From an uncultured Pseudomonadota bacterium (GTDB lineage Bacteria > Pseudomonadota > Alphaproteobacteria > JACZXZ01), in the NCBI GenBank assembly GCA_963749075.1, contig CAVVLJ010000023.1:35561-99560 (forward strand): a stretch of DNA of 64,000 nt, read 5' to 3'. The position numbers and the translations under genes were made by a program. Shown here piece after piece: positions 1 to 64,000 of this stretch; within the stretch, counting starts at the first letter, position 1, and every line of letters starts with the position of its first letter. The notes below the pieces were generated by a model. That model was not told the origin of the DNA. It saw only the letters and a list, made by a program, of their open reading frames with translations, and made no database searches.

Positions 1-95
1 TCCCCGAGCACATGCGCGCCACCTGGCGCCTCTTCGGCTTCGCCCCCGAGACCCACGAGGACCCCTTCGCCGAGCTCGAGGTGCGGTCGCTCTAA
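1..95 (+). CDS. 3' end of an unidentified CDS (partial, runs off the window)
   Basis: Open frame from the window edge ending at TAA 93-95 (...PEHMRATWRLFGFAPETHEDPFAELEVRSL*). Too short to assign a family. Confidence 0.3.
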   Translation, partial: PEHMRATWRLFGFAPETHEDPFAELEVRSL

Positions 96-118
96 GCTCG
101 GTATCGCGGATGCGCAGT

Positions 119-221
119 CCACCCCCCTCCCCAACCCTCCCCCTCAAGGGGGGAGGGGGAAGTTCGGCGGTACGCCAAGCACTTTCCCTCCCCCCTTGAG
201 GGGGAGGGTAGGGTGGGGGGT
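119..221. repeat. REP-like paired-hairpin repeat, family A, copy 1
   Basis: Two hairpins (CCCTCCCCCTCAAGGGGGGAGGG and CCCTCCCCCCTTGAGGGGGAGGG) flanked by ACCCCCC / GGGGGGT. Near-identical ~100-nt unit recurs at 19179-19278. Confidence 0.7.
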
Positions 222-243
222 CCAATTCCAGCGATGGCGAGCA

Positions 244-1182
244 TTAAACCGGCTTCGCGGCCGAAGAGGCGACGGTCCATGGTGCCGCTCCCGCCGTGAA
301 GCGGCGCACGAGGAAATCGAGGAGCACGGCGACCCGGACCGCGCGCGGACCGCCTGCCGGCGTGAGGATGTTGAGCGCCAGCGGCGGTGCTGCCCAGTCC
401 TGGAGGACGGCGACGAGGCGTCCGTCCTCGACGGCCTGCCAGGCGAGGAAATCCGGCTGGAGTGCGATCCCGGCGCCGGCTTCGAGCGCGAAGCTCAGCG
501 CCTCGGCGTTGGTGGCACTGAGCCGGGGCTTGATCGCGACGGCCTCCTCGCTGCCGTCGGCGGCGGTGAAGCGCCAGGTCTCGCCACTCGTGAGATAGCT
601 GTAGGCAAGGCAATCGTGGTCCTTGATGTCCCGCGGCCGCTGCGGCGTGCCGTGGTGCTGGAAATAGGCCGGCGTGCCCACGACGAAGCGGCGCACCGGG
701 CAGAGCCGGCGGGCGATCATGCTCGAGTCCGGCAGATCGGCAATGCGCAGCGCCACGTCGATGCCGCCCGCGACGAGGTCCACGAGGCGGTCGTCGAGCT
801 GGAGATCGACCGAGACCTCGGGATAGCTTGCTAAGAAATCCGGCAGTGCCGGCGCCAGGTGGCGCATTCCGAACGACATGGGTGCCGCGAGGCGCACGCG
901 GCCGCGCGGCGTCGCCGACTTGGCCTGGGCCTCCGCCTCGACCGCCTCGCCCTCGGCGAGGATCTGCGCCGCCCGCACCGCCAGCACGCGGCCGGTCTCG
1001 GTCAGCGACAGGCGGCGCGAGGTGCGGTGGATGAGCCGCTCGCCCATGCGCGCCTCGAGCCGCTTCAGCGCCTTCGACACGGTAGCGCCGGACAGGCCGA
1101 GCTCGGCGGCGGTCCGCGCGAAGGAGCCGGTTTCCGCCACCTTGGCGAAGATCGCCCAGGCTTCGAGGTCTGGAAGCGGCAT
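244..1182 (-). CDS. LysR family transcriptional regulator
   Basis: MPLPDLEAWAIFAKVAETGSFARTAAELGLSGATVSKALKRLEARMGERLIHRTSRRLSLTETG is a typical LTTR wHTH. ATG at 1182 chosen inside ORF 244..1365. Divergent from the pirin gene. Confidence 0.9.
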   Translation of the reverse strand: MPLPDLEAWAIFAKVAETGSFARTAAELGLSGATVSKALKRLEARMGERLIHRTSRRLSLTETGRVLAVRAAQILAEGEAVEAEAQAKSATPRGRVRLAAPMSFGMRHLAPALPDFLASYPEVSVDLQLDDRLVDLVAGGIDVALRIADLPDSSMIARRLCPVRRFVVGTPAYFQHHGTPQRPRDIKDHDCLAYSYLTSGETWRFTAADGSEEAVAIKPRLSATNAEALSFALEAGAGIALQPDFLAWQAVEDGRLVAVLQDWAAPPLALNILTPAGGPRAVRVAVLLDFLVRRFTAGAAPWTVASSAAKPV

Positions 1183-1197
1183 GGCAGGACCCCAAAA

Positions 1198-1218
1198 ATG
1201 GAAACGATGACATTCCAT
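1198..1218. promoter_or_regulatory. Putative LysR-type operator (ATGGAA-N9-TTCCAT inverted repeat)
   Basis: Perfect 6-bp inverted repeat in the 121-nt divergent LysR/pirin intergenic region. Fits the T-N11-A style of LTTR boxes. Confidence 0.35.
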
Positions 1219-1303
1219 CCTTTCTATTTTCACGGGCACCGTCCAGCACCAAATTAGGCGCAACAGGCGGCCGAGGCCGCGACCCCTTGGAGGAGCATCC
1301 GAC

Positions 1304-2002
1304 ATGATCGAGCGCAGGCCGTTCGCCGCCTTGGGCGGAGCCGACCACGGCTGGCTCAAGGCCAAGCACCATTTCTCCTTCGCCGGCTACTACGATCCCG
1401 AGCGCATGCACTGGGGCAATCTCAGGGTCTGGAACGACGACGAGATCGCCGCCAAGACGGGCTTCCCGCCGCATCCCCATGCCGACATGGAGATCATCAC
1501 CTACGTCCGCGAGGGCGCCATCACCCATCGCGACTCGATGGGCAACACGGGCCGCACCGAGGCGGGCGACGTGCAGGTCATGTCGGCCGGATCGGGCGTG
1601 CGCCACTCGGAATACAATCTCGAGGACGAGACCACCCGTCTTTTCCAGATCTGGATCGAGCCGACCACGCGCGGCGGGTCGCCGTCCTGGGGCGCCAAGC
1701 CGTTCCCCAAGGCCGACCGCTCGGGCCAGTTCGTGACGCTGGCGAGCGGCTTTGCCGAGGACAAGGAAGCCCTGCCGATCCGCACCGACGCGCGCGTCAT
1801 GGGGGCGACCGTCAAGGCCGGCGAGCGCGTAACGCTCGCCCTCGACCCCGAGCGGCACGCCTATCTCGTACCGGCGACGGGCGCCCTCGAGGTGGGCGGC
1901 GTGCGCATCGAGGCGCGCGACGGTGCCGCGATCACCGGCCTCGACAGCGTGGAAATTGTCGGGATTGACGACGCGGAGGTGGTCCTCGTCGACGCCGCCT
2001 GA
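1304..2002 (+). CDS. Pirin family protein (cupin)
   Basis: GFPPHPHADMEIITYVREGAITHRDSMGN is the pirin metal-binding cupin motif. GGAGGA lies upstream of the ATG at 1304. Confidence 0.9.
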   Translation: MIERRPFAALGGADHGWLKAKHHFSFAGYYDPERMHWGNLRVWNDDEIAAKTGFPPHPHADMEIITYVREGAITHRDSMGNTGRTEAGDVQVMSAGSGVRHSEYNLEDETTRLFQIWIEPTTRGGSPSWGAKPFPKADRSGQFVTLASGFAEDKEALPIRTDARVMGATVKAGERVTLALDPERHAYLVPATGALEVGGVRIEARDGAAITGLDSVEIVGIDDAEVVLVDAA

Positions 2003-2090
2003 GGGCCGGAGCGAGCGCAGCAGACCAGGCTCGGTCCGTCGCAAGAGCAATCCCTATCGCACGCGAAACCATTCGAACCGGAGAAGCCGC

Positions 2091-2738
2091 ATGTCGTATC
2101 AACAGATGATCAGCCCGTCGAACTGCGCGCTTGCGCTGATCGACTTCCAGCCGGCCATGTTCCAGGGCGTGCAGAGCCACGACCGCAAGGTCATCGTGGA
2201 CAACGTCCAGGTGCTGGCGCGCACGGCCAAGACCTTCAAGCTGCCGGTCGTCATCAGCACGGTGGCCAAGGACAGCTTCTCGGGGCCGTTCATGCCGGAG
2301 GTGACCGAGGGCGTCTTCCCGGGCCACGCCGTGATCGACCGCACCTCGATCAATTCCTGGCTCGATCCCAACTTCCGCAAGGCGGTCGAGGCGACCGGGC
2401 GCAAGCGCATCGTGGTGGCCGGTCTGTGGACCAGCGCCTGCGTGAGCTTCCCGACCTTCGACATGCTGGCCGCCGGCTACGAGGTCTTCTTCGTCGCCGA
2501 CGCCTGCGGCGACACCTCGCACGAGGCGCACGAGCGCGCGGTTCAGCGCCTCATCCAGGCGGGTGCCGCGCCGATGAGCGCTCTCCAGTTCGTCTTCGAG
2601 CTGCAGCAGGATTGGGCGCGCGCCGAGACCTACGACGCCATCATGGAGATCCTCAAGGACTTGACACCCTACGGCATCCAGGTGCGTTTCTCGAAATGGG
2701 CGCTCGGCGAGCACGCTTCGGAAGCGGGCAAGGCGTAA
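2091..2738 (+). CDS. Isochorismatase-family hydrolase (YcaC-like)
   Basis: NCALALIDFQP...RIVVAGLWTSACVSFPTFDMLAAGYEVFFVADACGD shows the cysteine hydrolase signature. ATG at 2091 lies inside ORF 1923..2738. Confidence 0.85.
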   Translation: MSYQQMISPSNCALALIDFQPAMFQGVQSHDRKVIVDNVQVLARTAKTFKLPVVISTVAKDSFSGPFMPEVTEGVFPGHAVIDRTSINSWLDPNFRKAVEATGRKRIVVAGLWTSACVSFPTFDMLAAGYEVFFVADACGDTSHEAHERAVQRLIQAGAAPMSALQFVFELQQDWARAETYDAIMEILKDLTPYGIQVRFSKWALGEHASEAGKA

Positions 2739-2782
2739 GCCGTCTCCCGACGCGCCGCCGCCCAACCGCCGGAGACCCGCTC

Positions 2783-4676
2783 ATGACCCGCCCCAACGAC
2801 GCGCCCGACCTCATCCTTCATCGCGGCCTCTTCGCCACGCTCGACCGCTCGAACCCCGCTGCCAGCGCGGTCGCGATCAAGGACGGCACCTTCGCCGCGG
2901 TCGGCCGCGAGCAGGACGTGATGCTGCTCGCCGGGCCCGCAACCAAGGTCATCGACCTCAAAGGCCGCCGCGTATTGCCGGGCCTCATCGACAACCATCT
3001 CCACATCATCCGCGGCGGCCTCAACTTCAACATGGAGCTGCGCTGGGATGGGGTGCGCTCGCTCGCCGACGCGATGGCCATGCTCAAGCGCCAGGTGGCG
3101 GCGACCCCGCCGCCGCAATGGGTGCGCGTCGTGGGCGGCTTCACGGCGCATCAGTTCGCCGAGAAGCGGCTGCCGACGATCGACGAGCTCAATGCCGTAG
3201 CACCCGAGACGCCGGTCTTCATCCTCCACCTCTACGACCGCGCGCTTCTGAACGGTGCCGCTCTCCGCGCCGTGGGCTATACCAAGGACACGCCCGAGCC
3301 GCCCGGCGGCGAGATCGTCCGCGACGCCGCGGGCAATCCGAGCGGGCTCCTGCTCGCCAAGCCGAACGCGGCGATCCTTTATGCCACTTTGGCGAAGGGG
3401 CCGAAGCTGCCCTTCGAGTACCAGCTCAACTCCACGCGCCATTTCATGCGCGAGCTCAATCGCCTGGGCGTCACGGGCGCCATCGACGCGGGCGGCGGCT
3501 TCCAGAACTATCCCGAGGATTACGCCGTGATCCAGAAGCTGGCCGATGACGGGCAGCTCACCATCCGCCTCGCCTATAACCTCTTCACCCAGAAGCCCAA
3601 AGGCGAGAAGGACGATTTCCTCAACTGGACGCGAACGTCGAAATACAAGCAGGGCGGCGACTATTTCCGCCACAACGGTGCCGGCGAGATGCTGGTGTTC
3701 TCCGCCGCCGACTTCGAGGATTTCCGCGAGCCGCGGCCGGACATGCCGGCCGAGATGGAGGGCGAGCTCGACGCCGTCGTCCGCATCCTCGCGGAGAACC
3801 GCTGGCCCTGGCGGCTCCACGCCACCTATGACGAGACGATCAGCCGGGCGCTCGACGTCTTCGAGCGCGTCGACCAGGACATCCCGCTCGCGGGGCTCAA
3901 CTGGTTCTTCGATCATGCCGAGACGATCTCGGACCAGTCGATCGACCGCATCGCAGCGCTTGGCGGCGGCATTGCCGTGCAGCACCGCATGGCCTATCAG
4001 GGCGAGTATTTCGTCGAGCGCTACGGCCCGGGCGCTGCCGAAGCGACGCCGCCCGTGGTGCGCATGCTGGAGAAGGGCGTCAAGGTCTCGGCCGGCACGG
4101 ACGCCACCCGCGTCGCCTCTTACAACCCCTGGGTCTCGCTCGCCTGGCTCGTCACCGGCCGGACGCTCGGCGGCCTCGCCCTCTATCCACGGCGCAACTG
4201 CCTCGACCGCGAGACGGCGCTCAGGATGTGGAGCGAGAACGTGACCTGGTTCTCGGGCGAGGAGGGCAGGAAAGGGCGCATCGAAGTGGGCCAGCTTGCC
4301 GACCTCATGGTGCCCGACCGGGATTATTTCGCCTGCGCCGAGGAGGAGATCGCCGCACATCGCGTCAGACCTCACCGTCGTCGGCGGCAAGGTGGTCTAC
4401 GGCGCCGGCGACTTCCGGCGCCTCGACGACGCCCCGCCGCCGCCCGCGATGCCGGACTGGTCGCCGGTGCGAACCTTCGGCGGCTATGGCGCCTGGGGCG
4501 ACAAGCGTGCTGCCGGCCAGGTGCCGGCAATGCGCGAGGCGGCCGCGGCGTGCGGCTGCGCCCATCGTTGCAGCATTCACGGCCATGACCACGCCGCCGC
4601 CTGGTCCGGCCGCATTCCCGCAGCCGACCTCAAGAGCTTCTGGGGTGCGCTCGGCTGCGCCTGCTGGGCGGTTTGA
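2783..4676 (+). pseudogene. Amidohydrolase (Amidohydro_3 / YtcJ-like) with an apparent +1 frameshift near 4352-4356
   Basis: The N-terminus MTRPNDAPDLILHRGLFATLD...LPGLIDNHLHIIRGG is read in frame 2. The conserved C-terminal strand ...HIASDLTVVGGKVVYGAGDF and a Cys/His-rich tail continue in frame 3 (ORF 4296..4676). Confidence 0.6.
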
Positions 4677-4691
4677 GAGGAGAGAAATTCC

Positions 4692-5579
4692 ATGCGCATG
4701 AGCAGCGCCCTTCTGTTGATCGCCGGCCTGGCCTGTATCGGGGCAACTGCTGCCGCCAAGCCCGCAACGCCGGTTGTCGCGGTCGGCCCGCAGTACGACA
4801 CGACGCATGTCTATGTCGCACCCGAGGATTTCGAGCGCTTCGTCGCAAGCCTCTTGGCGACGTTCGGCGGCACCGCGTCGAAGGAGGGCGTCTTCACCGT
4901 CACCCCGACGCCGAGCAGCACCATGTCCCAGCTGGTGCTCACGCCTGTCGGCACGCTCTCCGTCTTCGGCTTCAAGACGCCGGTCCCCTATCCGTTCGGC
5001 GCGGAACGCACGGGCTATCTGGTCACCGACCTCGATTTGGCGGCCCGCGTCGCCCGCGCCGGCGGCGCCGACGTGCTCGTGACGCCGTTCAACGATCCCA
5101 TCGGCCGCGACGTCATCATCCAGTGGCCCGGCGGCGTCGGCATGCAGCTCTATTGGCACACGACGAAGCCCTCCTATGCGCCGCTCGCGACCGTTCCGGA
5201 AAACCGCGTCTACGTGTCCGCCGACCGGGCCGCCGCGTTCGTTCGCGGCTTCGTGGCTTTCGCGCACGGCAAGATCGTCTCCGACGACGCCCATGCGCCC
5301 GGCGTCGAGATCGGGCGCCCGAAGGAGAGCTACCGGCGCATCCGCATCGAATCGACGTTCGGCAGGATGACCGTGCTGGTGACCGACGGCCATCTCCCCT
5401 ATCCCTACGGCCGCGAGCTCACCGGCTACGAGGTCGCGAAGCTCGCGGACACCCTTGCCAAGGCGAAGGCGGCCGGGGCGGTCGTGCTGGCGGGCCCTTA
5501 CAGCGCCGATCATCGCGACGCCGCGATTCTGCAGTTCCCCGGTGGCTACATCGCCGAGATCCACGCTCCCGCCGGCTGA
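4692..5579 (+). CDS. Secreted protein with tandem glyoxalase/VOC-like halves (function unknown)
   Basis: Signal peptide MRMSSALLLIAGLACIGATAAA. There are two internally similar halves (...GYLVTDLDLAARVARAGGADVLVTPF.. and ..GYEVAKLADTLAKAKAAGAVVLAGPY..). GAGAGGAGAG RBS. Confidence 0.6.
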   Translation: MRMSSALLLIAGLACIGATAAAKPATPVVAVGPQYDTTHVYVAPEDFERFVASLLATFGGTASKEGVFTVTPTPSSTMSQLVLTPVGTLSVFGFKTPVPYPFGAERTGYLVTDLDLAARVARAGGADVLVTPFNDPIGRDVIIQWPGGVGMQLYWHTTKPSYAPLATVPENRVYVSADRAAAFVRGFVAFAHGKIVSDDAHAPGVEIGRPKESYRRIRIESTFGRMTVLVTDGHLPYPYGRELTGYEVAKLADTLAKAKAAGAVVLAGPYSADHRDAAILQFPGGYIAEIHAPAG

Positions 5580-5592
5580 GCCCGGCGCGGTC

Positions 5593-6987
5593 GTGCCGCG
5601 GCGCACCTTCCTGGTCGTGCTGTTGGCTCTCTTTGCAAGAGAGACGCCCGTCCTGGCCGACGATGCCGCGGCAGTGCGGCCGGCGATCATGTTCTACCGC
5701 TGGCAGGAGGATTGGTCGGCGTTGGCGGACCCGGCGCTGCGCACCGAGCCGTTCGACGCTCTCAAATACATCCCCCTGGCGCCCGACGATCCCAAGAGCT
5801 ACGTCTCGCTGGGCGCCAATCTGCGCGAGCGCTTCGAGTCGGTCGACGCGCCGTCCTTCGGTATCGGCAAGCAAGCCGGCGAGAGCTACCTTCTCCAGCG
5901 CTTCCAGATTCACGCGGATGTCCGTCCGGACGAGAACTGGCAGATCTTCGCCCAGCTCGAGGACGCGCGCGCGCCCTGGAAGGCTACGCTCACTCCCGTC
6001 GACGAGGACCAGCTCGATCTCGCCCAGGCCTTCGTCGCCTATTTCGCTCCGCTTGCCGGCGGCGAGCTCAAGGTCAAGATCGGGCGCCAGGAGATCGGCT
6101 TCGACCTGCAGCGCTTCGTCTCGGTCCGCGACGGCCCGAACGTGCGCCAGGCCTTCGATGCGGCGTGGGTGGACTGGGAGACGGACCCCTGGCGGGTCAT
6201 CAGCTTCTGGGGCCATCCGGTGCAATATCGCAGCGTCAGTCCATTCGACGATTTCTCCAACGGTCATTTCCAGTATGGCGGCTTCAGGGTCGAGCGCAAG
6301 GACGTGGGGCCGGGAAAGCTCTCCGCCTATTACTCGCGCTATGAGCTGGACGGCGCCAAATATCTTTACGCCGCCGGCAACGAGCGGCGCGACATCGGCG
6401 ACGTGCGCTACGCGGGTGCGGCGAGCGGCGTCGACTGGGACCTCGAGGCCATGGGCCAGGGAGGCAATGTGGGTGACGCCCGCGTGCGCGCCTGGGCGCT
6501 CGGCGCATTGACCGGCTACACCTTCTCGCACGTGGGCTGGACGCCGCGCCTGGGCCTCCAGGCGGACGCCGCCTCGGGCGACCGCCATCCCGGCAGTGGC
6601 ACGCTCGGGACCTTCAATCCGCTCTTCCCCAACGGCTACTACTTCACGCTCGCCGGCTTCACCGGCTATACCAACCTCATCCACCTCAAGCCGTCGCTCA
6701 CGGTGAAGCCCACGGGGAAGCTGACGCTCCTCGCGGCCCTCGGCCTGCAATGGCGCGAGACGGCGGCCGACGCCGTCTACACCCAGCCCGATGTCCCCGT
6801 GCCGGGCACCGCCGGGAAGCCGGGGCGCTGGTCGGGCGCCTATGGGCAGCTCCGCGCCGATTGGGCGGTGACGCGCAACCTTGCCGCTGCCGTGGAGGCC
6901 GTCCATTACGAGATCGGTCAGGCCATCAGGCGCGCCGGCGGCCACGATTCCGACTATCTCGGCGTCGAGCTCAAGTTCGGCTGGTGA
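5593..6987 (+). CDS. Alginate-export-family outer-membrane beta-barrel protein
   Basis: GTG at 5593 gives the signal-like sequence PRRTFLVVLLALFARETPVLA. RWQEDWS...LKYIPL...YVSLGANLRERFE...LLQRFQIHADV is typical of the Alginate_exp family, and the protein ends in an aromatic ...LGVELKFGW. Confidence 0.75.
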   Translation: MPRRTFLVVLLALFARETPVLADDAAAVRPAIMFYRWQEDWSALADPALRTEPFDALKYIPLAPDDPKSYVSLGANLRERFESVDAPSFGIGKQAGESYLLQRFQIHADVRPDENWQIFAQLEDARAPWKATLTPVDEDQLDLAQAFVAYFAPLAGGELKVKIGRQEIGFDLQRFVSVRDGPNVRQAFDAAWVDWETDPWRVISFWGHPVQYRSVSPFDDFSNGHFQYGGFRVERKDVGPGKLSAYYSRYELDGAKYLYAAGNERRDIGDVRYAGAASGVDWDLEAMGQGGNVGDARVRAWALGALTGYTFSHVGWTPRLGLQADAASGDRHPGSGTLGTFNPLFPNGYYFTLAGFTGYTNLIHLKPSLTVKPTGKLTLLAALGLQWRETAADAVYTQPDVPVPGTAGKPGRWSGAYGQLRADWAVTRNLAAAVEAVHYEIGQAIRRAGGHDSDYLGVELKFGW

Positions 6988-7006
6988 GATGACGGGCTCG
7001 CGCGCG

Positions 7007-8242
7007 TCACCGACCTGCTGACCCGGCCTCCTTGAGCGGCGCGCGCAGCGGCCACGTGAGCGGGATGACGAGGAGGACGACCGCGGCGACGACGGCTAAG
7101 GTCGAGGGCACGCCGATGCGGTCGCTCAAGAAGCCGTAGAGCAGGGGCGAGAGCGCGCTGCCGCCGATCCCGAGGGTATAGAAGAGGCCGAAGGCGCGGG
7201 CGCGCCGCTCGCGCGGCGCCAGCTCGGCGACCGTGCCGTAGAGCACCGAGGAGGTGCCGTTGAGCGCAACGCCGATGAGCGGCAGCAGCACGAGCGCCTG
7301 GGCGACCGAGAGCGGCAGGAGGGCGAGGATGAGGAGCGTGGTCGCACACTCGGTCAGGATCACCGTGCGCAGGATGCCGACCCGGTCGGCCACCAGGCCG
7401 CAGACGAACTTGCCCGCCGCACCGCCTGCGAAGACGAGGGCCATGGCGAGACCGAGGGTCGGCAGCGTCGCCCCCTTGGCATTGAGGAGGAAGGGGAGGA
7501 GGACGAGGAAGCCGCTGCGCGTGCCGTTGTCGAGGACGCCGATCGCGGAGAGTGCCGCGAAACCGCGGTAGGTGCCCGGCGACCCGGTGCCCGCACCTGG
7601 CTCCGCTGCCGTCTCCTCCTTGGCACGCGCCGCCTCGGCGCGCGGCGCCAGTACCCAGAGGCCGGCGAGTGCCGCCGCCAGCACGGCAGCCCCCATGGCC
7701 ATGCTGGTGGCGCGCCAGGCCATGAGGGCGATGAGCCAGGCGGCGAGCGCCGGCAGCGCCGCCTTGCCCACGTCGCCCGCGAAGTTGTAGGTGCCGAGGG
7801 CTGCGCGCAAGCCCCGCCCGTCATAAGCGCGGGAGATCAGCGAGGAGCCGATGGGATGCTGCACGCTCGAGCCGGCGCCGCTGAGCACGAGCGAGAGGGC
7901 GAGTGCCGCGAAGCCGCCCGACCAGCCGGCGAGCACGAAGCCACCGCCCGCGAGCGCCGTGCCGAGGAGGAGGAGCGTGGCGGCGCTGCCGCGCTCGGCG
8001 AGCATCCCGGCCGGGACCTGGAGGCCGGCGAGCGCTCCCGAATAGAGCGTCTTCAAGAGGCCGATCTCGGCAAGCGAGAGGCCGAAGGCGCCCTGCCAGA
8101 TGGGGAAGAGCACGTAGAGCACGTTGCCGAGGCCATCATGCAGCACATGGGCGCCGCAGCAGGCCGCGAGCGCGCGCCGCTTCGCGGCAGTGTTGGCTAG
8201 GCGCGATGATTCGGCGTCGTCGAGTGCAGCGGCCATTGTCAT
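7007..8242 (-). CDS. MFS transporter
   Basis: About 12 hydrophobic segments with a polar central loop in a 411-aa ORF. Confidence 0.85.
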   Translation of the reverse strand: MTMAAALDDAESSRLANTAAKRRALAACCGAHVLHDGLGNVLYVLFPIWQGAFGLSLAEIGLLKTLYSGALAGLQVPAGMLAERGSAATLLLLGTALAGGGFVLAGWSGGFAALALSLVLSGAGSSVQHPIGSSLISRAYDGRGLRAALGTYNFAGDVGKAALPALAAWLIALMAWRATSMAMGAAVLAAALAGLWVLAPRAEAARAKEETAAEPGAGTGSPGTYRGFAALSAIGVLDNGTRSGFLVLLPFLLNAKGATLPTLGLAMALVFAGGAAGKFVCGLVADRVGILRTVILTECATTLLILALLPLSVAQALVLLPLIGVALNGTSSVLYGTVAELAPRERRARAFGLFYTLGIGGSALSPLLYGFLSDRIGVPSTLAVVAAVVLLVIPLTWPLRAPLKEAGSAGR

Positions 8243-8366
8243 CGAAATGAAACATAAAGCCCCGCGTTACGCCACTGGAAAGCATGCCGGGGCATTCCCA
8301 TGGCGGCTCACGGACGCCGCCGCCGCCGCTTGCGCTCCGCCTGCGAATTGCCCCACATAGGACGCC

Positions 8367-9044
8367 ATGACGGCCGCCACCTCCCTGCGCCTTGCGGTGT
8401 TCGACTGCGACGGCACCCTCGTCGACAGCCAGCACACGATCTTCGCCTCGGTCGCCGCCGCTTTCGAGTCGCTCGGGCTCGCCCCGCCGAGACCTGAGGA
8501 GTCGCGTCGCGTCATCGGCCTGCCGCTCGCGGCGGCGCTCGCCGCCCTCATCCCGGAAGGCGCCGGCATCGACGCGGCCCAGGCGGCCGAGCGCTACCGC
8601 GAGGCCTTCATGGCATTGCGCAGCCGCGGCGAGGTCGCGGAGCCGCTCTTCCCCGGCGTCAGCGATGCCCTCGATGTGCTCGCTGCCGCCGGCTACCTCC
8701 TCGGCATCGCCACCGGCAAGAGCCGCCGCGGCCTCGAGCGCACTCTCGGCGGCCACGACCTCCTCGGCCGCTTCGCGACCTTGCAGACGGGCGACAGCGG
8801 TCCCGGCAAGCCGAGCCCGGAGATGCTGCTGCGGGCGCTCGGCGAGACGGGGGTCGAGGCCGCGGCTTGCGTGATGATCGGCGACACCACCTTCGACGTG
8901 CTCATGGCGCGCGCCGCGCGGGCGCGCTCGGTCGGCGTCGGCTGGGGCTATCACGCCATCGAGGAGCTCGCCGCCGCGGGTGCCGACCGCATCGTCCATG
9001 CAGCACCCGAGCTGCCCGCGGCGGTGCGCGGGCTGGTGCCGTGA
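8367..9044 (+). CDS. HAD-superfamily hydrolase (phosphoglycolate-phosphatase-like)
   Basis: LAVFDCDGTLVDS (motif I), ...IATGKSRRGL..., ...MIGDTTFDVLMARAA (motif IV). Confidence 0.85.
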   Translation: MTAATSLRLAVFDCDGTLVDSQHTIFASVAAAFESLGLAPPRPEESRRVIGLPLAAALAALIPEGAGIDAAQAAERYREAFMALRSRGEVAEPLFPGVSDALDVLAAAGYLLGIATGKSRRGLERTLGGHDLLGRFATLQTGDSGPGKPSPEMLLRALGETGVEAAACVMIGDTTFDVLMARAARARSVGVGWGYHAIEELAAAGADRIVHAAPELPAAVRGLVP

Positions 9045-9854
9045 GCGGTGCCGCGCGGCGGCGTACCTATCGGGCGGCCGCGGTCGTCGAACTTGCCACC
9101 GGTTTCGGCGTGGCGCTCGACGGCAAGCCGCTCCATACGCCGCGTGGCACTCCCATGGTGCTGCCGGCCAAGGCACTCGCGGAGGCGGTGGCCGAGGAGT
9201 GGCAGGCGCAGGCCGCCGAGATCGACCCGCTCGCCATGCCGCTCACCCGCCTCGCCGGCGCGGCCATCGACCTCGTGGCACCCCGGCGCACCGAGATCGC
9301 GGCGCGCACCGCCGCCTACGGCGAGAGCGATCTCCTCTGCTACCGCGCCGAAGGGCCGGAGGAGCTGGTGCGGCGCCAGACTGCTGCTTGGCAGCCGATC
9401 CTCGATTGGGCGGAGCGGCGCTTTGCCGCCCCCTTGCGCGTGACGGCGGGCGTCGCCCCGGTCAAGCAGCCGGAGCTGGCGGTCGCCGCCCTGCGCGCCG
9501 CGGTCGAGGCCCTCGACGACATGCGTCTCGCCGCCCTTGCCGCCGCCACCGCCGCCTCAGGCTCCCTTCTCCTCGCCCTCGCCCTGGCCGAAGGCGAGAT
9601 CGACGCCGAGGCCGCCTGGGCCCTCTCCCAGCTCGACGAGAGCTACCAGGCCGAGCTCTGGGGCGAGGACGCCGAGGTCACGCAGAAGCGCGCGGCGCTC
9701 AAGGCCGATATCGCCGCGGCCGCGCGCTTTCTGGCTCTCCTCGAACGTCTCGAGAGGCTCCTGGCCTTCGTCCGCGTGCCATGCTATCTGCAAAGCCTGC
9801 TGCACCAAGGGTGCGCGCGCCTCTCAGCGTGCGCCGGAGCGGGCGAGGGGTGCC

Positions 9855-11387
<1,533 letters not shown>

Positions 11388-11420
11388 GGGGACATTACCT
11401 ATCGATAGCCACGATAGGAG

Positions 11421-11467
11421 CCCTCATCCTGAGGAGGCCGTGAAGCGGCCGTCTCGAAGGATGAGGG
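11421..11467. repeat. REP-like palindrome, family E, copy 1
   Basis: CCCTCATCCTGAGGAGGCCG...CGGCCGTCTCGAAGGATGAGGG forms a long hairpin. An inverted-orientation relative lies at 11815-11863. Confidence 0.6.
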
Positions 11468-11500
11468 CGGGAACGCGGAGGCCATTACGGGTGTTGGCGA

Positions 11501-11799
11501 ATGGCTGCCTATCTCTATATTCTCCGCTGCAGCGACGGTTCCTACTACGTGGCAGTACCCGAACCAGCCTCGAGATACGGGTCGCCGAGCATAATGCCGG
11601 CCGCTTCGGCGGCTATACCAAGCGGCGGAGGCCCGTCGCGCTGATGTTCCATCAGGAATTCGGCCGCATCGAGGACGCGATCGCGGCCGAGCGTCAGGTC
11701 AAGGGCTGGCGACGGGAGAAGAAAGAGGCTTTGATGCGAGGGCAGTTCGCGGCGTTGCCTGCCCTTGCCAAGCGTGGTGCGTCCAAAGGGCGGTCGTGA
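11501..11799 (+). pseudogene. GIY-YIG nuclease superfamily gene with a -1 frameshift at 11551
   Basis: MAAYLYILRCSDGSYYV is read in frame 2 from the ATG at 11501. The continuation GSTRTSLEIRVAEHNAGRFGGYTKRRRPVALMFHQEF...QVKGWRREKKEAL is in frame 1. The sequence reads GTGGC where GTGGGC is needed. Confidence 0.7.
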
Positions 11800-11814
11800 G
11801 AAATCCCGACCACG

Positions 11815-11863
11815 CCCTCGTCCTTCGAGACGCGATCCGTTGGATCGCTCCTCAGGACGAGGG
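11815..11863. repeat. REP-like palindrome, family E, copy 2 (opposite orientation)
   Basis: CCCTCGTCCTTCGAGACGCG...CGCTCCTCAGGACGAGGG. The arm motifs CCTTCGAGA / CTCCTCAGG are the reverse of copy 1. Confidence 0.6.
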
Positions 11864-11914
11864 CTTGGGCCTCACGGCACAGGAGTCGTCGCCCTCTAAT
11901 GAGGGAGTCGGCAA

Positions 11915-12277
11915 ATGACGAGCGCAGACCCGGCCAAGATCACCGCGTACCACGCCCACGTCTACTACAAGGACGCGGCCGAACGCGCGTTCGCGGCCGA
12001 ACTCCGCGAGGAGGTGGCACGCCGCTTCCAGGCAACGCTCGGGCGCTGGCACGATGTGCCGGTCGGGCCGCACCCGATTGCCATGTACCAGATCGCCTTT
12101 GCCACCGTGGAGTTCGCCCGCCTCGTCCCCTGGCTCGCGCTCAACCACGGCGGCCTCTCGGTGCTCATCCACCCGGAGACCGGCGACGACCCGACCGACC
12201 ATTCCGAGCACGCCCTCTGGCTCGGCGAGAAGCTCCCCCTCGACATCGAGTACCTGCGCCGCCTCGGCCGCAGATGA
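11915..12277 (+). CDS. DOPA 4,5-dioxygenase-family protein (small aromatic ring-cleavage-like protein)
   Basis: AYHAHVYYKD...VGPHPIAMYQIAF...SVLIHPETGDD..DHSEHALWLG matches my memory of the DOPA_dioxygen family. 120 aa. Confidence 0.7.
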   Translation: MTSADPAKITAYHAHVYYKDAAERAFAAELREEVARRFQATLGRWHDVPVGPHPIAMYQIAFATVEFARLVPWLALNHGGLSVLIHPETGDDPTDHSEHALWLGEKLPLDIEYLRRLGRR

Positions 12278-12376
12278 GCCGGGATGGCAAAGCGGTTGAG
12301 CCCTCTCGGAGCCCTATGGTATCAACTATAGGACGATGACAAGATAGACCGATCGCCGGGGACCTCCGCCAACACC

Positions 12377-13876
<1,500 letters not shown>

Positions 13877-13888
13877 AGGAGGAGGCGC

Positions 13889-14842
13889 TTGGTCGAACCC
13901 TATCTGGAGCTGCGCAGGAGGACCGCCGCGCGCGACCGCAGCCTGCGCGAGAAGGTGATGTCGCTCGAGGCGGCGGCAGCCTTGGTGCCGGACGGCGCCC
14001 TCGTCGGCATCGGCGGCAGCACGCTCTCGCGTACGCCGATGGCGATGGTGTGGGCGCTCATCCGCGCCGGGCGCCACGGGCTCAAATGCGCGCGCGGCAT
14101 CAGCTCGAGCGAGGGCGAGCTCCTCTTGGCATCGGGTGCCGCCAACCACATCGTCACCAGCTGGTTCAGCCAAGGCATCGTCTGGGGCGTCTCCAGGATC
14201 ATGCGCCTCTATACGGAGTCCAAGCGCGCGCGCTTCGAGGAGTGGAGCCACATGGCGATGGGCCTGCGCTTCCGCGCGGGTGCCATGGGCGTCCCCTTCC
14301 TCCCCATGCGCTCGATGATGGGATCGGACGTGATTGGCCGCCTGCCCGATGCGCACCTCATGGACTGCCCCTTCACGGGCGAGAAGCTCGTGCTGGTGCC
14401 GGCGCTCAACCCGGACGTGGCGCTCATCCACGTGCAGCGCTGCGACGCCTACGGCAACGCCCAGATGGACGGCCTGCAGTTCCTCGACATCGACCTCGCG
14501 ATGGCCGCCGAGCGCGTCATCCTCACGACCGAGCGCATCGTCTCGAACGAGCAGATCCGCCGCGCCCCCGACGAGACCAAGATCCCCTTCTTCACCGCCG
14601 ACGCGGTCGTCGAGGTGCCCTTCGGCTCGGCACCCCACGAGTGCTACGGCGTCTACGAGCCCTTCTTCAAGCACCTCGACATGTACGCCGGCCTCTTGCG
14701 CAAGGACCCGGAGAAGGGCATCGCCGACTATCTCGCGCGCTATTTCTACGGACCTGAGAGCTGGGCCGACTATCTAGCCCTTCTCGGCGTCGAGGAGATG
14801 CTCGACGCGGCGCGCCGCGGGAGGAGCATCTATGACGATTGA
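13889..14842 (+). CDS. CoA-transferase subunit A (glutaconate CoA-transferase-like)
   Basis: KVMSLEAAAALVPDGALVGIGGSTLSRTPMAMV... The TTG start at 13889 lies 5 nt after AGGAGG. An alternative start is the ATG at 13958. Confidence 0.8.
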   Translation: MVEPYLELRRRTAARDRSLREKVMSLEAAAALVPDGALVGIGGSTLSRTPMAMVWALIRAGRHGLKCARGISSSEGELLLASGAANHIVTSWFSQGIVWGVSRIMRLYTESKRARFEEWSHMAMGLRFRAGAMGVPFLPMRSMMGSDVIGRLPDAHLMDCPFTGEKLVLVPALNPDVALIHVQRCDAYGNAQMDGLQFLDIDLAMAAERVILTTERIVSNEQIRRAPDETKIPFFTADAVVEVPFGSAPHECYGVYEPFFKHLDMYAGLLRKDPEKGIADYLARYFYGPESWADYLALLGVEEMLDAARRGRSIYDD

Positions 14843-15623
14843 GGCGATGGGCAAGGCGCGGCCACGGCCCTATACGGCGAGCGAGCTCCTGGCCGTGATG
14901 GCGAGCCGCCTGCTCGAGGACGGGCAGGTGGTGTTCGCGGGCGTCGGCATCCCACTCCTGGCAGCAACCCTCGCCCAGCGCCTCCACGGCCCCGGGCTCA
15001 CCATCCTCTTCGAGGGCGGCACCATCGGCGCCTTCGTCGAGCCCGGGCAATTGCCGCCCTCGACCAACGAGCAGCGCTGCACGCGGCGCGCCAACATGGT
15101 GCTCGCCAGCACCGACGTGCTCCTCCTCCTCCAGCGCGGCTACGTCGACGTGGGCTTCATGGGCGGCGCCCAGATCGACCGCCACGGCAACCTCAACAGC
15201 TCCTTCATCGGCGACCCCGACAACCCGACGACGCGCCTTCCCGGCACCGGCGGCGGCAACGACATCGCGAGCTTGACGCAAATGATCGTCGCCATGAAGC
15301 ACGAGAAGCGCCGCTTCGTCGACAAGGTCGATTTCATCACCAGCCCCGGCTTCATCGCGGGCGGCACCTCGCGACGCGACGCCGGGCTCATCACGGGCGG
15401 GCTCTACCGCGTCGTCACCGACCTCGCGGTCATGGGCTTCGCCGAGGAGAGCCGCGAGATGCAGATCCTGGCGCTCCATCCGGGCGTCAGCGTCGAGGAG
15501 GTGCGGGACAACACTGGCTTCCCTCTCCTCGTGGCCGACGACCTCGCCACCACCGAGCCGCCGAGCGAGCGCGAGCTCGCGACCCTCCGCCACCTCGACC
15601 CGGACAAGCTCTATATCGCGTAG
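14832..15623 (+). CDS. CoA-transferase subunit B
   Basis: YTASELLAVMASRLLEDGQVVFAGVGIPLLAATLAQ...GGAQIDRHGNLNSS...LPGTGGGNDIAS. Overlaps subunit A by 11 nt. Confidence 0.8.
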   Translation: MTIEAMGKARPRPYTASELLAVMASRLLEDGQVVFAGVGIPLLAATLAQRLHGPGLTILFEGGTIGAFVEPGQLPPSTNEQRCTRRANMVLASTDVLLLLQRGYVDVGFMGGAQIDRHGNLNSSFIGDPDNPTTRLPGTGGGNDIASLTQMIVAMKHEKRRFVDKVDFITSPGFIAGGTSRRDAGLITGGLYRVVTDLAVMGFAEESREMQILALHPGVSVEEVRDNTGFPLLVADDLATTEPPSERELATLRHLDPDKLYIA

Positions 15624-15630
15624 CAGGCTC

Positions 15631-15713
15631 TCCTCCCTCTCCCTCCCCTTCTCCCTCTCCCGCAAGCGGGAGAGGGAAGGGGCCCATCGCAGAGCGATGG
15701 GAAGGGTGAGGGA
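15631..15713. repeat. REP-like paired-hairpin repeat, family B, copy 1
   Basis: TCCCTCTCCCGCAAGCGGGAGAGGGA plus GGGGCCCATCGCAGAGCGATGGGAAGGGTGAGGGA. The reverse complement recurs at 42626-42687. Confidence 0.7.
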
Positions 15714-15745
15714 TCGCACATACCTCTCCTACTATAGGAACCGCC

Positions 15746-16699
15746 ATGCCAGGCCTGTCGAACACCTTCGGAATCGCCATGCGCAACTTCACGGCCTTTC
15801 CCGAGCTGCCGGATGCCCCGGCGCTCGTCGACTACGGCGTGCGCATGGAGGAGCTCGGCTTCGATTCCCTCTGGGTGTGGGACCACGTGCTCCTCGGCGT
15901 CGCGCCGCATTTCCCCATCATCGAGGCGTTGACGCTCCTGACCGCGGTCGCGGCGCGCGCGCACCGCATCAAGCTCGGCACCGGCGTGCTCGTGCTGCCG
16001 GTGCGCAACCCCGTGCTGCTCGCGAAGCAGCTCTCGAGCCTCGACCTCATCTCCCAAGGCCGCCTCATCCTCGGCCTCGCCACGGGCTGGTACAGGCGCG
16101 AGTTCGACAGCTTGGGCGTGCCCTTCGAGAAGCGCGGCAAGATCATGGACCAGAGCCTCGAGATCATGACGCGGCTGTGGACCGAGGACCTGGTCGCCGG
16201 CAGCTACCCGCCCTACGAGATGAAGGCGGCGGTGATGTTCCCCAAGCCCTTCCAGCGCCCGCGCCCGCCCATCCTCATCGGCGGCTACGTGGACCGCGTG
16301 CTCAAGCGCGCCGCGACCGCGGGCGACGGCTGGCTCACCTATTTCTACACGCCCGAGAGCTTCGCGCGCTCCTGGCGCAAGGTGTGCGACTTCGCCCAAG
16401 AGGCGGGGAAGGACCCAGGAGCGCTCCTCAACGCCAACCAGCTCCCCATCATGGTGGGGAAGTCGCGCGCCGGGGTCGAGGCGCCGATGATGGAGTGGCT
16501 CACCAAGGAGTGGGACTACGCGGCGTGGAGCGAATCGACCAAGGACTCGGCGGTCATGGGCACCGTCGACGAGTGCGTGGCCCAGCTCAAGGCCCAGCTC
16601 GCGGCGGGCGTGCAGAAGCTCATCTTCGTGCCCTACCAGTACCGCTCAGACCAGATCGAGATCATCGCCAAGGAGATCATTCCGCGGCTGAGGAGCTAG
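15746..16699 (+). CDS. LLM-class (luciferase-like) flavin/F420-dependent oxidoreductase
   Basis: GFDSLWVWDHVL...KLGTGVLVLPVRNPVLLAKQLSSLDLISQGRLILGLATGW. Its 3' end overlaps the fbiC 3' end by 23 nt. Confidence 0.85.
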   Translation: MPGLSNTFGIAMRNFTAFPELPDAPALVDYGVRMEELGFDSLWVWDHVLLGVAPHFPIIEALTLLTAVAARAHRIKLGTGVLVLPVRNPVLLAKQLSSLDLISQGRLILGLATGWYRREFDSLGVPFEKRGKIMDQSLEIMTRLWTEDLVAGSYPPYEMKAAVMFPKPFQRPRPPILIGGYVDRVLKRAATAGDGWLTYFYTPESFARSWRKVCDFAQEAGKDPGALLNANQLPIMVGKSRAGVEAPMMEWLTKEWDYAAWSESTKDSAVMGTVDECVAQLKAQLAAGVQKLIFVPYQYRSDQIEIIAKEIIPRLRS

Positions 16700-19121
16700 C
16701 GCGCTCGTAGTGCCGCGCGGGCGTATTGACGAGCTCTGCGAGCGGGACGGCGGCGAAGGAGGTGGCGCGGCGCTCCACGGCGGCGCTGCCATAGAGCGTC
16801 GTGCGCTGCACCGGCTCGCGGCCGGCGGCGACGATCATCGCCTCCATGGCGGCGGGCGACATCTCCTGGCCGTGCACGGCGCCCGCCGCGCGGGTGATCG
16901 TCTCGTTCATGAGCGTGCCGCCGAGGTCATTCACGCCGGCCTTGAGGCAGGCCGAGACGCCGCGCGGGCCGAGCTTCACCCAGGAGGCCTGGATGTTCGT
17001 CACGTGGGGATGGAGGGCGAGGCGGGCGACCGCGTGCATGAGCACGGCCTCGCGGAAGGTGGGGCCGCGCCGCGCGCGTCCCTTGAGGTAGATCGGCGCC
17101 TCCATGTGCACGAAGGGGAGCGGGACGAACTCGGTGAAGCCGTGGGTGCGCATCTGGAGCTCGCGCACGCGGAGGAGGTGGCGCGCCCAATGGAGCGCCC
17201 GCTCCACGTGGCCGAACATGATGGTGGCGGTGCTCCTGAGCCCGAGCGCGTGCGCCGCCTCCATGACCGCAAGCCACTCGGAGGTCGTGACCTTGTCGGG
17301 GCAGATGACGGCGCGCACCTCGTCGTCGAGGATCTCGGCGGCGGTGCCGGGGAGCGTGCCGAGTCCGGCCTCGCTGAGCGCTGCCAAGAAGTCGGGCACG
17401 GCCATCTTGAGGGTGGCCGCCCCCTGGCTCACCTCGAGCGGCGTGAAGGCGTGCACGTGCATGCCCGGTGCCGCCGCCTTGACGGCGCGGCAGATGTCGA
17501 GATAGGTGGCACCGGTATATTCCGGATGGATGCCGCCCTGCATGCACACTTCGCTGGCGCCGCGCTGCCACGCCTCGCGCGTGCGCCGCGCGATCTCCTC
17601 GAGATCGAGGGCATAGGGCCGGCCGCGCAGGTTCTCGCTCAGCTTCCCCTTGGAGAAGGCGCAGAACTGGCAGCGGAAATAGCAGACGTTGGTGTAGTTG
17701 ATATTGCGGTTGACGACGTAGCTCACGCGCTTCCCGTTGACCGCCGCGCGCAGCTCGTCGGCGGCGGCGGTGACGGCGGTGAACTCGGGTCCCCGCGCCG
17801 CGAAGAGGCGCACCACCTCCGCCTCGGCGAGCGTCTCGCCGCGCGTGGCGCGCGCGAGGATGGCGGCGAGGCCGCGCTCGATCTTGGCCGGGCGGGGTGC
17901 GGCGATGAGCGCCAGCTCCCGTTCGGGCACCGGCACGTCGGCACCCGGCCACCAGCCGTCCGGCCGCGCCAGCCCGTCCGCATCGCTGAGCTGGCGCACC
18001 GCGGGCGCCAGGCCCGCGTCGATCCAGCGCGCAGGTTCTTGCGCGTAAGCCGGATAGACGGCCAGGCGCTCGACGAGCTCCTTGCCGCCGGCGTTGGTCT
18101 CGCGTTCGAGTGCCGCGAGATGCGGCCAGGGCGCCTCGGGATTGACGTGGTCGGGGGTCACCGGCGAGACGCCGCCCCAGTCGTTGATGCCGGCACGGAT
18201 GAGGGAGGCAAGCGCTGCCGGGCTGAGGTTGGGCGGCGCCTGGATGTTCATCTCGCCGCCGAGCACGAGGCGTGCCACGGCGATGGTCCAGAGATGCTCC
18301 TCGAGCGTGGCGTCGGGAGCGCTGGCCATGCGCGTCGCCGGCTTGGCGCGGAAGTTCTGGACGATGATCTCCTGGAGGTGGCCGTAGCGGTCGTGGAGCT
18401 CGCGGAGCGCGAGGAGCGCATCGATGCGCTCGCGCCGCGTCTCGCCGATGCCGATGAGGATGCCCGAGGTAAAAGGCACCGCCGCCAGGCCTGCGAGCCG
18501 GATGGTCTCGAGGCGCACGGCGGGACGCTTGTCGGGCGAGCCGAAATGCGGCCCGCCGCGCGCGCATAGCCGCTCGGCGCTCGCTTCCAGCATGATGCCC
18601 TGCGAGACCGAGACCCGGCGCAGGGCTGCCAAGTCGCCGGCCGTGAGCACGCCGGGATTGGCGTGGGGCAAGAGGCCCGTCTCCTCGAAGACGAGACGCG
18701 CCGCCTCGACGAGATAGGAGATCGTGGTGGCGTGGCCGAGGGCCTCGAGCTCGCGCCGTGCCACGGCATAGCGCAGCTCGGGCTTGTCGCCGAGCGTGAA
18801 GAGCGCCTCCTTGCAACCGGCGGCGGCGCCCGCGCGGGCGATGGCGAGCACCTCCTCGCGGCCGAGATAGGCGCTCTCCCCGCGGCGCGGCGGGCCTGCG
18901 AAGGTGCAATAGTGGCAGACGTCGCGGCAGAGCCGGGTGAGCGGGATGAAGACTTTGCGCGAATAGGAGATGCGGTTGCCGTGTACGCGGTCCCTCAGCG
19001 CGGCCGCTGCCTCCATGAGAGGCTCGAGCTCGCCGCAGGCGGCGAGCTCAAACGCCTCCTCCGGAGTGGGCGCGCGTCCATGGGCCAACTCGCGCAACAG
19101 GCTTCTCAGAGCGTGATCCAT
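16677..19121 (-). CDS. fbiC: Bifunctional FO synthase (7,8-didemethyl-8-hydroxy-5-deazariboflavin synthase, CofG+CofH)
   Basis: 814 aa with two radical-SAM clusters: CRDVCHYCTF in the N-terminal half and CYFRCQFCAF in the C-terminal half. Confidence 0.95.
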   Translation of the reverse strand: MDHALRSLLRELAHGRAPTPEEAFELAACGELEPLMEAAAALRDRVHGNRISYSRKVFIPLTRLCRDVCHYCTFAGPPRRGESAYLGREEVLAIARAGAAAGCKEALFTLGDKPELRYAVARRELEALGHATTISYLVEAARLVFEETGLLPHANPGVLTAGDLAALRRVSVSQGIMLEASAERLCARGGPHFGSPDKRPAVRLETIRLAGLAAVPFTSGILIGIGETRRERIDALLALRELHDRYGHLQEIIVQNFRAKPATRMASAPDATLEEHLWTIAVARLVLGGEMNIQAPPNLSPAALASLIRAGINDWGGVSPVTPDHVNPEAPWPHLAALERETNAGGKELVERLAVYPAYAQEPARWIDAGLAPAVRQLSDADGLARPDGWWPGADVPVPERELALIAAPRPAKIERGLAAILARATRGETLAEAEVVRLFAARGPEFTAVTAAADELRAAVNGKRVSYVVNRNINYTNVCYFRCQFCAFSKGKLSENLRGRPYALDLEEIARRTREAWQRGASEVCMQGGIHPEYTGATYLDICRAVKAAAPGMHVHAFTPLEVSQGAATLKMAVPDFLAALSEAGLGTLPGTAAEILDDEVRAVICPDKVTTSEWLAVMEAAHALGLRSTATIMFGHVERALHWARHLLRVRELQMRTHGFTEFVPLPFVHMEAPIYLKGRARRGPTFREAVLMHAVARLALHPHVTNIQASWVKLGPRGVSACLKAGVNDLGGTLMNETITRAAGAVHGQEMSPAAMEAMIVAAGREPVQRTTLYGSAAVERRATSFAAVPLAELVNTPARHYERASSSAAE

Positions 19122-19178
19122 TCTCGGCGATCTTTCGGCTGAGGCGGCGCCTAGGGGCGACTCTCGCGAGTTTGAGCG

Positions 19179-19278
19179 TCACCCCCACCCCTACCCTCCC
19201 CCTTCAAGGGGGAGGGGGAAGTCATGAAAACGCCCGCATCTCCCCTCCCCCCTTGAGGGGGAGGGTAGGGAGGGGGGT
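19179..19278. repeat. REP-like paired-hairpin repeat, family A, copy 2
   Basis: ACCCCCACCCCTACCCTCCCCCTTCAAGGGGGAGGGGGAAG...TCCCCTCCCCCCTTGAGGGGGAGGGTAGGGAGGGGGGT. Matches 119-221. Confidence 0.7.
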
Positions 19279-19393
19279 GCATCTTGCGCACATGAGTAGG
19301 CATACTAATGCATTCTTATAGCCCCCTCGCGCCCGCGGGCAAGGCCCGGGGGGGCCTCGCCATGCCAGGTTTGCGGGGCTGCCATGCGCCGCG

Positions 19394-19726
19394 CTAGCGC
19401 AGCGGCGAATAGCTAGCCGGAGAGAGGAAGACGTTCGAGCTTTTGGCCACCAGCGGTCCGCCGGACTTCTGGGCGAAGGCGGCGCGCTTCTCCTTCCACT
19501 CGGGATCGGCGTAGAAGGCCTCCCATTTCTCGTTGCGCTCGTTCATGCTGTCGAAGGCCAGGATGTAGACGAGCGTCGCCTCGTCGTCGCCCACCACCGG
19601 CTGCCAGGCCCCCACGAGATGCATGCCGTGCTTCTTGAAGACCGGCACGGCGATGTCCTTCATCAGCTCGTGGAGCGCCGGGAGCTTGCCCGGCAGGCAT
19701 TCGTAGCGGCGCAGCTCGTAGATCAT
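19394..19726 (-). CDS. NIPSNAP-family protein
   Basis: MIYELRRYECLPGKLPALHELMKDIAVPVFKKHGMHLVGAWQPVVGD...LVYILAFDSMNERNEKWEAFYADPEW. 110 aa, taken from the last ATG of ORF 19394..20404. Confidence 0.8.
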   Translation of the reverse strand: MIYELRRYECLPGKLPALHELMKDIAVPVFKKHGMHLVGAWQPVVGDDEATLVYILAFDSMNERNEKWEAFYADPEWKEKRAAFAQKSGGPLVAKSSNVFLSPASYSPLR

Positions 19727-19770
19727 CGCACGTTCTCCCTCTCCATGTGAGTGTCGCCACTCCGCGCGCC

Positions 19771-20763
19771 TCAGGCGTTGACGCGCGGAATGACCTCCTC
19801 GGCGAACATCTGCATCTGCTCCAGGCGCTCGGCCATGCTGTCGCCCGAGACGTGCAGCACGTTGAAGTGCGCAACACCCGCGGCGGCCACGGCGCGGATC
19901 TTCTCGCTCACTTCCTCGGGCGTGCCGATCCAGTTGGCCGCCAGCACGGGCTCGAGCGGCTGGCGGCGCTGCTCGAGGCGGAACTTGCCTTGGCGGCTCG
20001 CCGTGTAGGCCGCGACAGCCTTCTCCCGCGTGGAGGCCAGGCGAATCTCGCCCTCGGCGATGAGATCGATGTCGGCGAGGCTGCGGCCGTGCTTCTCGCA
20101 GACCGGCTTCAGCGCCTCGAGCCGCTCGCGCGCCGCCGCCGCCGCGACCATGATGCCGAGGCCGTGGTGCGCCACGCGCTCGAGCGCCTCGGGCGTGCGG
20201 CCGGGCACATAGATGGGAAAGGGATTCTGGATGGGCTTGGGGTCGAGGCGGATGTCGCGGAACTCGGTATATTCGCCGGAGAACTGCACCTTGCCATTGC
20301 CGGGCGAGAGGAGGAGGCGCAAGGCCTCGATGCATTCCTCGAGCAGCGTGCCGCGGCGCGCCTTGCGGTCGCGCGGCTTGATCGCGACGTACTCGTCCCG
20401 GCACATGCCGAGACCGAGGCCGAGGAGGAAGCGGCCGTTGCTGAAATTGTCCAGCGTCGCCGCCTCCTTGGCGAGGATCACGGGGTCCCGCAAGGGGGCG
20501 AGCAGCACGCCCGTGCCGAGCTTGATCGTCTTGGTGCGCGCGGCGCAGAAGGCGAGCGTCACCATCGGCTCGTACCAGTTGGGCGGGAGCTTGTCCGGCA
20601 CGCCGTAATCGGGCGTTGCGGTCACGAAATCGGTCGCCCAGACCGCGTTGTAGCCGAGCCGCTCTGCGGCCACTACGGTCTCGACGATCTCCTCTGGCCC
20701 CGCGAAGGGAACCGGCACGAAGACGCCCTCGCGGCAGGTGGGAATCTCGATATCGAAGATCAT
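19771..20763 (-). CDS. LLM-class flavin/F420-dependent oxidoreductase
   Basis: MIFDIEIPT...GYNAVWATDFV...KLGTGVLLAPLRDPVILAKEAATLDNFSNGRFLLGLGLG. GGGAGG RBS before the ATG at 20763. Confidence 0.85.
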   Translation of the reverse strand: MIFDIEIPTCREGVFVPVPFAGPEEIVETVVAAERLGYNAVWATDFVTATPDYGVPDKLPPNWYEPMVTLAFCAARTKTIKLGTGVLLAPLRDPVILAKEAATLDNFSNGRFLLGLGLGMCRDEYVAIKPRDRKARRGTLLEECIEALRLLLSPGNGKVQFSGEYTEFRDIRLDPKPIQNPFPIYVPGRTPEALERVAHHGLGIMVAAAAARERLEALKPVCEKHGRSLADIDLIAEGEIRLASTREKAVAAYTASRQGKFRLEQRRQPLEPVLAANWIGTPEEVSEKIRAVAAAGVAHFNVLHVSGDSMAERLEQMQMFAEEVIPRVNA

Positions 20764-21019
20764 TCGGCCTCCCGATGTCCGTATGGTGCGGACATTTCCG
20801 TCGCTCGCCACAGCCTGGATGCTATATACGATGCGAAGCGCAGTCGTTGTCGCGGCAAGTCTCGTCCCCTCCGGCCTTGGCACACACCGGAGCAGCGATC
20901 TTCGCACGCGGGAAAGTCGGGCGAAAATAAATAGTTTTGATCTTCGATACCGGAATGCTTGAAGCGTCGCCGGCGGCCGGGGCCGCGCCGCTCGCCATTG
21001 CCCCGGCAGGCGGGAAGCC

Positions 21020-21955
21020 ATGAATATCGTTCTGGCCCAGACCTTCCTCGAGATCGTCTCGAGCGGCAACTTCAACAAGGCGGCCGACCGCCTGCACGTG
21101 ACGCAATCGACCGTCACCATGCGCATCAACGCGCTCGAGGACATCCTCGGCCAGAAGCTCTTGATCCGCAACCGCGCCGGCGTCGAGCTCACCACCACGG
21201 GATCGAAGTTCCGCCGCTACGCCGAGATGCTCGTGCAGATCTGGCATCAGGCGCGCCAGGAGATCGCGCTGCCGTCGGACTTCGAGGCCGTGTTCAACAT
21301 CGGCATCGATCCGCACCTGTGGGAGGGCCCGGGCCGCCACTGGCTGCTCTGGATGCGCCGCGAGCTGCCGCAGATCGCCCTCTCCGTGCGGGTCGGCGAT
21401 TCCCACGCGCTCCTCCACTGGCTCTCCCAGGGCCTCCTCGACTTCGCCCTCGAATACAACCCCCAGGCCCGCCCAGGTCTGCGCGTCGACAAGCTCTTCG
21501 ACGACCGCCTGGTCGTCGCCTCGACGGTGCCGCGCGAGCCCGTGCGCTGGCACCCGCTCTACGTCTATGTCGACTGGGGCGAGGATTTCCGCAAGACGCA
21601 CTCGGCCACCTTTCCGGACGAGGAGACGCCCGGCGTCACCATCGCGCACGGCGATTGGGCGCTGCGCTTCATCTACGATTACGGCGGCTCGGGCTATTTT
21701 CCCTTGCGCCAGATCGAGACGGAGCTCGCGGAAGGCCGCCTCCACATCGTGCGGTCGCCCGAGTTCCGCCGCACCGTCTACGCCGTCTATTTCGAGCGCA
21801 CGCTGCAGATCGAGTGGTTCCGCAAGGCCTTCGAGGGCTTGCGGGCCCTCTGCGAGCCCTATGCGCTGGCAAGCGGGCCCGACGCCGCTCCCGGGAAGCG
21901 CGCGGCCCGGCGTCCGCGGCGGCGGCGCAAGGAGGCCCGGGTCCGGCAAGTCTAA
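21020..21955 (+). CDS. LysR family transcriptional regulator
   Basis: MNIVLAQTFLEIVSSGNFNKAADRLHVTQSTVTMRINALEDILGQKLLIRNRAGVELTTTG. Divergent from the LLM/NIPSNAP pair. Confidence 0.9.
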   Translation: MNIVLAQTFLEIVSSGNFNKAADRLHVTQSTVTMRINALEDILGQKLLIRNRAGVELTTTGSKFRRYAEMLVQIWHQARQEIALPSDFEAVFNIGIDPHLWEGPGRHWLLWMRRELPQIALSVRVGDSHALLHWLSQGLLDFALEYNPQARPGLRVDKLFDDRLVVASTVPREPVRWHPLYVYVDWGEDFRKTHSATFPDEETPGVTIAHGDWALRFIYDYGGSGYFPLRQIETELAEGRLHIVRSPEFRRTVYAVYFERTLQIEWFRKAFEGLRALCEPYALASGPDAAPGKRAARRPRRRRKEARVRQV

Positions 21956-21957
21956 GA

Positions 21958-22773
21958 TCACCGCCGGCTGTTCATGCTGATGACGAGGAAGAGGGCGAGG
22001 CCCACGGTCGAGATCAGCGTCGAGGCCGCCATCACCGAGGGATCACTCTTGAGATAGAGGGAATCGAGCATGACCTTGGGCACCGTGCCCGCGTCGAGGC
22101 CGCCCAAGAAGATCGGCATCACCACGTCGTCGAAGGACGTCATGAAGGCGAGAACGGCGCCGGCCGCGACGCCCGGCATGAGGAGCGGCAGGACGACGTA
22201 GCGGAAGCTCTTGACCGGCGTTGCACCGAGCGTGCGCGCCGCGCGCTCGAGATCGCGGTCGCGCCGCCTGATGGTCGAGGTGACGGCGATGACCACGAAG
22301 GGCATGGCGATGACCGTCTGGGCGAGCGCCACGCCGAGGCGCGTGCCGACCAGTCCGAAGGGGGCGAAGACCGCATAGATCGACATGCCGAGCGACATGT
22401 AGGGCACGGCCAAGGGCGCGAGGAAGAGGATCAAGAGGGCGTCGCGCACGATCGGGTGGGGCACGCGGCTGATGGCATAGGCGCTGATCGTGCCGACCGT
22501 CGTCGCGATGAGTGCTGTGAGGGCGCCGATGACGAGGGTGTTGGCGACCGCCTCCGTCCAGTAGGAACCGCTCAGGACCTCGAGGTACCAGCGGAGCGAG
22601 AAGCCCACGGGCGGGAAGGCCATGAACTCGTCGGAGGTGAAGGAGACGCTCGCCGCCACGAGGAGCGGCAGCACGAGGAAGACGAAAACGAGCACGAGCC
22701 CCGCTCTTGCCGTCCAGCGGCCCAGCCGGCTGAGCGCCGCTTGCATGACAGCGCTCGGTCGGGCGGCGCTCAT
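21958..22773 (-). CDS. ABC transporter permease (PotC/polyamine-type)
   Basis: Six TM segments and the EAA-like loop ...RDLERAARTLGATPVKSFRYVVLPLLMPG. ATGA overlap with the upstream permease. Confidence 0.9.
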   Translation of the reverse strand: MSAARPSAVMQAALSRLGRWTARAGLVLVFVFLVLPLLVAASVSFTSDEFMAFPPVGFSLRWYLEVLSGSYWTEAVANTLVIGALTALIATTVGTISAYAISRVPHPIVRDALLILFLAPLAVPYMSLGMSIYAVFAPFGLVGTRLGVALAQTVIAMPFVVIAVTSTIRRRDRDLERAARTLGATPVKSFRYVVLPLLMPGVAAGAVLAFMTSFDDVVMPIFLGGLDAGTVPKVMLDSLYLKSDPSVMAASTLISTVGLALFLVISMNSRR

Positions 22774-23633
22774 TCGCGGCCGTAGACGTCGCTCAGGCCC
22801 GTCACCCGCACATAGACCGCGGCTCCGAGGATCGAGATCAAGACCACGATCGAGGAGAGCGCCGAGCCCAGGCCCCAGAGCCCGAGATTGAGTGCCAAGT
22901 CGCGGATCTCCATGACGATGGTCGTCTGTGCGGCGCCGCCGAGCACGGCCGGCACCACGTAGAAGCCGAGCGAATAGACGAAGATCAGCATGGTGCCCGC
23001 GATCAGCCCCGGGCGGGTGAGCGGCAGGAAGATCTCCCAGAAGGCGCGGAACGCGGAGGCGCCGAGCGTGCGCGCGGCGGGCACCAGATGCACGCCCACC
23101 CGCATCATCGAGCCGAGGAGGATGAGGGTGATGAAGGGCAACATGACATGGACCATGCCGACGATCACCCCCGTCTCGTTATAGACGAGCGGGATGGGTT
23201 GGCGCGAGACGCCGAGCCCCATGAGCGTCTCGTTGATGAGCCCATGGTCGCCCAGCACGACGAGCCACGAGAAGGTGCGCGGGACGGTGCCGACGGCGTA
23301 GGAGAAGAGCACCAGTCCGAGCATGAGCTGTCGGCTCCGTCCGCGCGCGCGGAAGATCGCATAAGCCGTAGGATAGCCGACGAGTAGGCAGCCGAGCGTG
23401 GCGCCCACCGCGGAGAAGATCGAATTCCACAGCACGCGCAGATAGAGCGAATCGCTGAAGATGGCGCGGTAGTTCTCCAGGCCTGTTTGCGGATCGGTGA
23501 GGCTGCTCCAGAACATGAGCGCGATGGGGGCGATGAAGAGGAAGCCCATCACCGCCATGCCCGGCGCCAGCCAGGCATAGCTCCTCACGTCGCGCAAGCT
23601 GGGCCAGAGACGCAATCCGGCGCTCCTCCGCAT
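22770..23633 (-). CDS. ABC transporter permease (PotB/polyamine-type)
   Basis: ...LVPAARTLGASAFRAFWEIFLPLTRPG. Start ATG at 23633 lies within ORF 22770..24809. Confidence 0.9.
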   Translation of the reverse strand: MRRSAGLRLWPSLRDVRSYAWLAPGMAVMGFLFIAPIALMFWSSLTDPQTGLENYRAIFSDSLYLRVLWNSIFSAVGATLGCLLVGYPTAYAIFRARGRSRQLMLGLVLFSYAVGTVPRTFSWLVVLGDHGLINETLMGLGVSRQPIPLVYNETGVIVGMVHVMLPFITLILLGSMMRVGVHLVPAARTLGASAFRAFWEIFLPLTRPGLIAGTMLIFVYSLGFYVVPAVLGGAAQTTIVMEIRDLALNLGLWGLGSALSSIVVLISILGAAVYVRVTGLSDVYGRE

Positions 23634-24730
23634 CACGGCGGGCGATCGACGACCACCGAGCGGTCCGGAAAGAGACCGATCGTGGCGGCCGTCCCGGGTT
23701 CCAGGATGGCGCCCGCCTCCTCGTTGCTCTGCGCCCTGAGGGTGATGCCGGCTTCGGCCGCGCGCAGCGCGTAAAGGGTGTGGGAGCCGTTGTAGAGCGC
23801 TTCCGTGATCTCGCAGACGACGGCGAGGCTGCCGCTCCCGGCGGCAGGCTTCATGGCGACGTTCTCGGGCCGGACGACGATGGTGACGGGCGTCCCGGCC
23901 GCGAGCTCGCCATGCGTCCTCACCCGATCGTGCGGGAGCCGCCAGTGGCCGAAGCTGGAGCTGACCGTGACGGTGCCGTCGTCCACGCGAACGACCTCGC
24001 CGTCGATCAGGTTGGCATCGCCGATGAAGCTCGCAATGTAGCGCGACGAGGGCAGGCGGTAGAGGCGGTCGGGCGAATCGACGTCGACGATGTTCCCGTT
24101 CCGCATGACCGCTACGCGGTCGGAGAGCGCCAGTGCCTCGGACTGGTCGTGGGTGACGTAGATGATGGTGACGCCGACGCGGCGGTGAAGCGCCTTGAGC
24201 TCGCCCTTCATGTAGTCGCGCAGGTTCTTGTCGAGTGCCGAGAGCGGCTCGTCGAGCAGCAGGAGCTTGGGGTCGAAGACCAGCGCGCGCGCGAGGGCCA
24301 CGCGCTGCTGCTGGCCGCCGCTGATCTGGCTGGGGCGGCGTGCGCTCAAGCCCTCGATGCCGGCGAGCTTCATGATGTCCGACACCTTGGCGGCGATCTC
24401 GGCCGTCGGCAGCCGCCGCATGCGCAAGGGGAAGGCGACGTTCTGCCACACGGTCATGTGCGGGAAGAGGGCGTAGTCCTGGAACACCATGCCGATGCCG
24501 CGAGCCTCCGGCGGCAGCCCGGTGGTGTCGCGGCCGTCGATGAGGACCTGCCCGGACTGGGGCTCTTCGAGGCCCGCGATGAGCCGCAAGACCGTGCTCT
24601 TGCCGCTGCCCGACGAGCCCAGCATCGAGAGGAACTCGCCAGCGCGAACCGCAAGGGAAATGCCCCGGACCGCGGGGACCTCGCCGAATTTCTTCGTCAG
24701 GCCGCTGATGACGACCGAAGCACCGGGCAT
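23633..24730 (-). CDS. ABC transporter ATP-binding protein (PotA-like)
   Basis: Walker A GSSGSGKST, signature ISGGQQQRVALARAL, Walker B LLLLDEPLSALD, and a C-terminal TOBE-like domain. Confidence 0.92.
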   Translation of the reverse strand: MPGASVVISGLTKKFGEVPAVRGISLAVRAGEFLSMLGSSGSGKSTVLRLIAGLEEPQSGQVLIDGRDTTGLPPEARGIGMVFQDYALFPHMTVWQNVAFPLRMRRLPTAEIAAKVSDIMKLAGIEGLSARRPSQISGGQQQRVALARALVFDPKLLLLDEPLSALDKNLRDYMKGELKALHRRVGVTIIYVTHDQSEALALSDRVAVMRNGNIVDVDSPDRLYRLPSSRYIASFIGDANLIDGEVVRVDDGTVTVSSSFGHWRLPHDRVRTHGELAAGTPVTIVVRPENVAMKPAAGSGSLAVVCEITEALYNGSHTLYALRAAEAGITLRAQSNEEAGAILEPGTAATIGLFPDRSVVVDRPP

Positions 24731-24876
24731 GCACGCACTCTCGACAGCGACAAGAGAGGAGCAACGCGGCCGACGGTGAGGTGCGCTGCGGCACGGACGC
24801 GCACAGCACCGCCGCCGATGCCTCTCACTCTACTATGAGCGACGCTCGGAACCAAACACCGCCCGCCGGTCGGGCC

Positions 24877-25980
24877 TTACTTCACCCGCCAGCCGTCGTA
24901 CTTCTGCTGCAGGCGGGCCTGGTTCTCGGCGTAGTAGTCGCGGTCGAGATGCACCATCTCGTTGATGTGGGTGATGGCGACCGAGTTCTTCTCCTGCTCG
25001 GTCATGCGCTTCGCCACGTCCGGCACCGCGGGGGAAGTCGGCCAGGTGCGGATGAACTTGAGCTCATCGTCCTCGTCGAAGAAGAGATTGAGGAACTGGT
25101 GCGCCTCGCGCACGTACTTCGAGTCCTTGGCGATGCCGACGGCCGGGCTGAAATAGAAGCCCTGGTTGTACACCACATTGACCGGCTTGCCCGCGAGGTG
25201 TGCCGCGATGAAGTCGGTCGACCAGGTGAGCACCATGCTGATCTCATTCTGGTACAGCATCTGGGCGACCTGATCGCTCGCCTGCGTGTTGTGGAAGACG
25301 CGGATGTTGGGGCGCAGGCGGTCGAGCATCTTGAAGGCGCGGTCCTCGTCGAGCGGATAGAGCTTGTCGGGTGCCACGCCGTCGGCCATGAGGGCCGCCT
25401 CGAGCACGCCGCCGACCCAGGTGCCGAGCGAGCGCGGGCCGGGGAAGTTCGCCACGTCCCAGAAGTCGCGCCAGGAATTGGGCGGCTTGCTCTTGTAGGC
25501 GTCGGTGCGGTAGCCGATCTGGTAGACGGTGATGTAGGGCGATACGGCATAGGGCGACTTGGTGCCCGGCAGCGCCGCCTTGGCGTTGGGCAGCCAGTCG
25601 TAATTCAGTTTCTCGACCAGACCCTCCTTGCCCGCGCGCAACGGCTCCACCTCGTCGTCGAACCAGATCAGGTCGTAATGCTCGGGGTTGCCGTGCGTCA
25701 TCGCGGTCTGGAATTTGCCGTAGCTGAAGGGCGTCACGTCCTTGATCTCGATGCCCGTGGCCGCCTTGAAGGGGTCCTCGAAGCCGGCGCGGATGCCCTT
25801 GCCGAAGCCGCCGCCCCAGGTGAGGAAGATGAGCGGGCCCTTGTCCGAGGCGGCGCGTGCCGCCCGCCAGGACGAGAGAATGCTCGGCAGCAGGAGTGCC
25901 GTGCCGCCCGCCGCCGTCGCGCGAAGCAGCCCGCGCCGCGAGATTGCGGTGCCCGTGGGCTCGTCTTTTTTTGTCGTCAT
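24877..25980 (-). CDS. ABC transporter periplasmic substrate-binding protein (PotD/PotF-type), Tat-like signal
   Basis: MTTKKDEPTGTAISRRGLLRATAAGGTALLLPSILS... followed by LIFLTWGGGFGK. ATG at 25980. Confidence 0.85.
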   Translation of the reverse strand: MTTKKDEPTGTAISRRGLLRATAAGGTALLLPSILSSWRAARAASDKGPLIFLTWGGGFGKGIRAGFEDPFKAATGIEIKDVTPFSYGKFQTAMTHGNPEHYDLIWFDDEVEPLRAGKEGLVEKLNYDWLPNAKAALPGTKSPYAVSPYITVYQIGYRTDAYKSKPPNSWRDFWDVANFPGPRSLGTWVGGVLEAALMADGVAPDKLYPLDEDRAFKMLDRLRPNIRVFHNTQASDQVAQMLYQNEISMVLTWSTDFIAAHLAGKPVNVVYNQGFYFSPAVGIAKDSKYVREAHQFLNLFFDEDDELKFIRTWPTSPAVPDVAKRMTEQEKNSVAITHINEMVHLDRDYYAENQARLQQKYDGWRVK

Positions 25981-26141
25981 GGATGCTCCCTGTTCTGCGT
26001 GCTCGGCGGGCCCTCTCCCATCGCTCGGGCGAATGCCGGCGCGGGTGCGAGAGCCCGGCTCGAGAGCTCGATGTGCGCCGCGCGCGTGCCGCATGGCCGC
26101 CACGGGCATTACAGCTCGTATCCAACGGGGGCTACATGTGT

Positions 26142-26167
26142 AAATCGAAATATTTTGATTTCGAAAT
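26142..26167. promoter_or_regulatory. AT-rich palindromic/direct-repeat element (candidate operator) upstream of the polyamine-type ABC operon
   Basis: TCGAAAT-ATTTTG-ATTTCGA inverted repeat (26145-26164), with TCGAAAT repeated again at 26161-26167. It is one of the most AT-rich spots I noticed outside the 34.8-37.7 kb islet. Confidence 0.3.
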
Positions 26168-26219
26168 TCAAGTTTCTTGATTCGGCCCTCGTTGGCGCGG
26201 GCTTCTCGGGCCGTGCCGG

Positions 26220-27116
26220 CTAGCCGCCCGAGGCCGCGGGATCGAGCAGGTCGCTGAGCCCGTCGCCGAGCATGTTGAAGCCGAGCACCGCGAGAAAGAT
26301 CATGGCCGCCGGCGCGAGCACGAACCAGGGTGCGGTCTCGAGGTACTGGAAACCCACCTGCACCATCGAGCCCCAGGTCGCGGTCGGCGGCTGCGCGCCG
26401 AGACCGATGAAGCTCACGCTCGATTCCGTGATGACGGCGAAGCCGACGCCCAAGGTGGCCTGCACGATGACCGGGTTGATGGCGTTGGGCAGCATGTGGC
26501 GGAAGAGCACGCGCCAGGGCGGCACGCCGACCGCGTGTGCCGCGAGGATATAGTCGCTGTGCTTGAGGGAGAGGACCTGCCCGCGCACGAGGCGCGTGAA
26601 GGTCGGCACCGAGACGACCGCGATGGCGATCATGGCATTGAGCAGCCCCGGCCCGAGCACGGCCGCGATGGTGAGCGCCAGCACGAGCGGCGGCAGCGCC
26701 ATGAGGCTGTCGAGGAGGCGCATCATGGCCTCGTCGATCGCCCCGCCCGCGTAGCCCGAGACCAGTCCGAGCGGCACGCCGATCGAGACCGCGATGAGCA
26801 CCGCGGCCACGCTGACGGCGAGCGAGAGGCGAGCCGCGTAGATGACGCGCGTCGCGATGTCACGGCCGAGATCGTCGGTGCCGAGGGGGTGCGCCTCGCT
26901 CGGCGCCTCCAGCATCGCGCGGTAATCGATCTCGTCGGGCCCGTAGCGCGCGAGCTCGGGCGCCAGGATCGCGGCGCCCACCTCGAGGATCACCAGCACG
27001 ATGCCGGCCGCGGCGAGCCGGTTGGCGAAGAGCCTGCGCCACGCCGCGGCGAAGCCGCCGCGCCGCCTGAGCCGCCATGCGCGCGTTGTTGCCTTGGCGG
27101 CGAGCTGGCGCTCCAT
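26220..27116 (-). CDS. ABC transporter permease (DppC/OppC-type)
   Basis: ...HPLGTDDLGRDIATRVIYAARLSL... and the BPD_transp_1 core. 298 aa. Confidence 0.9.
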   Translation of the reverse strand: MERQLAAKATTRAWRLRRRGGFAAAWRRLFANRLAAAGIVLVILEVGAAILAPELARYGPDEIDYRAMLEAPSEAHPLGTDDLGRDIATRVIYAARLSLAVSVAAVLIAVSIGVPLGLVSGYAGGAIDEAMMRLLDSLMALPPLVLALTIAAVLGPGLLNAMIAIAVVSVPTFTRLVRGQVLSLKHSDYILAAHAVGVPPWRVLFRHMLPNAINPVIVQATLGVGFAVITESSVSFIGLGAQPPTATWGSMVQVGFQYLETAPWFVLAPAAMIFLAVLGFNMLGDGLSDLLDPAASGG

Positions 27117-27125
27117 CGCCGGCCC

Positions 27126-28079
27126 TCAGGCCTGGCGCGTGCGCGGGTCGAGCAGGCCGTAGCTCACGTCGACCGCGAGGTTGGCCAGCACGACGACGAA
27201 CGTGATGAGCAGTACCACCGCCTGGACCACGGGATAATCGCGGCTCAGGATGCCGTCGACGAGGAGGCGGCCCAAGCCCGGCACGCCGAAGATCGTCTCG
27301 GTCACCACGGCGCCGCTGAAGAGCGTGCCGAGCTGGATACCGAGGACGGTCACCACCGGCAGCATGGCGTTCCTGAAAGCGTGGCGCAGGATGACCCGGC
27401 CTTCCCGAAGGCCCTTGGCGCGCGCGGTCTTGATGTAGGCGTGCCCGAGCACGTCGGCGAAGCTCGAGCGGCTCTGCCGCATGGCGATGGCGCCGACGCC
27501 CAGGCTCAAGGTCACCGCCGGCATGAGCGAGGTCCTGAAGCTTTCCCACGGGTCGGCGAAGAGGGAGACGTAGCCCGAGGGCGGCAGCCAGTGCCACTTG
27601 AGCGCCACGAAGTAGATGAGAACGCCGCCCACGAGGAAGTAGGGCATGGCGGCGCCCGCCAAGGCCGCGACCGTGCCGAGCCAGTCCTTCCAGGAGTTGG
27701 GGCTCGCCGCGGCGAGGACGCCGAGCGGGATGCCTATGAGGAGGGCCAAGAGCCAGGCGCTGAGGCCGATCTGCACCGTCGGCAGGATGCGCGGCTCCAT
27801 GAGATGCCAGACGCGCTCGCGGCTCTGGATGGAGCGCCCGAAGTCGCCGGAGAGCAGCTTCGCCATCCAGCCGGCGTATTGCGCGTAGAGCGGCCGGTCG
27901 AGGCCGCTCTCGGCGCGCAGATCCGCGACGGTCTCGGCGCTGACCTCGCCCTGCGCCTGCCCCAGCATCAGCATGACCGGGTCGCCGGGGAGGAGGCGCA
28001 TGAGAAAGAAGACGATGATCGAGGTCAGGAAGATGACCGGGATGGTGGCGAGAAGACGCCTGAGGATATATGCCGCCAT
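27126..28079 (-). CDS. ABC transporter permease (DppB/OppB-type)
   Basis: MAAYILRRLLATIPVIFLTSIIVFFLMRLLPGDPV... is the canonical DppB N-terminus. Confidence 0.9.
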   Translation of the reverse strand: MAAYILRRLLATIPVIFLTSIIVFFLMRLLPGDPVMLMLGQAQGEVSAETVADLRAESGLDRPLYAQYAGWMAKLLSGDFGRSIQSRERVWHLMEPRILPTVQIGLSAWLLALLIGIPLGVLAAASPNSWKDWLGTVAALAGAAMPYFLVGGVLIYFVALKWHWLPPSGYVSLFADPWESFRTSLMPAVTLSLGVGAIAMRQSRSSFADVLGHAYIKTARAKGLREGRVILRHAFRNAMLPVVTVLGIQLGTLFSGAVVTETIFGVPGLGRLLVDGILSRDYPVVQAVVLLITFVVVLANLAVDVSYGLLDPRTRQA

Positions 28080-28097
28080 GCCGTCTCGCTCTCGCCT

Positions 28098-28427
28098 TCA
28101 GGGCACCTCGAGAAGCTCGAAGATGTCGGTATCGGTGCGCGAGAAAAGGAGGACGAGTCCCGCCGGGGTCTTCTCGTAGACGCGCGTCTCGGCGCCCTCG
28201 TAGACGAGCGGCGGGCGCTCCGGGCTGAGGCGGAAGTTCTCCATGTCCTCGCGCGTCTCCCAGGCCGTGATGCTGTAGCCCTTGAGCGGGTCCTTGCTCG
28301 AGAAGAGGATGTCGCGCGCGACGAAGCCCTTGGCCTTCCTCGCGAGCTCGGTGTTCTTCTTGAGGAGCGCCAAGGCCTGCTGCTTATTCTCTTCCGCAAC
28401 GATATGCAAGGTGATCATCGTCACCAT
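28098..28427 (-). CDS. ABM-domain (antibiotic-biosynthesis-monooxygenase-like) protein
   Basis: MVTMITLHIVAEENKQQALALLKKNTELARKAKGFVARDILFSSKDPLKGYSITAWETREDMENF. Ferredoxin-like ABM pattern, 109 aa. Confidence 0.7.
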   Translation of the reverse strand: MVTMITLHIVAEENKQQALALLKKNTELARKAKGFVARDILFSSKDPLKGYSITAWETREDMENFRLSPERPPLVYEGAETRVYEKTPAGLVLLFSRTDTDIFELLEVP

Positions 28428-28447
28428 GGCCGGCACCTCTGGCTCCG

Positions 28448-29482
28448 TTATGCGTCGACGCCGGCGAGCTCGCAGGCGCGGGGGAACACCTCCTCGGCGA
28501 AGCTCCTGACGACCGAGGCGGCGCTCTGCCCGGCGATGCAGTGCGGTCGGATCGTGACTTGCGTGATCTTGGGGCCGAGCGCCCGCGCGAGCTGCCCTGC
28601 TACGCGCTCGGGATTGCCGGCGAGCACCATGGACTCGACGATTTCGCCGGGGAGGAGTGCCGCCGCCTCGCGCGCGAGCGTAGGATCGCGCCGCGCCGCG
28701 ATCTCGACGAAGGCCTCGGGCAGCTCGAGGCCGAGCGCCTCGAGGTAGTCCCAGTGGGGATATTGCGTCATCACCCGCTGAGCCGCGCGCAGCCGCATCA
28801 CCGCGTAGGCCGCGTCGTCGTCCTCGGCGATCGCGGCCTCGACCCGGAGGCCGATGTCGAGCGAACCGGGGTCGCGGCCCGCCTTCGCCATGCCCTCCTC
28901 GAGCTGGCTCACGTAGAACGCGAAGGCCTCGGGGACGAGCGTGTTGGCGATGAGCACGCCGTCGGCGATCTCGCCGGCCAAGCGGGCGATCTGGGCGCCA
29001 TGGGTCGCGAAATAGATGGGGATGCGCGCGCGCAACGGCTTGAAGGAAAGACTTCCGCCCGCCAGCGAGACGACTTTGCCCTCCCGCGTGACGCGCTCGC
29101 CGCGCAAGAGATCGCGCACCATCTGGACGGCCTCGCGCATCGCGGCTACCGGCAGCTTGCGCTCGATGCCGAGCTCGCGGAAGCCGGCGCCGCCGATCCC
29201 CAGGCCCAAGAGCGCGCGTCCGCCCGCAAGCTCGTCGAAGGTGGCGATGGTGCTCGCCGTGACCGCGGGATGGCGCGAGTAGGGGTCGGTGACGCCGGGC
29301 CCGAGGAGGAGCGTGCTCGTCCGTGCCGCGACCGCCGCGAGCCCGAGGTAGCACTCGCGCGCCAAGCGCACGTCGGCGTACCACAAATAGCGGTAGCCGA
29401 TGGCCTCGCTGAGCCGGCCGAGCTCGACGAGCTCGGAGGTGGCGTAGTCCGCATTGAGGAGCACGCCGAGAGCCGGAGGCAT
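28448..29482 (-). CDS. LLM-class oxidoreductase, methylene-H4MPT-reductase (Mer)-like, possibly F420-dependent
   Basis: GYRYLWYADVRLARECY...LLLGPGVTDPYSRHPAVTASTIATFDELAGGRALLGLGIGG. 344 aa. Confidence 0.85.
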   Translation of the reverse strand: MPPALGVLLNADYATSELVELGRLSEAIGYRYLWYADVRLARECYLGLAAVAARTSTLLLGPGVTDPYSRHPAVTASTIATFDELAGGRALLGLGIGGAGFRELGIERKLPVAAMREAVQMVRDLLRGERVTREGKVVSLAGGSLSFKPLRARIPIYFATHGAQIARLAGEIADGVLIANTLVPEAFAFYVSQLEEGMAKAGRDPGSLDIGLRVEAAIAEDDDAAYAVMRLRAAQRVMTQYPHWDYLEALGLELPEAFVEIAARRDPTLAREAAALLPGEIVESMVLAGNPERVAGQLARALGPKITQVTIRPHCIAGQSAASVVRSFAEEVFPRACELAGVDA

Positions 29483-29509
29483 GTGGCGCTCTCCCGACCG
29501 GCCGGCGCC

Positions 29510-29710
29510 CTAACCCGCCTTCAGCGCCTCCCTCGTCTCGGGTGCACCTCCGATGACCCAGTTCTCCTTGGCGATGTTCTCGAAGATGACGTGGACGCCG
29601 TCGCGCTTGGAGCCGCCGATGCGGACCAGCGCATCGGTGATGATCTCGGCGATCCGGCGCTTCTTCTCGACCGAACGGCCCTCGTAAAAGGCGACACGAA
29701 CGACCGGCAT
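29510..29710 (-). CDS. 4-oxalocrotonate-tautomerase-family protein
   Basis: MPVVRVAFYEGRSVEKKRRIAEIITDALVRIGG. Pro1 after Met and 66 aa are typical of the family. Confidence 0.75.
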   Translation of the reverse strand: MPVVRVAFYEGRSVEKKRRIAEIITDALVRIGGSKRDGVHVIFENIAKENWVIGGAPETREALKAG

Positions 29711-29727
29711 GTCTCTCTCCTCCTCGC

Positions 29728-31260
29728 TTAAGCCCCCAGCTCGAGATCCTGGAAGGCGATGATGCCATCCTGCGCGTGGACGAAGCCCTTCACTTTCGGG
29801 CTGAGCCCCTTGAAGTCCGAGCTGTAGTGCCAGGGCACATAGACCGCGTCGTCGTTCATGAGCTCGGAGATCTTGCGGAAGACGCCGCGGCGGTCCGCCT
29901 CGCTCTTCGCCTCGCGCTCGCCCACGATGAGCGCGTCCATCGCCGGATCGTCGTAGGCGTTGTACTTGGCGTAGGAGCCGGCGGATTGCAGCAGGATGGC
30001 GAGATATTGGTCCGGGTCCGGGCGATAGCCCCACCAGCCCTGCAGATCGACGGGCAGCGTGCCGGCGGCGAGCGTCGCGGTGTAGGCGGCCGAATCGATC
30101 TGATCGATCGCGATGGTGACGCCGAGCTCGGCGGCACTCGCCTGGAAGAGCTGCGCCGCGCGCTGCTTCACCGGATCGGGCTGGAGGGGCGCATGGATGG
30201 TGACGGGACCCAGTCCCGCTTCGCCGATCAGGCGCTTTGCCTTCTCCATGTCGTGCGTGAACGGCTTGTAACTGGCATCGTGGAAAGGACTCCCGGGGAG
30301 GATGCCGTCGTAGCCGATGGCGCCGGTGCCGAAGTAGGCGACCTGGTGGAGCGCTTCGCGATCGATCGCCCACTGGAAGGCCTGGCGGAACTTCTTGTTC
30401 CGCCCGGGATAGGCCGCGTGAAGGTTGAAGCCGAAATATTCCCAGCGGAAGCCGACCTTCTCGGAAACCACGATCTCTTTCGATTCGCGCAAGCGCCGGA
30501 TGTCCTGGAGCGGCAGCGCCTCGGCGATCTGCACGCCGTCCGAGCGCAGGGTGGCGAGGCGCGTGCTGTCCGTGGGAATGGAGCGCAGCACCACGCGCTC
30601 GAGGAGCGGCTTGCCGGCCACCCAGTAGTCCGGGTTCTTCTCGAGGACCGTCTGGTTGTCGCGGGAATAATCGGCGAGCTTGAAGGGCCCGGTTCCCACC
30701 GGATGCAGGCCGTAATCCAGGCCCCACTTCTGCAATGCGGCGGGCGAGGCGATGCAGCCGGAGACGTCGGTGAAGGGAAAGAGGAACGCCGCAAAGGGAT
30801 ATTTGAGCGTCATCTTCACGGTCAGCGCATCGAGCGCCTCGATGCGGTCGAGCGTCCTGATCTCGCCGCCGCGGATGGAGCCCACCTTGGGATCGCGGAT
30901 GCGCTCGATGTTGTAGCGCACCGCCTCGGCGTCGAAGGGCGTGCCGTCCTGGAAGCGCACCCCTTGGCGCAGCTTGAGGAGGAAGGTCTTGTCGTCGGGC
31001 TGCTGCCACGATTCCACGAGCCCCGGCGCCAATCGCCCCTGCCGGTCGACGGTGAAGAGCGCGTCATGCACCGCCCGCGTCGCGGCACGTCCCTGGATAT
31101 TGCCGGTGCGGTGCGGATCGAGCGTGAGCGGGTCGGCGAAGATCGCGACCGATATCGTGCCGCCCGGCTTGACGATGGCGGCGGCACTCCGCCGTAAGGG
31201 CAGCAGGCCGCCCAACGCGCCCGCGGCCGCAAGGCCCATGAGCTTGCGTCTTGTCACCAT
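29728..31260 (-). CDS. ABC transporter substrate-binding protein, family 5 (peptide/nickel/opine type)
   Basis: Signal MVTRRKLMGLAAAGALGG..., then ...LDPHRTGNIQGRAATRAVHDALF...LVESWQQPDDKTFLLKLRQGVRFQDGTPFDAEAV. Confidence 0.9.
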   Translation of the reverse strand: MVTRRKLMGLAAAGALGGLLPLRRSAAAIVKPGGTISVAIFADPLTLDPHRTGNIQGRAATRAVHDALFTVDRQGRLAPGLVESWQQPDDKTFLLKLRQGVRFQDGTPFDAEAVRYNIERIRDPKVGSIRGGEIRTLDRIEALDALTVKMTLKYPFAAFLFPFTDVSGCIASPAALQKWGLDYGLHPVGTGPFKLADYSRDNQTVLEKNPDYWVAGKPLLERVVLRSIPTDSTRLATLRSDGVQIAEALPLQDIRRLRESKEIVVSEKVGFRWEYFGFNLHAAYPGRNKKFRQAFQWAIDREALHQVAYFGTGAIGYDGILPGSPFHDASYKPFTHDMEKAKRLIGEAGLGPVTIHAPLQPDPVKQRAAQLFQASAAELGVTIAIDQIDSAAYTATLAAGTLPVDLQGWWGYRPDPDQYLAILLQSAGSYAKYNAYDDPAMDALIVGEREAKSEADRRGVFRKISELMNDDAVYVPWHYSSDFKGLSPKVKGFVHAQDGIIAFQDLELGA

Positions 31261-31662
31261 GACTGCATCCTCTCCTGTCCGATTTTATCGTTGCCTGATT
31301 TCGTGCCGCCGCGCGTTTGCCCGCGCGTGAGGCCGAGCGGAACTGCTAGTCCCCCGCCGCAGCGCGTTCAACGAAAGATTTGGCGACGGGCCTTGCCCTA
31401 GCGCTGCTATCGCGAAGAAAGCGGCGGCGTCGCTCGCGGGCGCTGTGCGCGCGCCTCGGAAAAATCCAATGACGGGATCGATTTGCGCTCAGAGGCCACG
31501 GCCATCCATCACAGCGGAGTGCTGTCGATGGACACCCGGCTGACCCCTACGTTACATTGTGGCAATGCGTCCCCGGCGAAATCCCTCGAGCAGGCACCGC
31601 ACCCGGCCTCCTTGCCGGCCCTCGCCGTCCTCGCTCGGGGTGCCTCGGCGCGAGCCTCGGTC

Positions 31663-32697
31663 ATGACGGAGCCGCGAGCGGCTGCGGCCGGCGAGGGCAG
31701 CCCGGTGCTCGAGGTCGACGACCTCTCTACGCACGTCTTCCTGCGTGGTGCCGTCGTGCGCGCGGTCGACGGCTTCTCCTGCAAGCTCGCCAAGGGCGAG
31801 ACGCTCGGCGTGGTCGGGGAGTCCGGCTGCGGCAAGAGCATGACGGCGCTCTCCATCCTGCGCCTCGTGCCCAATCCGCCCGCGCGCATCGTCCGCGGCG
31901 CCGTCCGCTTCCAGGGCCGCGACCTCCTGCCGCTCGCGGAAGCCGAGATGCGCAGGATCCGCGGCAACGAGATCTCGATGATCTTCCAGGAGCCGATGAC
32001 CTCGCTCAATCCGCTGATGACGGTGGGGCGGCAGATCAGCGAATCGATCGTGCTGCACCAGGGCCTCTCGCGCCGCGATGCCTGGGAGAAGGCCGTCGAG
32101 ATGCTGCGCCTGGTGCACCTCTCCGAGCCCGAGCGCCGGGCGCGCGATTTTCCCTATCAGATGTCGGGCGGCATGCGTCAGCGCGTGATGATCGCGATGG
32201 CGCTAGCCTGCAATCCCAAGATTCTCCTGGCCGACGAGCCGACCACGGCGCTCGACGTGACGATTCAGGCGCAGATCCTGCGCCTCATCGCGGAGCTCAG
32301 CGAGAAGCTCGGAACCGCGATCATGCTCATCACCCACGACCTCGGCGTCATCGCCGAGCACGCCGACCGCGTGGCGGTGATGTATGCCGGACGGAAGGTG
32401 GAGGAGGCGGAGGTGGGCGAGCTCTTTGCGGCGAGCTGCCATCCCTACACCAAGGGACTGCTCGCCTCGGTCCCGCGCGTCGATCGCGGGGCCGATGCCG
32501 TCGGCCGCCGCCGGCTGAGCGAGATCAAGGGCAGCATTCCGGGCCCCGACGATCTGCCGCCCGGCTGCCGCTTCGAGCCGCGCTGCCCCTTCGCCAGCGA
32601 CGCCTGCCGCGAGGCCTATCCGCCGCTCGAGGAGAAGCGGCCGGGCCATTGGGCCGCCTGCTGGCATGCCGACCGCGTGCTTGAGGCCGGCGCATGA
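31663..32697 (+). CDS. ABC transporter ATP-binding protein (DppD/OppD-type)
   Basis: [34 protein letters not shown], and a C-terminal oligopeptide-type CxxxxRC motif. Start ATG at 31663 is chosen; upstream ATGs exist. Confidence 0.88.
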
Positions 32698-33699
32698 GCG
32701 GGCCGGGCGTAGCCCCCGGCACCGCGAGCGCGCCGCCGCCGACGCTCGAGGTGCGCGACCTCGCCAAGCATTTTCCCATCCGCAAGGGCGTGCTCTCGCG
32801 CAAGTCGGGCGTCGTCCGCGCGGTCGACGGCATCTCGCTCTCGCTTCGCCGCGGCGAGACCCTCGGCCTCGTGGGCGAGAGCGGCTGCGGCAAGTCGACC
32901 GCCGGCAAGGCCATCCTCAAGCTGATCGAGCCGACGGGCGGCACCATCAAGCTCCTCGGCAGGGACATCACGCGGATGAGCAAGGCCGAGCTGCGCCCCC
33001 TCAGGCGCGAGATGCAGATGATCTTCCAGGACCCCTACTCGTCGCTCAATCCGCGCATGTCGGCGGGGGAGATCGTGGCGGAGCCGCTCGGCGTCCACCG
33101 CATCGCCGCAGGCCGCGAGAAGGCGGAGCGCGTGGCCGCGCTCTTCGAGCGGGTGGGGCTGCGCGCCGAGCAGATGGCGGATTTTCCCCAGCGCTTCTCC
33201 GGCGGCCAGCGCCAGCGCATCGGCATCGCGCGTGCGCTCGCCGTGGGCCCGCGGCTCATCGTCGCCGACGAGGCGGTCTCCTCGCTCGAACGTCTCGATC
33301 CAGGCCCAGGTGATCAATCTCCTCATGGACCTGCAGGACGAGTACGAGCTCTCCTACCTCTTCATCGCGCACGACCTCGCGGTGATCCAGCACATCAGCC
33401 ACCGCATCGCCGTGATGTATCTCGGCCGCATCGTCGAGCTCGCCGACAAGCGGGCACTCTTCACAGCACCCCTGCATCCCTACACGGAGGCGCTGCTCTC
33501 CGCCTCGCCCGTTCCCAATCCGGCGGCGCGGCGGCGCGATCAGATCATTCTCGCGGGCGAGGTGCCGAGCCCCATCACGCCGCCGAGCGGCTGCCACTTC
33601 CACACGCGCTGCCCCTATGCGCGCGAGGAGTGCCGCGAGGTGGCGCCGCTTTTGCGCGAGATCAGGCCCGGACATTGGGCGGCCTGCCACCTGCGCTGA
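32694..33699 (+). pseudogene. ABC transporter ATP-binding protein (DppF/OppF-type) with a +1 frameshift at ~33289
   Basis: Walker [10 protein letters not shown] and [15 protein letters not shown]...[10 protein letters not shown] are read in frame 3. Walker-B-distal (D)[15 protein letters not shown]...[11 protein letters not shown] continues in frame 1 (ORF 33232..33699). CTCGAACGTC stands where CTCGACGTC is expected. Confidence 0.7.
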
Positions 33700-33705
33700 G
33701 CTCTC

Positions 33706-34659
33706 TCAGGCGAGCGTCTCCGCCGGGGTGCGGGAGGCCGCGGCCGGCGCCGGGCCGGTCCGCTCGAAGCAGCCGAGGACCCAGTCGCGGAAGGCGAGCA
33801 CGCGCTCCGAGCACTTCGCCTCGGTCATCAGAAAATAATAGCCCTTGGCCGTGGTCATGGCGGCGTCGAGCGGACGCACGAGCCGGCCCTCCCTCAAGAG
33901 GTCGTCCGTCAAAAGGTTCCAGCCGAGTGCGATGCCCTGTCCCCCGCAGGCGGCCTGGAGGAGGAGGGGATGGCTGTTCATCTTGAGGCTCACGTGGTCG
34001 GTGTAGCCGGTGATGCCCTGCTCGGCGAACCACACCGGCCAGTCGATGAGGTCCGGGCGGTCGTCGTCGATCGAGAGCAGGGTCTCGCCGAACAGCTGCT
34101 CGACGCTAGTGAGGTGCTGCCGCCCGCGGAGATAGGCGGGGCTGCACACCGGAAAGACGCGGCCCGGCAGCAAAAGCGTCGCCTTGAAACCCGGCCAGGG
34201 CCCGGTGCCGAAGGCGATGCCCGCGTCAACCTGGTCCGCCACCTTTTGGAAGCCGCGGTCGGTCGCCACGATCTGCACCTCGATCTCGGGGTGGAGCGCT
34301 CTGAACCGGGGGAGGCGTGGGATGAGCCAATAGGTGGCGACCGCGAAGGTGACGCCGATGGCGATGCCCACGGGCCAGCTGCCGCCACGCAGATCGTCGG
34401 CCGCGTTGGCGACGTGCTCGAAGGCCATGGCGGCGGCGCGGTAGAGGCGGCTGCCGGCCCGCGTGAGCTCGAGCCCTCGGTGGAGGCGCCGGAAGAGGGC
34501 GATACCGAGCTCGCGCTCGAGCGCGCGCACCTGCTGGCTCACCGCCGCCTGGGTCACGCCGTGCTCCCGTGCCGCGAGCGTGAAGCTCGAATGGCGCGCC
34601 GCCGCCTCGAACATCAGCAGCGCCGAGAGCCGCGGAAGCCGGGTGAGAAGATCAGCCAT
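33706..34659 (-). CDS. LysR family transcriptional regulator (GcvA-like)
   Basis: [65 protein letters not shown] at 34659 lies inside ORF 33706..34881. Confidence 0.88.
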
Positions 34660-34976
34660 CGCCGTGCCAAGCCTCGCCACCGAAAGGGAACATCGCAGTA
34701 TCGCACGAGCCGCATTGTGCGGGCGCGAAAACTCTATCTCGTAGCAGGCGCTTCGTCCAGCCGGCGCCCGCGTAGGCTCTCCATAGGGCCCCGTCCTACC
34801 GACCGTCAATGAGGTCAGGGGCGAGCTACGGGGTCTTAAGCACCGCAGCGCTGCTGTTGGAACGCTCATAGCGACGCGCATATTCGCAAGGACCTACGGA
34901 GCCACCCGCGCCGAAGTGGCGGTCAGCGTTGAGGATTGTTGCCAATGATGCTGGCTCATCGGGTCGAGCGGTGCAC

Positions 34977-35392
34977 CTACGGCAATGGGAACGAATGACG
35001 AAGTGACAGCCTGCGATCAATCGTTCGGATGAGTTGTACGTACGAGCCGTTCCGGATGTTCGGTACTCCTACATTTTTTGTCACCCAGATAGCGCCACCG
35101 GTCTGGGCCACCGTCCAAGTTGATATGCCACCCTCGGGATCATCGATTTGAATTTGCCCGATCGGAAGCTTCACGGTCCTGGGAAATCTCAGCGATCGGT
35201 CAGCCGCTGAGTAGGTGCTAAAGCCCAAATGTTCCGAGATTACCTCGAGAGTACCATCGACCTCGACGGCATCGACTCCAGCGCGGGATTGAAAAACTGA
35301 CACAGTGAGCATCTGAATGTCGTGGGAACGAAGAGCAATGTCCCATTTGGCCAGCCGCTTGTTGGCGACCACGAGCACACTGCGCGGCACTA
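34977..35392 (-). pseudogene. 3' fragment of an ORF interrupted by the IS element (unknown function)
   Basis: A 138-codon open frame in low-G+C DNA. The apparent start codon of ORF 34977..35408 lies inside the IS left end. The frame is continuous with fragment 36217-36396 if the IS and one TA are removed. Confidence 0.45.
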
Positions 35393-36216
35393 GGGTCTGT
35401 ACCCGCATAATGTCTTGAAAAAGTTGTCCGAATGTGATTCACCGTGGTTGGAGGTGGATCATGCGGTTTGATTTGAGCGACGAGGAATGGGCGGTTCTTG
35501 AGCCGTTGATGCCGGGCCTTCGCAAGAAGGCGCGAGAGGATGATCGCCGGATCATGAATGGCATCTTCTACGTGCTGCGCACCGGCATGCCGTGGCGAGA
35601 TTTGCCGGAGCGCTATGGGCCTTGCACGACGGTCTACAATCGCTTCAACCGCTGGTCTCGCCGCGGCATCTGGAAGCGGATTTTCGACGCGCTGGCCGCG
35701 ACATCGCACGATAGCCTCTATCTGATCGACAGCACCATCGTGAAAGCGCATCGCGCGGCGAGCGGCGCAAAAGGGGGGAGAAAAATCAGGCGATCGGTAT
35801 TAGCCGGGGCGGGCGCAGCACGAAGATCCATGCGGTCGTCGACGGCAAAGGCCGCCCGCTGAACTTCATCGTCACGGGCGCACAGGTCCATGACAGCCAA
35901 GTCGTCGAAGCGGTGCTGGACACGCCCAAGCCGCCCCTCGCCGTCGCGGCCGACAAGGCTTATGACAGCCAAAAGGTCCGCCAGCAGATCAGGGACGAAG
36001 GTGCCTTGCCCGTCATCCCCAGCCGCAGCAATGCCACCAAGAAAGCCTATTGTCCCAAGCGCATCTATCGCAGGCGCCACAAGATCGAAAATTACTTCTG
36101 CCGCATCAAGGATTGGCGGCGCATCGCAACCCGATACGACAAGCTGGCCAGAAACTTCCTTGCCGCCGCAGCCCTCGTCGGAGCACTCTACTGGATCAAA
36201 TTGTGAGTCCAGACCC
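35393..36216 (+). mobile_element. IS5-family insertion sequence (IS427-like group), 824 bp
   Basis: Imperfect terminal inverted repeats GGGTCTGTACCCGCATAATG / CAAATTGTGAGTCCAGACCC (14 of 20 match). TA flanks both ends. Two overlapping transposase frames. Confidence 0.85.
35461..36206 (+). CDS. IS5-family DDE transposase, orfA-orfB joined by -1 programmed frameshift near 35768-35785
   Basis: OrfA is MRFDLSDEEWAVLEPLMP...IMNGIFYVLRTGMPWRDLPERYGP...STIVKAHRAASGAKGG. The -1 frame continues EKNQAIGISRGGRSTKIHAVVDGKGRPLNFIVTGAQVHDSQ...ADKAYDS...RRHKIENYFCRIKDWRRIATRYDK. The slippery stretch is CAAAAGGGGGGAGAAAAA. Confidence 0.8.
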
Positions 36217-36396
36217 TAATGGAAAGGGCGGCGAAGTGAGAATGAGATTCACCTTGCCTCGAGCTCGAGCTAGTTCGTGGTGACTAAGGGCATCTTCGAT
36301 GGTCCCACTGATCATCTTACCGAGGTTAGTGCGGTATGCACGTGTGACCTCTCCGTTGCGACGCTTAGCTTTCGGCCTTAGCGAACTCTCTGGCAA
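36217..36396 (-). pseudogene. 5' fragment of the IS-interrupted ORF; carries a DNA-methyltransferase motif-IV-like TSPPF
   Basis: ...RTNLGKMISGTIEDALSHHELARARGKVNLILTSPPFPL resembles N-termini of N4/N6 DNA methyltransferases (cf. the TSPPFAL motif of M.PvuII). Start is either TTG at 36396 or the internal ATG. Confidence 0.45.
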
Positions 36397-36853
36397 GTGT
36401 CGCTCCGCGTAATAAGGTTATCCGATGGGGTGGGGCGGACGGATCGTATCCGATATTTTTCAGGCGTCGACCGTAGTGGTGCTCGCGTACCTAGAATAGC
36501 ATTGAGTAGGTTCTCGCAAAAGGGAGGGCGTTCATCAAGGCGCTGCTGGGTCGGGGCGAGCATGGGCCTCAGACGTTGTGGTTCGAGGAAGATCGATTTC
36601 GAGGAGACGAGTAAAGTGCCATGGGCCCGACGTGGGAAATTGCCAATGTCGCACGCATGGTGGATGACCGGCAGGCGACGCGGGAAGCAGCATGAGCGTT
36701 GAAAAGCATTGAGTTTACTGCCCGATTATCCTATTGTCTAGAACAAATAAGGAACTCTGGTCCCTGCGAACACTATAGGTAGTGGCTATTATGGATTTCT
36801 TTCACAAAATGTGACAGGGTAAGATGCGGATGCGTCGGGCAAGGGGGACTGCG

Positions 36854-37087
36854 ATGCGAATAAAAATCACTAAGCGTGAGGAAGGATCGATTCCGTCGGA
36901 GACAGTCGTTACGATTCTGACGACGCGCGGACCGGAAGAAGTTGTCGTCCACGCCACCCAAGCGTCAGCGGCCAGTGTCGAGGCTGGTTATATCGGCGAG
37001 AAGGATGATCAGGTCCTGGTAGAACTTCCTCGCGAGACCCTCTCCGGTCGGTGGAGAGTGTGGGTGCCCAAAACAGCGGTCGCATAA
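36854..37087 (+). CDS. Hypothetical 77-aa protein (partner ORF of the Dcd-like gene)
   Basis: ATG at 36854 lies 6 nt after AAGGGGGA. MRIKITKREEGSIPSETVVTILTTRGPEEVVVHATQ...VLVELPRETLSGRWRVWVPKTAVA. The ORF is intact in stop-rich low-G+C DNA and ends 26 nt before the next gene. Confidence 0.5.
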   Translation: MRIKITKREEGSIPSETVVTILTTRGPEEVVVHATQASAASVEAGYIGEKDDQVLVELPRETLSGRWRVWVPKTAVA

Positions 37088-37113
37088 TCGGTTCAGCCCA
37101 GGGGAAGGGGCCG

Positions 37114-37650
37114 ATGATACTGACGGATCGTGAAATCCAAATTTTCATCGCGAACAAACAGATTACGATCGATCCCGAGCCGTCGATAGATGCCTACAGC
37201 TCCACTAGCCTCGACCTCACCCTCGGTGAAAGGGGAGAAATTTGGAAGGACCTGCCCGGTCAACCGATCCAACCCGATGCTAAGGGCTATAATTTCAGGC
37301 AATTGGCGGCGCGAAGAGACAAGGTTGCGCTGGACGGATTCCCCTTCAAATCGAAAGCTTTGCTCCTTGCGTGGACGCGTGAGACCGTAGACCTGCCTTA
37401 TACGTCTCGCATCGCTGCCAGGGTCGAAGGCAAAAGCGGATTGGCGCGCTTAGGAATGTTAATTCACATGACCGCGCCCACGATCCACGCGGGGTTCAAA
37501 GGCCAGATACAATTGGAAATGTACAACCTCGGCCCCTATGACGTTATTCTCGACGCCGGCATGCCAATTTGCCAATTGATTTTTGAAATAACATTCGGAA
37601 CGCCTGCAAAGGGCTATGTCGGCCAATTCGCGGGACAAGCGGCAAGATAG
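37114..37650 (+). CDS. dCTP deaminase-family protein (stand-alone, 178 aa)
   Basis: MILTDREIQIFIANKQITIDP..., EGKSGLARLGMLIHMTAPTIHAGFKGQIQLEMYNLGP aligns by eye with E. coli Dcd [43 protein letters not shown] RBS. Confidence 0.85.
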   Translation: MILTDREIQIFIANKQITIDPEPSIDAYSSTSLDLTLGERGEIWKDLPGQPIQPDAKGYNFRQLAARRDKVALDGFPFKSKALLLAWTRETVDLPYTSRIAARVEGKSGLARLGMLIHMTAPTIHAGFKGQIQLEMYNLGPYDVILDAGMPICQLIFEITFGTPAKGYVGQFAGQAAR

Positions 37651-37983
37651 CAATTCAGCTACTCCAGCTTTCGCTTTCACATCGGCCCACCACCGTCCGG
37701 CCGGGAGCGTGCCCGGCCCACCCGCCTCCGGAAAGCCCTGCTTGGTCATGGACCCGCTCCCCATCTTTCATTGCAGCTGTCCCATTGCTGGGCTAGTGTC
37801 CCGGCCGCAAAGCGCCCCGTTGCGCGCCGATAGCGGGACGATCCCGCTCCTCGATCGGCGAGCAGTCTCGGGTACGGACTCCCAGTCACGCGGCTCGGCA
37901 GGCTCAAGGCGCACGGGACTCGGTGCGGCGGCCAGGCGGCTTCGCTCAACGCGAAAGGCCCGCGATCTCGAAAGGAAAACGCA

Positions 37984-38988
37984 GTGCTCAAGCTCGGGTA
38001 CAAGGCGTCGGCGGAGCAATTCGGGCCGCGCGAGCTCTTGAAGTTCTCCTGCCAGGCGGAGGCGTCGGGCTTCGACTCCGTCTTCGTCAGCGACCATTTC
38101 CAGCCCTGGCGCCACCACGGCGGCCACGCGCCCTATTCCTTCGCCTGGCTCGGGGCGCTCGGCGCCAGCACCTCGCGCGTCGTCCTCGGCACCAGCGTGG
38201 TGACGCCGACCTTCCGCTACCACCCCTCCATCGTGGCGCAAGCCGTGGGGACGCTCGCCGTGATGTTCCCGGGCCGCGTCATCCTCGGCGTCGGCACCGG
38301 CGAATCGCTCAATGAGGTGCCGGCCCTCGGCATGAAGTGGCCGGGCTTCAAGGAGCGCCACGGCCGGCTCAAGGAGGCGATCGAGCTCATCAAGCAGCTC
38401 CTCTCCGGCGAGCGCATCAGCTACGAGGGCGCTTATTATCGCACCGCCAATGCCACGATCTACGACCGCCCGGAGGCGCCGGTGCCGATCTACGTCGCGG
38501 CCTCGGGCCCGACCGCGGCCAAGCTCGCGGGCGAGGTCGCGGACGGCTTCATCTGCACGAGCGGCAAGGCGCCCGCCCTCTATAACGAGACGCTGCTGCC
38601 CAACGTCGAGGCCGGCCTCGCGGCCTCGGGGCGCGCCAAGGACGCCATCGAGCGCATGATCGAGATGAAGGTCTCGTTCGACCACGACCGCGCCCGCGCC
38701 ATGGAGGCGACGCGCCATTGGGCGGCACTCGCCCTCTCGCCTGAGGAGAAGACGGGGGTCGAGGACCCGATCGAGATGGAGCGCCTCGCCGACGCGCTGC
38801 CGCTCGAGCGGGCGGCAAGCCGCTGGATCGTCTCGACCGATCCCGAGGAGCACATCGAGAAGCTCAAGCCCTATCTCGATCTCGGCTTCAACCATCTCGT
38901 CTTCCATGCGCCCGGCCCCGACCAGGAGCATTTCCTCCGCCTCTATGGCGCCGAGGTGCTGCCTCGCCTGCGTCAGCGCTTCGGCTGA
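37984..38988 (+). CDS. fgd: F420-dependent glucose-6-phosphate dehydrogenase
   Basis: LKLGYKASAEQFGPRELL...SVFVSDHFQPWRHHGGHAPYSFAWLGALG...GVGTGESLNE...RWIVSTDPEEHIEK...NHLVFHAPGPDQ follows M. tuberculosis Fgd1 almost motif for motif. GTG start after AAAGGA. Confidence 0.92.
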   Translation: MLKLGYKASAEQFGPRELLKFSCQAEASGFDSVFVSDHFQPWRHHGGHAPYSFAWLGALGASTSRVVLGTSVVTPTFRYHPSIVAQAVGTLAVMFPGRVILGVGTGESLNEVPALGMKWPGFKERHGRLKEAIELIKQLLSGERISYEGAYYRTANATIYDRPEAPVPIYVAASGPTAAKLAGEVADGFICTSGKAPALYNETLLPNVEAGLAASGRAKDAIERMIEMKVSFDHDRARAMEATRHWAALALSPEEKTGVEDPIEMERLADALPLERAASRWIVSTDPEEHIEKLKPYLDLGFNHLVFHAPGPDQEHFLRLYGAEVLPRLRQRFG

Positions 38989-39083
38989 GCGGGCATCGCC
39001 GCCGCCCGTGCTTGCGTGCGGCCGAATTGCGCGACATGCTGCCGCCGCACGCGACCGCTGCTGAGGCTTGAGGCACGCCGCAG

Positions 39084-39854
39084 ATGGAACGCAACACGGT
39101 GAAGCTCGTGGCCGTGTCGGGGATGCCGCTCGTGGCGGCGGGCGACGATCTCGCGGCACTGGTGATCGCGGCGCTCGAGGCGGGCGGGCATGCCCCGGCC
39201 GACGGCGACGTGCTGGTGATCGCGCAGAAGGTGGTATCCAAGGCGGAAGGTCGCTATGTCGACTTGGCGTCGGTGCGGCCCTCGGAGCGCGCGCGAGAGC
39301 TTGCCGCGGCCGTCGACAAGGACCCGGCCATGATCGAGGTGGTGCTCTCGGAATCGCGGCGCGTGCTGCGCCACCGGCCGGGCGTGCTGATCGTCGAGCA
39401 TCGTCTCGGCTTCGTCATGGCCAATGCCGGGATCGATCACTCGAACGTGGAGCAGGGCGGGGGTCCGGGCCGCGTGCTCCTTTTGCCGCGCGATCCCGAT
39501 GCTGCCGCCGAAGCGTTGCGCCAGCGCCTCGCCGGCCACTTCGGCACGGCGCTCGCGGTCATCGTCAGCGACAGCTTCGGGCGCGCCTGGCGCAACGGGA
39601 CGGTGGGCGTGGCACTGGGTGCCGCCGGTCTGCCCGCACTCCTCGACCTGCGCGGCCGGCCCGATCTCTACGGCAATGCGTTGAGGGTGACGCAGACCGG
39701 CTTCGCCGACGAGATCGCCGCCGCAGCCTCGCTCCTCATGGGCCAGGCCGACGAGGGCCTGCCGGTCGTGCTCGTGCGCGGGCTCTCCTGGCAAGGTGCT
39801 GCGCTGCCGGCCGCGGCACTTGTGCGCAAGGCCGACGAGGATCTCTTCCGATGA
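39084..39854 (+). CDS. cofE: Coenzyme F420-0:L-glutamate ligase (stand-alone CofE, no nitroreductase domain)
   Basis: GDVLVIAQKVVSKAEGR...GFVMANAGIDHSNV...AVIVSDSFGRAWRNGTVGVALG...ADEIAAAASLLMGQADEGLPVVLVRG. 256 aa. Confidence 0.92.
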   Translation: MERNTVKLVAVSGMPLVAAGDDLAALVIAALEAGGHAPADGDVLVIAQKVVSKAEGRYVDLASVRPSERARELAAAVDKDPAMIEVVLSESRRVLRHRPGVLIVEHRLGFVMANAGIDHSNVEQGGGPGRVLLLPRDPDAAAEALRQRLAGHFGTALAVIVSDSFGRAWRNGTVGVALGAAGLPALLDLRGRPDLYGNALRVTQTGFADEIAAAASLLMGQADEGLPVVLVRGLSWQGAALPAAALVRKADEDLFR

Positions 39855-40849
39855 CGGCGCCCCCGGCAGGCGACGAGGGTCGCGTCCTCGTCCTCTCGGG
39901 CGGCGTCGGCGGCGCCAAGCTCGCGCTCGGCCTGGCGCGCGTGCTGGCACCCGGCCGGCTCGTGGCGGTCGCCAATACGGGCGACGATTTCGAGCATCTC
40001 GGCCTCGCCGTCTCGCCCGATCTCGACACCCTCATGTACGTGCTCGCGGGCCTCGACAATCCGCAGACCGGCTGGGGGCGCAAGGACGAGAGCTGGACCT
40101 TCATGGCAGCACTCGCGGCACTCGGCGGCGAGACCTGGTTCCGCCTGGGCGACGGCGACCTCGCGACGCACGTGGAGCGCACGCGGCGGCTGGCGGCGGG
40201 CGAGCCGCTCTCGCGCATCGCCGCCGATTTCTGCCGCCGCCTCGGCATCGCGACGCGGCTCCTCCCCATGTCGGACGACCCGGTGCGCACGCGCGTGAGG
40301 ACCGCGGACGGCTGGCTGCCCTTTCAGGAATATTTCGTCCGCCGGCGCTCCGAGCCTCGCGTCCTCGGCTTCGCTTTCGAGGGCGCCGATCGCGCGAAGC
40401 CTCACCCCGATTTCCTCGCCGCCCTGCGCGATCCGGATTTGCGCGCCGTGGTGGTCGCACCCTCCAACCCCTTCATCAGCATCGATCCGATCCTGGCATT
40501 GCCCGGCGTGCGCGCGGCGCTGGCGGCAGCGCCGGCGCCGGTCGTGGCCGTCTCTCCCATCATCGGCGGACGCGCGGTCAAGGGGCCCACCGCCAAGATG
40601 ATGGGCGAGCTTGGCCTGCCGCTAAGCGCTGCCGCGGTCGCGCGCCATTATGGCGCACTCCTCGATTGCTACATCGTAGACGAGCGGGACAGCGCTGCTG
40701 CCGCCGAGCTCGAGGTGCCCGTGGTCGCGGCCAAGATCCTGATGACGAGCCTGGCCGAGCGCGAGGCGTTGGCGCGCGCGGTGCTGGCGGCGGCGGATGC
40801 CGTGCCGCGCGCGGCGGCCGTCCGCCGCCGGGGCCGTGGCGCTCTATGA
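39851..40849 (+). CDS. cofD: 2-phospho-L-lactate transferase (LPPG:FO transferase)
   Basis: VLVLSGGVGGAKLALGL...VANTGDDFEHLGLAVSPDLDT...WGRKDESW...APSNPFISIDPIL. ATGA overlap with cofE. Confidence 0.93.
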   Translation: MTAPPAGDEGRVLVLSGGVGGAKLALGLARVLAPGRLVAVANTGDDFEHLGLAVSPDLDTLMYVLAGLDNPQTGWGRKDESWTFMAALAALGGETWFRLGDGDLATHVERTRRLAAGEPLSRIAADFCRRLGIATRLLPMSDDPVRTRVRTADGWLPFQEYFVRRRSEPRVLGFAFEGADRAKPHPDFLAALRDPDLRAVVVAPSNPFISIDPILALPGVRAALAAAPAPVVAVSPIIGGRAVKGPTAKMMGELGLPLSAAAVARHYGALLDCYIVDERDSAAAAELEVPVVAAKILMTSLAEREALARAVLAAADAVPRAAAVRRRGRGAL

Positions 40850-41544
40850 GTGCCGCGGGCGGCATCTGGGCTGCCGTGCCGGTCAAGGATACGCGCCAGG
40901 CGAAGCAGCGCCTCGCCGGGCTGCTGCCGCCCGAGCTGCGCCGTCCCCTGGCACTCGCCATGCTCGAGGACGTGCTCGCCGCCCTCGCCGCTGCTCCCGG
41001 CCTCGCCGGCATCCTGGTGGTGACCGAGGATGTGGACGCCCGCGCGCTGGCCGAGCGCTTCGGCGCAGGCACCGTGGCCGAGGACGCGAACGCGGGCCAC
41101 ACGGCCGCGGTCGCCGCGGCGGCGCGGCGCCTCGTCAAGGAGGGCCGCGCCGGCATGCTCGCGGTGCCGGGCAACGTCCCGCTCGCGACCGCGGCAGAGG
41201 TCGAGCGTTTTCTCGCCGCCCACGGCCCGGCACCCGCCTTCACAATCGCACCGGCGCACGACGAGCGCGGCTCGAATGCCGTGCTGGTCTCGCCGCCCGA
41301 TGCCGTGCCGCTCTCTTTCGGCAACGACAGCTTCTGGCCGCACTTGCGCGCCGCGGAAGTGCGCGGCATCCGCCCCGCGGTCGTGCGCTTGGCTGGCTTC
41401 GGGCTCGACATCGACGGCCCCGAGGACCTGGCGGCCTTCGCCGCGATCGGCCGGCACACCAAGGCGCTCGCCTGCCTCGAGAGCTTCGGCATCGCAAGGA
41501 CGCTGCGCGCTTCGCGCGCGGGGGCGACAGCCGGGCGGGACTGA
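40846..41544 (+). CDS. cofC: 2-phospho-L-lactate (or PEP/3-PG) guanylyltransferase
   Basis: [21 protein letters not shown]...[10 protein letters not shown]...[17 protein letters not shown]... ATGA overlap with cofD. Confidence 0.88.
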
Positions 41545-41563
41545 CACCAGGGAGGAGCGGCAC

Positions 41564-42586
41564 ATGCAGATCGGCGTGATCGGCCTCGGCCGGATGGGCG
41601 GCAACATCGCGCGCCGGCTCATGCGCCACGGCCACGAGTGCCTCGTCCATGACCGCGAGGAAGCCGCCACGGATCGCCTCGCTGCCGAGGGTGCCAGGCC
41701 GGTGCGGCGTCTCGCGGATTTCGTCGAAGCGCTCGCCGCACCTCGCGCCCTCTGGGTCATGCTGCCGGCGGGCGAGGCGACCGAGGCGGCGATTGGCGAG
41801 CTCGGCGCGCTGCTGGCTGAGGGCGACATCGTGATCGACGGCGGCAACTCCCACTTCCACGACGACGTGCGCCGCGCAGCATGGCTCAAGGAGAAGGGCA
41901 TCCGCTACGTCGACGTGGGCACCAGCGGCGGCGTCTGGGGGCTCGAGCGCGGCTATTGCATGATGATCGGCGGCGAGCCCGAGGCCGTGGCACACCTCGA
42001 CCCGGTCTTCGCGGCACTCGCCCCCGGCCTCGGCGACATCCCGCGCACGGTGGAACGCGGCTCGCGCGACGGGCGCGCCGAGCGCGGCTATCTCCATTGC
42101 GGACCGCACGGCGCCGGACACTTCGTCAAGATGGTCCACAACGGCATCGAGTACGGCCTGATGCAAGCCTATGCCGAGGGCTTCGATATTCTGCGCAGCG
42201 TCGCCAAGGCGGAGATCCCTGCTTCGCGGCGCTACCGCCTCGATCTCGCCGCCATCGCCGAGGTGTGGCGCCGCGGCAGCGTCATCTCCTCCTGGCTCCT
42301 CGACCTCACGGCGTCAGCACTCGCCGAGGATGGCGAGCTCAGGCACTATTCGGGCTTCGTCGAGGATTCGGGCGAAGGGCGCTGGACGGTGCTGGCCGCC
42401 GTCGAGGAGGCGGTGCCGGCCGACGTGCTGACCGCGGCACTCTACGCGCGCTTCCGCTCGCGCCAGGAGCACACCTTCGCCGAGCGCCTGCTCTCAGCCA
42501 TGCGCTTCAAGTTCGGCGGCCACGTCGAGCAGGCGGCGGGCAGTCCCTCTCCCGCAAGCGGGAGAGGGAGGGACCCGCGGCCGTAA
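41564..42586 (+). CDS. gnd: 6-phosphogluconate dehydrogenase, decarboxylating (short Gnd/YqeC-like form)
   Basis: [19 protein letters not shown]...[10 protein letters not shown]...[19 protein letters not shown]...[24 protein letters not shown]. The last ~13 codons and the stop lie inside a REP element. Confidence 0.9.
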
Positions 42587-42687
42587 GGCCGTGGGAGGGT
42601 GAGGGACGACGCCGGCATCGGGCATTCCCTCACCCTTCCCATCCCTTCGGGATGGGCCCCTTCCCTCTCCCGTAAACGGGAGAGGGA
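42544..42687. repeat. REP-like repeats, family B, copy 2 (composite of hairpins, partly the inverse of copy 1)
   Basis: TCCCTCTCCCGCAAGCGGGAGAGGGA... and TCCCTCACCCTTCCCATCCCTTCGGGATGGGCCCCTTCCCTCTCCCGTAAACGGGAGAGGGA. The latter is the reverse complement of 15652-15713 apart from the loop bases. Confidence 0.7.
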
Positions 42688-42720
42688 TTTCTTGGTTTAG
42701 AGGAAGGAAAGGACGACGAC

Positions 42721-43449
42721 ATGGCGGACGATAGGGCACAGCTTCACGTGGCCGAGAGCGCCGAGGCGCTCGCCCGCGACGCCGCCGATTTTCTCTGCAG
42801 CGCGGCCACCGCCGCTGAGGCACGCTTCACCGTGTGCCTCGCCGGCGGCTCGACGCCCAAGCGGCTCTACGAGCTCCTCTCCGGTCCCGACTATGCCGGC
42901 CCCTTCCCCTGGGCACGAGCCCATTGGTTCCTCGGCGACGAGCGTTTCGTGCCGCACGACGACCGAGAGAGCAATTACCGCATGGTGCGCGAGACGCTCC
43001 TCGCGCGCGCGCCGGTGCCTCAAGAGAACGTCCACCCGGTGCCGACCGAGGGCCTGACGCCGGAGGCCGCGGCCGCGGCCTACGAGCAGGAGCTCAAGCG
43101 CCATTACGGCTCGGCTACGCTCGAGCGGGAGCGCCCGCTCTTCGACGTGACCCTCTTGGGCCTCGGCGAGGACGGCCACACGGCGTCGCTCTTCCCCGGC
43201 CATGCGGCGCTCGAGGAGCGCCAACGTTGGGCGCTCGCGGTGGCGGGCGCCAAGCCCGAGGTGCGCATCACGCTCACCTATTCCGTGCTCGAGAGCAGCC
43301 GGGAGGTGGTCTTCATGGTGGCGGGTGCCGGGAAGCGCGAGAGGCTCGCCGAGGTGCGGCGCGGCGGCGCGCTCCCGGCGGCGCGCCTCAAGCCCGTCGG
43401 CCGGCTCCACTGGTTCGCCGACCGCGCGGCGGCTCCCGAAGGGGCCTGA
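42721..43449 (+). CDS. pgl: 6-phosphogluconolactonase
   Basis: CLAGGSTPKRLYELL...HWFLGDERFVPHDDRESNY...DVTLLGLGEDGHTASLFPG. AGGAAGGAAAGGA RBS. Confidence 0.9.
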   Translation: MADDRAQLHVAESAEALARDAADFLCSAATAAEARFTVCLAGGSTPKRLYELLSGPDYAGPFPWARAHWFLGDERFVPHDDRESNYRMVRETLLARAPVPQENVHPVPTEGLTPEAAAAAYEQELKRHYGSATLERERPLFDVTLLGLGEDGHTASLFPGHAALEERQRWALAVAGAKPEVRITLTYSVLESSREVVFMVAGAGKRERLAEVRRGGALPAARLKPVGRLHWFADRAAAPEGA

Positions 43450-43459
43450 GCGCCGCGGC

Positions 43460-44236
43460 TCAGGCGAGCGTCATCTCGGTCAGCGGCACCACGCGCACGC
43501 CGGCCGCCTCGAGGCCCTGGCGCACGGCGCGCGCGGCCTCGACGGCACTCGGCTCGTCGCCGTGGACGCAGAGGCTGTCGAGCTTCTGCGGGATGTGCTT
43601 GCCGTTGCGCGAGACGATCTCGCCGTCGAGCACCATGGCGACGACGCGGCGCTTGATCTCCTCCGCGTCGTGCAGCACGGCACCCGCGATCTTGCGCGAG
43701 GTGAGGTTGCCGTCGTCGTCGTAGAGGCGGTCGCAGAAGCCCTCGCGCGCGAGCGGCAGGCCGAGCTCGAGTGCCGCGTGCTCCATCTCCGAGCCGGCCA
43801 GCGCCACATAGATCATCTTTGGGTCGACCGTCTTCATGGCGCGGCCGATGGCGAGCGCCATGTCGCGGTTCTCCGCCGCCATGTTGTTGAGCGAGCCGTG
43901 CGCCTTCAAGTGGCTCACCTTGACGCCGGCATAGGCGGCGATCGCCTGCAGCGCGCCGATCTGGTAGGCGACCATGTATTCGAGGTCGCGCAAGCCCATG
44001 TCGATGCGGCGGCGCCCGAAGCCCCAGAGGTCGTTGAAGCCCGGGTGCGCGCCGATGCTGACGCCCTTCTCCTTGGCGCGCATCACCGTGTGATGCATGA
44101 CGTTGGAATCGCCCGCGTGGAAGCCGCAGGCGACGCTGGCGGAGCCGATGACGTCGAGGAGGGCGTCGTCGTTGCCGATCTTGAAGGCCCCGAAGCTCTC
44201 GCCCATGTCCGCGTTGAGATTGACTTCCTTGGCCAT
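43460..44236 (-). CDS. pxpA: 5-oxoprolinase subunit A (LamB/YcsF family)
   Basis: MAKEVNLNADMGESFGAFKIGNDDALLDVIGSASVACGFHAGD...HLKAHGSLNN. Confidence 0.9.
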   Translation of the reverse strand: MAKEVNLNADMGESFGAFKIGNDDALLDVIGSASVACGFHAGDSNVMHHTVMRAKEKGVSIGAHPGFNDLWGFGRRRIDMGLRDLEYMVAYQIGALQAIAAYAGVKVSHLKAHGSLNNMAAENRDMALAIGRAMKTVDPKMIYVALAGSEMEHAALELGLPLAREGFCDRLYDDDGNLTSRKIAGAVLHDAEEIKRRVVAMVLDGEIVSRNGKHIPQKLDSLCVHGDEPSAVEAARAVRQGLEAAGVRVVPLTEMTLA

Positions 44237-44387
44237 CGCCGCACTCCTCCTCAAGCCAGGCCGCCGGCCCTGGTCTTCCGCCGGCCCCTGTGGTACGAAG
44301 CCGATCTGGTACTAAGATCGAGACGATCATAAGATAGGCCTTTCCGGCCGATCAATCGAATCATCGGCTCCGTGGCGGGCGGTCGAG

Positions 44388-45110
44388 GTGACGGCGAGAT
44401 TCCTCTCGAGCGGCGACAGCGCGCTCGTGGTCGAGTTCGGCGAGCGCATCGAGCGGCGGCTGAGCGACGAGGTGTTGCGGCTCGATGCGCGCGTCCGCGA
44501 GGCGGGGCTTTCCGGCGTCGTCGAGACCGTCCCCACCCTGCGCTCGCTCATGGTGCATTACGATCCCTTGCGTACGAGTGCCGCGGAGCTCCAAGCGGCG
44601 ATCGAGCGGCTCATGGGCGCCGCGGCGGCGCTCGAGCGCAAGGGGCACCTCTGGCGTCTGCCGGTGTGCTACGAGGACGACTACGCCCCCGACCTCGCCG
44701 AGGTCGCCGAGAGGAAGGGGCTGGCGCCCGAGCAGGTCGTCTCGCTCCATTCGGGCACCCGTTATCACGTCTACATGATCGGCTTCCTCCCCGGCCTGCC
44801 CTACATGGGCGACCTGCCGGAGGCGCTGGCGCTGGCGCGGCGCGCCGACCCGCGCGTGCGGCTTCCCGCCGGCGCGGTCGCCATCGCCACCACCATGACC
44901 ATCGTCTATCCGCTGGAGAGCCCGGGCGGCTGGCATCTCATAGGGGCTACGCCCGTCCGCCTCTTCGACGCGAGCTGGCCGCAGCCCGCACTCCTCGCCC
45001 CCGGCGATGCGGTCGAGTTCGAGCCCATCGACAAGCGCGCATTCGCCAAGCTCAAGACCGCGGTCGAGCGCGGCAAGTATCAGCCCCACCACGAGGAGCT
45101 GGCACCTTGA
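44388..45110 (+). CDS. pxpB: 5-oxoprolinase subunit B (allophanate hydrolase subunit 1 / KipI family)
   Basis: RFLSSGDSALVVEFGERI...VVETVPTLRSLMVHYDP...YHVYMIGFLPGLPYMG. GTG start. Confidence 0.88.
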   Translation: MTARFLSSGDSALVVEFGERIERRLSDEVLRLDARVREAGLSGVVETVPTLRSLMVHYDPLRTSAAELQAAIERLMGAAAALERKGHLWRLPVCYEDDYAPDLAEVAERKGLAPEQVVSLHSGTRYHVYMIGFLPGLPYMGDLPEALALARRADPRVRLPAGAVAIATTMTIVYPLESPGGWHLIGATPVRLFDASWPQPALLAPGDAVEFEPIDKRAFAKLKTAVERGKYQPHHEELAP

Positions 45111-46141
45111 GCGCCGCCCTCAAGGTCGTAGCACCCGGCCTGCACAGCACGGTGCAGGACCTAGGCCGCTTCGGCTATCAGGCGGCGGGCGTGCCGGTGT
45201 CGGGCGCCCTCGACGCCGTGAGCCTGCGCCTCGCCAACCGCCTCGCCGGCAATGGCGACAATGCCGCGGCCCTCGAGATCCTCTACCACGGCCCGACCTT
45301 CGAGGTGGAGGCAGCGAGCGTGCGCGCAGCACTCGCGGGCGGCGGCGCCGTGCTCGAGCTCGTGGGCGAGCGCGCGCAACTGCTCGGCGGCTGGAGGAGC
45401 CACAGCTTCCGCCGCGGCGAGCGCTTCCGCGTGAGATTCCTCGAGGAGGCCTCCTGCTGCTATCTGGCGCTCGAGGGCGGCATCGCGGTCGAGCCCTGTC
45501 TCGGCAGTGCCGCCACTTACGTGCGCGGCGGCTTCGGCGGCTTCAAGGGGCGCGCGCTTCAAGCGGGCGATCTCCTGCCGCTCGCCCGCGAGAGCGTGGA
45601 GGAGCGTCCCGAGCTCGCACTTTTAAGCCCGCCCGGGGCGGGGCGCGAGCGGCCGCTCCGCGTCGTGCTCGGGCCGCAGCAGGATCATTTCAGCGAGGCG
45701 GCCTTGGAGCACCTCCTCGGCGCCGGGTTCGCCGTCTCGAAGGACGCCGACCGCATGGGCTTGAGGCTCGATGGGCCGCGGCTCGCTCACCGGGACGGCT
45801 ACGACATCGCCTCCGACGGCATCGCCACCGGCGCCATCCAGGTGCCCGGCTCGGGCCAGGCCATCCTCTTGCTCGCCGATCACCAGACGACCGGCGGCTA
45901 TCCCAAGATCGCCACGGTGATCTCGGCCGACCTGCCGCTCGCCGGCCGCCGCCGGCCGGGCGATGCCGTGCGCTTCGCCGCCGTCGAGGTGGCGGAGGCG
46001 GAGGCCTTGCGCCGCGCCGAGGAGGCGGCGTTCCAGGCGCTCGCCGCCAGCTTCGTTACGGCCGAAGCCGCCGCCGGCTTCGATCCCGAGCGCCTCTACC
46101 GCACGAACCTCATCAGCGGCGTGGTCTCGGGCCATGAGTGA
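45107..46141 (+). CDS. pxpC: 5-oxoprolinase subunit C (allophanate hydrolase subunit 2 / KipA family)
   Basis: LKVVAPGLHSTVQDLGRFGYQAAGVPVSGALD...GLRLDGP...GAIQVPGSGQAILLLADHQTTGGYPKIATV. The TTG start overlaps the pxpB stop. Confidence 0.88.
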   Translation: MSAALKVVAPGLHSTVQDLGRFGYQAAGVPVSGALDAVSLRLANRLAGNGDNAAALEILYHGPTFEVEAASVRAALAGGGAVLELVGERAQLLGGWRSHSFRRGERFRVRFLEEASCCYLALEGGIAVEPCLGSAATYVRGGFGGFKGRALQAGDLLPLARESVEERPELALLSPPGAGRERPLRVVLGPQQDHFSEAALEHLLGAGFAVSKDADRMGLRLDGPRLAHRDGYDIASDGIATGAIQVPGSGQAILLLADHQTTGGYPKIATVISADLPLAGRRRPGDAVRFAAVEVAEAEALRRAEEAAFQALAASFVTAEAAAGFDPERLYRTNLISGVVSGHE

Positions 46142-46180
46142 GGGGGTATGACCGGCGATCAAGCAGGCTAGGGTGGCATC

Positions 46181-46500
46181 ATGGGTCAATTGGCGAAGAC
46201 CTTCCGGCTGAGCCGCATCCCGCTCTATCTCCAGGTGGCGGCCACGCTCGCCACGCCGCACTCGCCGTCCTCGCCGCGATGAAGGACATCGGCATCGCGT
46301 CCGCGCGCCAGACCCTCGTCATCGCGAGCGCCGATCCCGAGACGGCGCGGCTCTTGAAGGTGCCGCTCAATTCGCCGACCGCCGAGGCCCATTGCGTGGT
46401 CATCGACCGCCGCGGCTTCGCCATCTACATTGCCGACATCATCTACCGCGGCGATTGCATCCGCATCGAGACCAGCCTGCGCGCGCCGCCGGAGCGCTGA
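46181..46500 (+). pseudogene. GntR/HutC-family regulator remnant (internal deletion plus frame change)
   Basis: ATG at 46181 gives MGQLAKTFRLSRIPLYLQVAATLA (start of a GntR wHTH), with a stop at 46280-46282. Another frame (ORF 46138..46500) ends ...LVIASADPETARLLKVPLNSP...FAIYIADIIYRGDCIRIETSL, typical of the last ~60 aa of a UTRA domain. The ~150 residues in between are missing. Confidence 0.45.
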
Positions 46501-46519
46501 GGGAGCCCGAGGGAAGTCC

Positions 46520-48871
46520 ATGAGCGACACGGCCAAGGGCGTCGGCGCGCGCATGGAGCGCAAGGAGGACGAGCGCCTGCTGCGCGGCCGCGGCCGCTAC
46601 GTGGCCGACATCCGCCTCCCCGGCATGCGCGAGGTCGCCTTCGTGCGGAGCCCCCTCGCGCACGCGCGCATCAGGGGCATCGCGGTGCCCGAGCGCCTGA
46701 GCAGCTCCGTCTTCACCGCGGCCGATCTGGCCGGCGTCAAGCCGATCCGCGCCGTCTCGGGCCTGCCGGGCTTCAAGCCCTCGGTGCAGCCGGCCCTCGC
46801 CACGGGCAAGGTGCGCCACGTGGGCGAGCTCGTGGCGATGTGCGTGGCCGACAGCCGCGCCGCTGCCGAGGACATTGCCGCTGCCGTCACGCTCGATCTC
46901 GAGGAGCTCCCCGCCGTCCACGACATGCTGCAGGGGCGTACTGCCGGCGCGCCGCTCCTCCACGAGGAATGGGGCGACAACATCTTCCTCGAGACGCGCA
47001 TAGACGGCGACATCGAGGCGGTGGCGGCCGAAGCCCCCATCCGCGTCAGCCGCGAGTTCCGTACCGCCCGGCAATGCATGGCGCCGCTCGAAGGGAAGGG
47101 CGTGCTCGCCGAATGGGACAACCGCCTGGACCAGCTCGTCGTCTATAGCGCTACGCAGATCCCGCACATCGTGCGCACGGGGCTTGCCGAGTGCCTCGGC
47201 CTCGAGCAGGGCCAAGTGCGCGTGATCTCGCCCGACGTGGGCGGCGGCTTCGGATATAAGGGCATCCTCGCCGCCGAGGAGATCGCGGTCGCCTGGCTCG
47301 CCATCAAGCTGGGCCGCCCGGTGCGCTGGATCGAGGACCGGCGCGAGCACTTGACGGCCGCGGCCAATTGCCGCGAGCACCACTACCGCATCGCCGCCTA
47401 CGCGGCGCGCGACGGCAGGCTCCTGGCCGTCGATTGCGAGGCGACCGTCGATTCCGGCGCCTATTCGGCCTATCCCTTCTCCGCCTGCCTCGAGGCGGCG
47501 CAGGTGGCGAGCATCCTCCCGGGTCCTTACGACTTCGCCGCCTACCGCTGCCGCACCTATTCGGTCGCCACCAACAAATGCCCGATCCTGCCCTACCGCG
47601 GCGTGGCGCGCACCGGCGTCTGCTTCGCCATCGAGCTCCTGCTCGATGCGATTGCGCGCGAGGCAGGGCTCGAGCCCTACGAAGTGCGCCTCAAGAACCT
47701 GGTGCCGCCCGAGCGCATGCCCTTCGAGAACATCACGAATAAGCACTTCGACAGCGGCGACTACCCGCAATGCCTCAAGCGCGCGGTCGCGGCCATCGGT
47801 CTCGATGGGTTGCGCGCGCGCCAGCGCCGCGGCGAGCCCGACGGAAGGCTCTTGGGCGTCGGCCTTGCGATCTTCTGCGAGCAGGCGGCGCACGGCACCT
47901 CGGTCTACGCCGGCTGGGGCATTCCCATGGTGCCGGGGCACGAGCAGGCGACCGCGCGCCTGACGCCCGACGGCGGGCTCGAGCTCCGCTTGGGCGTGCA
48001 CTCCCACGGCCAGGGCCTCGAGACGACGCTGGCCCAGGTCGCGCATGAGGTGCTGGGCGTCGACCCCGCCAGGATCAAGACCGTGCTCGGCGATACGGCG
48101 CTGACGCCCTACTCGACGGGCACCTGGGGCTCGCGCTGCATGGTGATGGCGGGGGGTGCGGTGACCCGCGCCTGCCGGGAGATCGCCCGGCGCGCCGCGC
48201 GCATCGGCGCCAAGCTCCTGCAGACCGAGGAAAGCATGGTCGTCGTTGCCGAGGGCGAAGTGCGCGGGCCTCGCGGCGCGGTCACCCTCGCCGAGATCGC
48301 CAAGGTCTGGTACCTGCGGCCGCAGGATCTCCCCGCCGACGTGGACCCCGGCGGGCTCGAGGCCACGGCCGGCTACAAGCCGCAACGCGACAGCGGCACC
48401 TTCAGCTACGCGGCGCACGCGGCCGTCGTCGCCGTCGATGCCGAGACGGGCGAGGTCGAGATCCTCGACTATGCCATCGTCGAGGACGGCGGCGTGCTGG
48501 TCAATCCCATGATCGTCGACGGGCAGGTCTTTGGCGGTGCCGCCCAGGGCATCGGCACGGCGCTCTACGAGGAGATGCCCTTCGACGCGAGCGGCCAGCC
48601 ACTCGCCTCGACGCTCTCGGATTACCTCCTCCCCGGCGCCACCGAGGTCCCCGACATCCGCATCGAGCATATGGAGACGCCGTCGCCCTATACCGAGTTC
48701 GGCGTCAAGGGCATCGGCGAGGGCGGCGCCATCGGCCCGCCGGCAGCGCTCGGCAATGCGATCAACGACGCGCTGCGTGCGCTCGGCGCCGAGCTGGCGG
48801 CGACGCCGATGACGCCACGCCGCATCCTCGAGGCGATCGCCGCGGCGAAGCTTCGGCGCGGCCCGGCATGA
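46520..48871 (+). CDS. Molybdopterin-binding large subunit of a xanthine-dehydrogenase/CoxL-family hydroxylase
   Basis: RMERKEDERLLRGRGRYVADI...FVRSPLAHARI..., PYRGVARTG, ...EFGVKGIGEGGAIGPPAALGNAINDAL. 783 aa. Confidence 0.9.
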   Translation: MSDTAKGVGARMERKEDERLLRGRGRYVADIRLPGMREVAFVRSPLAHARIRGIAVPERLSSSVFTAADLAGVKPIRAVSGLPGFKPSVQPALATGKVRHVGELVAMCVADSRAAAEDIAAAVTLDLEELPAVHDMLQGRTAGAPLLHEEWGDNIFLETRIDGDIEAVAAEAPIRVSREFRTARQCMAPLEGKGVLAEWDNRLDQLVVYSATQIPHIVRTGLAECLGLEQGQVRVISPDVGGGFGYKGILAAEEIAVAWLAIKLGRPVRWIEDRREHLTAAANCREHHYRIAAYAARDGRLLAVDCEATVDSGAYSAYPFSACLEAAQVASILPGPYDFAAYRCRTYSVATNKCPILPYRGVARTGVCFAIELLLDAIAREAGLEPYEVRLKNLVPPERMPFENITNKHFDSGDYPQCLKRAVAAIGLDGLRARQRRGEPDGRLLGVGLAIFCEQAAHGTSVYAGWGIPMVPGHEQATARLTPDGGLELRLGVHSHGQGLETTLAQVAHEVLGVDPARIKTVLGDTALTPYSTGTWGSRCMVMAGGAVTRACREIARRAARIGAKLLQTEESMVVVAEGEVRGPRGAVTLAEIAKVWYLRPQDLPADVDPGGLEATAGYKPQRDSGTFSYAAHAAVVAVDAETGEVEILDYAIVEDGGVLVNPMIVDGQVFGGAAQGIGTALYEEMPFDASGQPLASTLSDYLLPGATEVPDIRIEHMETPSPYTEFGVKGIGEGGAIGPPAALGNAINDALRALGAELAATPMTPRRILEAIAAAKLRRGPA

Positions 48872-49704
48872 AGCCCGCCGCCTTCGCTTACGCGCGCCCG
48901 GCGAGCCTCGCGGAAGCGGGCGAGCTATTGCGGAGTGCTGACGGCGCCAAGGCGCTCGCCGGCGGCCAGTCGCTCGGCCCCATGCTCAACCTGCGCCTCG
49001 TCGAGCCGCGGCTCCTCGTCGATCTGACCGGCATCGCGGAGCTCACGCGCGTCGAGGAGGAGCGCGACGCCGTGACACTCGGCGCCTGCATCACCCATGC
49101 CGACATCGAGGACGGCCGCGTCCCCGATCCCACGGGCGGCCCGCTCGCCGCGATTGCTGCCGGCATCGCCTATCGCGCCGTGCGCAACCGCGGCACCATC
49201 GGCGGCAGCCTCTGCCACGCCGATCCGGCGGCCGACTGGGTCTCGGTGCTCGCCTGCCTCGGCGCCGAGGCGGTGATCGCGGGCGCTTCCGGGCGCCGCA
49301 TCCTGCCGGTCGAGCGCTTCATCCGCGGCGCCTTCGAGGCAGCACTCGAGCCGGGCGAGCTCCTCTCGGCGGTGCGCATCCCGCGCCTCTCGCCGAGTGC
49401 GCGCTGGGGCTTTTGCAAGCTCTGCCGCAAGCCGGGCGAGTTCGCCCATGCGCTGGCGGCGGTGGCGTGCGATCCCGCCCGCGGCTTCCTCCGTCTCGTG
49501 CTCGGCGCCACGGGCGGCGCTCCGATGCTGTTGCCGGATGCCGCGTCCTTCTTCGAAGAGGCGGGCGGGACGGGGACGCTCGGCCGCTTCCGGCACGCGC
49601 ACGCGGCGGAGCTTTTAGCCCAAGCCGTCCCTGGCGATGCGATCGAGCGGCAGTGGCGGCTCGCGGCCCTCAAGCGCGCCGCGGCCGCGGCGGGCGCCGC
49701 ATGA
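48868..49704 (+). CDS. FAD-binding medium subunit (CoxM-like)
   Basis: FAYARPASLAEAGELL...ALAGGQSLGPMLNLRLVEP..LVDL...AVRNRGTIGGSLCHADPAAD. ATGA overlap with the large subunit. Confidence 0.88.
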   Translation: MKPAAFAYARPASLAEAGELLRSADGAKALAGGQSLGPMLNLRLVEPRLLVDLTGIAELTRVEEERDAVTLGACITHADIEDGRVPDPTGGPLAAIAAGIAYRAVRNRGTIGGSLCHADPAADWVSVLACLGAEAVIAGASGRRILPVERFIRGAFEAALEPGELLSAVRIPRLSPSARWGFCKLCRKPGEFAHALAAVACDPARGFLRLVLGATGGAPMLLPDAASFFEEAGGTGTLGRFRHAHAAELLAQAVPGDAIERQWRLAALKRAAAAAGAA

Positions 49705-50903
49705 CGACGGTCCGTCTCAGCGTGAACGGCAAGCCGGTCGAGGCGGAGGTCGAGCCGCGTCTGCAGCTCGCCGAATTCTTGCGCGAGCATCTCCTCGAGA
49801 CCGGCACTCATCTCGGCTGCGAGCACGGCATCTGCGGCGCCTGCACGGTGCTGATCGACGGCGCGCCCGCGCGCTCCTGCATCGCCTACGCGGTCGCTTG
49901 CGAGGGTGCCGAGGTCACCACCATCGAGGGGCTGGACGGCGACGCGACCATGGCGAAGCTGCGCCGCGCCTTCGCGCGCGAGCACGCGCTGCAATGCGGC
50001 TTCTGCACGCCCGGCATGCTGGCGAGCGCGCGCGACATCGTGCTGCGCCTGCCCGACGCCGATGCGCGGCGCATCCGCCTCGAGCTCGCGGGCAACCTCT
50101 GCCGCTGCACCGGCTATGTCGGCATCGTGCGCGCGATTGCGAGCGTGCTCGAGGAGAACCGCCGCGTCGGGCGCGCAACAAGCCCGGCAGCACCACGGCG
50201 CCTCGGGCCCGTCGGCGCGCGGCCGGCCGTGGCAGCGGCTCAACCGGCATCCGCGATTGCCGCGGCGGCCGCCGCGGTGCCGCAACCTTCGAGTGCCGTT
50301 GGCCGGCCGGCCGAGGCCTTCAAGCCCGCCAGAGTCATAGCACGGTCCTTCGTCCTCAAGGCGCCGCCGGAGCGCGCCTGGCCGTGCTTCAAGGAAGTGG
50401 AGCTCCTCGCCGCCTGTTTGCCGGGTGCTTCGCTGACGAGGCCCGTGCGGGATGGCCAGCTCGAGGGCCTCTTGCGCGTGCGGCTCGGGCCCATCGCCGC
50501 CGCCTTTGCCGGCAGCGGCCAGGCGAGCTGGGACGACCGCACCTTCAGCGGCAAGCTGCGCGGCGGCGGGCGCGACCCCGCGAGCCGCTCGCAAGTCCAG
50601 GGCGAGATCGCCTTCGCGCTCGCCGCGGCCAGGGACGGCGGCACGCGCGTCGAGGTCGAGATCGGCTTCGCGCTCGCAGGTCCCCTCGCCCAGTTCGGCC
50701 GCGGCGCCATCGTCGACGACCTCGCGGCTCGTCTCACCGCGGAGTTCGCGCGCAACCTCGACGCCCGCATCGCGGCACGGCTCGGCGGCAGAGACAGCGC
50801 AGCGCCCGCCGCCGCCGCAGAGCTCCGCGCCGGCTCGCTCCTCCTCTCGGTCATATGGGCGCGCGTCAAGTCGTGGCTCAAGCGCGCGCTCGGGCGGCGC
50901 TGA
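49701..50903 (+). CDS. [2Fe-2S] small subunit (CoxS-like) fused to a CoxG/SRPBCC domain
   Basis: GCEHGICGACTVLIDG...LQCGFCTPGM...GNLCRCTGYVGIV is followed by an Ala/Pro linker, then ...SFVLKAPPERAWPCFKEVELLAACLPGASL...GEIAFAL...VEVEIGFALAGPLAQFGRGAIVDDLAARL. Confidence 0.85.
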   Translation: MTTVRLSVNGKPVEAEVEPRLQLAEFLREHLLETGTHLGCEHGICGACTVLIDGAPARSCIAYAVACEGAEVTTIEGLDGDATMAKLRRAFAREHALQCGFCTPGMLASARDIVLRLPDADARRIRLELAGNLCRCTGYVGIVRAIASVLEENRRVGRATSPAAPRRLGPVGARPAVAAAQPASAIAAAAAAVPQPSSAVGRPAEAFKPARVIARSFVLKAPPERAWPCFKEVELLAACLPGASLTRPVRDGQLEGLLRVRLGPIAAAFAGSGQASWDDRTFSGKLRGGGRDPASRSQVQGEIAFALAAARDGGTRVEVEIGFALAGPLAQFGRGAIVDDLAARLTAEFARNLDARIAARLGGRDSAAPAAAAELRAGSLLLSVIWARVKSWLKRALGRR

Positions 50904-51120
50904 GAGATCGCGCGTCTACGTCTGCAGATGAAGACGCCGGATCAAATTCGCTTCCCCTCCAGAGTGCTGCAGCGCGGCCTGAAACATAGTCCTTCAAAAC
51001 GGCGTTGACAGGTTATATACAATATGTGAGCCTCGCCCTTGCCTTTGCCGGCACCGGCTGCGAAACTCGCATGGCCGTTGAGGGGGGAGCCGAGCGCCGG
51101 CGTCTTGTGGGGCGGAGGCC

Positions 51121-51513
51121 ATGAAGCAGGCCGCGGCGGTGCGCACATCTCCCGACCATCCGGCGAAGCTGATCGCGCGGATGTGGCGCGGCCAGACCGA
51201 GGCGAGCAAGGCCGAGGAATATGCGCGCTACCTCTACGAGGCAGGGGTGACGAAGATCGCGGCAATCCCCGGAAACCGAGGCGTCCAGATGCTGCGCCAG
51301 ATCCACGACGGCGTCGCGGACTTCGCCGTGCTCTCCTACTGGGACTCGTTCGATGCCATCAAGCGCTTTGCCGGCGAGGACTATGGCAAGGTCCGTCATC
51401 TGCCAAGGGATCCCGAATACATGATCGGAGCGGAGCCGGCGGTCCGCCATTTCGAGGTCATCGTCAACGACTGGACTGAGACGGTGCCCAAATCTCGCCA
51501 AAATATAGGTTAG
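51121..51513 (+). CDS. ABM-like / dimeric alpha-beta-barrel protein (function unknown)
   Basis: IARMWRGQTEASKAEEYARYLYEAGVTKIAAIPGNRGVQMLRQI..DFAVLSYWDSFDAIKRFAGED. 130 aa. Confidence 0.55.
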   Translation: MKQAAAVRTSPDHPAKLIARMWRGQTEASKAEEYARYLYEAGVTKIAAIPGNRGVQMLRQIHDGVADFAVLSYWDSFDAIKRFAGEDYGKVRHLPRDPEYMIGAEPAVRHFEVIVNDWTETVPKSRQNIG

Positions 51514-51652
51514 ACTGAGAGCGCGCGACGGGACGCCGCACACGACGAGCAAGAAGCGAGGCGCCCGAAGACAAGGGATGGCGTGCGCCCAGCGAGCGCA
51601 GGAGAGGCTCGCAATCGGGCGCAAATCTCGCAATGACAACCGGGAGATGGAA

Positions 51653-52903
51653 ATGATGACGTATATAAAGAGCTGCACTGTTGCGGCGCTCGCGATCGCG
51701 GCGCTCGGGCTCATTCCCTCGGCCTATGCCAAGGAGACCAAGGGTCCTGTCACCGACGATATCGGCGTGCTGGCGATACCCAAGGGCGCGCCGATCCAGT
51801 TCGGCGCCTATTGGGTGATGTCCGGCGCCGATTCGGCACTCGGCATCGACGAGAAGCGCGGCGTCGAGATCGCCTTCAAGGATCACGGCGGCAAGCTGCT
51901 GGGCCATCCGATCAAGCTCAACGTCGAGGACGACCTGTGCAGCGCCGAGGGCGGCCAGACGGCGGCGACCAAGCTCGCGGCGAACCCCAACACCGCCATC
52001 GTGCTCGGCTCGGCCTGCTCGAGTGCCGCGACGCCGGCAGCACCCATCCTGTGGAAGGCCGGCATCACGGACATCGGCACCGCGGACACGGCACCGGCGC
52101 TGACGGCGCCCGACCGCAAGCCCGAGTATGACGGCTTCATGCGAACCGTCTACAGCGACATCGATCAGGGAGCCGCGGACGCGAAATACGTGTACGGGAC
52201 CCTGAAGGCCCGCAAGATCGTGACCATCCACGACGGCAGCCCCTACGCGCAGCAGCTCGCCACGGTTATGGCGAACAACTTCAAGAAGATGGGCGGCACG
52301 GTGCTCTCTGCCGAGGCGGTGGCGCCGACCGACGTCGACATGCACCCGGTTTTGACGCGCATCGCGACGGAGAAGCCGGATGTCATCTATATGCCGATCT
52401 TCGTCGCTGCCGGTGCCCAGCTCTTGCGCCAGTCCAAGGACATCCCGGGGCTCGAGAAAGTGCCGCTCATCGGCAGCTCGGGAATGATGGCCCCCGACAT
52501 GATCGAGGCGGCGCGCGAGGCCATCGTGGGCTTCCGCATCACCTACCCGGACGTCTCTCCGGCGGCCATGGGCAAGGGCTATCCGAAGCTCGTCGCGGCG
52601 TACACGAAGGACTATGGCGAGGCGCCCATCTCGGGCTACCACCAGAATGCCTATGATGCGGCCGAGCTCGCCATGAAGGGGATCGAGAAAGTCGCCAAGA
52701 CGGACGCCAGCGGCACCACCTACATCGGCCGCAAGGCGCTGCGCGACGCCCTCCTCAAGATCAAGTTCGAGGGCGTCAGCGGGCCGATTGCGTGCGACGC
52801 TTACGGCGAGTGCGCGCAGTTCAAGCCCGCGGTCTACGAATTCACCAACGGCGACCCCAAGACGTTCAAGATCGGCGCAAACCCGAAGAAGATCTGGCCC
52901 TGA
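51653..52903 (+). CDS. ABC transporter substrate-binding protein (LivK / branched-chain-amino-acid type)
   Basis: Signal MMTYIKSCTVAALAIAALGLIPSAYA, then ...IQFGAYWVMSGADSALGIDEKRGVEIAFKD.. Start is ambiguous among ATGs at 51647, 51653 and 51656. Confidence 0.85.
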   Translation: MMTYIKSCTVAALAIAALGLIPSAYAKETKGPVTDDIGVLAIPKGAPIQFGAYWVMSGADSALGIDEKRGVEIAFKDHGGKLLGHPIKLNVEDDLCSAEGGQTAATKLAANPNTAIVLGSACSSAATPAAPILWKAGITDIGTADTAPALTAPDRKPEYDGFMRTVYSDIDQGAADAKYVYGTLKARKIVTIHDGSPYAQQLATVMANNFKKMGGTVLSAEAVAPTDVDMHPVLTRIATEKPDVIYMPIFVAAGAQLLRQSKDIPGLEKVPLIGSSGMMAPDMIEAAREAIVGFRITYPDVSPAAMGKGYPKLVAAYTKDYGEAPISGYHQNAYDAAELAMKGIEKVAKTDASGTTYIGRKALRDALLKIKFEGVSGPIACDAYGECAQFKPAVYEFTNGDPKTFKIGANPKKIWP

Positions 52904-52981
52904 TCCTCGGCCGGAATAGCCTCGACAACCCGCGATGGCGCCTTGCGGCGCCATCGCGGCCGTCCTATTGATCGAGCGGTG

Positions 52982-54091
52982 ATGCGCCCCCGAAATCCCG
53001 AGGATGCCCGTGCGGGCCGGACCTGGGTACCGAGGTTGAGCTCGCTCGCCCGCTTCACCTTCGTCGACGTGATCCTTTGGGCGTTGCGCATCGGCGTGGT
53101 CTTCGTCGTCGTCGGCGGCACCATCGGCACCCTCTTGAAGGGCCGCTACGATGCCGCCCAGTGGTTCGACTTCCTCGTCTTCGGGCTCACCATCGGCAGC
53201 GTCTACGCGCTGGTCGCCCTCGGCTACACGATGGTCTACGGCGTCTTGCGCCTCATCAATTTCGCCCATGGCGACATCATGATGACGGGGGCGTTCGCCG
53301 GCTATTACGTGGCTTCCGAATTCGCCGAGAACGGGCTGCTCGACAGGCGTCCCGTGCTGGCGATGATCGTCATCCTGGCCGCCGGCATCGCCACCTCGAC
53401 GACCATCGCCGTGCTCACCGAGCGCATCGCCTACCGCCCCTTCCGGCACGTGCGCGGCTTCGCCCCCCTCATCTGCGCGATCGGCGTGTCGTTCTTCCTC
53501 GAGCAGACCTTCCGCGGCGCCTTGGGCGCCAGCATCCGGGCGTATCCGGATCCGAAATGGCAGCACGCGATGATCAACGTCTTCGGCTTCGGCGTGCCCC
53601 GGGTCGAGGCCCTGGTGGTCGTCGCGGCGATCGTCTCGATGATCGTGCTCTACGTCGTCGTCCAGCGCACGCGGATGGGAACGGCCATGCGGGCCGTCTC
53701 CGAGGACACCGACGCGGCGGCCATGATGGGCATCGACGTGAACAAGGTCGTGGTCTTCACCTTCGCACTCGGCGGCATCATGGCCGGCATCGCCGGCGTG
53801 TGCTACGCCTTCGTCTTCAAGCAGGTCTATTTCTTCATGGGCTTCACGCCCGGCATCAAGGCCTTTGGGGCTGCCGTCTTGGGCGGCATCGGCAGCGTTC
53901 CGGGTGCCATGCTCGGCGGCTTTTTCCTCGGTCTCGTCGAGTTGATCGGGCCCGCCCTCTTCCTCGACGGGATCGGCGTCACGGCACCCTATCAGCTGCG
54001 CGATCTCATCGCCTTCACCCTCCTCATCATGGTCCTCATCTTCCGTCCCTCCGGCATCCTCGGCGAGCGCATGGCGAAGAAGCGAGCATAG
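52982..54091 (+). CDS. ABC transporter permease (LivH-type)
   Basis: FGLTIGSVYALVALGYTMVYGVLRLINFAHGDIMMTGAF... The start is uncertain (ATG at 52982, or the TTG at 52943 that heads the ORF). Confidence 0.85.
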   Translation: MRPRNPEDARAGRTWVPRLSSLARFTFVDVILWALRIGVVFVVVGGTIGTLLKGRYDAAQWFDFLVFGLTIGSVYALVALGYTMVYGVLRLINFAHGDIMMTGAFAGYYVASEFAENGLLDRRPVLAMIVILAAGIATSTTIAVLTERIAYRPFRHVRGFAPLICAIGVSFFLEQTFRGALGASIRAYPDPKWQHAMINVFGFGVPRVEALVVVAAIVSMIVLYVVVQRTRMGTAMRAVSEDTDAAAMMGIDVNKVVVFTFALGGIMAGIAGVCYAFVFKQVYFFMGFTPGIKAFGAAVLGGIGSVPGAMLGGFFLGLVELIGPALFLDGIGVTAPYQLRDLIAFTLLIMVLIFRPSGILGERMAKKRA

Positions 54092-54093
54092 GC

Positions 54094-55899
54094 ATGACGG
54101 TCGCGGCGATCGGTCCCGCAGCCGGCAGCGCCCGACAGGCGCCGTCCCCGCTCAAGCGGGCGGTGACCTTGGGACTCGTCTTCGGCGCCGTCGCCGTCTA
54201 TATCGCCGTCGTCGGCATCCTGCCGATGATGGACGCGCGCGCGGTCGTGGTCGGCGTGGTGTCGCTCGGCCATGCGGCGTTGCTCGCGATCGGGCTGGGT
54301 GCGGGGGTCGCCGTGGCCAAGCGCCGCGGCACCGGCAGCGTGGCGCCGCTCGCGCTCCAGAGTGCCGTCGCCGGCGCCATTGCCGGCGGCCTCCTGGCCG
54401 CCCTCGTGACGGCGATGCAGCTTTTCGACCTGCGCACGATCTTCATCGCCCTCTCGCCGGATCTCTTCCAGACGCTGACCTTCGGGCTCGGCCTGCCGCT
54501 CGGGCCCCTCCTCCTGGCCGCTGCCGGGGCCGTGCTCGGGATGCTCGGCGCCGCCCTCTCGCTGGCACCCGCGACCCTGCGCCGGCCCGTCCTCGTCGGC
54601 CTCGCCTTCGTCGTCTTTTTCGGGGTCTTCCAGGAACTCATCCAGATCATGATGCAGTTCGGCGACCTCGTCGGGGCGCTGCGCGACGCGATCTACACCT
54701 GGGAGGGCCTCACGCCCGAGGGTGCGGTCGCGATCTTCGTGGTGACGGGATTCGCGGCATTCATCTGGACGAAGACGCTGCGCGGCGCGGTGCACAGGCG
54801 GACGGCGCGATTTACCCCGGCCCAGCACGCCTACGCCAAGGCCGCGAAGATCGCCGGCTGGGTGCTGCTTCTCGTGCTCTTCCCGATCGTGGCCGGCTCC
54901 TATATCGGGCAGGTCATGATGCTGGTCGGGCTCTATACCCTGATGGGCATGGGCCTCAATCTCGAGGTCGGGCTCGCCGGCCTGCTCGATCTCGGTTTCG
55001 TCGCCTTCTTCGCCGTCGGCGCCTACACGACGGCCCTTCTGACCGCCGACAGCCCCCACGCGCTCGCCAGCTACACGCTGCTGCCGAGCCTCACCTATTG
55101 GGAGGCGATGCCGATCGCCGTCCTCTTCTCGGTGATCGGCGGCGTTCTCTTCGGCATCCCCGTGCTCGGCGTGCGGGGCGATTATCTCGCCGTCGCCACC
55201 ATGGGGCTCGGCGAGATCGTGCGGGTCACCGTGTCGTCGGACATGGCGGCACCGCTCCTCGGCGGCGCCCAGGGCGTCCTGCAGATTCCCAAACCATGGA
55301 TTTTCGGTTTCGAGCTGAGCGACCCGGTCGAGCTCTTCTTCGTGACCCTTGTGGCTTCGGCCGTCGCGGCCTACTGCGCTTGGCGCCTCGAGAACTCGCG
55401 GCTGGGCCGGGCCTGGATGGCGGTGCGCGACGACGAGGACGTGGCCCAGGCGCTCGGCATCAACCTTGTCAAGGTCAAGCTCCTCGCCTACGGGCTGGGG
55501 GCCGCCTTCGCCGGGCTTTCCGGCTCGATCTTCGCGGCCATGCTGACCTCGATCTATCCGAGCAGCTTCCAGCTCCTCATCTCGATCAACGTGCTGGCGC
55601 TGATCATCGTCGGCGGCATGGGCTCACTCCCGGGCGTCGTCCTGGGTGCCGTCGCCCTCGTCGGACTGCCGGAGCTCCTGCGCGAGTTCGGCGAGTACCG
55701 CTACCTCTTCTATGGCGCGGCGCTCATCATCATGATGCGCATCAAGCCCGAGGGCCTGTGGCCGTCGGCGGCGCGCCGCCGCGAGCTGCGCGACGCCGCG
55801 GGCGAGGCGGCGGTCGAGGGCGGCGACGCGCCCGCCGGCGACGATGCGACTACGGTCGGCGACACCAGCATCCCGCGCGTCGAAACCGCGGTGAGATAG
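54094..55899 (+). CDS. ABC transporter permease (LivM-type) with a ~280-aa N-terminal multi-TM extension
   Basis: The C-terminal half GLYTLMGMGLNLEVGLAGLLDLGFVAFFAVGAYT...RGDYLAVATMGLGEI is the LivM core. The preceding half is hydrophobic. 601 aa. Confidence 0.85.
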   Translation: MTVAAIGPAAGSARQAPSPLKRAVTLGLVFGAVAVYIAVVGILPMMDARAVVVGVVSLGHAALLAIGLGAGVAVAKRRGTGSVAPLALQSAVAGAIAGGLLAALVTAMQLFDLRTIFIALSPDLFQTLTFGLGLPLGPLLLAAAGAVLGMLGAALSLAPATLRRPVLVGLAFVVFFGVFQELIQIMMQFGDLVGALRDAIYTWEGLTPEGAVAIFVVTGFAAFIWTKTLRGAVHRRTARFTPAQHAYAKAAKIAGWVLLLVLFPIVAGSYIGQVMMLVGLYTLMGMGLNLEVGLAGLLDLGFVAFFAVGAYTTALLTADSPHALASYTLLPSLTYWEAMPIAVLFSVIGGVLFGIPVLGVRGDYLAVATMGLGEIVRVTVSSDMAAPLLGGAQGVLQIPKPWIFGFELSDPVELFFVTLVASAVAAYCAWRLENSRLGRAWMAVRDDEDVAQALGINLVKVKLLAYGLGAAFAGLSGSIFAAMLTSIYPSSFQLLISINVLALIIVGGMGSLPGVVLGAVALVGLPELLREFGEYRYLFYGAALIIMMRIKPEGLWPSAARRRELRDAAGEAAVEGGDAPAGDDATTVGDTSIPRVETAVR

Positions 55900-55908
55900 G
55901 GGGCCGCG

Positions 55909-56757
<849 letters not shown>

Positions 56758-56784
56758 CGGCGGCGCTGAGGGAGCGAGACAGCC

Positions 56785-57492
<708 letters not shown>

Positions 57493-57537
57493 GCGCCCGG
57501 CGAAAAACGGACTCCGATCTCGATTTTTCCCGCTACC

Positions 57538-57620
57538 GTCATGGCCGCGCTTGTCGCGGCCATCCACGTCGGTTTCCCATGGCTGTGAGACGTGGATGGC
57601 CGGCCTTCGCCGGCCATGAC
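57538..57620. repeat. REP-like paired-hairpin repeat, family C
   Basis: GTCATGGCCGCGCTTGTCGCGGCCATCCACGTC ... GACGTGGATGGCCGGCCTTCGCCGGCCATGAC: two inverted hairpin units. Confidence 0.65.
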
Positions 57621-57699
57621 GGCCAAGGACAAAGACAGGGGGCATACGGCAGCGGGGCGGCGTTCGCGCGTCGGTGAGCCGCCTTCGACGCGCGGCGCG

Positions 57700-58935
57700 T
57701 CACTTCTTCTCAAGGAGCGCATCCCTGACCAGCACCTTCGCGTCGTAAAGCTCCGCGATCTCGGCGTCCGAGAGGCCGAGGAGCTCGCGCAGCACCGCCT
57801 CGTTGTGCTCGCCGAGGAGAGGGGCCTTGAGGGCGCTCGGCTCGGGCCAGCGCGAGAACTTGACCGGCATGCCGGGGATGTCGAAGGCGCCGAGCTCGGG
57901 GTCCTCGACGCGGCGCACCGTGCCGCGCGCGCGCAAGTGCGGATGCGCCATCGCCTCGGCGAGCGAGAGCACCGGGGCGCAAGGCACGCGCGCGGCCTCG
58001 AGTGCCGCGATGGCGGCCTCGCGGCTGCCGAGCCGCGCGAGCCACGCCTCGATGACGGCCTTCAGCTCCTCGTTGTGGTCGCGCTTCGCGCGCGGGGAAT
58101 TGAAGCGGGCGTCCTCTCTGAGCTCGGGCATGCCCATCGCCTCGACCATCTGCTGCCACTGGTGCGGCATCACCATGATGGCGAGGAACTCCCCGTCGGC
58201 GCAGCGGAAGTTGCCGTTGGGACCGCCGTCGGGATGGAGCGAGCCGGCGCGCACAGGCAGATGCGCCGCACCGCGCAGCGAGACGCGCGGCACGTTGACC
58301 TCATGCATGTGGAAATAGGTGTCGATGAGCGAGGCGTCGATGTACTGGCCCTCCCCGGTGCGCTCGCGGTGGAGGAGGGCGAAGCCGACCGCCATCGCCG
58401 CGGCGAGGCCGGTTGCGCTGTCGCCGATCGCGGTGGTGAGCTGGGCCGGCCCGCGGTCCGCCTCGCCGATCGTGGAGGTGATGCCGGCATAGGCCGCCGC
58501 CATGTAGTCGTAGCCGGGCTTGGCGCTCAGCGGACCCTCCTGGCCGGCGAGCGAGATCGAGCACATGACGAGCGCCGGGTTGAGCGCCTTGAGCGCCTCA
58601 TAGCCGAGACCGAGGCGCGCGAGCACGCCCGGCGCGAAATTCTCCACCACCACGTCGGCGTGCGGCATCATCCTGTGGAGGAGTGCCACGCCGCGCGGCT
58701 CCTTGAGGTCGAGCGCCAAGCTCTTCTTGGAGTGGTTGTGCTGGAAGAAATAGGTGCTCTGCGAGCTCCCTTTGAGCGCCGGCTCGCGCGGCTTGAGCCC
58801 GGCCGCGCGCCCGCGGTCGCCGCCGGGTGCGAGCTCGACCTTGATGACCTCGGCCCCCATCTCGGCGAGGATGCGCGTAGCCGTGGGCCCGGCCACGAAC
58901 TGGGTGATGTCGAGCACGCAGTAGCCGCTCAGCAT
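57700..58935 (-). CDS. CoA transferase, family III (CaiB/BaiF)
   Basis: MLSGYCVLDITQFVAGPTATRILAEMGAEVIKVE...DVVVENFAPGVLARLGLGYEAL. ATG at 58935 lies inside ORF 57700..59013. Confidence 0.9.
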   Translation of the reverse strand: MLSGYCVLDITQFVAGPTATRILAEMGAEVIKVELAPGGDRGRAAGLKPREPALKGSSQSTYFFQHNHSKKSLALDLKEPRGVALLHRMMPHADVVVENFAPGVLARLGLGYEALKALNPALVMCSISLAGQEGPLSAKPGYDYMAAAYAGITSTIGEADRGPAQLTTAIGDSATGLAAAMAVGFALLHRERTGEGQYIDASLIDTYFHMHEVNVPRVSLRGAAHLPVRAGSLHPDGGPNGNFRCADGEFLAIMVMPHQWQQMVEAMGMPELREDARFNSPRAKRDHNEELKAVIEAWLARLGSREAAIAALEAARVPCAPVLSLAEAMAHPHLRARGTVRRVEDPELGAFDIPGMPVKFSRWPEPSALKAPLLGEHNEAVLRELLGLSDAEIAELYDAKVLVRDALLEKK

Positions 58936-58963
58936 GGCGGCCCCGCGGCCGCTCGCTTGCCGC

Positions 58964-59572
58964 TCAGGCACGTGCGAGGCCCTTCTCCTTGAGGCGCTCC
59001 TCGAGGAGCCCAAGGCGGTCGTAGCCCCAGAAGAGCTCGCCCTCGAGCACGAAGATGGGCACGCCGAAAATCCCGTCGGCTACCGACTCCTCCTGGGCGC
59101 GCTCATAGGCGGCAAGCCCCTCGCCCGCGAGATAGGTGCTAAACTCCGCTTCCTGGAGGCCGAGGCCGGCCAAGACCTCTGCGACCGCACCCGGCTGGTC
59201 GACCTCGAGCTCGCGCAGGAAGAAGCGCTTATAGACCGTGCGGCTGTAATCGACGAGGCGGCCGTGGAGATCGGCGAAGAGGCCGCCGATGAGGGCCGGC
59301 GTCGTGTCGTAGATCTTGAGCGGTCCGCGGATCCACAAGCCCCGCGGCTTGGCCCAGCGCCGCGCGTCCATGTAGGAGTATTTGACCTTGTACTCGGAAT
59401 ATTGGCTGCGCTGGCCCTTGCCCTTGAGGCGGAGCTGGAAGGGCATCCAACGCAGGCGTACGCGATAGCGCTCGGCAAGCTCGAAAGCGGGGTCGAAGGC
59501 CAGATAGGCGTAGGGGCTCTTGTAGTCGGAATACATCTTGAGCTCGCTCACGCCGTTTGCCGCGTCGTTCAT
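58964..59572 (-). CDS. 2-hydroxychromene-2-carboxylate isomerase / DsbA-like thioredoxin-fold protein
   Basis: YSDYKSPYAYLAFDP...IFGVPIFVLEGELFWGYDRL. GAGGAGG RBS before the ATG at 59572. Confidence 0.8.
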   Translation of the reverse strand: MNDAANGVSELKMYSDYKSPYAYLAFDPAFELAERYRVRLRWMPFQLRLKGKGQRSQYSEYKVKYSYMDARRWAKPRGLWIRGPLKIYDTTPALIGGLFADLHGRLVDYSRTVYKRFFLRELEVDQPGAVAEVLAGLGLQEAEFSTYLAGEGLAAYERAQEESVADGIFGVPIFVLEGELFWGYDRLGLLEERLKEKGLARA

Positions 59573-59662
59573 GCCGCCTCCTCTTTCTCGCCGCGCATGC
59601 TGCACCTTCGCCGCGCCGAGAGCCCGTCAGAAATCAGGTGCTGCATGATCTCTCCGACCATC

Positions 59663-59747
59663 GTCACACCCGCGAAAGCGGGTGTCCAGAGGTCGTGGGC
59701 GATGCGCCACCTCTGTGGTCCTGGATGCCCGCTCCCGCGGGCATGAC
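59663..59747. repeat. REP-like paired-hairpin repeat, family D
   Basis: GTCACACCCGCGAAAGCGGGTGTCCAG ... CTGGATGCCCGCTCCCGCGGGCATGAC: two inverted hairpin units. Confidence 0.65.
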
Positions 59748-59782
59748 GACATCAGAAGCAATTCGCTCATTTCCGGCGAGTC

Positions 59783-60649
59783 CTAAAACTCATAGAGCCT
59801 GGCCGGGTTGTCGACGAGGATGCGCCGCCGTGCCGCCTCGTCGGCGCCCCAGGCGGCAAGGAGGCCGAGGAGCTTCCCTTCGTCGAGCGCGCGGTTCGGC
59901 AGGATGCGCGCAACGTCCGGGGTGCTGCCGTCGCGCCTGCCGGTGTGCGGCCAGTCGCTGCCCCAGACGAGGCGGTCGGGCCGTGCTGCGATGAGGGCGC
60001 GCGCGAAGGGTGCTGCCGCCGCGAAGGTCTCGTCGCTCCCGGCGATGCGGTCGGCGCCCGAGAGCTTGACCCAGGTTCTGCCTCCCCGCAGCAGTGCGAG
60101 GAGTGCCGCGAAGCCCGGCTGGGCGACGCCGGCGGCGGCATCGGGCAGGCCCATATGGTCGATCACCACCTCGGTCGGCAGGGTGGCCAGCGTCTCCGCG
60201 AGCACCGCGATGAGGTCCGGCTCGAGGAAGAGCTGGAGATGCCAGCCGAGCGGTGCCACGCGCTCGGCCATACGGCAGATCAGAGCCCGTGCCTCGGCGG
60301 CAGCGGTCCCGCCGTGCGTCGCAAGATTGACCCGGATGCCGCGCACGCCGGTGCGCCCGAGGGCCGCGAGCTCGGCGCGCGGTGTCTCGGGGTCCACGAC
60401 CACGACCGCGCGGCCGGCGGCACCGAGGCGGGCGAGCGCCTCGAGCGTCGCCCGGTTGTCGCTGCCATAGACGCTCGGCTGGACGATGACCACGCGCACG
60501 AGGCCGAGCGGGCGGTGGAGTGCGAGATAGTCCTCGAGCGTGGCCTCGGGCGGGGTGTAGCTTCGCCGTTCGGCAAAGGGATAGCGCGCGGCTGAGGCGA
60601 AGACGTGCATGTGGCAGTCGCAGGAGAGGGGCGGCGCAGCGGTCGTCAT
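59783..60649 (-). CDS. Amidohydrolase_2-family hydrolase (LigI / lactone-hydrolase-like)
   Basis: LSCDCHMHVF...VVIVQPSVYG...IDHMG...WVKLSG...LVWGSDWPH. ATGA overlap with the upstream SDR. Confidence 0.85.
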   Translation of the reverse strand: MTTAAPPLSCDCHMHVFASAARYPFAERRSYTPPEATLEDYLALHRPLGLVRVVIVQPSVYGSDNRATLEALARLGAAGRAVVVVDPETPRAELAALGRTGVRGIRVNLATHGGTAAAEARALICRMAERVAPLGWHLQLFLEPDLIAVLAETLATLPTEVVIDHMGLPDAAAGVAQPGFAALLALLRGGRTWVKLSGADRIAGSDETFAAAAPFARALIAARPDRLVWGSDWPHTGRRDGSTPDVARILPNRALDEGKLLGLLAAWGADEAARRRILVDNPARLYEF

Positions 60650-61464
60650 TTCGCCGCCGGGCCGTGGCCTATGTTGACGAGGGCACCGCCGTCGACGGGG
60701 AGGGCCACGCCGGTGATGAAGCCCGCCTCGTCGGAGGCGAGGAAGAGCGCCGCGTTCGCCACGTCCCAGGCGGTGCCCATGCGGCCGCGCAGCGGCACCC
60801 GCGCATCGCGCTCCGCGGCCACTTCGGCGCGGCTTCGCCCGCTCGCTCGCGCGCGGGTGTCGACCGCCATGGGCGTGTCCATGAGGCCGGGCAAGATGGC
60901 GTTGGCGCGGATGCCGTAGGCGGCATTCTGGATGGCGAGCTGCTGGGTGAAGGCGACCATCGCCGCCTTGGTCGCCTTGTAGGTGACGTAGAGATAGTTC
61001 TCGAAGGCCGCGACCGAGGAGATGTTGATGATGGCGCCTGCCCGCTGACGGCGCATGATGGGCAGCACGTGCTTGCACGCCATCACCGTGCCGCGCAGGT
61101 TGATCGCCACGATGCGGTCGAAGGCCTCTTCGCTGATGGCATCGGGCGGCGCGTCGCCGCCGGCCACGCTGACGCCCACGTTGTTGTGCAGGATGTCGAT
61201 GCGGCTCCAGCGCCTCTCCGCGGCGGCAAGCGCTGCGGCAAGGGTCGCCTCCTTGGTCACGTCGGCCTCGAAGGCGAGGCATTCGCCGCCCGCCTTCTTT
61301 GCCATCGCCGCCGTCTCCTCGGCAGACGCCAGGTTGCGGTCGACGGCGAGCACCTTGGCGCCCTCCTCGGCGAAGCGCAGCACGGTGGCACGCCCGTTGC
61401 CCATGCCCTCGCCGGGGCTCTGGCCGGCGCCGACGACGACGGCGATCTTTCCTTGAAGTCGCAT
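60646..61464 (-). CDS. SDR-family oxidoreductase
   Basis: GKIAVVVGAGQSPGEGMGNG..., NNVG, ...YVTYKATKAAM (YxxxK), IRANAILPG. Confidence 0.9.
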   Translation of the reverse strand: MRLQGKIAVVVGAGQSPGEGMGNGRATVLRFAEEGAKVLAVDRNLASAEETAAMAKKAGGECLAFEADVTKEATLAAALAAAERRWSRIDILHNNVGVSVAGGDAPPDAISEEAFDRIVAINLRGTVMACKHVLPIMRRQRAGAIINISSVAAFENYLYVTYKATKAAMVAFTQQLAIQNAAYGIRANAILPGLMDTPMAVDTRARASGRSRAEVAAERDARVPLRGRMGTAWDVANAALFLASDEAGFITGVALPVDGGALVNIGHGPAAK

Positions 61465-61482
61465 GGCCGGCCTCCCGCTGGT

Positions 61483-62034
61483 TCAGTTCTTGGGCAGGGG
61501 GAATTGCTCGAGATAGGGGAGATAATCCGCCTCAACGTCGATCTCGAGCGTCGCCAGCATGCGCACCACGCAATTGTAGTAGGCGATGACGACGATGAGG
61601 TCCATCAGGCATTCCGCGTCGAGGCTCTCCTCGAGTGCTGCGTAGGTGGCGGGCGAGACGGCGAGATCGCGCGTCATCTCGCGCGCGGCGCGCAAGACCG
61701 TCTTGGCGAGGGGCTCGAGCGCCGTGTCGCCGCCCTCCGTCTCGGCGGCGATGGCGCGGATGTCCGCGTCCGTGACGCCGAAGTCGCGGCCGATCTTGAT
61801 GTGGTGGGAGTATTCGTAAGGCGAGCGCGCGAGATAGCCGACCTGGAGGATGGCCATCTCCCTGAGCCGCGCATCGAGCCGGCTCTGGTGGCGGATGTAC
61901 TGGCCGAGCGCGTTGAGCCGCCGCGCCGCTCCCGGGCTGTGCACGAGGGCGCGGTAGAGGTTGATGTTGCGCGCGAGCAAGTCCCGGTTCTCGGGTGCCA
62001 AGTCCGCTTTTTCGAGGTAAGGCACGCGCGCCAT
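61483..62034 (-). CDS. Carboxymuconolactone-decarboxylase (CMD/AhpD-like) family protein
   Basis: MARVPYLEKADLAPENRDLL...LREMAILQVGYLARSPYEYSHHIKIGRDFG. ATG at 62034 lies inside ORF 61483..62178. Confidence 0.8.
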   Translation of the reverse strand: MARVPYLEKADLAPENRDLLARNINLYRALVHSPGAARRLNALGQYIRHQSRLDARLREMAILQVGYLARSPYEYSHHIKIGRDFGVTDADIRAIAAETEGGDTALEPLAKTVLRAAREMTRDLAVSPATYAALEESLDAECLMDLIVVIAYYNCVVRMLATLEIDVEADYLPYLEQFPLPKN

Positions 62035-62059
62035 GGTCCGGTGCTCCTTTGGCCTGGGG

Positions 62060-62878
62060 CTACTGCGTATCGGGCGCCCGCGGCGGGCCCATGAGCGTGG
62101 CGCCGCCGTCGACGACGAGGATATGGCCGGTGATGTAGCGGGCGCGCGCGGAGAGAAGGAAGCGCACGGCCTGGCCAACGTCCCAGCCGCTGCCCTCGAT
62201 GCCGAGCACGGATGCCTTGCGCCGCCGCTCGCGCGCGGCCGCGCTCATGCCGGCGGCATAGACCATCGGCGTATAGACGGGGCCGGGGGCCACGCAATTG
62301 ACGCGGATGCCGGCGGCACCGTGATCGACCGCCATGGCGCGCGTGAGGGCGATCACCGCACCCTTCGACACCGAATAGGGCGTCGAGCCGCGCGGCCGCA
62401 AGGCGGAGATCGATGAGACGTTGACGATGGCGCCGCCGCCGCTCGCGATGATGGCGGGCACCGCGTGCTTCGCCGCAAGGACCATGCTCTCGACGTTCAC
62501 CTGCATGACGCGGCGCCAGGCCTCGGGCGACACCTCGACGACGCTGCCGTGGCCCTCGATGCCGACGTTGTTGTCGAGGAAATCGAGGCGGCCGAAGCGC
62601 TGCAAGGCCGCCTCGACCATGGCGCGGCAGTCGCCGTCGTCGCTCACGTCGGCGCGATGGGCCGCGGCCACGCCGCCCTCGGCTTCGATCATTTCGACCG
62701 TGCGGACGGCAAGCGCTGCGTCGCGGTCGACCGCGAGCACGCGGCTGCCGGCGCGCGCCAGGAGGAGTGCCGCGGCGCGGCCATTGCCGATGCCGTCGCC
62801 TTGCGCTCCGGCACCGGTGACGATCGCGACCTTGCCGGCGAGCCCCTCGTCATCCGGCGGCTTGGTTTGAGCGGCCAT
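62060..62878 (-). CDS. SDR-family oxidoreductase
   Basis: GKVAIVTGAGAQGDGIGNG..., NNVG, ...YSVSKGAV (YxxxK), IRVNCVAPG. Paralogous to 60646..61464. Confidence 0.9.
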   Translation of the reverse strand: MAAQTKPPDDEGLAGKVAIVTGAGAQGDGIGNGRAAALLLARAGSRVLAVDRDAALAVRTVEMIEAEGGVAAAHRADVSDDGDCRAMVEAALQRFGRLDFLDNNVGIEGHGSVVEVSPEAWRRVMQVNVESMVLAAKHAVPAIIASGGGAIVNVSSISALRPRGSTPYSVSKGAVIALTRAMAVDHGAAGIRVNCVAPGPVYTPMVYAAGMSAAARERRRKASVLGIEGSGWDVGQAVRFLLSARARYITGHILVVDGGATLMGPPRAPDTQ

Positions 62879-62887
62879 GCTCCTCCC

Positions 62888-63754
62888 TTACGGCAGGCCG
62901 GTGCCGGGCACCTCGACCTCGACGGATGCGATCTTGCCGTCGCGCTTCTCGGCCATGGCGGGGCCGCTGCCCGAGCTCATGCAGATGAAGAGCGTGCGGC
63001 GCTCGGCGCCGCCGAGCATGCAGGCATAGGCGCCGTCTGGCTCCGTCGAGATGCGCTCGGCGATGCGGCCGCCGTCGAAGACGCGGAGCAGCTGGTGCCC
63101 GCGCGCGTCGGCGACCCAGATCGCACCCTCGGCGTCGAGGCAGATGCCGTCGGGATAGCAGCCGGCGATCTCGGCGAAGAGCCGCCGCTTGCCGAGCGCC
63201 CCGTCCGCGCCGAGCGCGAAGGCGGTGAGCCGGTGGGCGTAGGTCTCGGCCACCACGAAGGTCCGGCCGTCGGGCGAGATGACCATGCCGTTGGGGAACA
63301 TGAGATCGCCGGCGGCGACTGCCGCATGGCCGGCGGGATCGACGCGGGCGATCGCGGTCGTGCGCGGCGACTCGCCCGCGTGGCGGTCGAAGCCGAAATT
63401 GCCGACATAGGCGCTGCCGCCCGCATCCACCACCATGTCGTTGCATGGGCCGCCGGCGAGGCCCGCGAGATCGGCGTAGGGCTCGAGCATGCCGTCTTCG
63501 AGCCGCAGCACGCGGCGGTCGAGCATGGAGACGACGACGAGATCCCCGCCGGGCAGCCAGCCGAGGCCCGACGGGCGCTGCGGCACGCGGACGATGGTCT
63601 CGGTGCTGCCCGCGAGGTCGAGGGTCATGACGCGCTTTGTATAGAAGTCCGAGAACCACAGCTTGCCGTCATGCCAGCGCGGCCCCTCGGGGAAAGTGAG
63701 GCCCGCGAGAAGAACCTCGGGCTTGACGCTCCTTCCGGTTGCCATGGCCGACAT
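62888..63754 (-). CDS. SMP-30/gluconolactonase/LRE-family protein
   Basis: LTFPEGPRWHDGKLWFSD...PNGMVISPDGRTFVVAET...YPDGICLDAEGAIWVA. Confidence 0.85.
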   Translation of the reverse strand: MSAMATGRSVKPEVLLAGLTFPEGPRWHDGKLWFSDFYTKRVMTLDLAGSTETIVRVPQRPSGLGWLPGGDLVVVSMLDRRVLRLEDGMLEPYADLAGLAGGPCNDMVVDAGGSAYVGNFGFDRHAGESPRTTAIARVDPAGHAAVAAGDLMFPNGMVISPDGRTFVVAETYAHRLTAFALGADGALGKRRLFAEIAGCYPDGICLDAEGAIWVADARGHQLLRVFDGGRIAERISTEPDGAYACMLGGAERRTLFICMSSGSGPAMAEKRDGKIASVEVEVPGTGLP

Positions 63755-63782
63755 TGCCTCCTCCCGCCCGCCGCCTAATCCT

Positions 63783-64000
63783 AGGCACCCGGCTCGGCGT
63801 CGAGGCGGACGACGATGCCGTCGAGCTCCTTGCGCGCCGCCGGGTAGCGCTTCATCACCAGGGGATCGTGCCCGGGCACGACATGGGCGGGCGTGCTGGC
63901 GAGGCGGCGCAGCTTGCCGTATCCCGCGAGCATGTCGCCCAGATTGTAGATGACCGGATAGGGCCGCTCCTCCTCGATGTTGGCATAGAGATGCGCCGCG
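63783..64000 (-). CDS. MBL-fold metallo-hydrolase (lactonase-like), C-terminal part only
   Basis: My own reverse-strand translation reads ...AAHLYANIEEERPYPVIYNLGDMLAGYGKLRRLASTPAHVVPGHDPLVMKRYPAARKELDGIVVRLDAEPGA*. The VVPGHD motif suggests an AHL-lactonase-type MBL. The gene continues beyond the window. Confidence 0.6.

Follow-up and report, generated by a model that had tools for sequence, protein, structure and literature searches.

The window (the whole stretch of DNA analysed, 64,000 nucleotides long) lies on a 133-kb contig of a metagenome-assembled genome that is 96.3% complete, with 5.15% contamination and 23 contigs. The host is a soil bacterium. On the plus strand, at 37984-43449, six genes follow one another in the order fgd, cofE, cofD, cofC, short-chain gnd and pgl (Table 1). 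All six exceed a curated NCBIfam cut-off (equivalog or subfamily models), in agreement with the identities and strand assigned to them by a sequence-only reading of this DNA. That reading also described the genes as tightly packed, and the ATGA overlaps that it named at cofE/cofD and cofD/cofC, like the 19-nt spacer between cofC and gnd (which carries a GGGAGGAG ribosome-binding site), were recovered when the junctions were read directly. On the other hand, fgd and cofE are 95 nt apart, and 134 nt separate gnd from pgl. This last spacer is made of REP-like repeats, within which the last ~14 codons of gnd also fall, and it contains an 11-bp, G+C-rich hairpin (42662-42687) followed by a T-rich run that looks like a terminator. 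Given the loose spacing and this hairpin, only the stretch between cofE and gnd is tightly packed, with wider gaps at either end of the cluster, and the terminator-like element before pgl makes a single operon less likely. The spacer sequence has 161 blastn-short matches across the genome, with a per-position depth of up to about 98, and copies also occur in the same-genus genomes G003 and G006.

Table 1. Features of the F420 locus and its surroundings, with window coordinates and supporting matches.
Feature	Position	Strand	Evidence
F420-type LLM oxidoreductase adjoining fbiC, native	15746-16699	+	TIGR03619 196 bits (cut-off 167); syntenic in relatives
fbiC (cofG-cofH fusion), FO synthase	16677-19121	-	NF006687 1159 bits (cut-off 1018)
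Genome-specific 24.3-kb segment, ending in the inverted cassette	19122-43455	.	Stands where relatives have fno-cofE-cofD-cofC, fbiC to pxpA
ORF with second TIGR03619-type LLM oxidoreductase, in inserted segment	19771-21198	-	TIGR03619 182 bits (cut-off 167), residues 173-445
Mer-like LLM oxidoreductase in peptide-type ABC importer operon, inserted segment	28448-29482	-	PF00296 196 bits; TIGR03555 196 bits, below cut-off
LysR-type regulator, divergent from fgd	33706-34659	-	GcvA-like LysR matches
fgd	37984-38988	+	TIGR03554 equivalog 462 bits (cut-off 420)
cofE, F420-0:gamma-glutamyl ligase	39084-39854	+	TIGR01916 279 bits (cut-off 181); PF01996
cofD, 2-phospho-L-lactate (or EPPG) transferase	39851-40849	+	TIGR01819 304 bits (cut-off 257)
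cofC, guanylyltransferase, 2-PL/PEP type	40846-41544	+	TIGR03552 135 bits (cut-off 105)
gnd, short-chain (tetramer-type) 6-phosphogluconate dehydrogenase	41564-42586	+	NF007161 473/271 bits; TIGR00872 387/297 bits
REP-like repeat cluster (gnd-pgl spacer)	42545-42700	+	Hairpin, sequence, genome-wide repeat matches
pgl, 6-phosphogluconolactonase	42721-43449	+	TIGR01198 199 bits (cut-off 124)
pxpA, native right flank	43460-44254	-	NF003814 342 bits

The Fgd protein matches the Mycobacterium tuberculosis (Mtb) Fgd1 (3B4Y) and Rh-FGD1 (5LXE) at E about 1e-130. It keeps H40, W44 and E109 as well as the phosphate pocket formed by K198, K259 and R283, and these six residues are invariant in all 81 Fgd sequences (81/81) when the protein is set beside 80 other Fgd loci; the three pocket residues are crucial according to mutagenesis of Rh-FGD1 (PMC5352752). 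H260 of Mtb Fgd1 is a threonine here, and most homologues from Proteobacteria have Met, Thr or Val at this position.

The biosynthetic genes are divided between the cluster and fbiC, which lies 18.9 kb upstream of fgd (the earlier estimate of 19 kb was accurate). FbiC has 82% amino acid identity with its same-genus counterpart at a syntenic locus and is native to the lineage. CofE is a single-domain protein of 256 aa that lacks the nitroreductase domain of FbiB, and a search for homologues of that reductase domain gave nothing above cut-off. CofC, aligned to 7P97 and 6BWG, has Gly at the residue diagnostic of 3-PG use (Mrhiz S162 / Mtb G163; PMC8764529). With PEP as the substrate of CofC, a step of the biosynthesis would be left without an assigned enzyme, the FbiB reductase domain being missing. 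Among the neighbouring genes, the LLM oxidoreductase adjoining fbiC is a candidate user of F420H2. The LysR-type gene is a candidate regulator of the cassette; it is separated from fgd by a 3.3-kb islet of low G+C composition, and in L022 a 64%-identical LysR lies about 240 bp upstream of fgd, also divergent.

Searches of the source genome detected no zwf (TIGR00871 and PF02781), no Fno (HMM and tblastn) and no edd above cut-off. The genome has one fgd, one pgl and one gene with a 6PGD domain, each of them in the cluster. With no Zwf in the genome and no Pgl or Gnd outside the cluster, Fgd is the only recognisable glucose-6-phosphate dehydrogenase and, since Fno is lost, also the only recognisable F420 reductase. 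Outside the cassette, the genome has no recognisable genes for the oxidation of glucose-6-phosphate to ribulose-5-phosphate. The five same-genus genomes compared have none of zwf (by TIGR00871), fgd, pgl and gnd (0/5), and Fno occurs in each of the nine relatives from the same order that carry cofD (9/9) and in none of the 40 Fgd genomes searched for it.

To place this arrangement, we turned to the 80 other Fgd loci, 14 of which have pgl and/or gnd near fgd, in several different arrangements. Counting zwf in the genomes behind 39 of the loci (14 linked and 25 unlinked), we found it absent from 12/14 genomes with fgd-linked pgl or gnd versus 5/25 without the linkage (Fisher p 1e-4, or 7e-4 after two near-identical pairs were collapsed, for genomes that are not phylogenetically independent). 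The linked pgl is the sole pgl in 13 of the 14. A linked Pgl is not strictly needed by Fgd, since five of the Fgd genomes have neither zwf nor pgl.

These observations suggest how the cassette may work. The FO head group (a deazaflavin) would come from native FbiC, and the CofC, CofD and CofE of the cassette would add the linker derived from 2-PL or PEP and the glutamate tail. Fgd would convert glucose-6-phosphate to 6-phosphogluconolactone while reducing F420 to F420H2, with F420 in place of NADP; Pgl would hydrolyse the lactone, and the short-chain Gnd, probably with NAD+ as its cofactor, would decarboxylate 6-phosphogluconate to ribulose-5-phosphate, which would pass back into central metabolism. 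Fgd would thereby substitute for both Zwf and Fno, with Pgl and Gnd disposing of its product; these two would travel with fgd because the host otherwise has no route for that product. The sequence-only reading had proposed F420 synthesis joined to an Fgd-Pgl-Gnd route from glucose-6-phosphate to ribulose-5-phosphate, and this functional reading is supported by the absence of Zwf, Fno and Edd, by the sole copies of fgd, pgl and gnd in the cluster and by the recurrence of the linkage with zwf absence in other Proteobacteria. It further suggested that the F420-dependent LLM enzymes draw their electrons from glucose-6-phosphate, which fits with Fgd being the only recognisable F420-reducing enzyme.

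The cluster stands where relatives carry a different one. In 5/5 same-genus genomes the equivalent locus holds fno-cofE-cofD-cofC-fbiC, and in the six relatives in which the interval between pxpA and cofE is visible, an Fno gene lies inside it (6/6). Homology to the same genus stops at 19100 and restarts at 43455, the 24.3-kb segment taking the place of fno-cofECD exactly, and no syntenic counterpart of 19122-37983 was found in the same-genus genomes. The flanks are 82-88% identical to the same genus at the DNA level, whereas the cof genes are 69-72% identical and inverted. CofD shares 63-66% identity with the same genus, which is below the 72% found between two different genera; FbiC identity follows the species order (82% vs 77%). 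On the right, the PxpA flank has 87% amino acid identity with same-genus PxpA, and pxpA is convergent with pgl, their stops 10 nt apart and an inverted repeat running across both stop codons. The CofE+CofD tree and the Fgd tree agree in placing the window beside one and the same Stellaceae-like alphaproteobacterial clade. A grouping of the window with its own genus is rejected by the AU test (dlnL 149, p 4e-16), and so is a grouping with its order (dlnL 69, p 0.006). Trees and AU tests together show CofE and CofD to be foreign by sequence ancestry. No donor carrying the six genes in exactly this order turned up among the loci compared. The closest metagenomic relatives of Gnd that have pgl on the fetched contig (37/80 loci) mostly show gnd, a gap of 1.5-3.7 kb and then pgl, a gap that could leave room for zwf; the origin of the gnd-pgl pair may differ from that of the fgd-cofECD block.

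Overall, we consider it likely that the six genes are a horizontally acquired, self-sufficient F420 cassette that replaced the native fno-cofE-cofD-cofC, with Fgd in for Zwf and Fno. The swap would have replaced NADPH by glucose-6-phosphate as the electron source of F420. The gene identities and copy numbers, the synteny and the breakpoints of the replacement, the phylogenetic incongruence and the association with absence of zwf and fno are observed directly; what the enzymes do, which cofactors they use, which way the flux runs and whether the genes are co-transcribed we infer.

A different view of the function, which we think unlikely, is that the adjacency of gnd and pgl is incidental and an ordinary glucose-6-phosphate dehydrogenase resides elsewhere (in unassembled DNA or in a non-homologous family), with Fgd as a side entrance that charges F420, the situation in mycobacteria, which have both Fgd and Zwf. 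In its favour, the assembly consists of 23 contigs with a completeness of 96.3%, haloarchaea have SDR-type glucose-6-phosphate dehydrogenases (PMC8506132), zwf is present in 20/25 genomes with an unlinked fgd-cofECD, and the hairpin before pgl weakens the single-operon case. However, two independent models detect no zwf here and TIGR00871 detects none in any of the five same-genus genomes, three of them 97-100% complete, the cluster contains the sole pgl and gnd, and the pattern recurs in 12/14 unrelated genomes with linked genes. It is quite improbable, in turn, that the Fgd homologue accepts sugar 6-phosphates more broadly, as an Fsd-like dehydrogenase, or that it is an LLM enzyme acting on a different substrate or using a flavin. 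The replaced H260, additional matches to the related LLM families TIGR03557 and TIGR03885 and the lack of any characterised Fgd from Proteobacteria (PMC8498797) leave room for this, yet the equivalog cut-off is exceeded, the matches to characterised actinobacterial Fgds are strong, the six residues are invariant, and recurrent linkage to pgl/gnd and to cof points to 6-phosphogluconolactone as product and F420 as cofactor, respectively.

As to the origin of the cluster, we also weighed an ancestral cluster inverted in place and fast-evolving here, without horizontal transfer, its relatives all having lost fgd, gnd and pgl and gained fno. It would explain why the cassette occupies exactly the ancestral cof locus and contains host REP elements, and the genome is divergent within its genus (FbiC 82% vs 96% between G004 and G006); but three genes would have to be lost in parallel, and fno gained, across four genera, and this view conflicts with the AU tests, with the foreign tree neighbours common to Fgd, CofE and CofD, and with a CofD, but not an FbiC, whose distance to its own genus exceeds that of another genus. 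We regard it as very improbable. That assembly or binning joined the DNA of two organisms is scarcely credible: despite 5.15% estimated contamination and a pgl/pxpA junction unbridged by public short contigs, both flanks on the same contig are syntenic with the genus, the genome-wide host REP repeats occur within the cassette, an independently assembled contig bridges 37319-39171, and the rest of the assembly lacks a native fno-cofECD.

In mycobacteria, fgd is not known to be linked to cof, pgl or gnd. The window Fgd shares its family and its catalytic and phosphate-pocket residues with mycobacterial Fgd1 (Rv0407; 3B4Y) and Rhodococcus Rh-FGD1 (5LXE), and would be expected to carry out the same reaction, G6P + F420 to 6-phosphogluconolactone + F420H2, feeding the pentose phosphate pathway (PMC8498797, PMC5352752). 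Mycobacterial Fgd operates alongside a canonical NADP-dependent Zwf (PMC8498797), whereas the window genome has no detectable Zwf, its fgd lies in one cluster with cofECD, gnd and pgl, and Thr takes the place of H260. Gnd resembles the short-chain tetrameric 6PGDHs of Gluconacetobacter diazotrophicus (6VPB, E 1e-132) and Gluconobacter oxydans (6XEQ, 10GW; E 1e-131) in length class and in the retained RX2FGXH substrate motif, and 6VPB in the Asp-Arg that ends the second Rossmann strand (PMC12871650), but differs from all three in its C-terminal ~14 residues, which are REP-encoded. The short-chain Gnd and Pgl families are those of canonical gnd-zwf-pgl and zwf-pgl operons; the cluster, however, has no NAD(P)-dependent Zwf, and its first step falls to an F420-dependent LLM-fold enzyme of unrelated fold.

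The cluster of its own genus and family, fno-cofE-cofD-cofC-fbiC, shares the biosynthetic genes and the chromosomal locus between pxpA and the fbiC-adjacent LLM gene. That cluster has NADPH via Fno as its F420 reductant and is without fgd, pgl and gnd, and the window cof genes belong to another clade and have the opposite orientation. A compact proteobacterial operon, (fgd)-cofE-cofD-cofC-fbiC, has reportedly been described in surveys of F420 across the genomes of aerobic soil bacteria (Ney and colleagues, 2017, as cited in PMC8498797). The window shares with it the fgd-cofE-cofD-cofC order, a single-domain CofE and a fused FbiC, but its fbiC is 18.9 kb off, on the other strand and of native ancestry, and gnd and pgl are added after cofC. 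The sequence-only reading was not aware that an operon joining cof genes to a route from glucose-6-phosphate to ribulose-5-phosphate had been examined. The fgd-cofE-cofD-cofC order occurs in 37/80 Fgd loci, so that this module is common in Proteobacteria and not new; what is unusual is only the attachment of gnd and pgl.

The six colinear plus-strand genes fgd-cofE-cofD-cofC-gnd-pgl, which the sequence-only reading had placed at 37984-43449, are all found there, and each scores above the curated NCBIfam cut-off for its family, with concordant Pfam domains for 6/6. Genes were called from open reading frames showing high third-position G+C, in a window with a G+C content of ~68-70%. The spacers along the cluster are, in order, 95, -4, -4, 19, and 134 nt. 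Both of the ATGA overlaps described earlier (cofE/cofD and cofD/cofC) can be read in the sequence, as can the 19-nt gap between cofC and gnd, which contains a ribosome-binding site (GGGAGGAG). The distance to fbiC, previously put at about 19 kb, was borne out by measurement (18.9 kb).

Positions of the cluster genes and neighboring features in the window, with supporting matches
Feature	Position	Strand	Support or description
fbiC (cofG-cofH fusion)	16677-19121	-	18.9 kb upstream of fgd, opposite strand
Region with two LLM oxidoreductases	19122-33986
LysR gene	33706-34659
Low-G+C islet	34800-37750		G+C 0.57-0.63; between LysR gene and fgd
dCTP-deaminase-like gene	37051-37650		Inside the islet
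fgd	37984-38988	+	TIGR03554, 462.2 bits (cut-off 420); PF00296, 218 bits
cofE	39084-39854	+	TIGR01916, 279 bits (cut-off 181)
cofD	39851-40849	+	TIGR01819, 304 bits (cut-off 257)
cofC	40846-41544	+	TIGR03552, 135 bits (cut-off 105)
gnd (short-chain)	41564-42586	+	NF007161, 473 bits (cut-off 271); PF03446 and PF00393
REP-like repeats, gnd-pgl spacer	42545-42700
Hairpin in gnd-pgl spacer	42662-42687		11 bp
pgl	42721-43449	+	TIGR01198, 198.8 bits (cut-off 124.45); PF01182, 236 bits
Convergent pgl and pxpA stops	43440-43470		Stops 10 nt apart
ORF taken as pxpC	45007-46137

The Fgd is a luciferase-like TIM-barrel domain protein that matches two crystallised actinobacterial references, Rh-FGD1 (5LXE) and Mycobacterium tuberculosis (Mtb) Fgd1 (3B4Y) with E ~1e-130. 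The catalytic residues H40, W44, and E109 and the phosphate pocket formed by K198, K259, and R283 (Mtb numbering) are all present, and all six are invariant in 81/81 aligned Fgd homologues. Mutagenesis of this pocket in Rh-FGD1 found it to be crucial to G6P binding (PMC5352752). H260 of Mtb Fgd1 is replaced by Thr in the window protein; as this position varies among the 81 homologues (Met in 43, Thr in 20, Val in 10, and His in 4), it is no family-wide feature. Fgd has not been characterised from any member of the Proteobacteria (PMC8498797).

The Gnd combines a Rossmann domain with a single 6PGD hemi-domain, and its C-terminal RX2FGXH motif reads RFKFGGH. The nearest known proteins are tetrameric enzymes of the short-chain type, from Gluconacetobacter diazotrophicus (6VPB, E 1e-132) and from Gluconobacter oxydans. 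Like 6VPB, it has Asp-Arg after the second Rossmann beta strand (PMC12871650). NCBIfam names conflict on the cofactor (NADP for NF007161, NAD for TIGR00872), and the enzyme may prefer NAD+. If it is NAD+-specific, the branch would yield F420H2 and NADH and zero NADPH. A weak match to the Pfam F420_oxidored domain raised the idea of an F420-dependent Gnd, which was dismissed because the shared Rossmann fold accounts for the match. The last ~14 gnd codons, past the conserved substrate motif, lie within the REP-like repeats that make up the gnd-pgl spacer, so the native stop appears to have been replaced by repeat insertion. Sub-elements of these repeats have 161 short matches across the window genome and copies in two same-genus genomes (G003 and G006). 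The hairpin in this spacer is followed by a T-rich run and looks like a terminator.

In CofC, Gly is found where S162 of the Mycetohabitans enzyme (7P97) aligns, the motif being FGNDSF vs FSGPSF in 7P97. Ser or Thr at this diagnostic position marks Mycetohabitans-type CofC proteins that use 3-PG, and on these grounds a 3PG-F420 route was ruled out for the window protein (PMC8764529). Given the Gly, the CofC substrate should be 2-phospholactate or PEP. CofE is a single-domain protein of 256 aa, and no FbiB nitroreductase-fold reductase domain, either fused or stand-alone, exceeded the cut-off in the window genome (best TIGR03553 score 55 vs 250 bits). If PEP were the CofC substrate, dehydro-F420-0 reduction would thus be left without a recognised enzyme.

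The window sits on a 133-kb contig of a 5.49-Mb soil metagenome-assembled genome (23 contigs, 96.3% complete, 5.15% contamination). Whole-genome HMM searches detected no NAD(P)-type G6P dehydrogenase (Zwf, two models), and neither an NADPH-linked F420 reductase (Fno) nor an Entner-Doudoroff dehydratase (Edd) above cut-off; tblastn with the Fno of a relative was likewise empty. Fgd, Pgl, and a 6PGD-domain gene each turned up once, in every case within the cluster. Because Zwf and Fno are lacking and Fgd is single, Fgd is, as far as homology can tell, the sole G6P dehydrogenase and the sole F420-reducing enzyme of this genome, and by the same measure the cluster constitutes the whole oxidative pentose phosphate branch of the organism. 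Candidate users of F420H2 are the luciferase-like (LLM) oxidoreductases, with 19 genes in the genome and four in the window including fgd; two of these four reach the cut-off of the F420-type model TIGR03619. FDOR-A (PF04075) had no match in the window genome, but the control for this search likewise matched no genome.

The GTDB order of the window genome comprises just 11 species genomes. Of the ten others, nine carry cofD and the same nine carry Fno, while Fgd is found in none (0/10). Among the same ten, zwf, pgl, and gnd occur in only two genomes, both from other genera, and are absent from 5/5 same-genus genomes. In the orientation of the window, the locus of the relatives consists of an LLM gene, then fbiC, cofC, cofD, cofE, fno, and pxpA on the minus strand, and then pxpB, pxpC, coxL, and coxM. 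The window genome retains both flanks of this locus, 82-88% identical at the DNA level to those of the same genus. Homology ends at 19100, just upstream of the fbiC start, and returns at 43455, the pxpA stop, and the 24.3 kb between these breakpoints stands exactly in place of the native fno-cofE-cofD-cofC. Approximately 19 kb of the segment is made up of genes that have no syntenic match elsewhere in the genus; this part encodes two LLM oxidoreductases, two ABC importers, and two LysR regulators and includes a low-G+C islet that bears an IS element. The cassette follows this part, in the orientation opposite to that of the cof genes of the relatives.

Several features of the segment and its border deserve separate mention. 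The two LLM oxidoreductases, F420-type or Mer-like, include one inside a peptide-type ABC importer operon and may be F420H2-dependent catabolic functions imported alongside the charging module. One Stellaceae genome has, divergent from fgd and ~240 bp upstream of it, a LysR that shares 64% identity with the one preceding the islet; the regulator in the window probably came in with fgd, and the 3.3-kb islet later parted them. Sequences in the islet, which also includes the dCTP-deaminase-like gene, align at 84-87% identity with contig ends of G006, a same-genus genome, a pattern suggestive of a mobile element. The right-hand breakpoint carries an inverted repeat (CCTGAGC ... GCTCAGG) across the stop codons of pgl and pxpA, which could be a bidirectional terminator shared by the two genes. 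The ORF taken as pxpC has no NCBIfam match at E 1e-5, although at the DNA level it shares 77-78% identity with same-genus loci; a different frame probably encodes the real pxpC, perhaps within 44372-46141.

Sequence comparisons point to a foreign origin of the cassette. The window CofD shares 63-66% identity with those of the same genus, vs 72% between two genera of the family, and FbiC tracks the species order (82% identity within the genus, 77% between genera). In a tree of CofE and CofD, the genomes of the window's own order form a well-supported separate clade with the window outside it, and the window joins an fgd-linked alphaproteobacterial, Stellaceae-like clade (including the Fgd loci L059, L015, and L080). 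Vertical placement was rejected by AU tests on these two proteins (29 rows, LG+G4), both for a clade with the own genus (dlnL 149, p 4e-16) and for one with five genomes of the own order (dlnL 69, p 0.006). Phylogenetic placement of Fgd, which had been proposed as a check for horizontal transfer, recovered the same neighbors as for the foreign CofE and CofD, from which we infer that fgd-cofE-cofD-cofC moved as one unit. The loci of the Stellaceae-like clade contain no close relatives of Gnd or Pgl, and for this reason the cassette may be a mosaic. Among the best 80 of ~600 Gnd matches in JGI metagenomes, the nearest Gnd is at most ~70% identical, and pgl, when on the same contig, usually lies 1.5-3.7 kb downstream, a gap that could hold zwf. 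The exact six-gene order was not present among these, nor among the best 80 of ~600 Fgd matches in GTDB species genomes. Mis-assembly is an alternative source of such an arrangement. The sequencing runs listed as containing parts of the window are two soil-metagenome DNA runs of one study, with no RNA run among them. Public Logan contigs matching the window are short and low-depth; one spans 37319-39171, and among those listed neither the pgl/pxpA nor the fbiC junction is bridged. The host REP elements inside the cassette and the syntenic flanks argue against mis-assembly, which we consider unlikely.

We considered linkage beyond this genome in loci from other species genomes (best 80 of ~600 Fgd matches). 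The order fgd-cofE-cofD-cofC, a common module that was already known (PMC8498797), occurs in 37/80 of these loci, and pgl and/or gnd adjoin or lie near fgd in 14/80. Linked arrangements vary (gnd-pgl-fgd; pgl-fgd-gnd; fgd-gnd-pgl; gnd between cofE and cofD) and are dispersed over the Fgd tree, and the linkage probably arose more than once. Whole-genome searches found zwf to be missing from 12 of the 14 linked genomes vs 5 of 25 whose fgd-cof locus has no nearby pgl or gnd (Fisher's exact test, p 1e-4, or p 7e-4 with two near-identical pairs collapsed; the genomes are not fully independent, so these values overstate the case). In 13 of the 14 linked genomes, there is no pgl besides the one linked to fgd. 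In an uncultured proteobacterium without zwf (L045:8001-12708), fgd and pgl are followed on the opposite strand by cofD, gnd, and cofE, with gnd between the two cof genes, an interleaving even tighter than in the window. Five genomes with fgd-cofE-cofD(-cofC) are missing both zwf and a TIGR01198-type pgl (G029, G038, G039, G041, and G047; loci L034, L070, L078, L009, and L063), which another lactonase family or incomplete assembly could explain.

None of the 40 Fgd genomes searched has Fno, and the same search was positive in 9/9 cofD-carrying genomes of the window's order, none of which encodes Fgd; across G011-G050 and the window's order, both enzymes together were found in 0/51 genomes. Within these genomes, Fgd and Fno therefore behave as alternative charging modules ahead of cofE-cofD-cofC. 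A review describes alphaproteobacterial F420 producers as encoding both (PMC8498797), and the present sample differs in this respect.

The genes present, their copy numbers, their synteny and phylogeny, and the cross-genome association are direct results of the analysis; on this footing we propose a mechanism in which the activities of the enzymes, the cofactors they use, the flux, and transcription as one unit are predicted from sequence. Native FbiC would supply FO, which the imported CofC, CofD, and CofE would convert to F420. Fgd would reduce F420 with G6P, Pgl and Gnd would take the lactone to ribulose-5-phosphate, and LLM-type reductases would then consume the F420H2. Because Pgl and Gnd would process the lactone, a host lacking both an oxidative branch and an Entner-Doudoroff dehydratase would avoid a dead-end product. 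It is also conceivable, although we lean slightly against it, that an Fgd-Pgl-Gnd branch supplants the canonical NAD(P) one in scattered zwf-less Alpha- and Gammaproteobacteria, with Fgd and Fno as exclusive, exchangeable modules before cofE-cofD-cofC. On this reading, the window genome would record how Fgd recently took the place of Fno, and as the recipient genus is without any oxidative branch, the incoming module would have had to carry pgl and gnd.

A recent review describes the proteobacterial role of F420 as unresolved, with no F420-reducing or F420H2-using enzyme studied there (PMC8498797). The locus offers a testable model of a portable cassette that would make F420, recharge it from G6P, and bring its own route for product disposal, and this model is open to standard enzymology and heterologous reconstitution. 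The six genes with fbiC are potentially a natural blueprint for equipping a heterologous host to make and regenerate F420. If Fgd is the sole G6P dehydrogenase in these zwf-less bacteria, a textbook NADPH-producing pathway would have been rewired to a deazaflavin in ordinary aerobes of soil and sediment, and metabolic reconstructions would be affected. The change from fno-cofE-cofD-cofC to fgd-cofE-cofD-cofC-gnd-pgl at one locus provides a clear case of a cofactor-charging module swapped via horizontal transfer.

The chemistry proposed here is that of the mycobacterial Fgd system. In gene order and strand, fgd-cofE-cofD-cofC matches the compact proteobacterial (fgd)-cofE-cofD-cofC-fbiC operon; however, that operon has fbiC beside cofC, whereas here gnd, not fbiC, directly follows cofC and fbiC is on the opposite strand at its distant position. 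We found no report in the open-access full-text literature of Fgd replacing Zwf, or of fgd-pgl-gnd linkage in Proteobacteria. The physical joining of pgl and gnd to F420 genes, the apparently full replacement of Zwf and Fno, and the module swap at a conserved locus appear to be new relative to both known systems.
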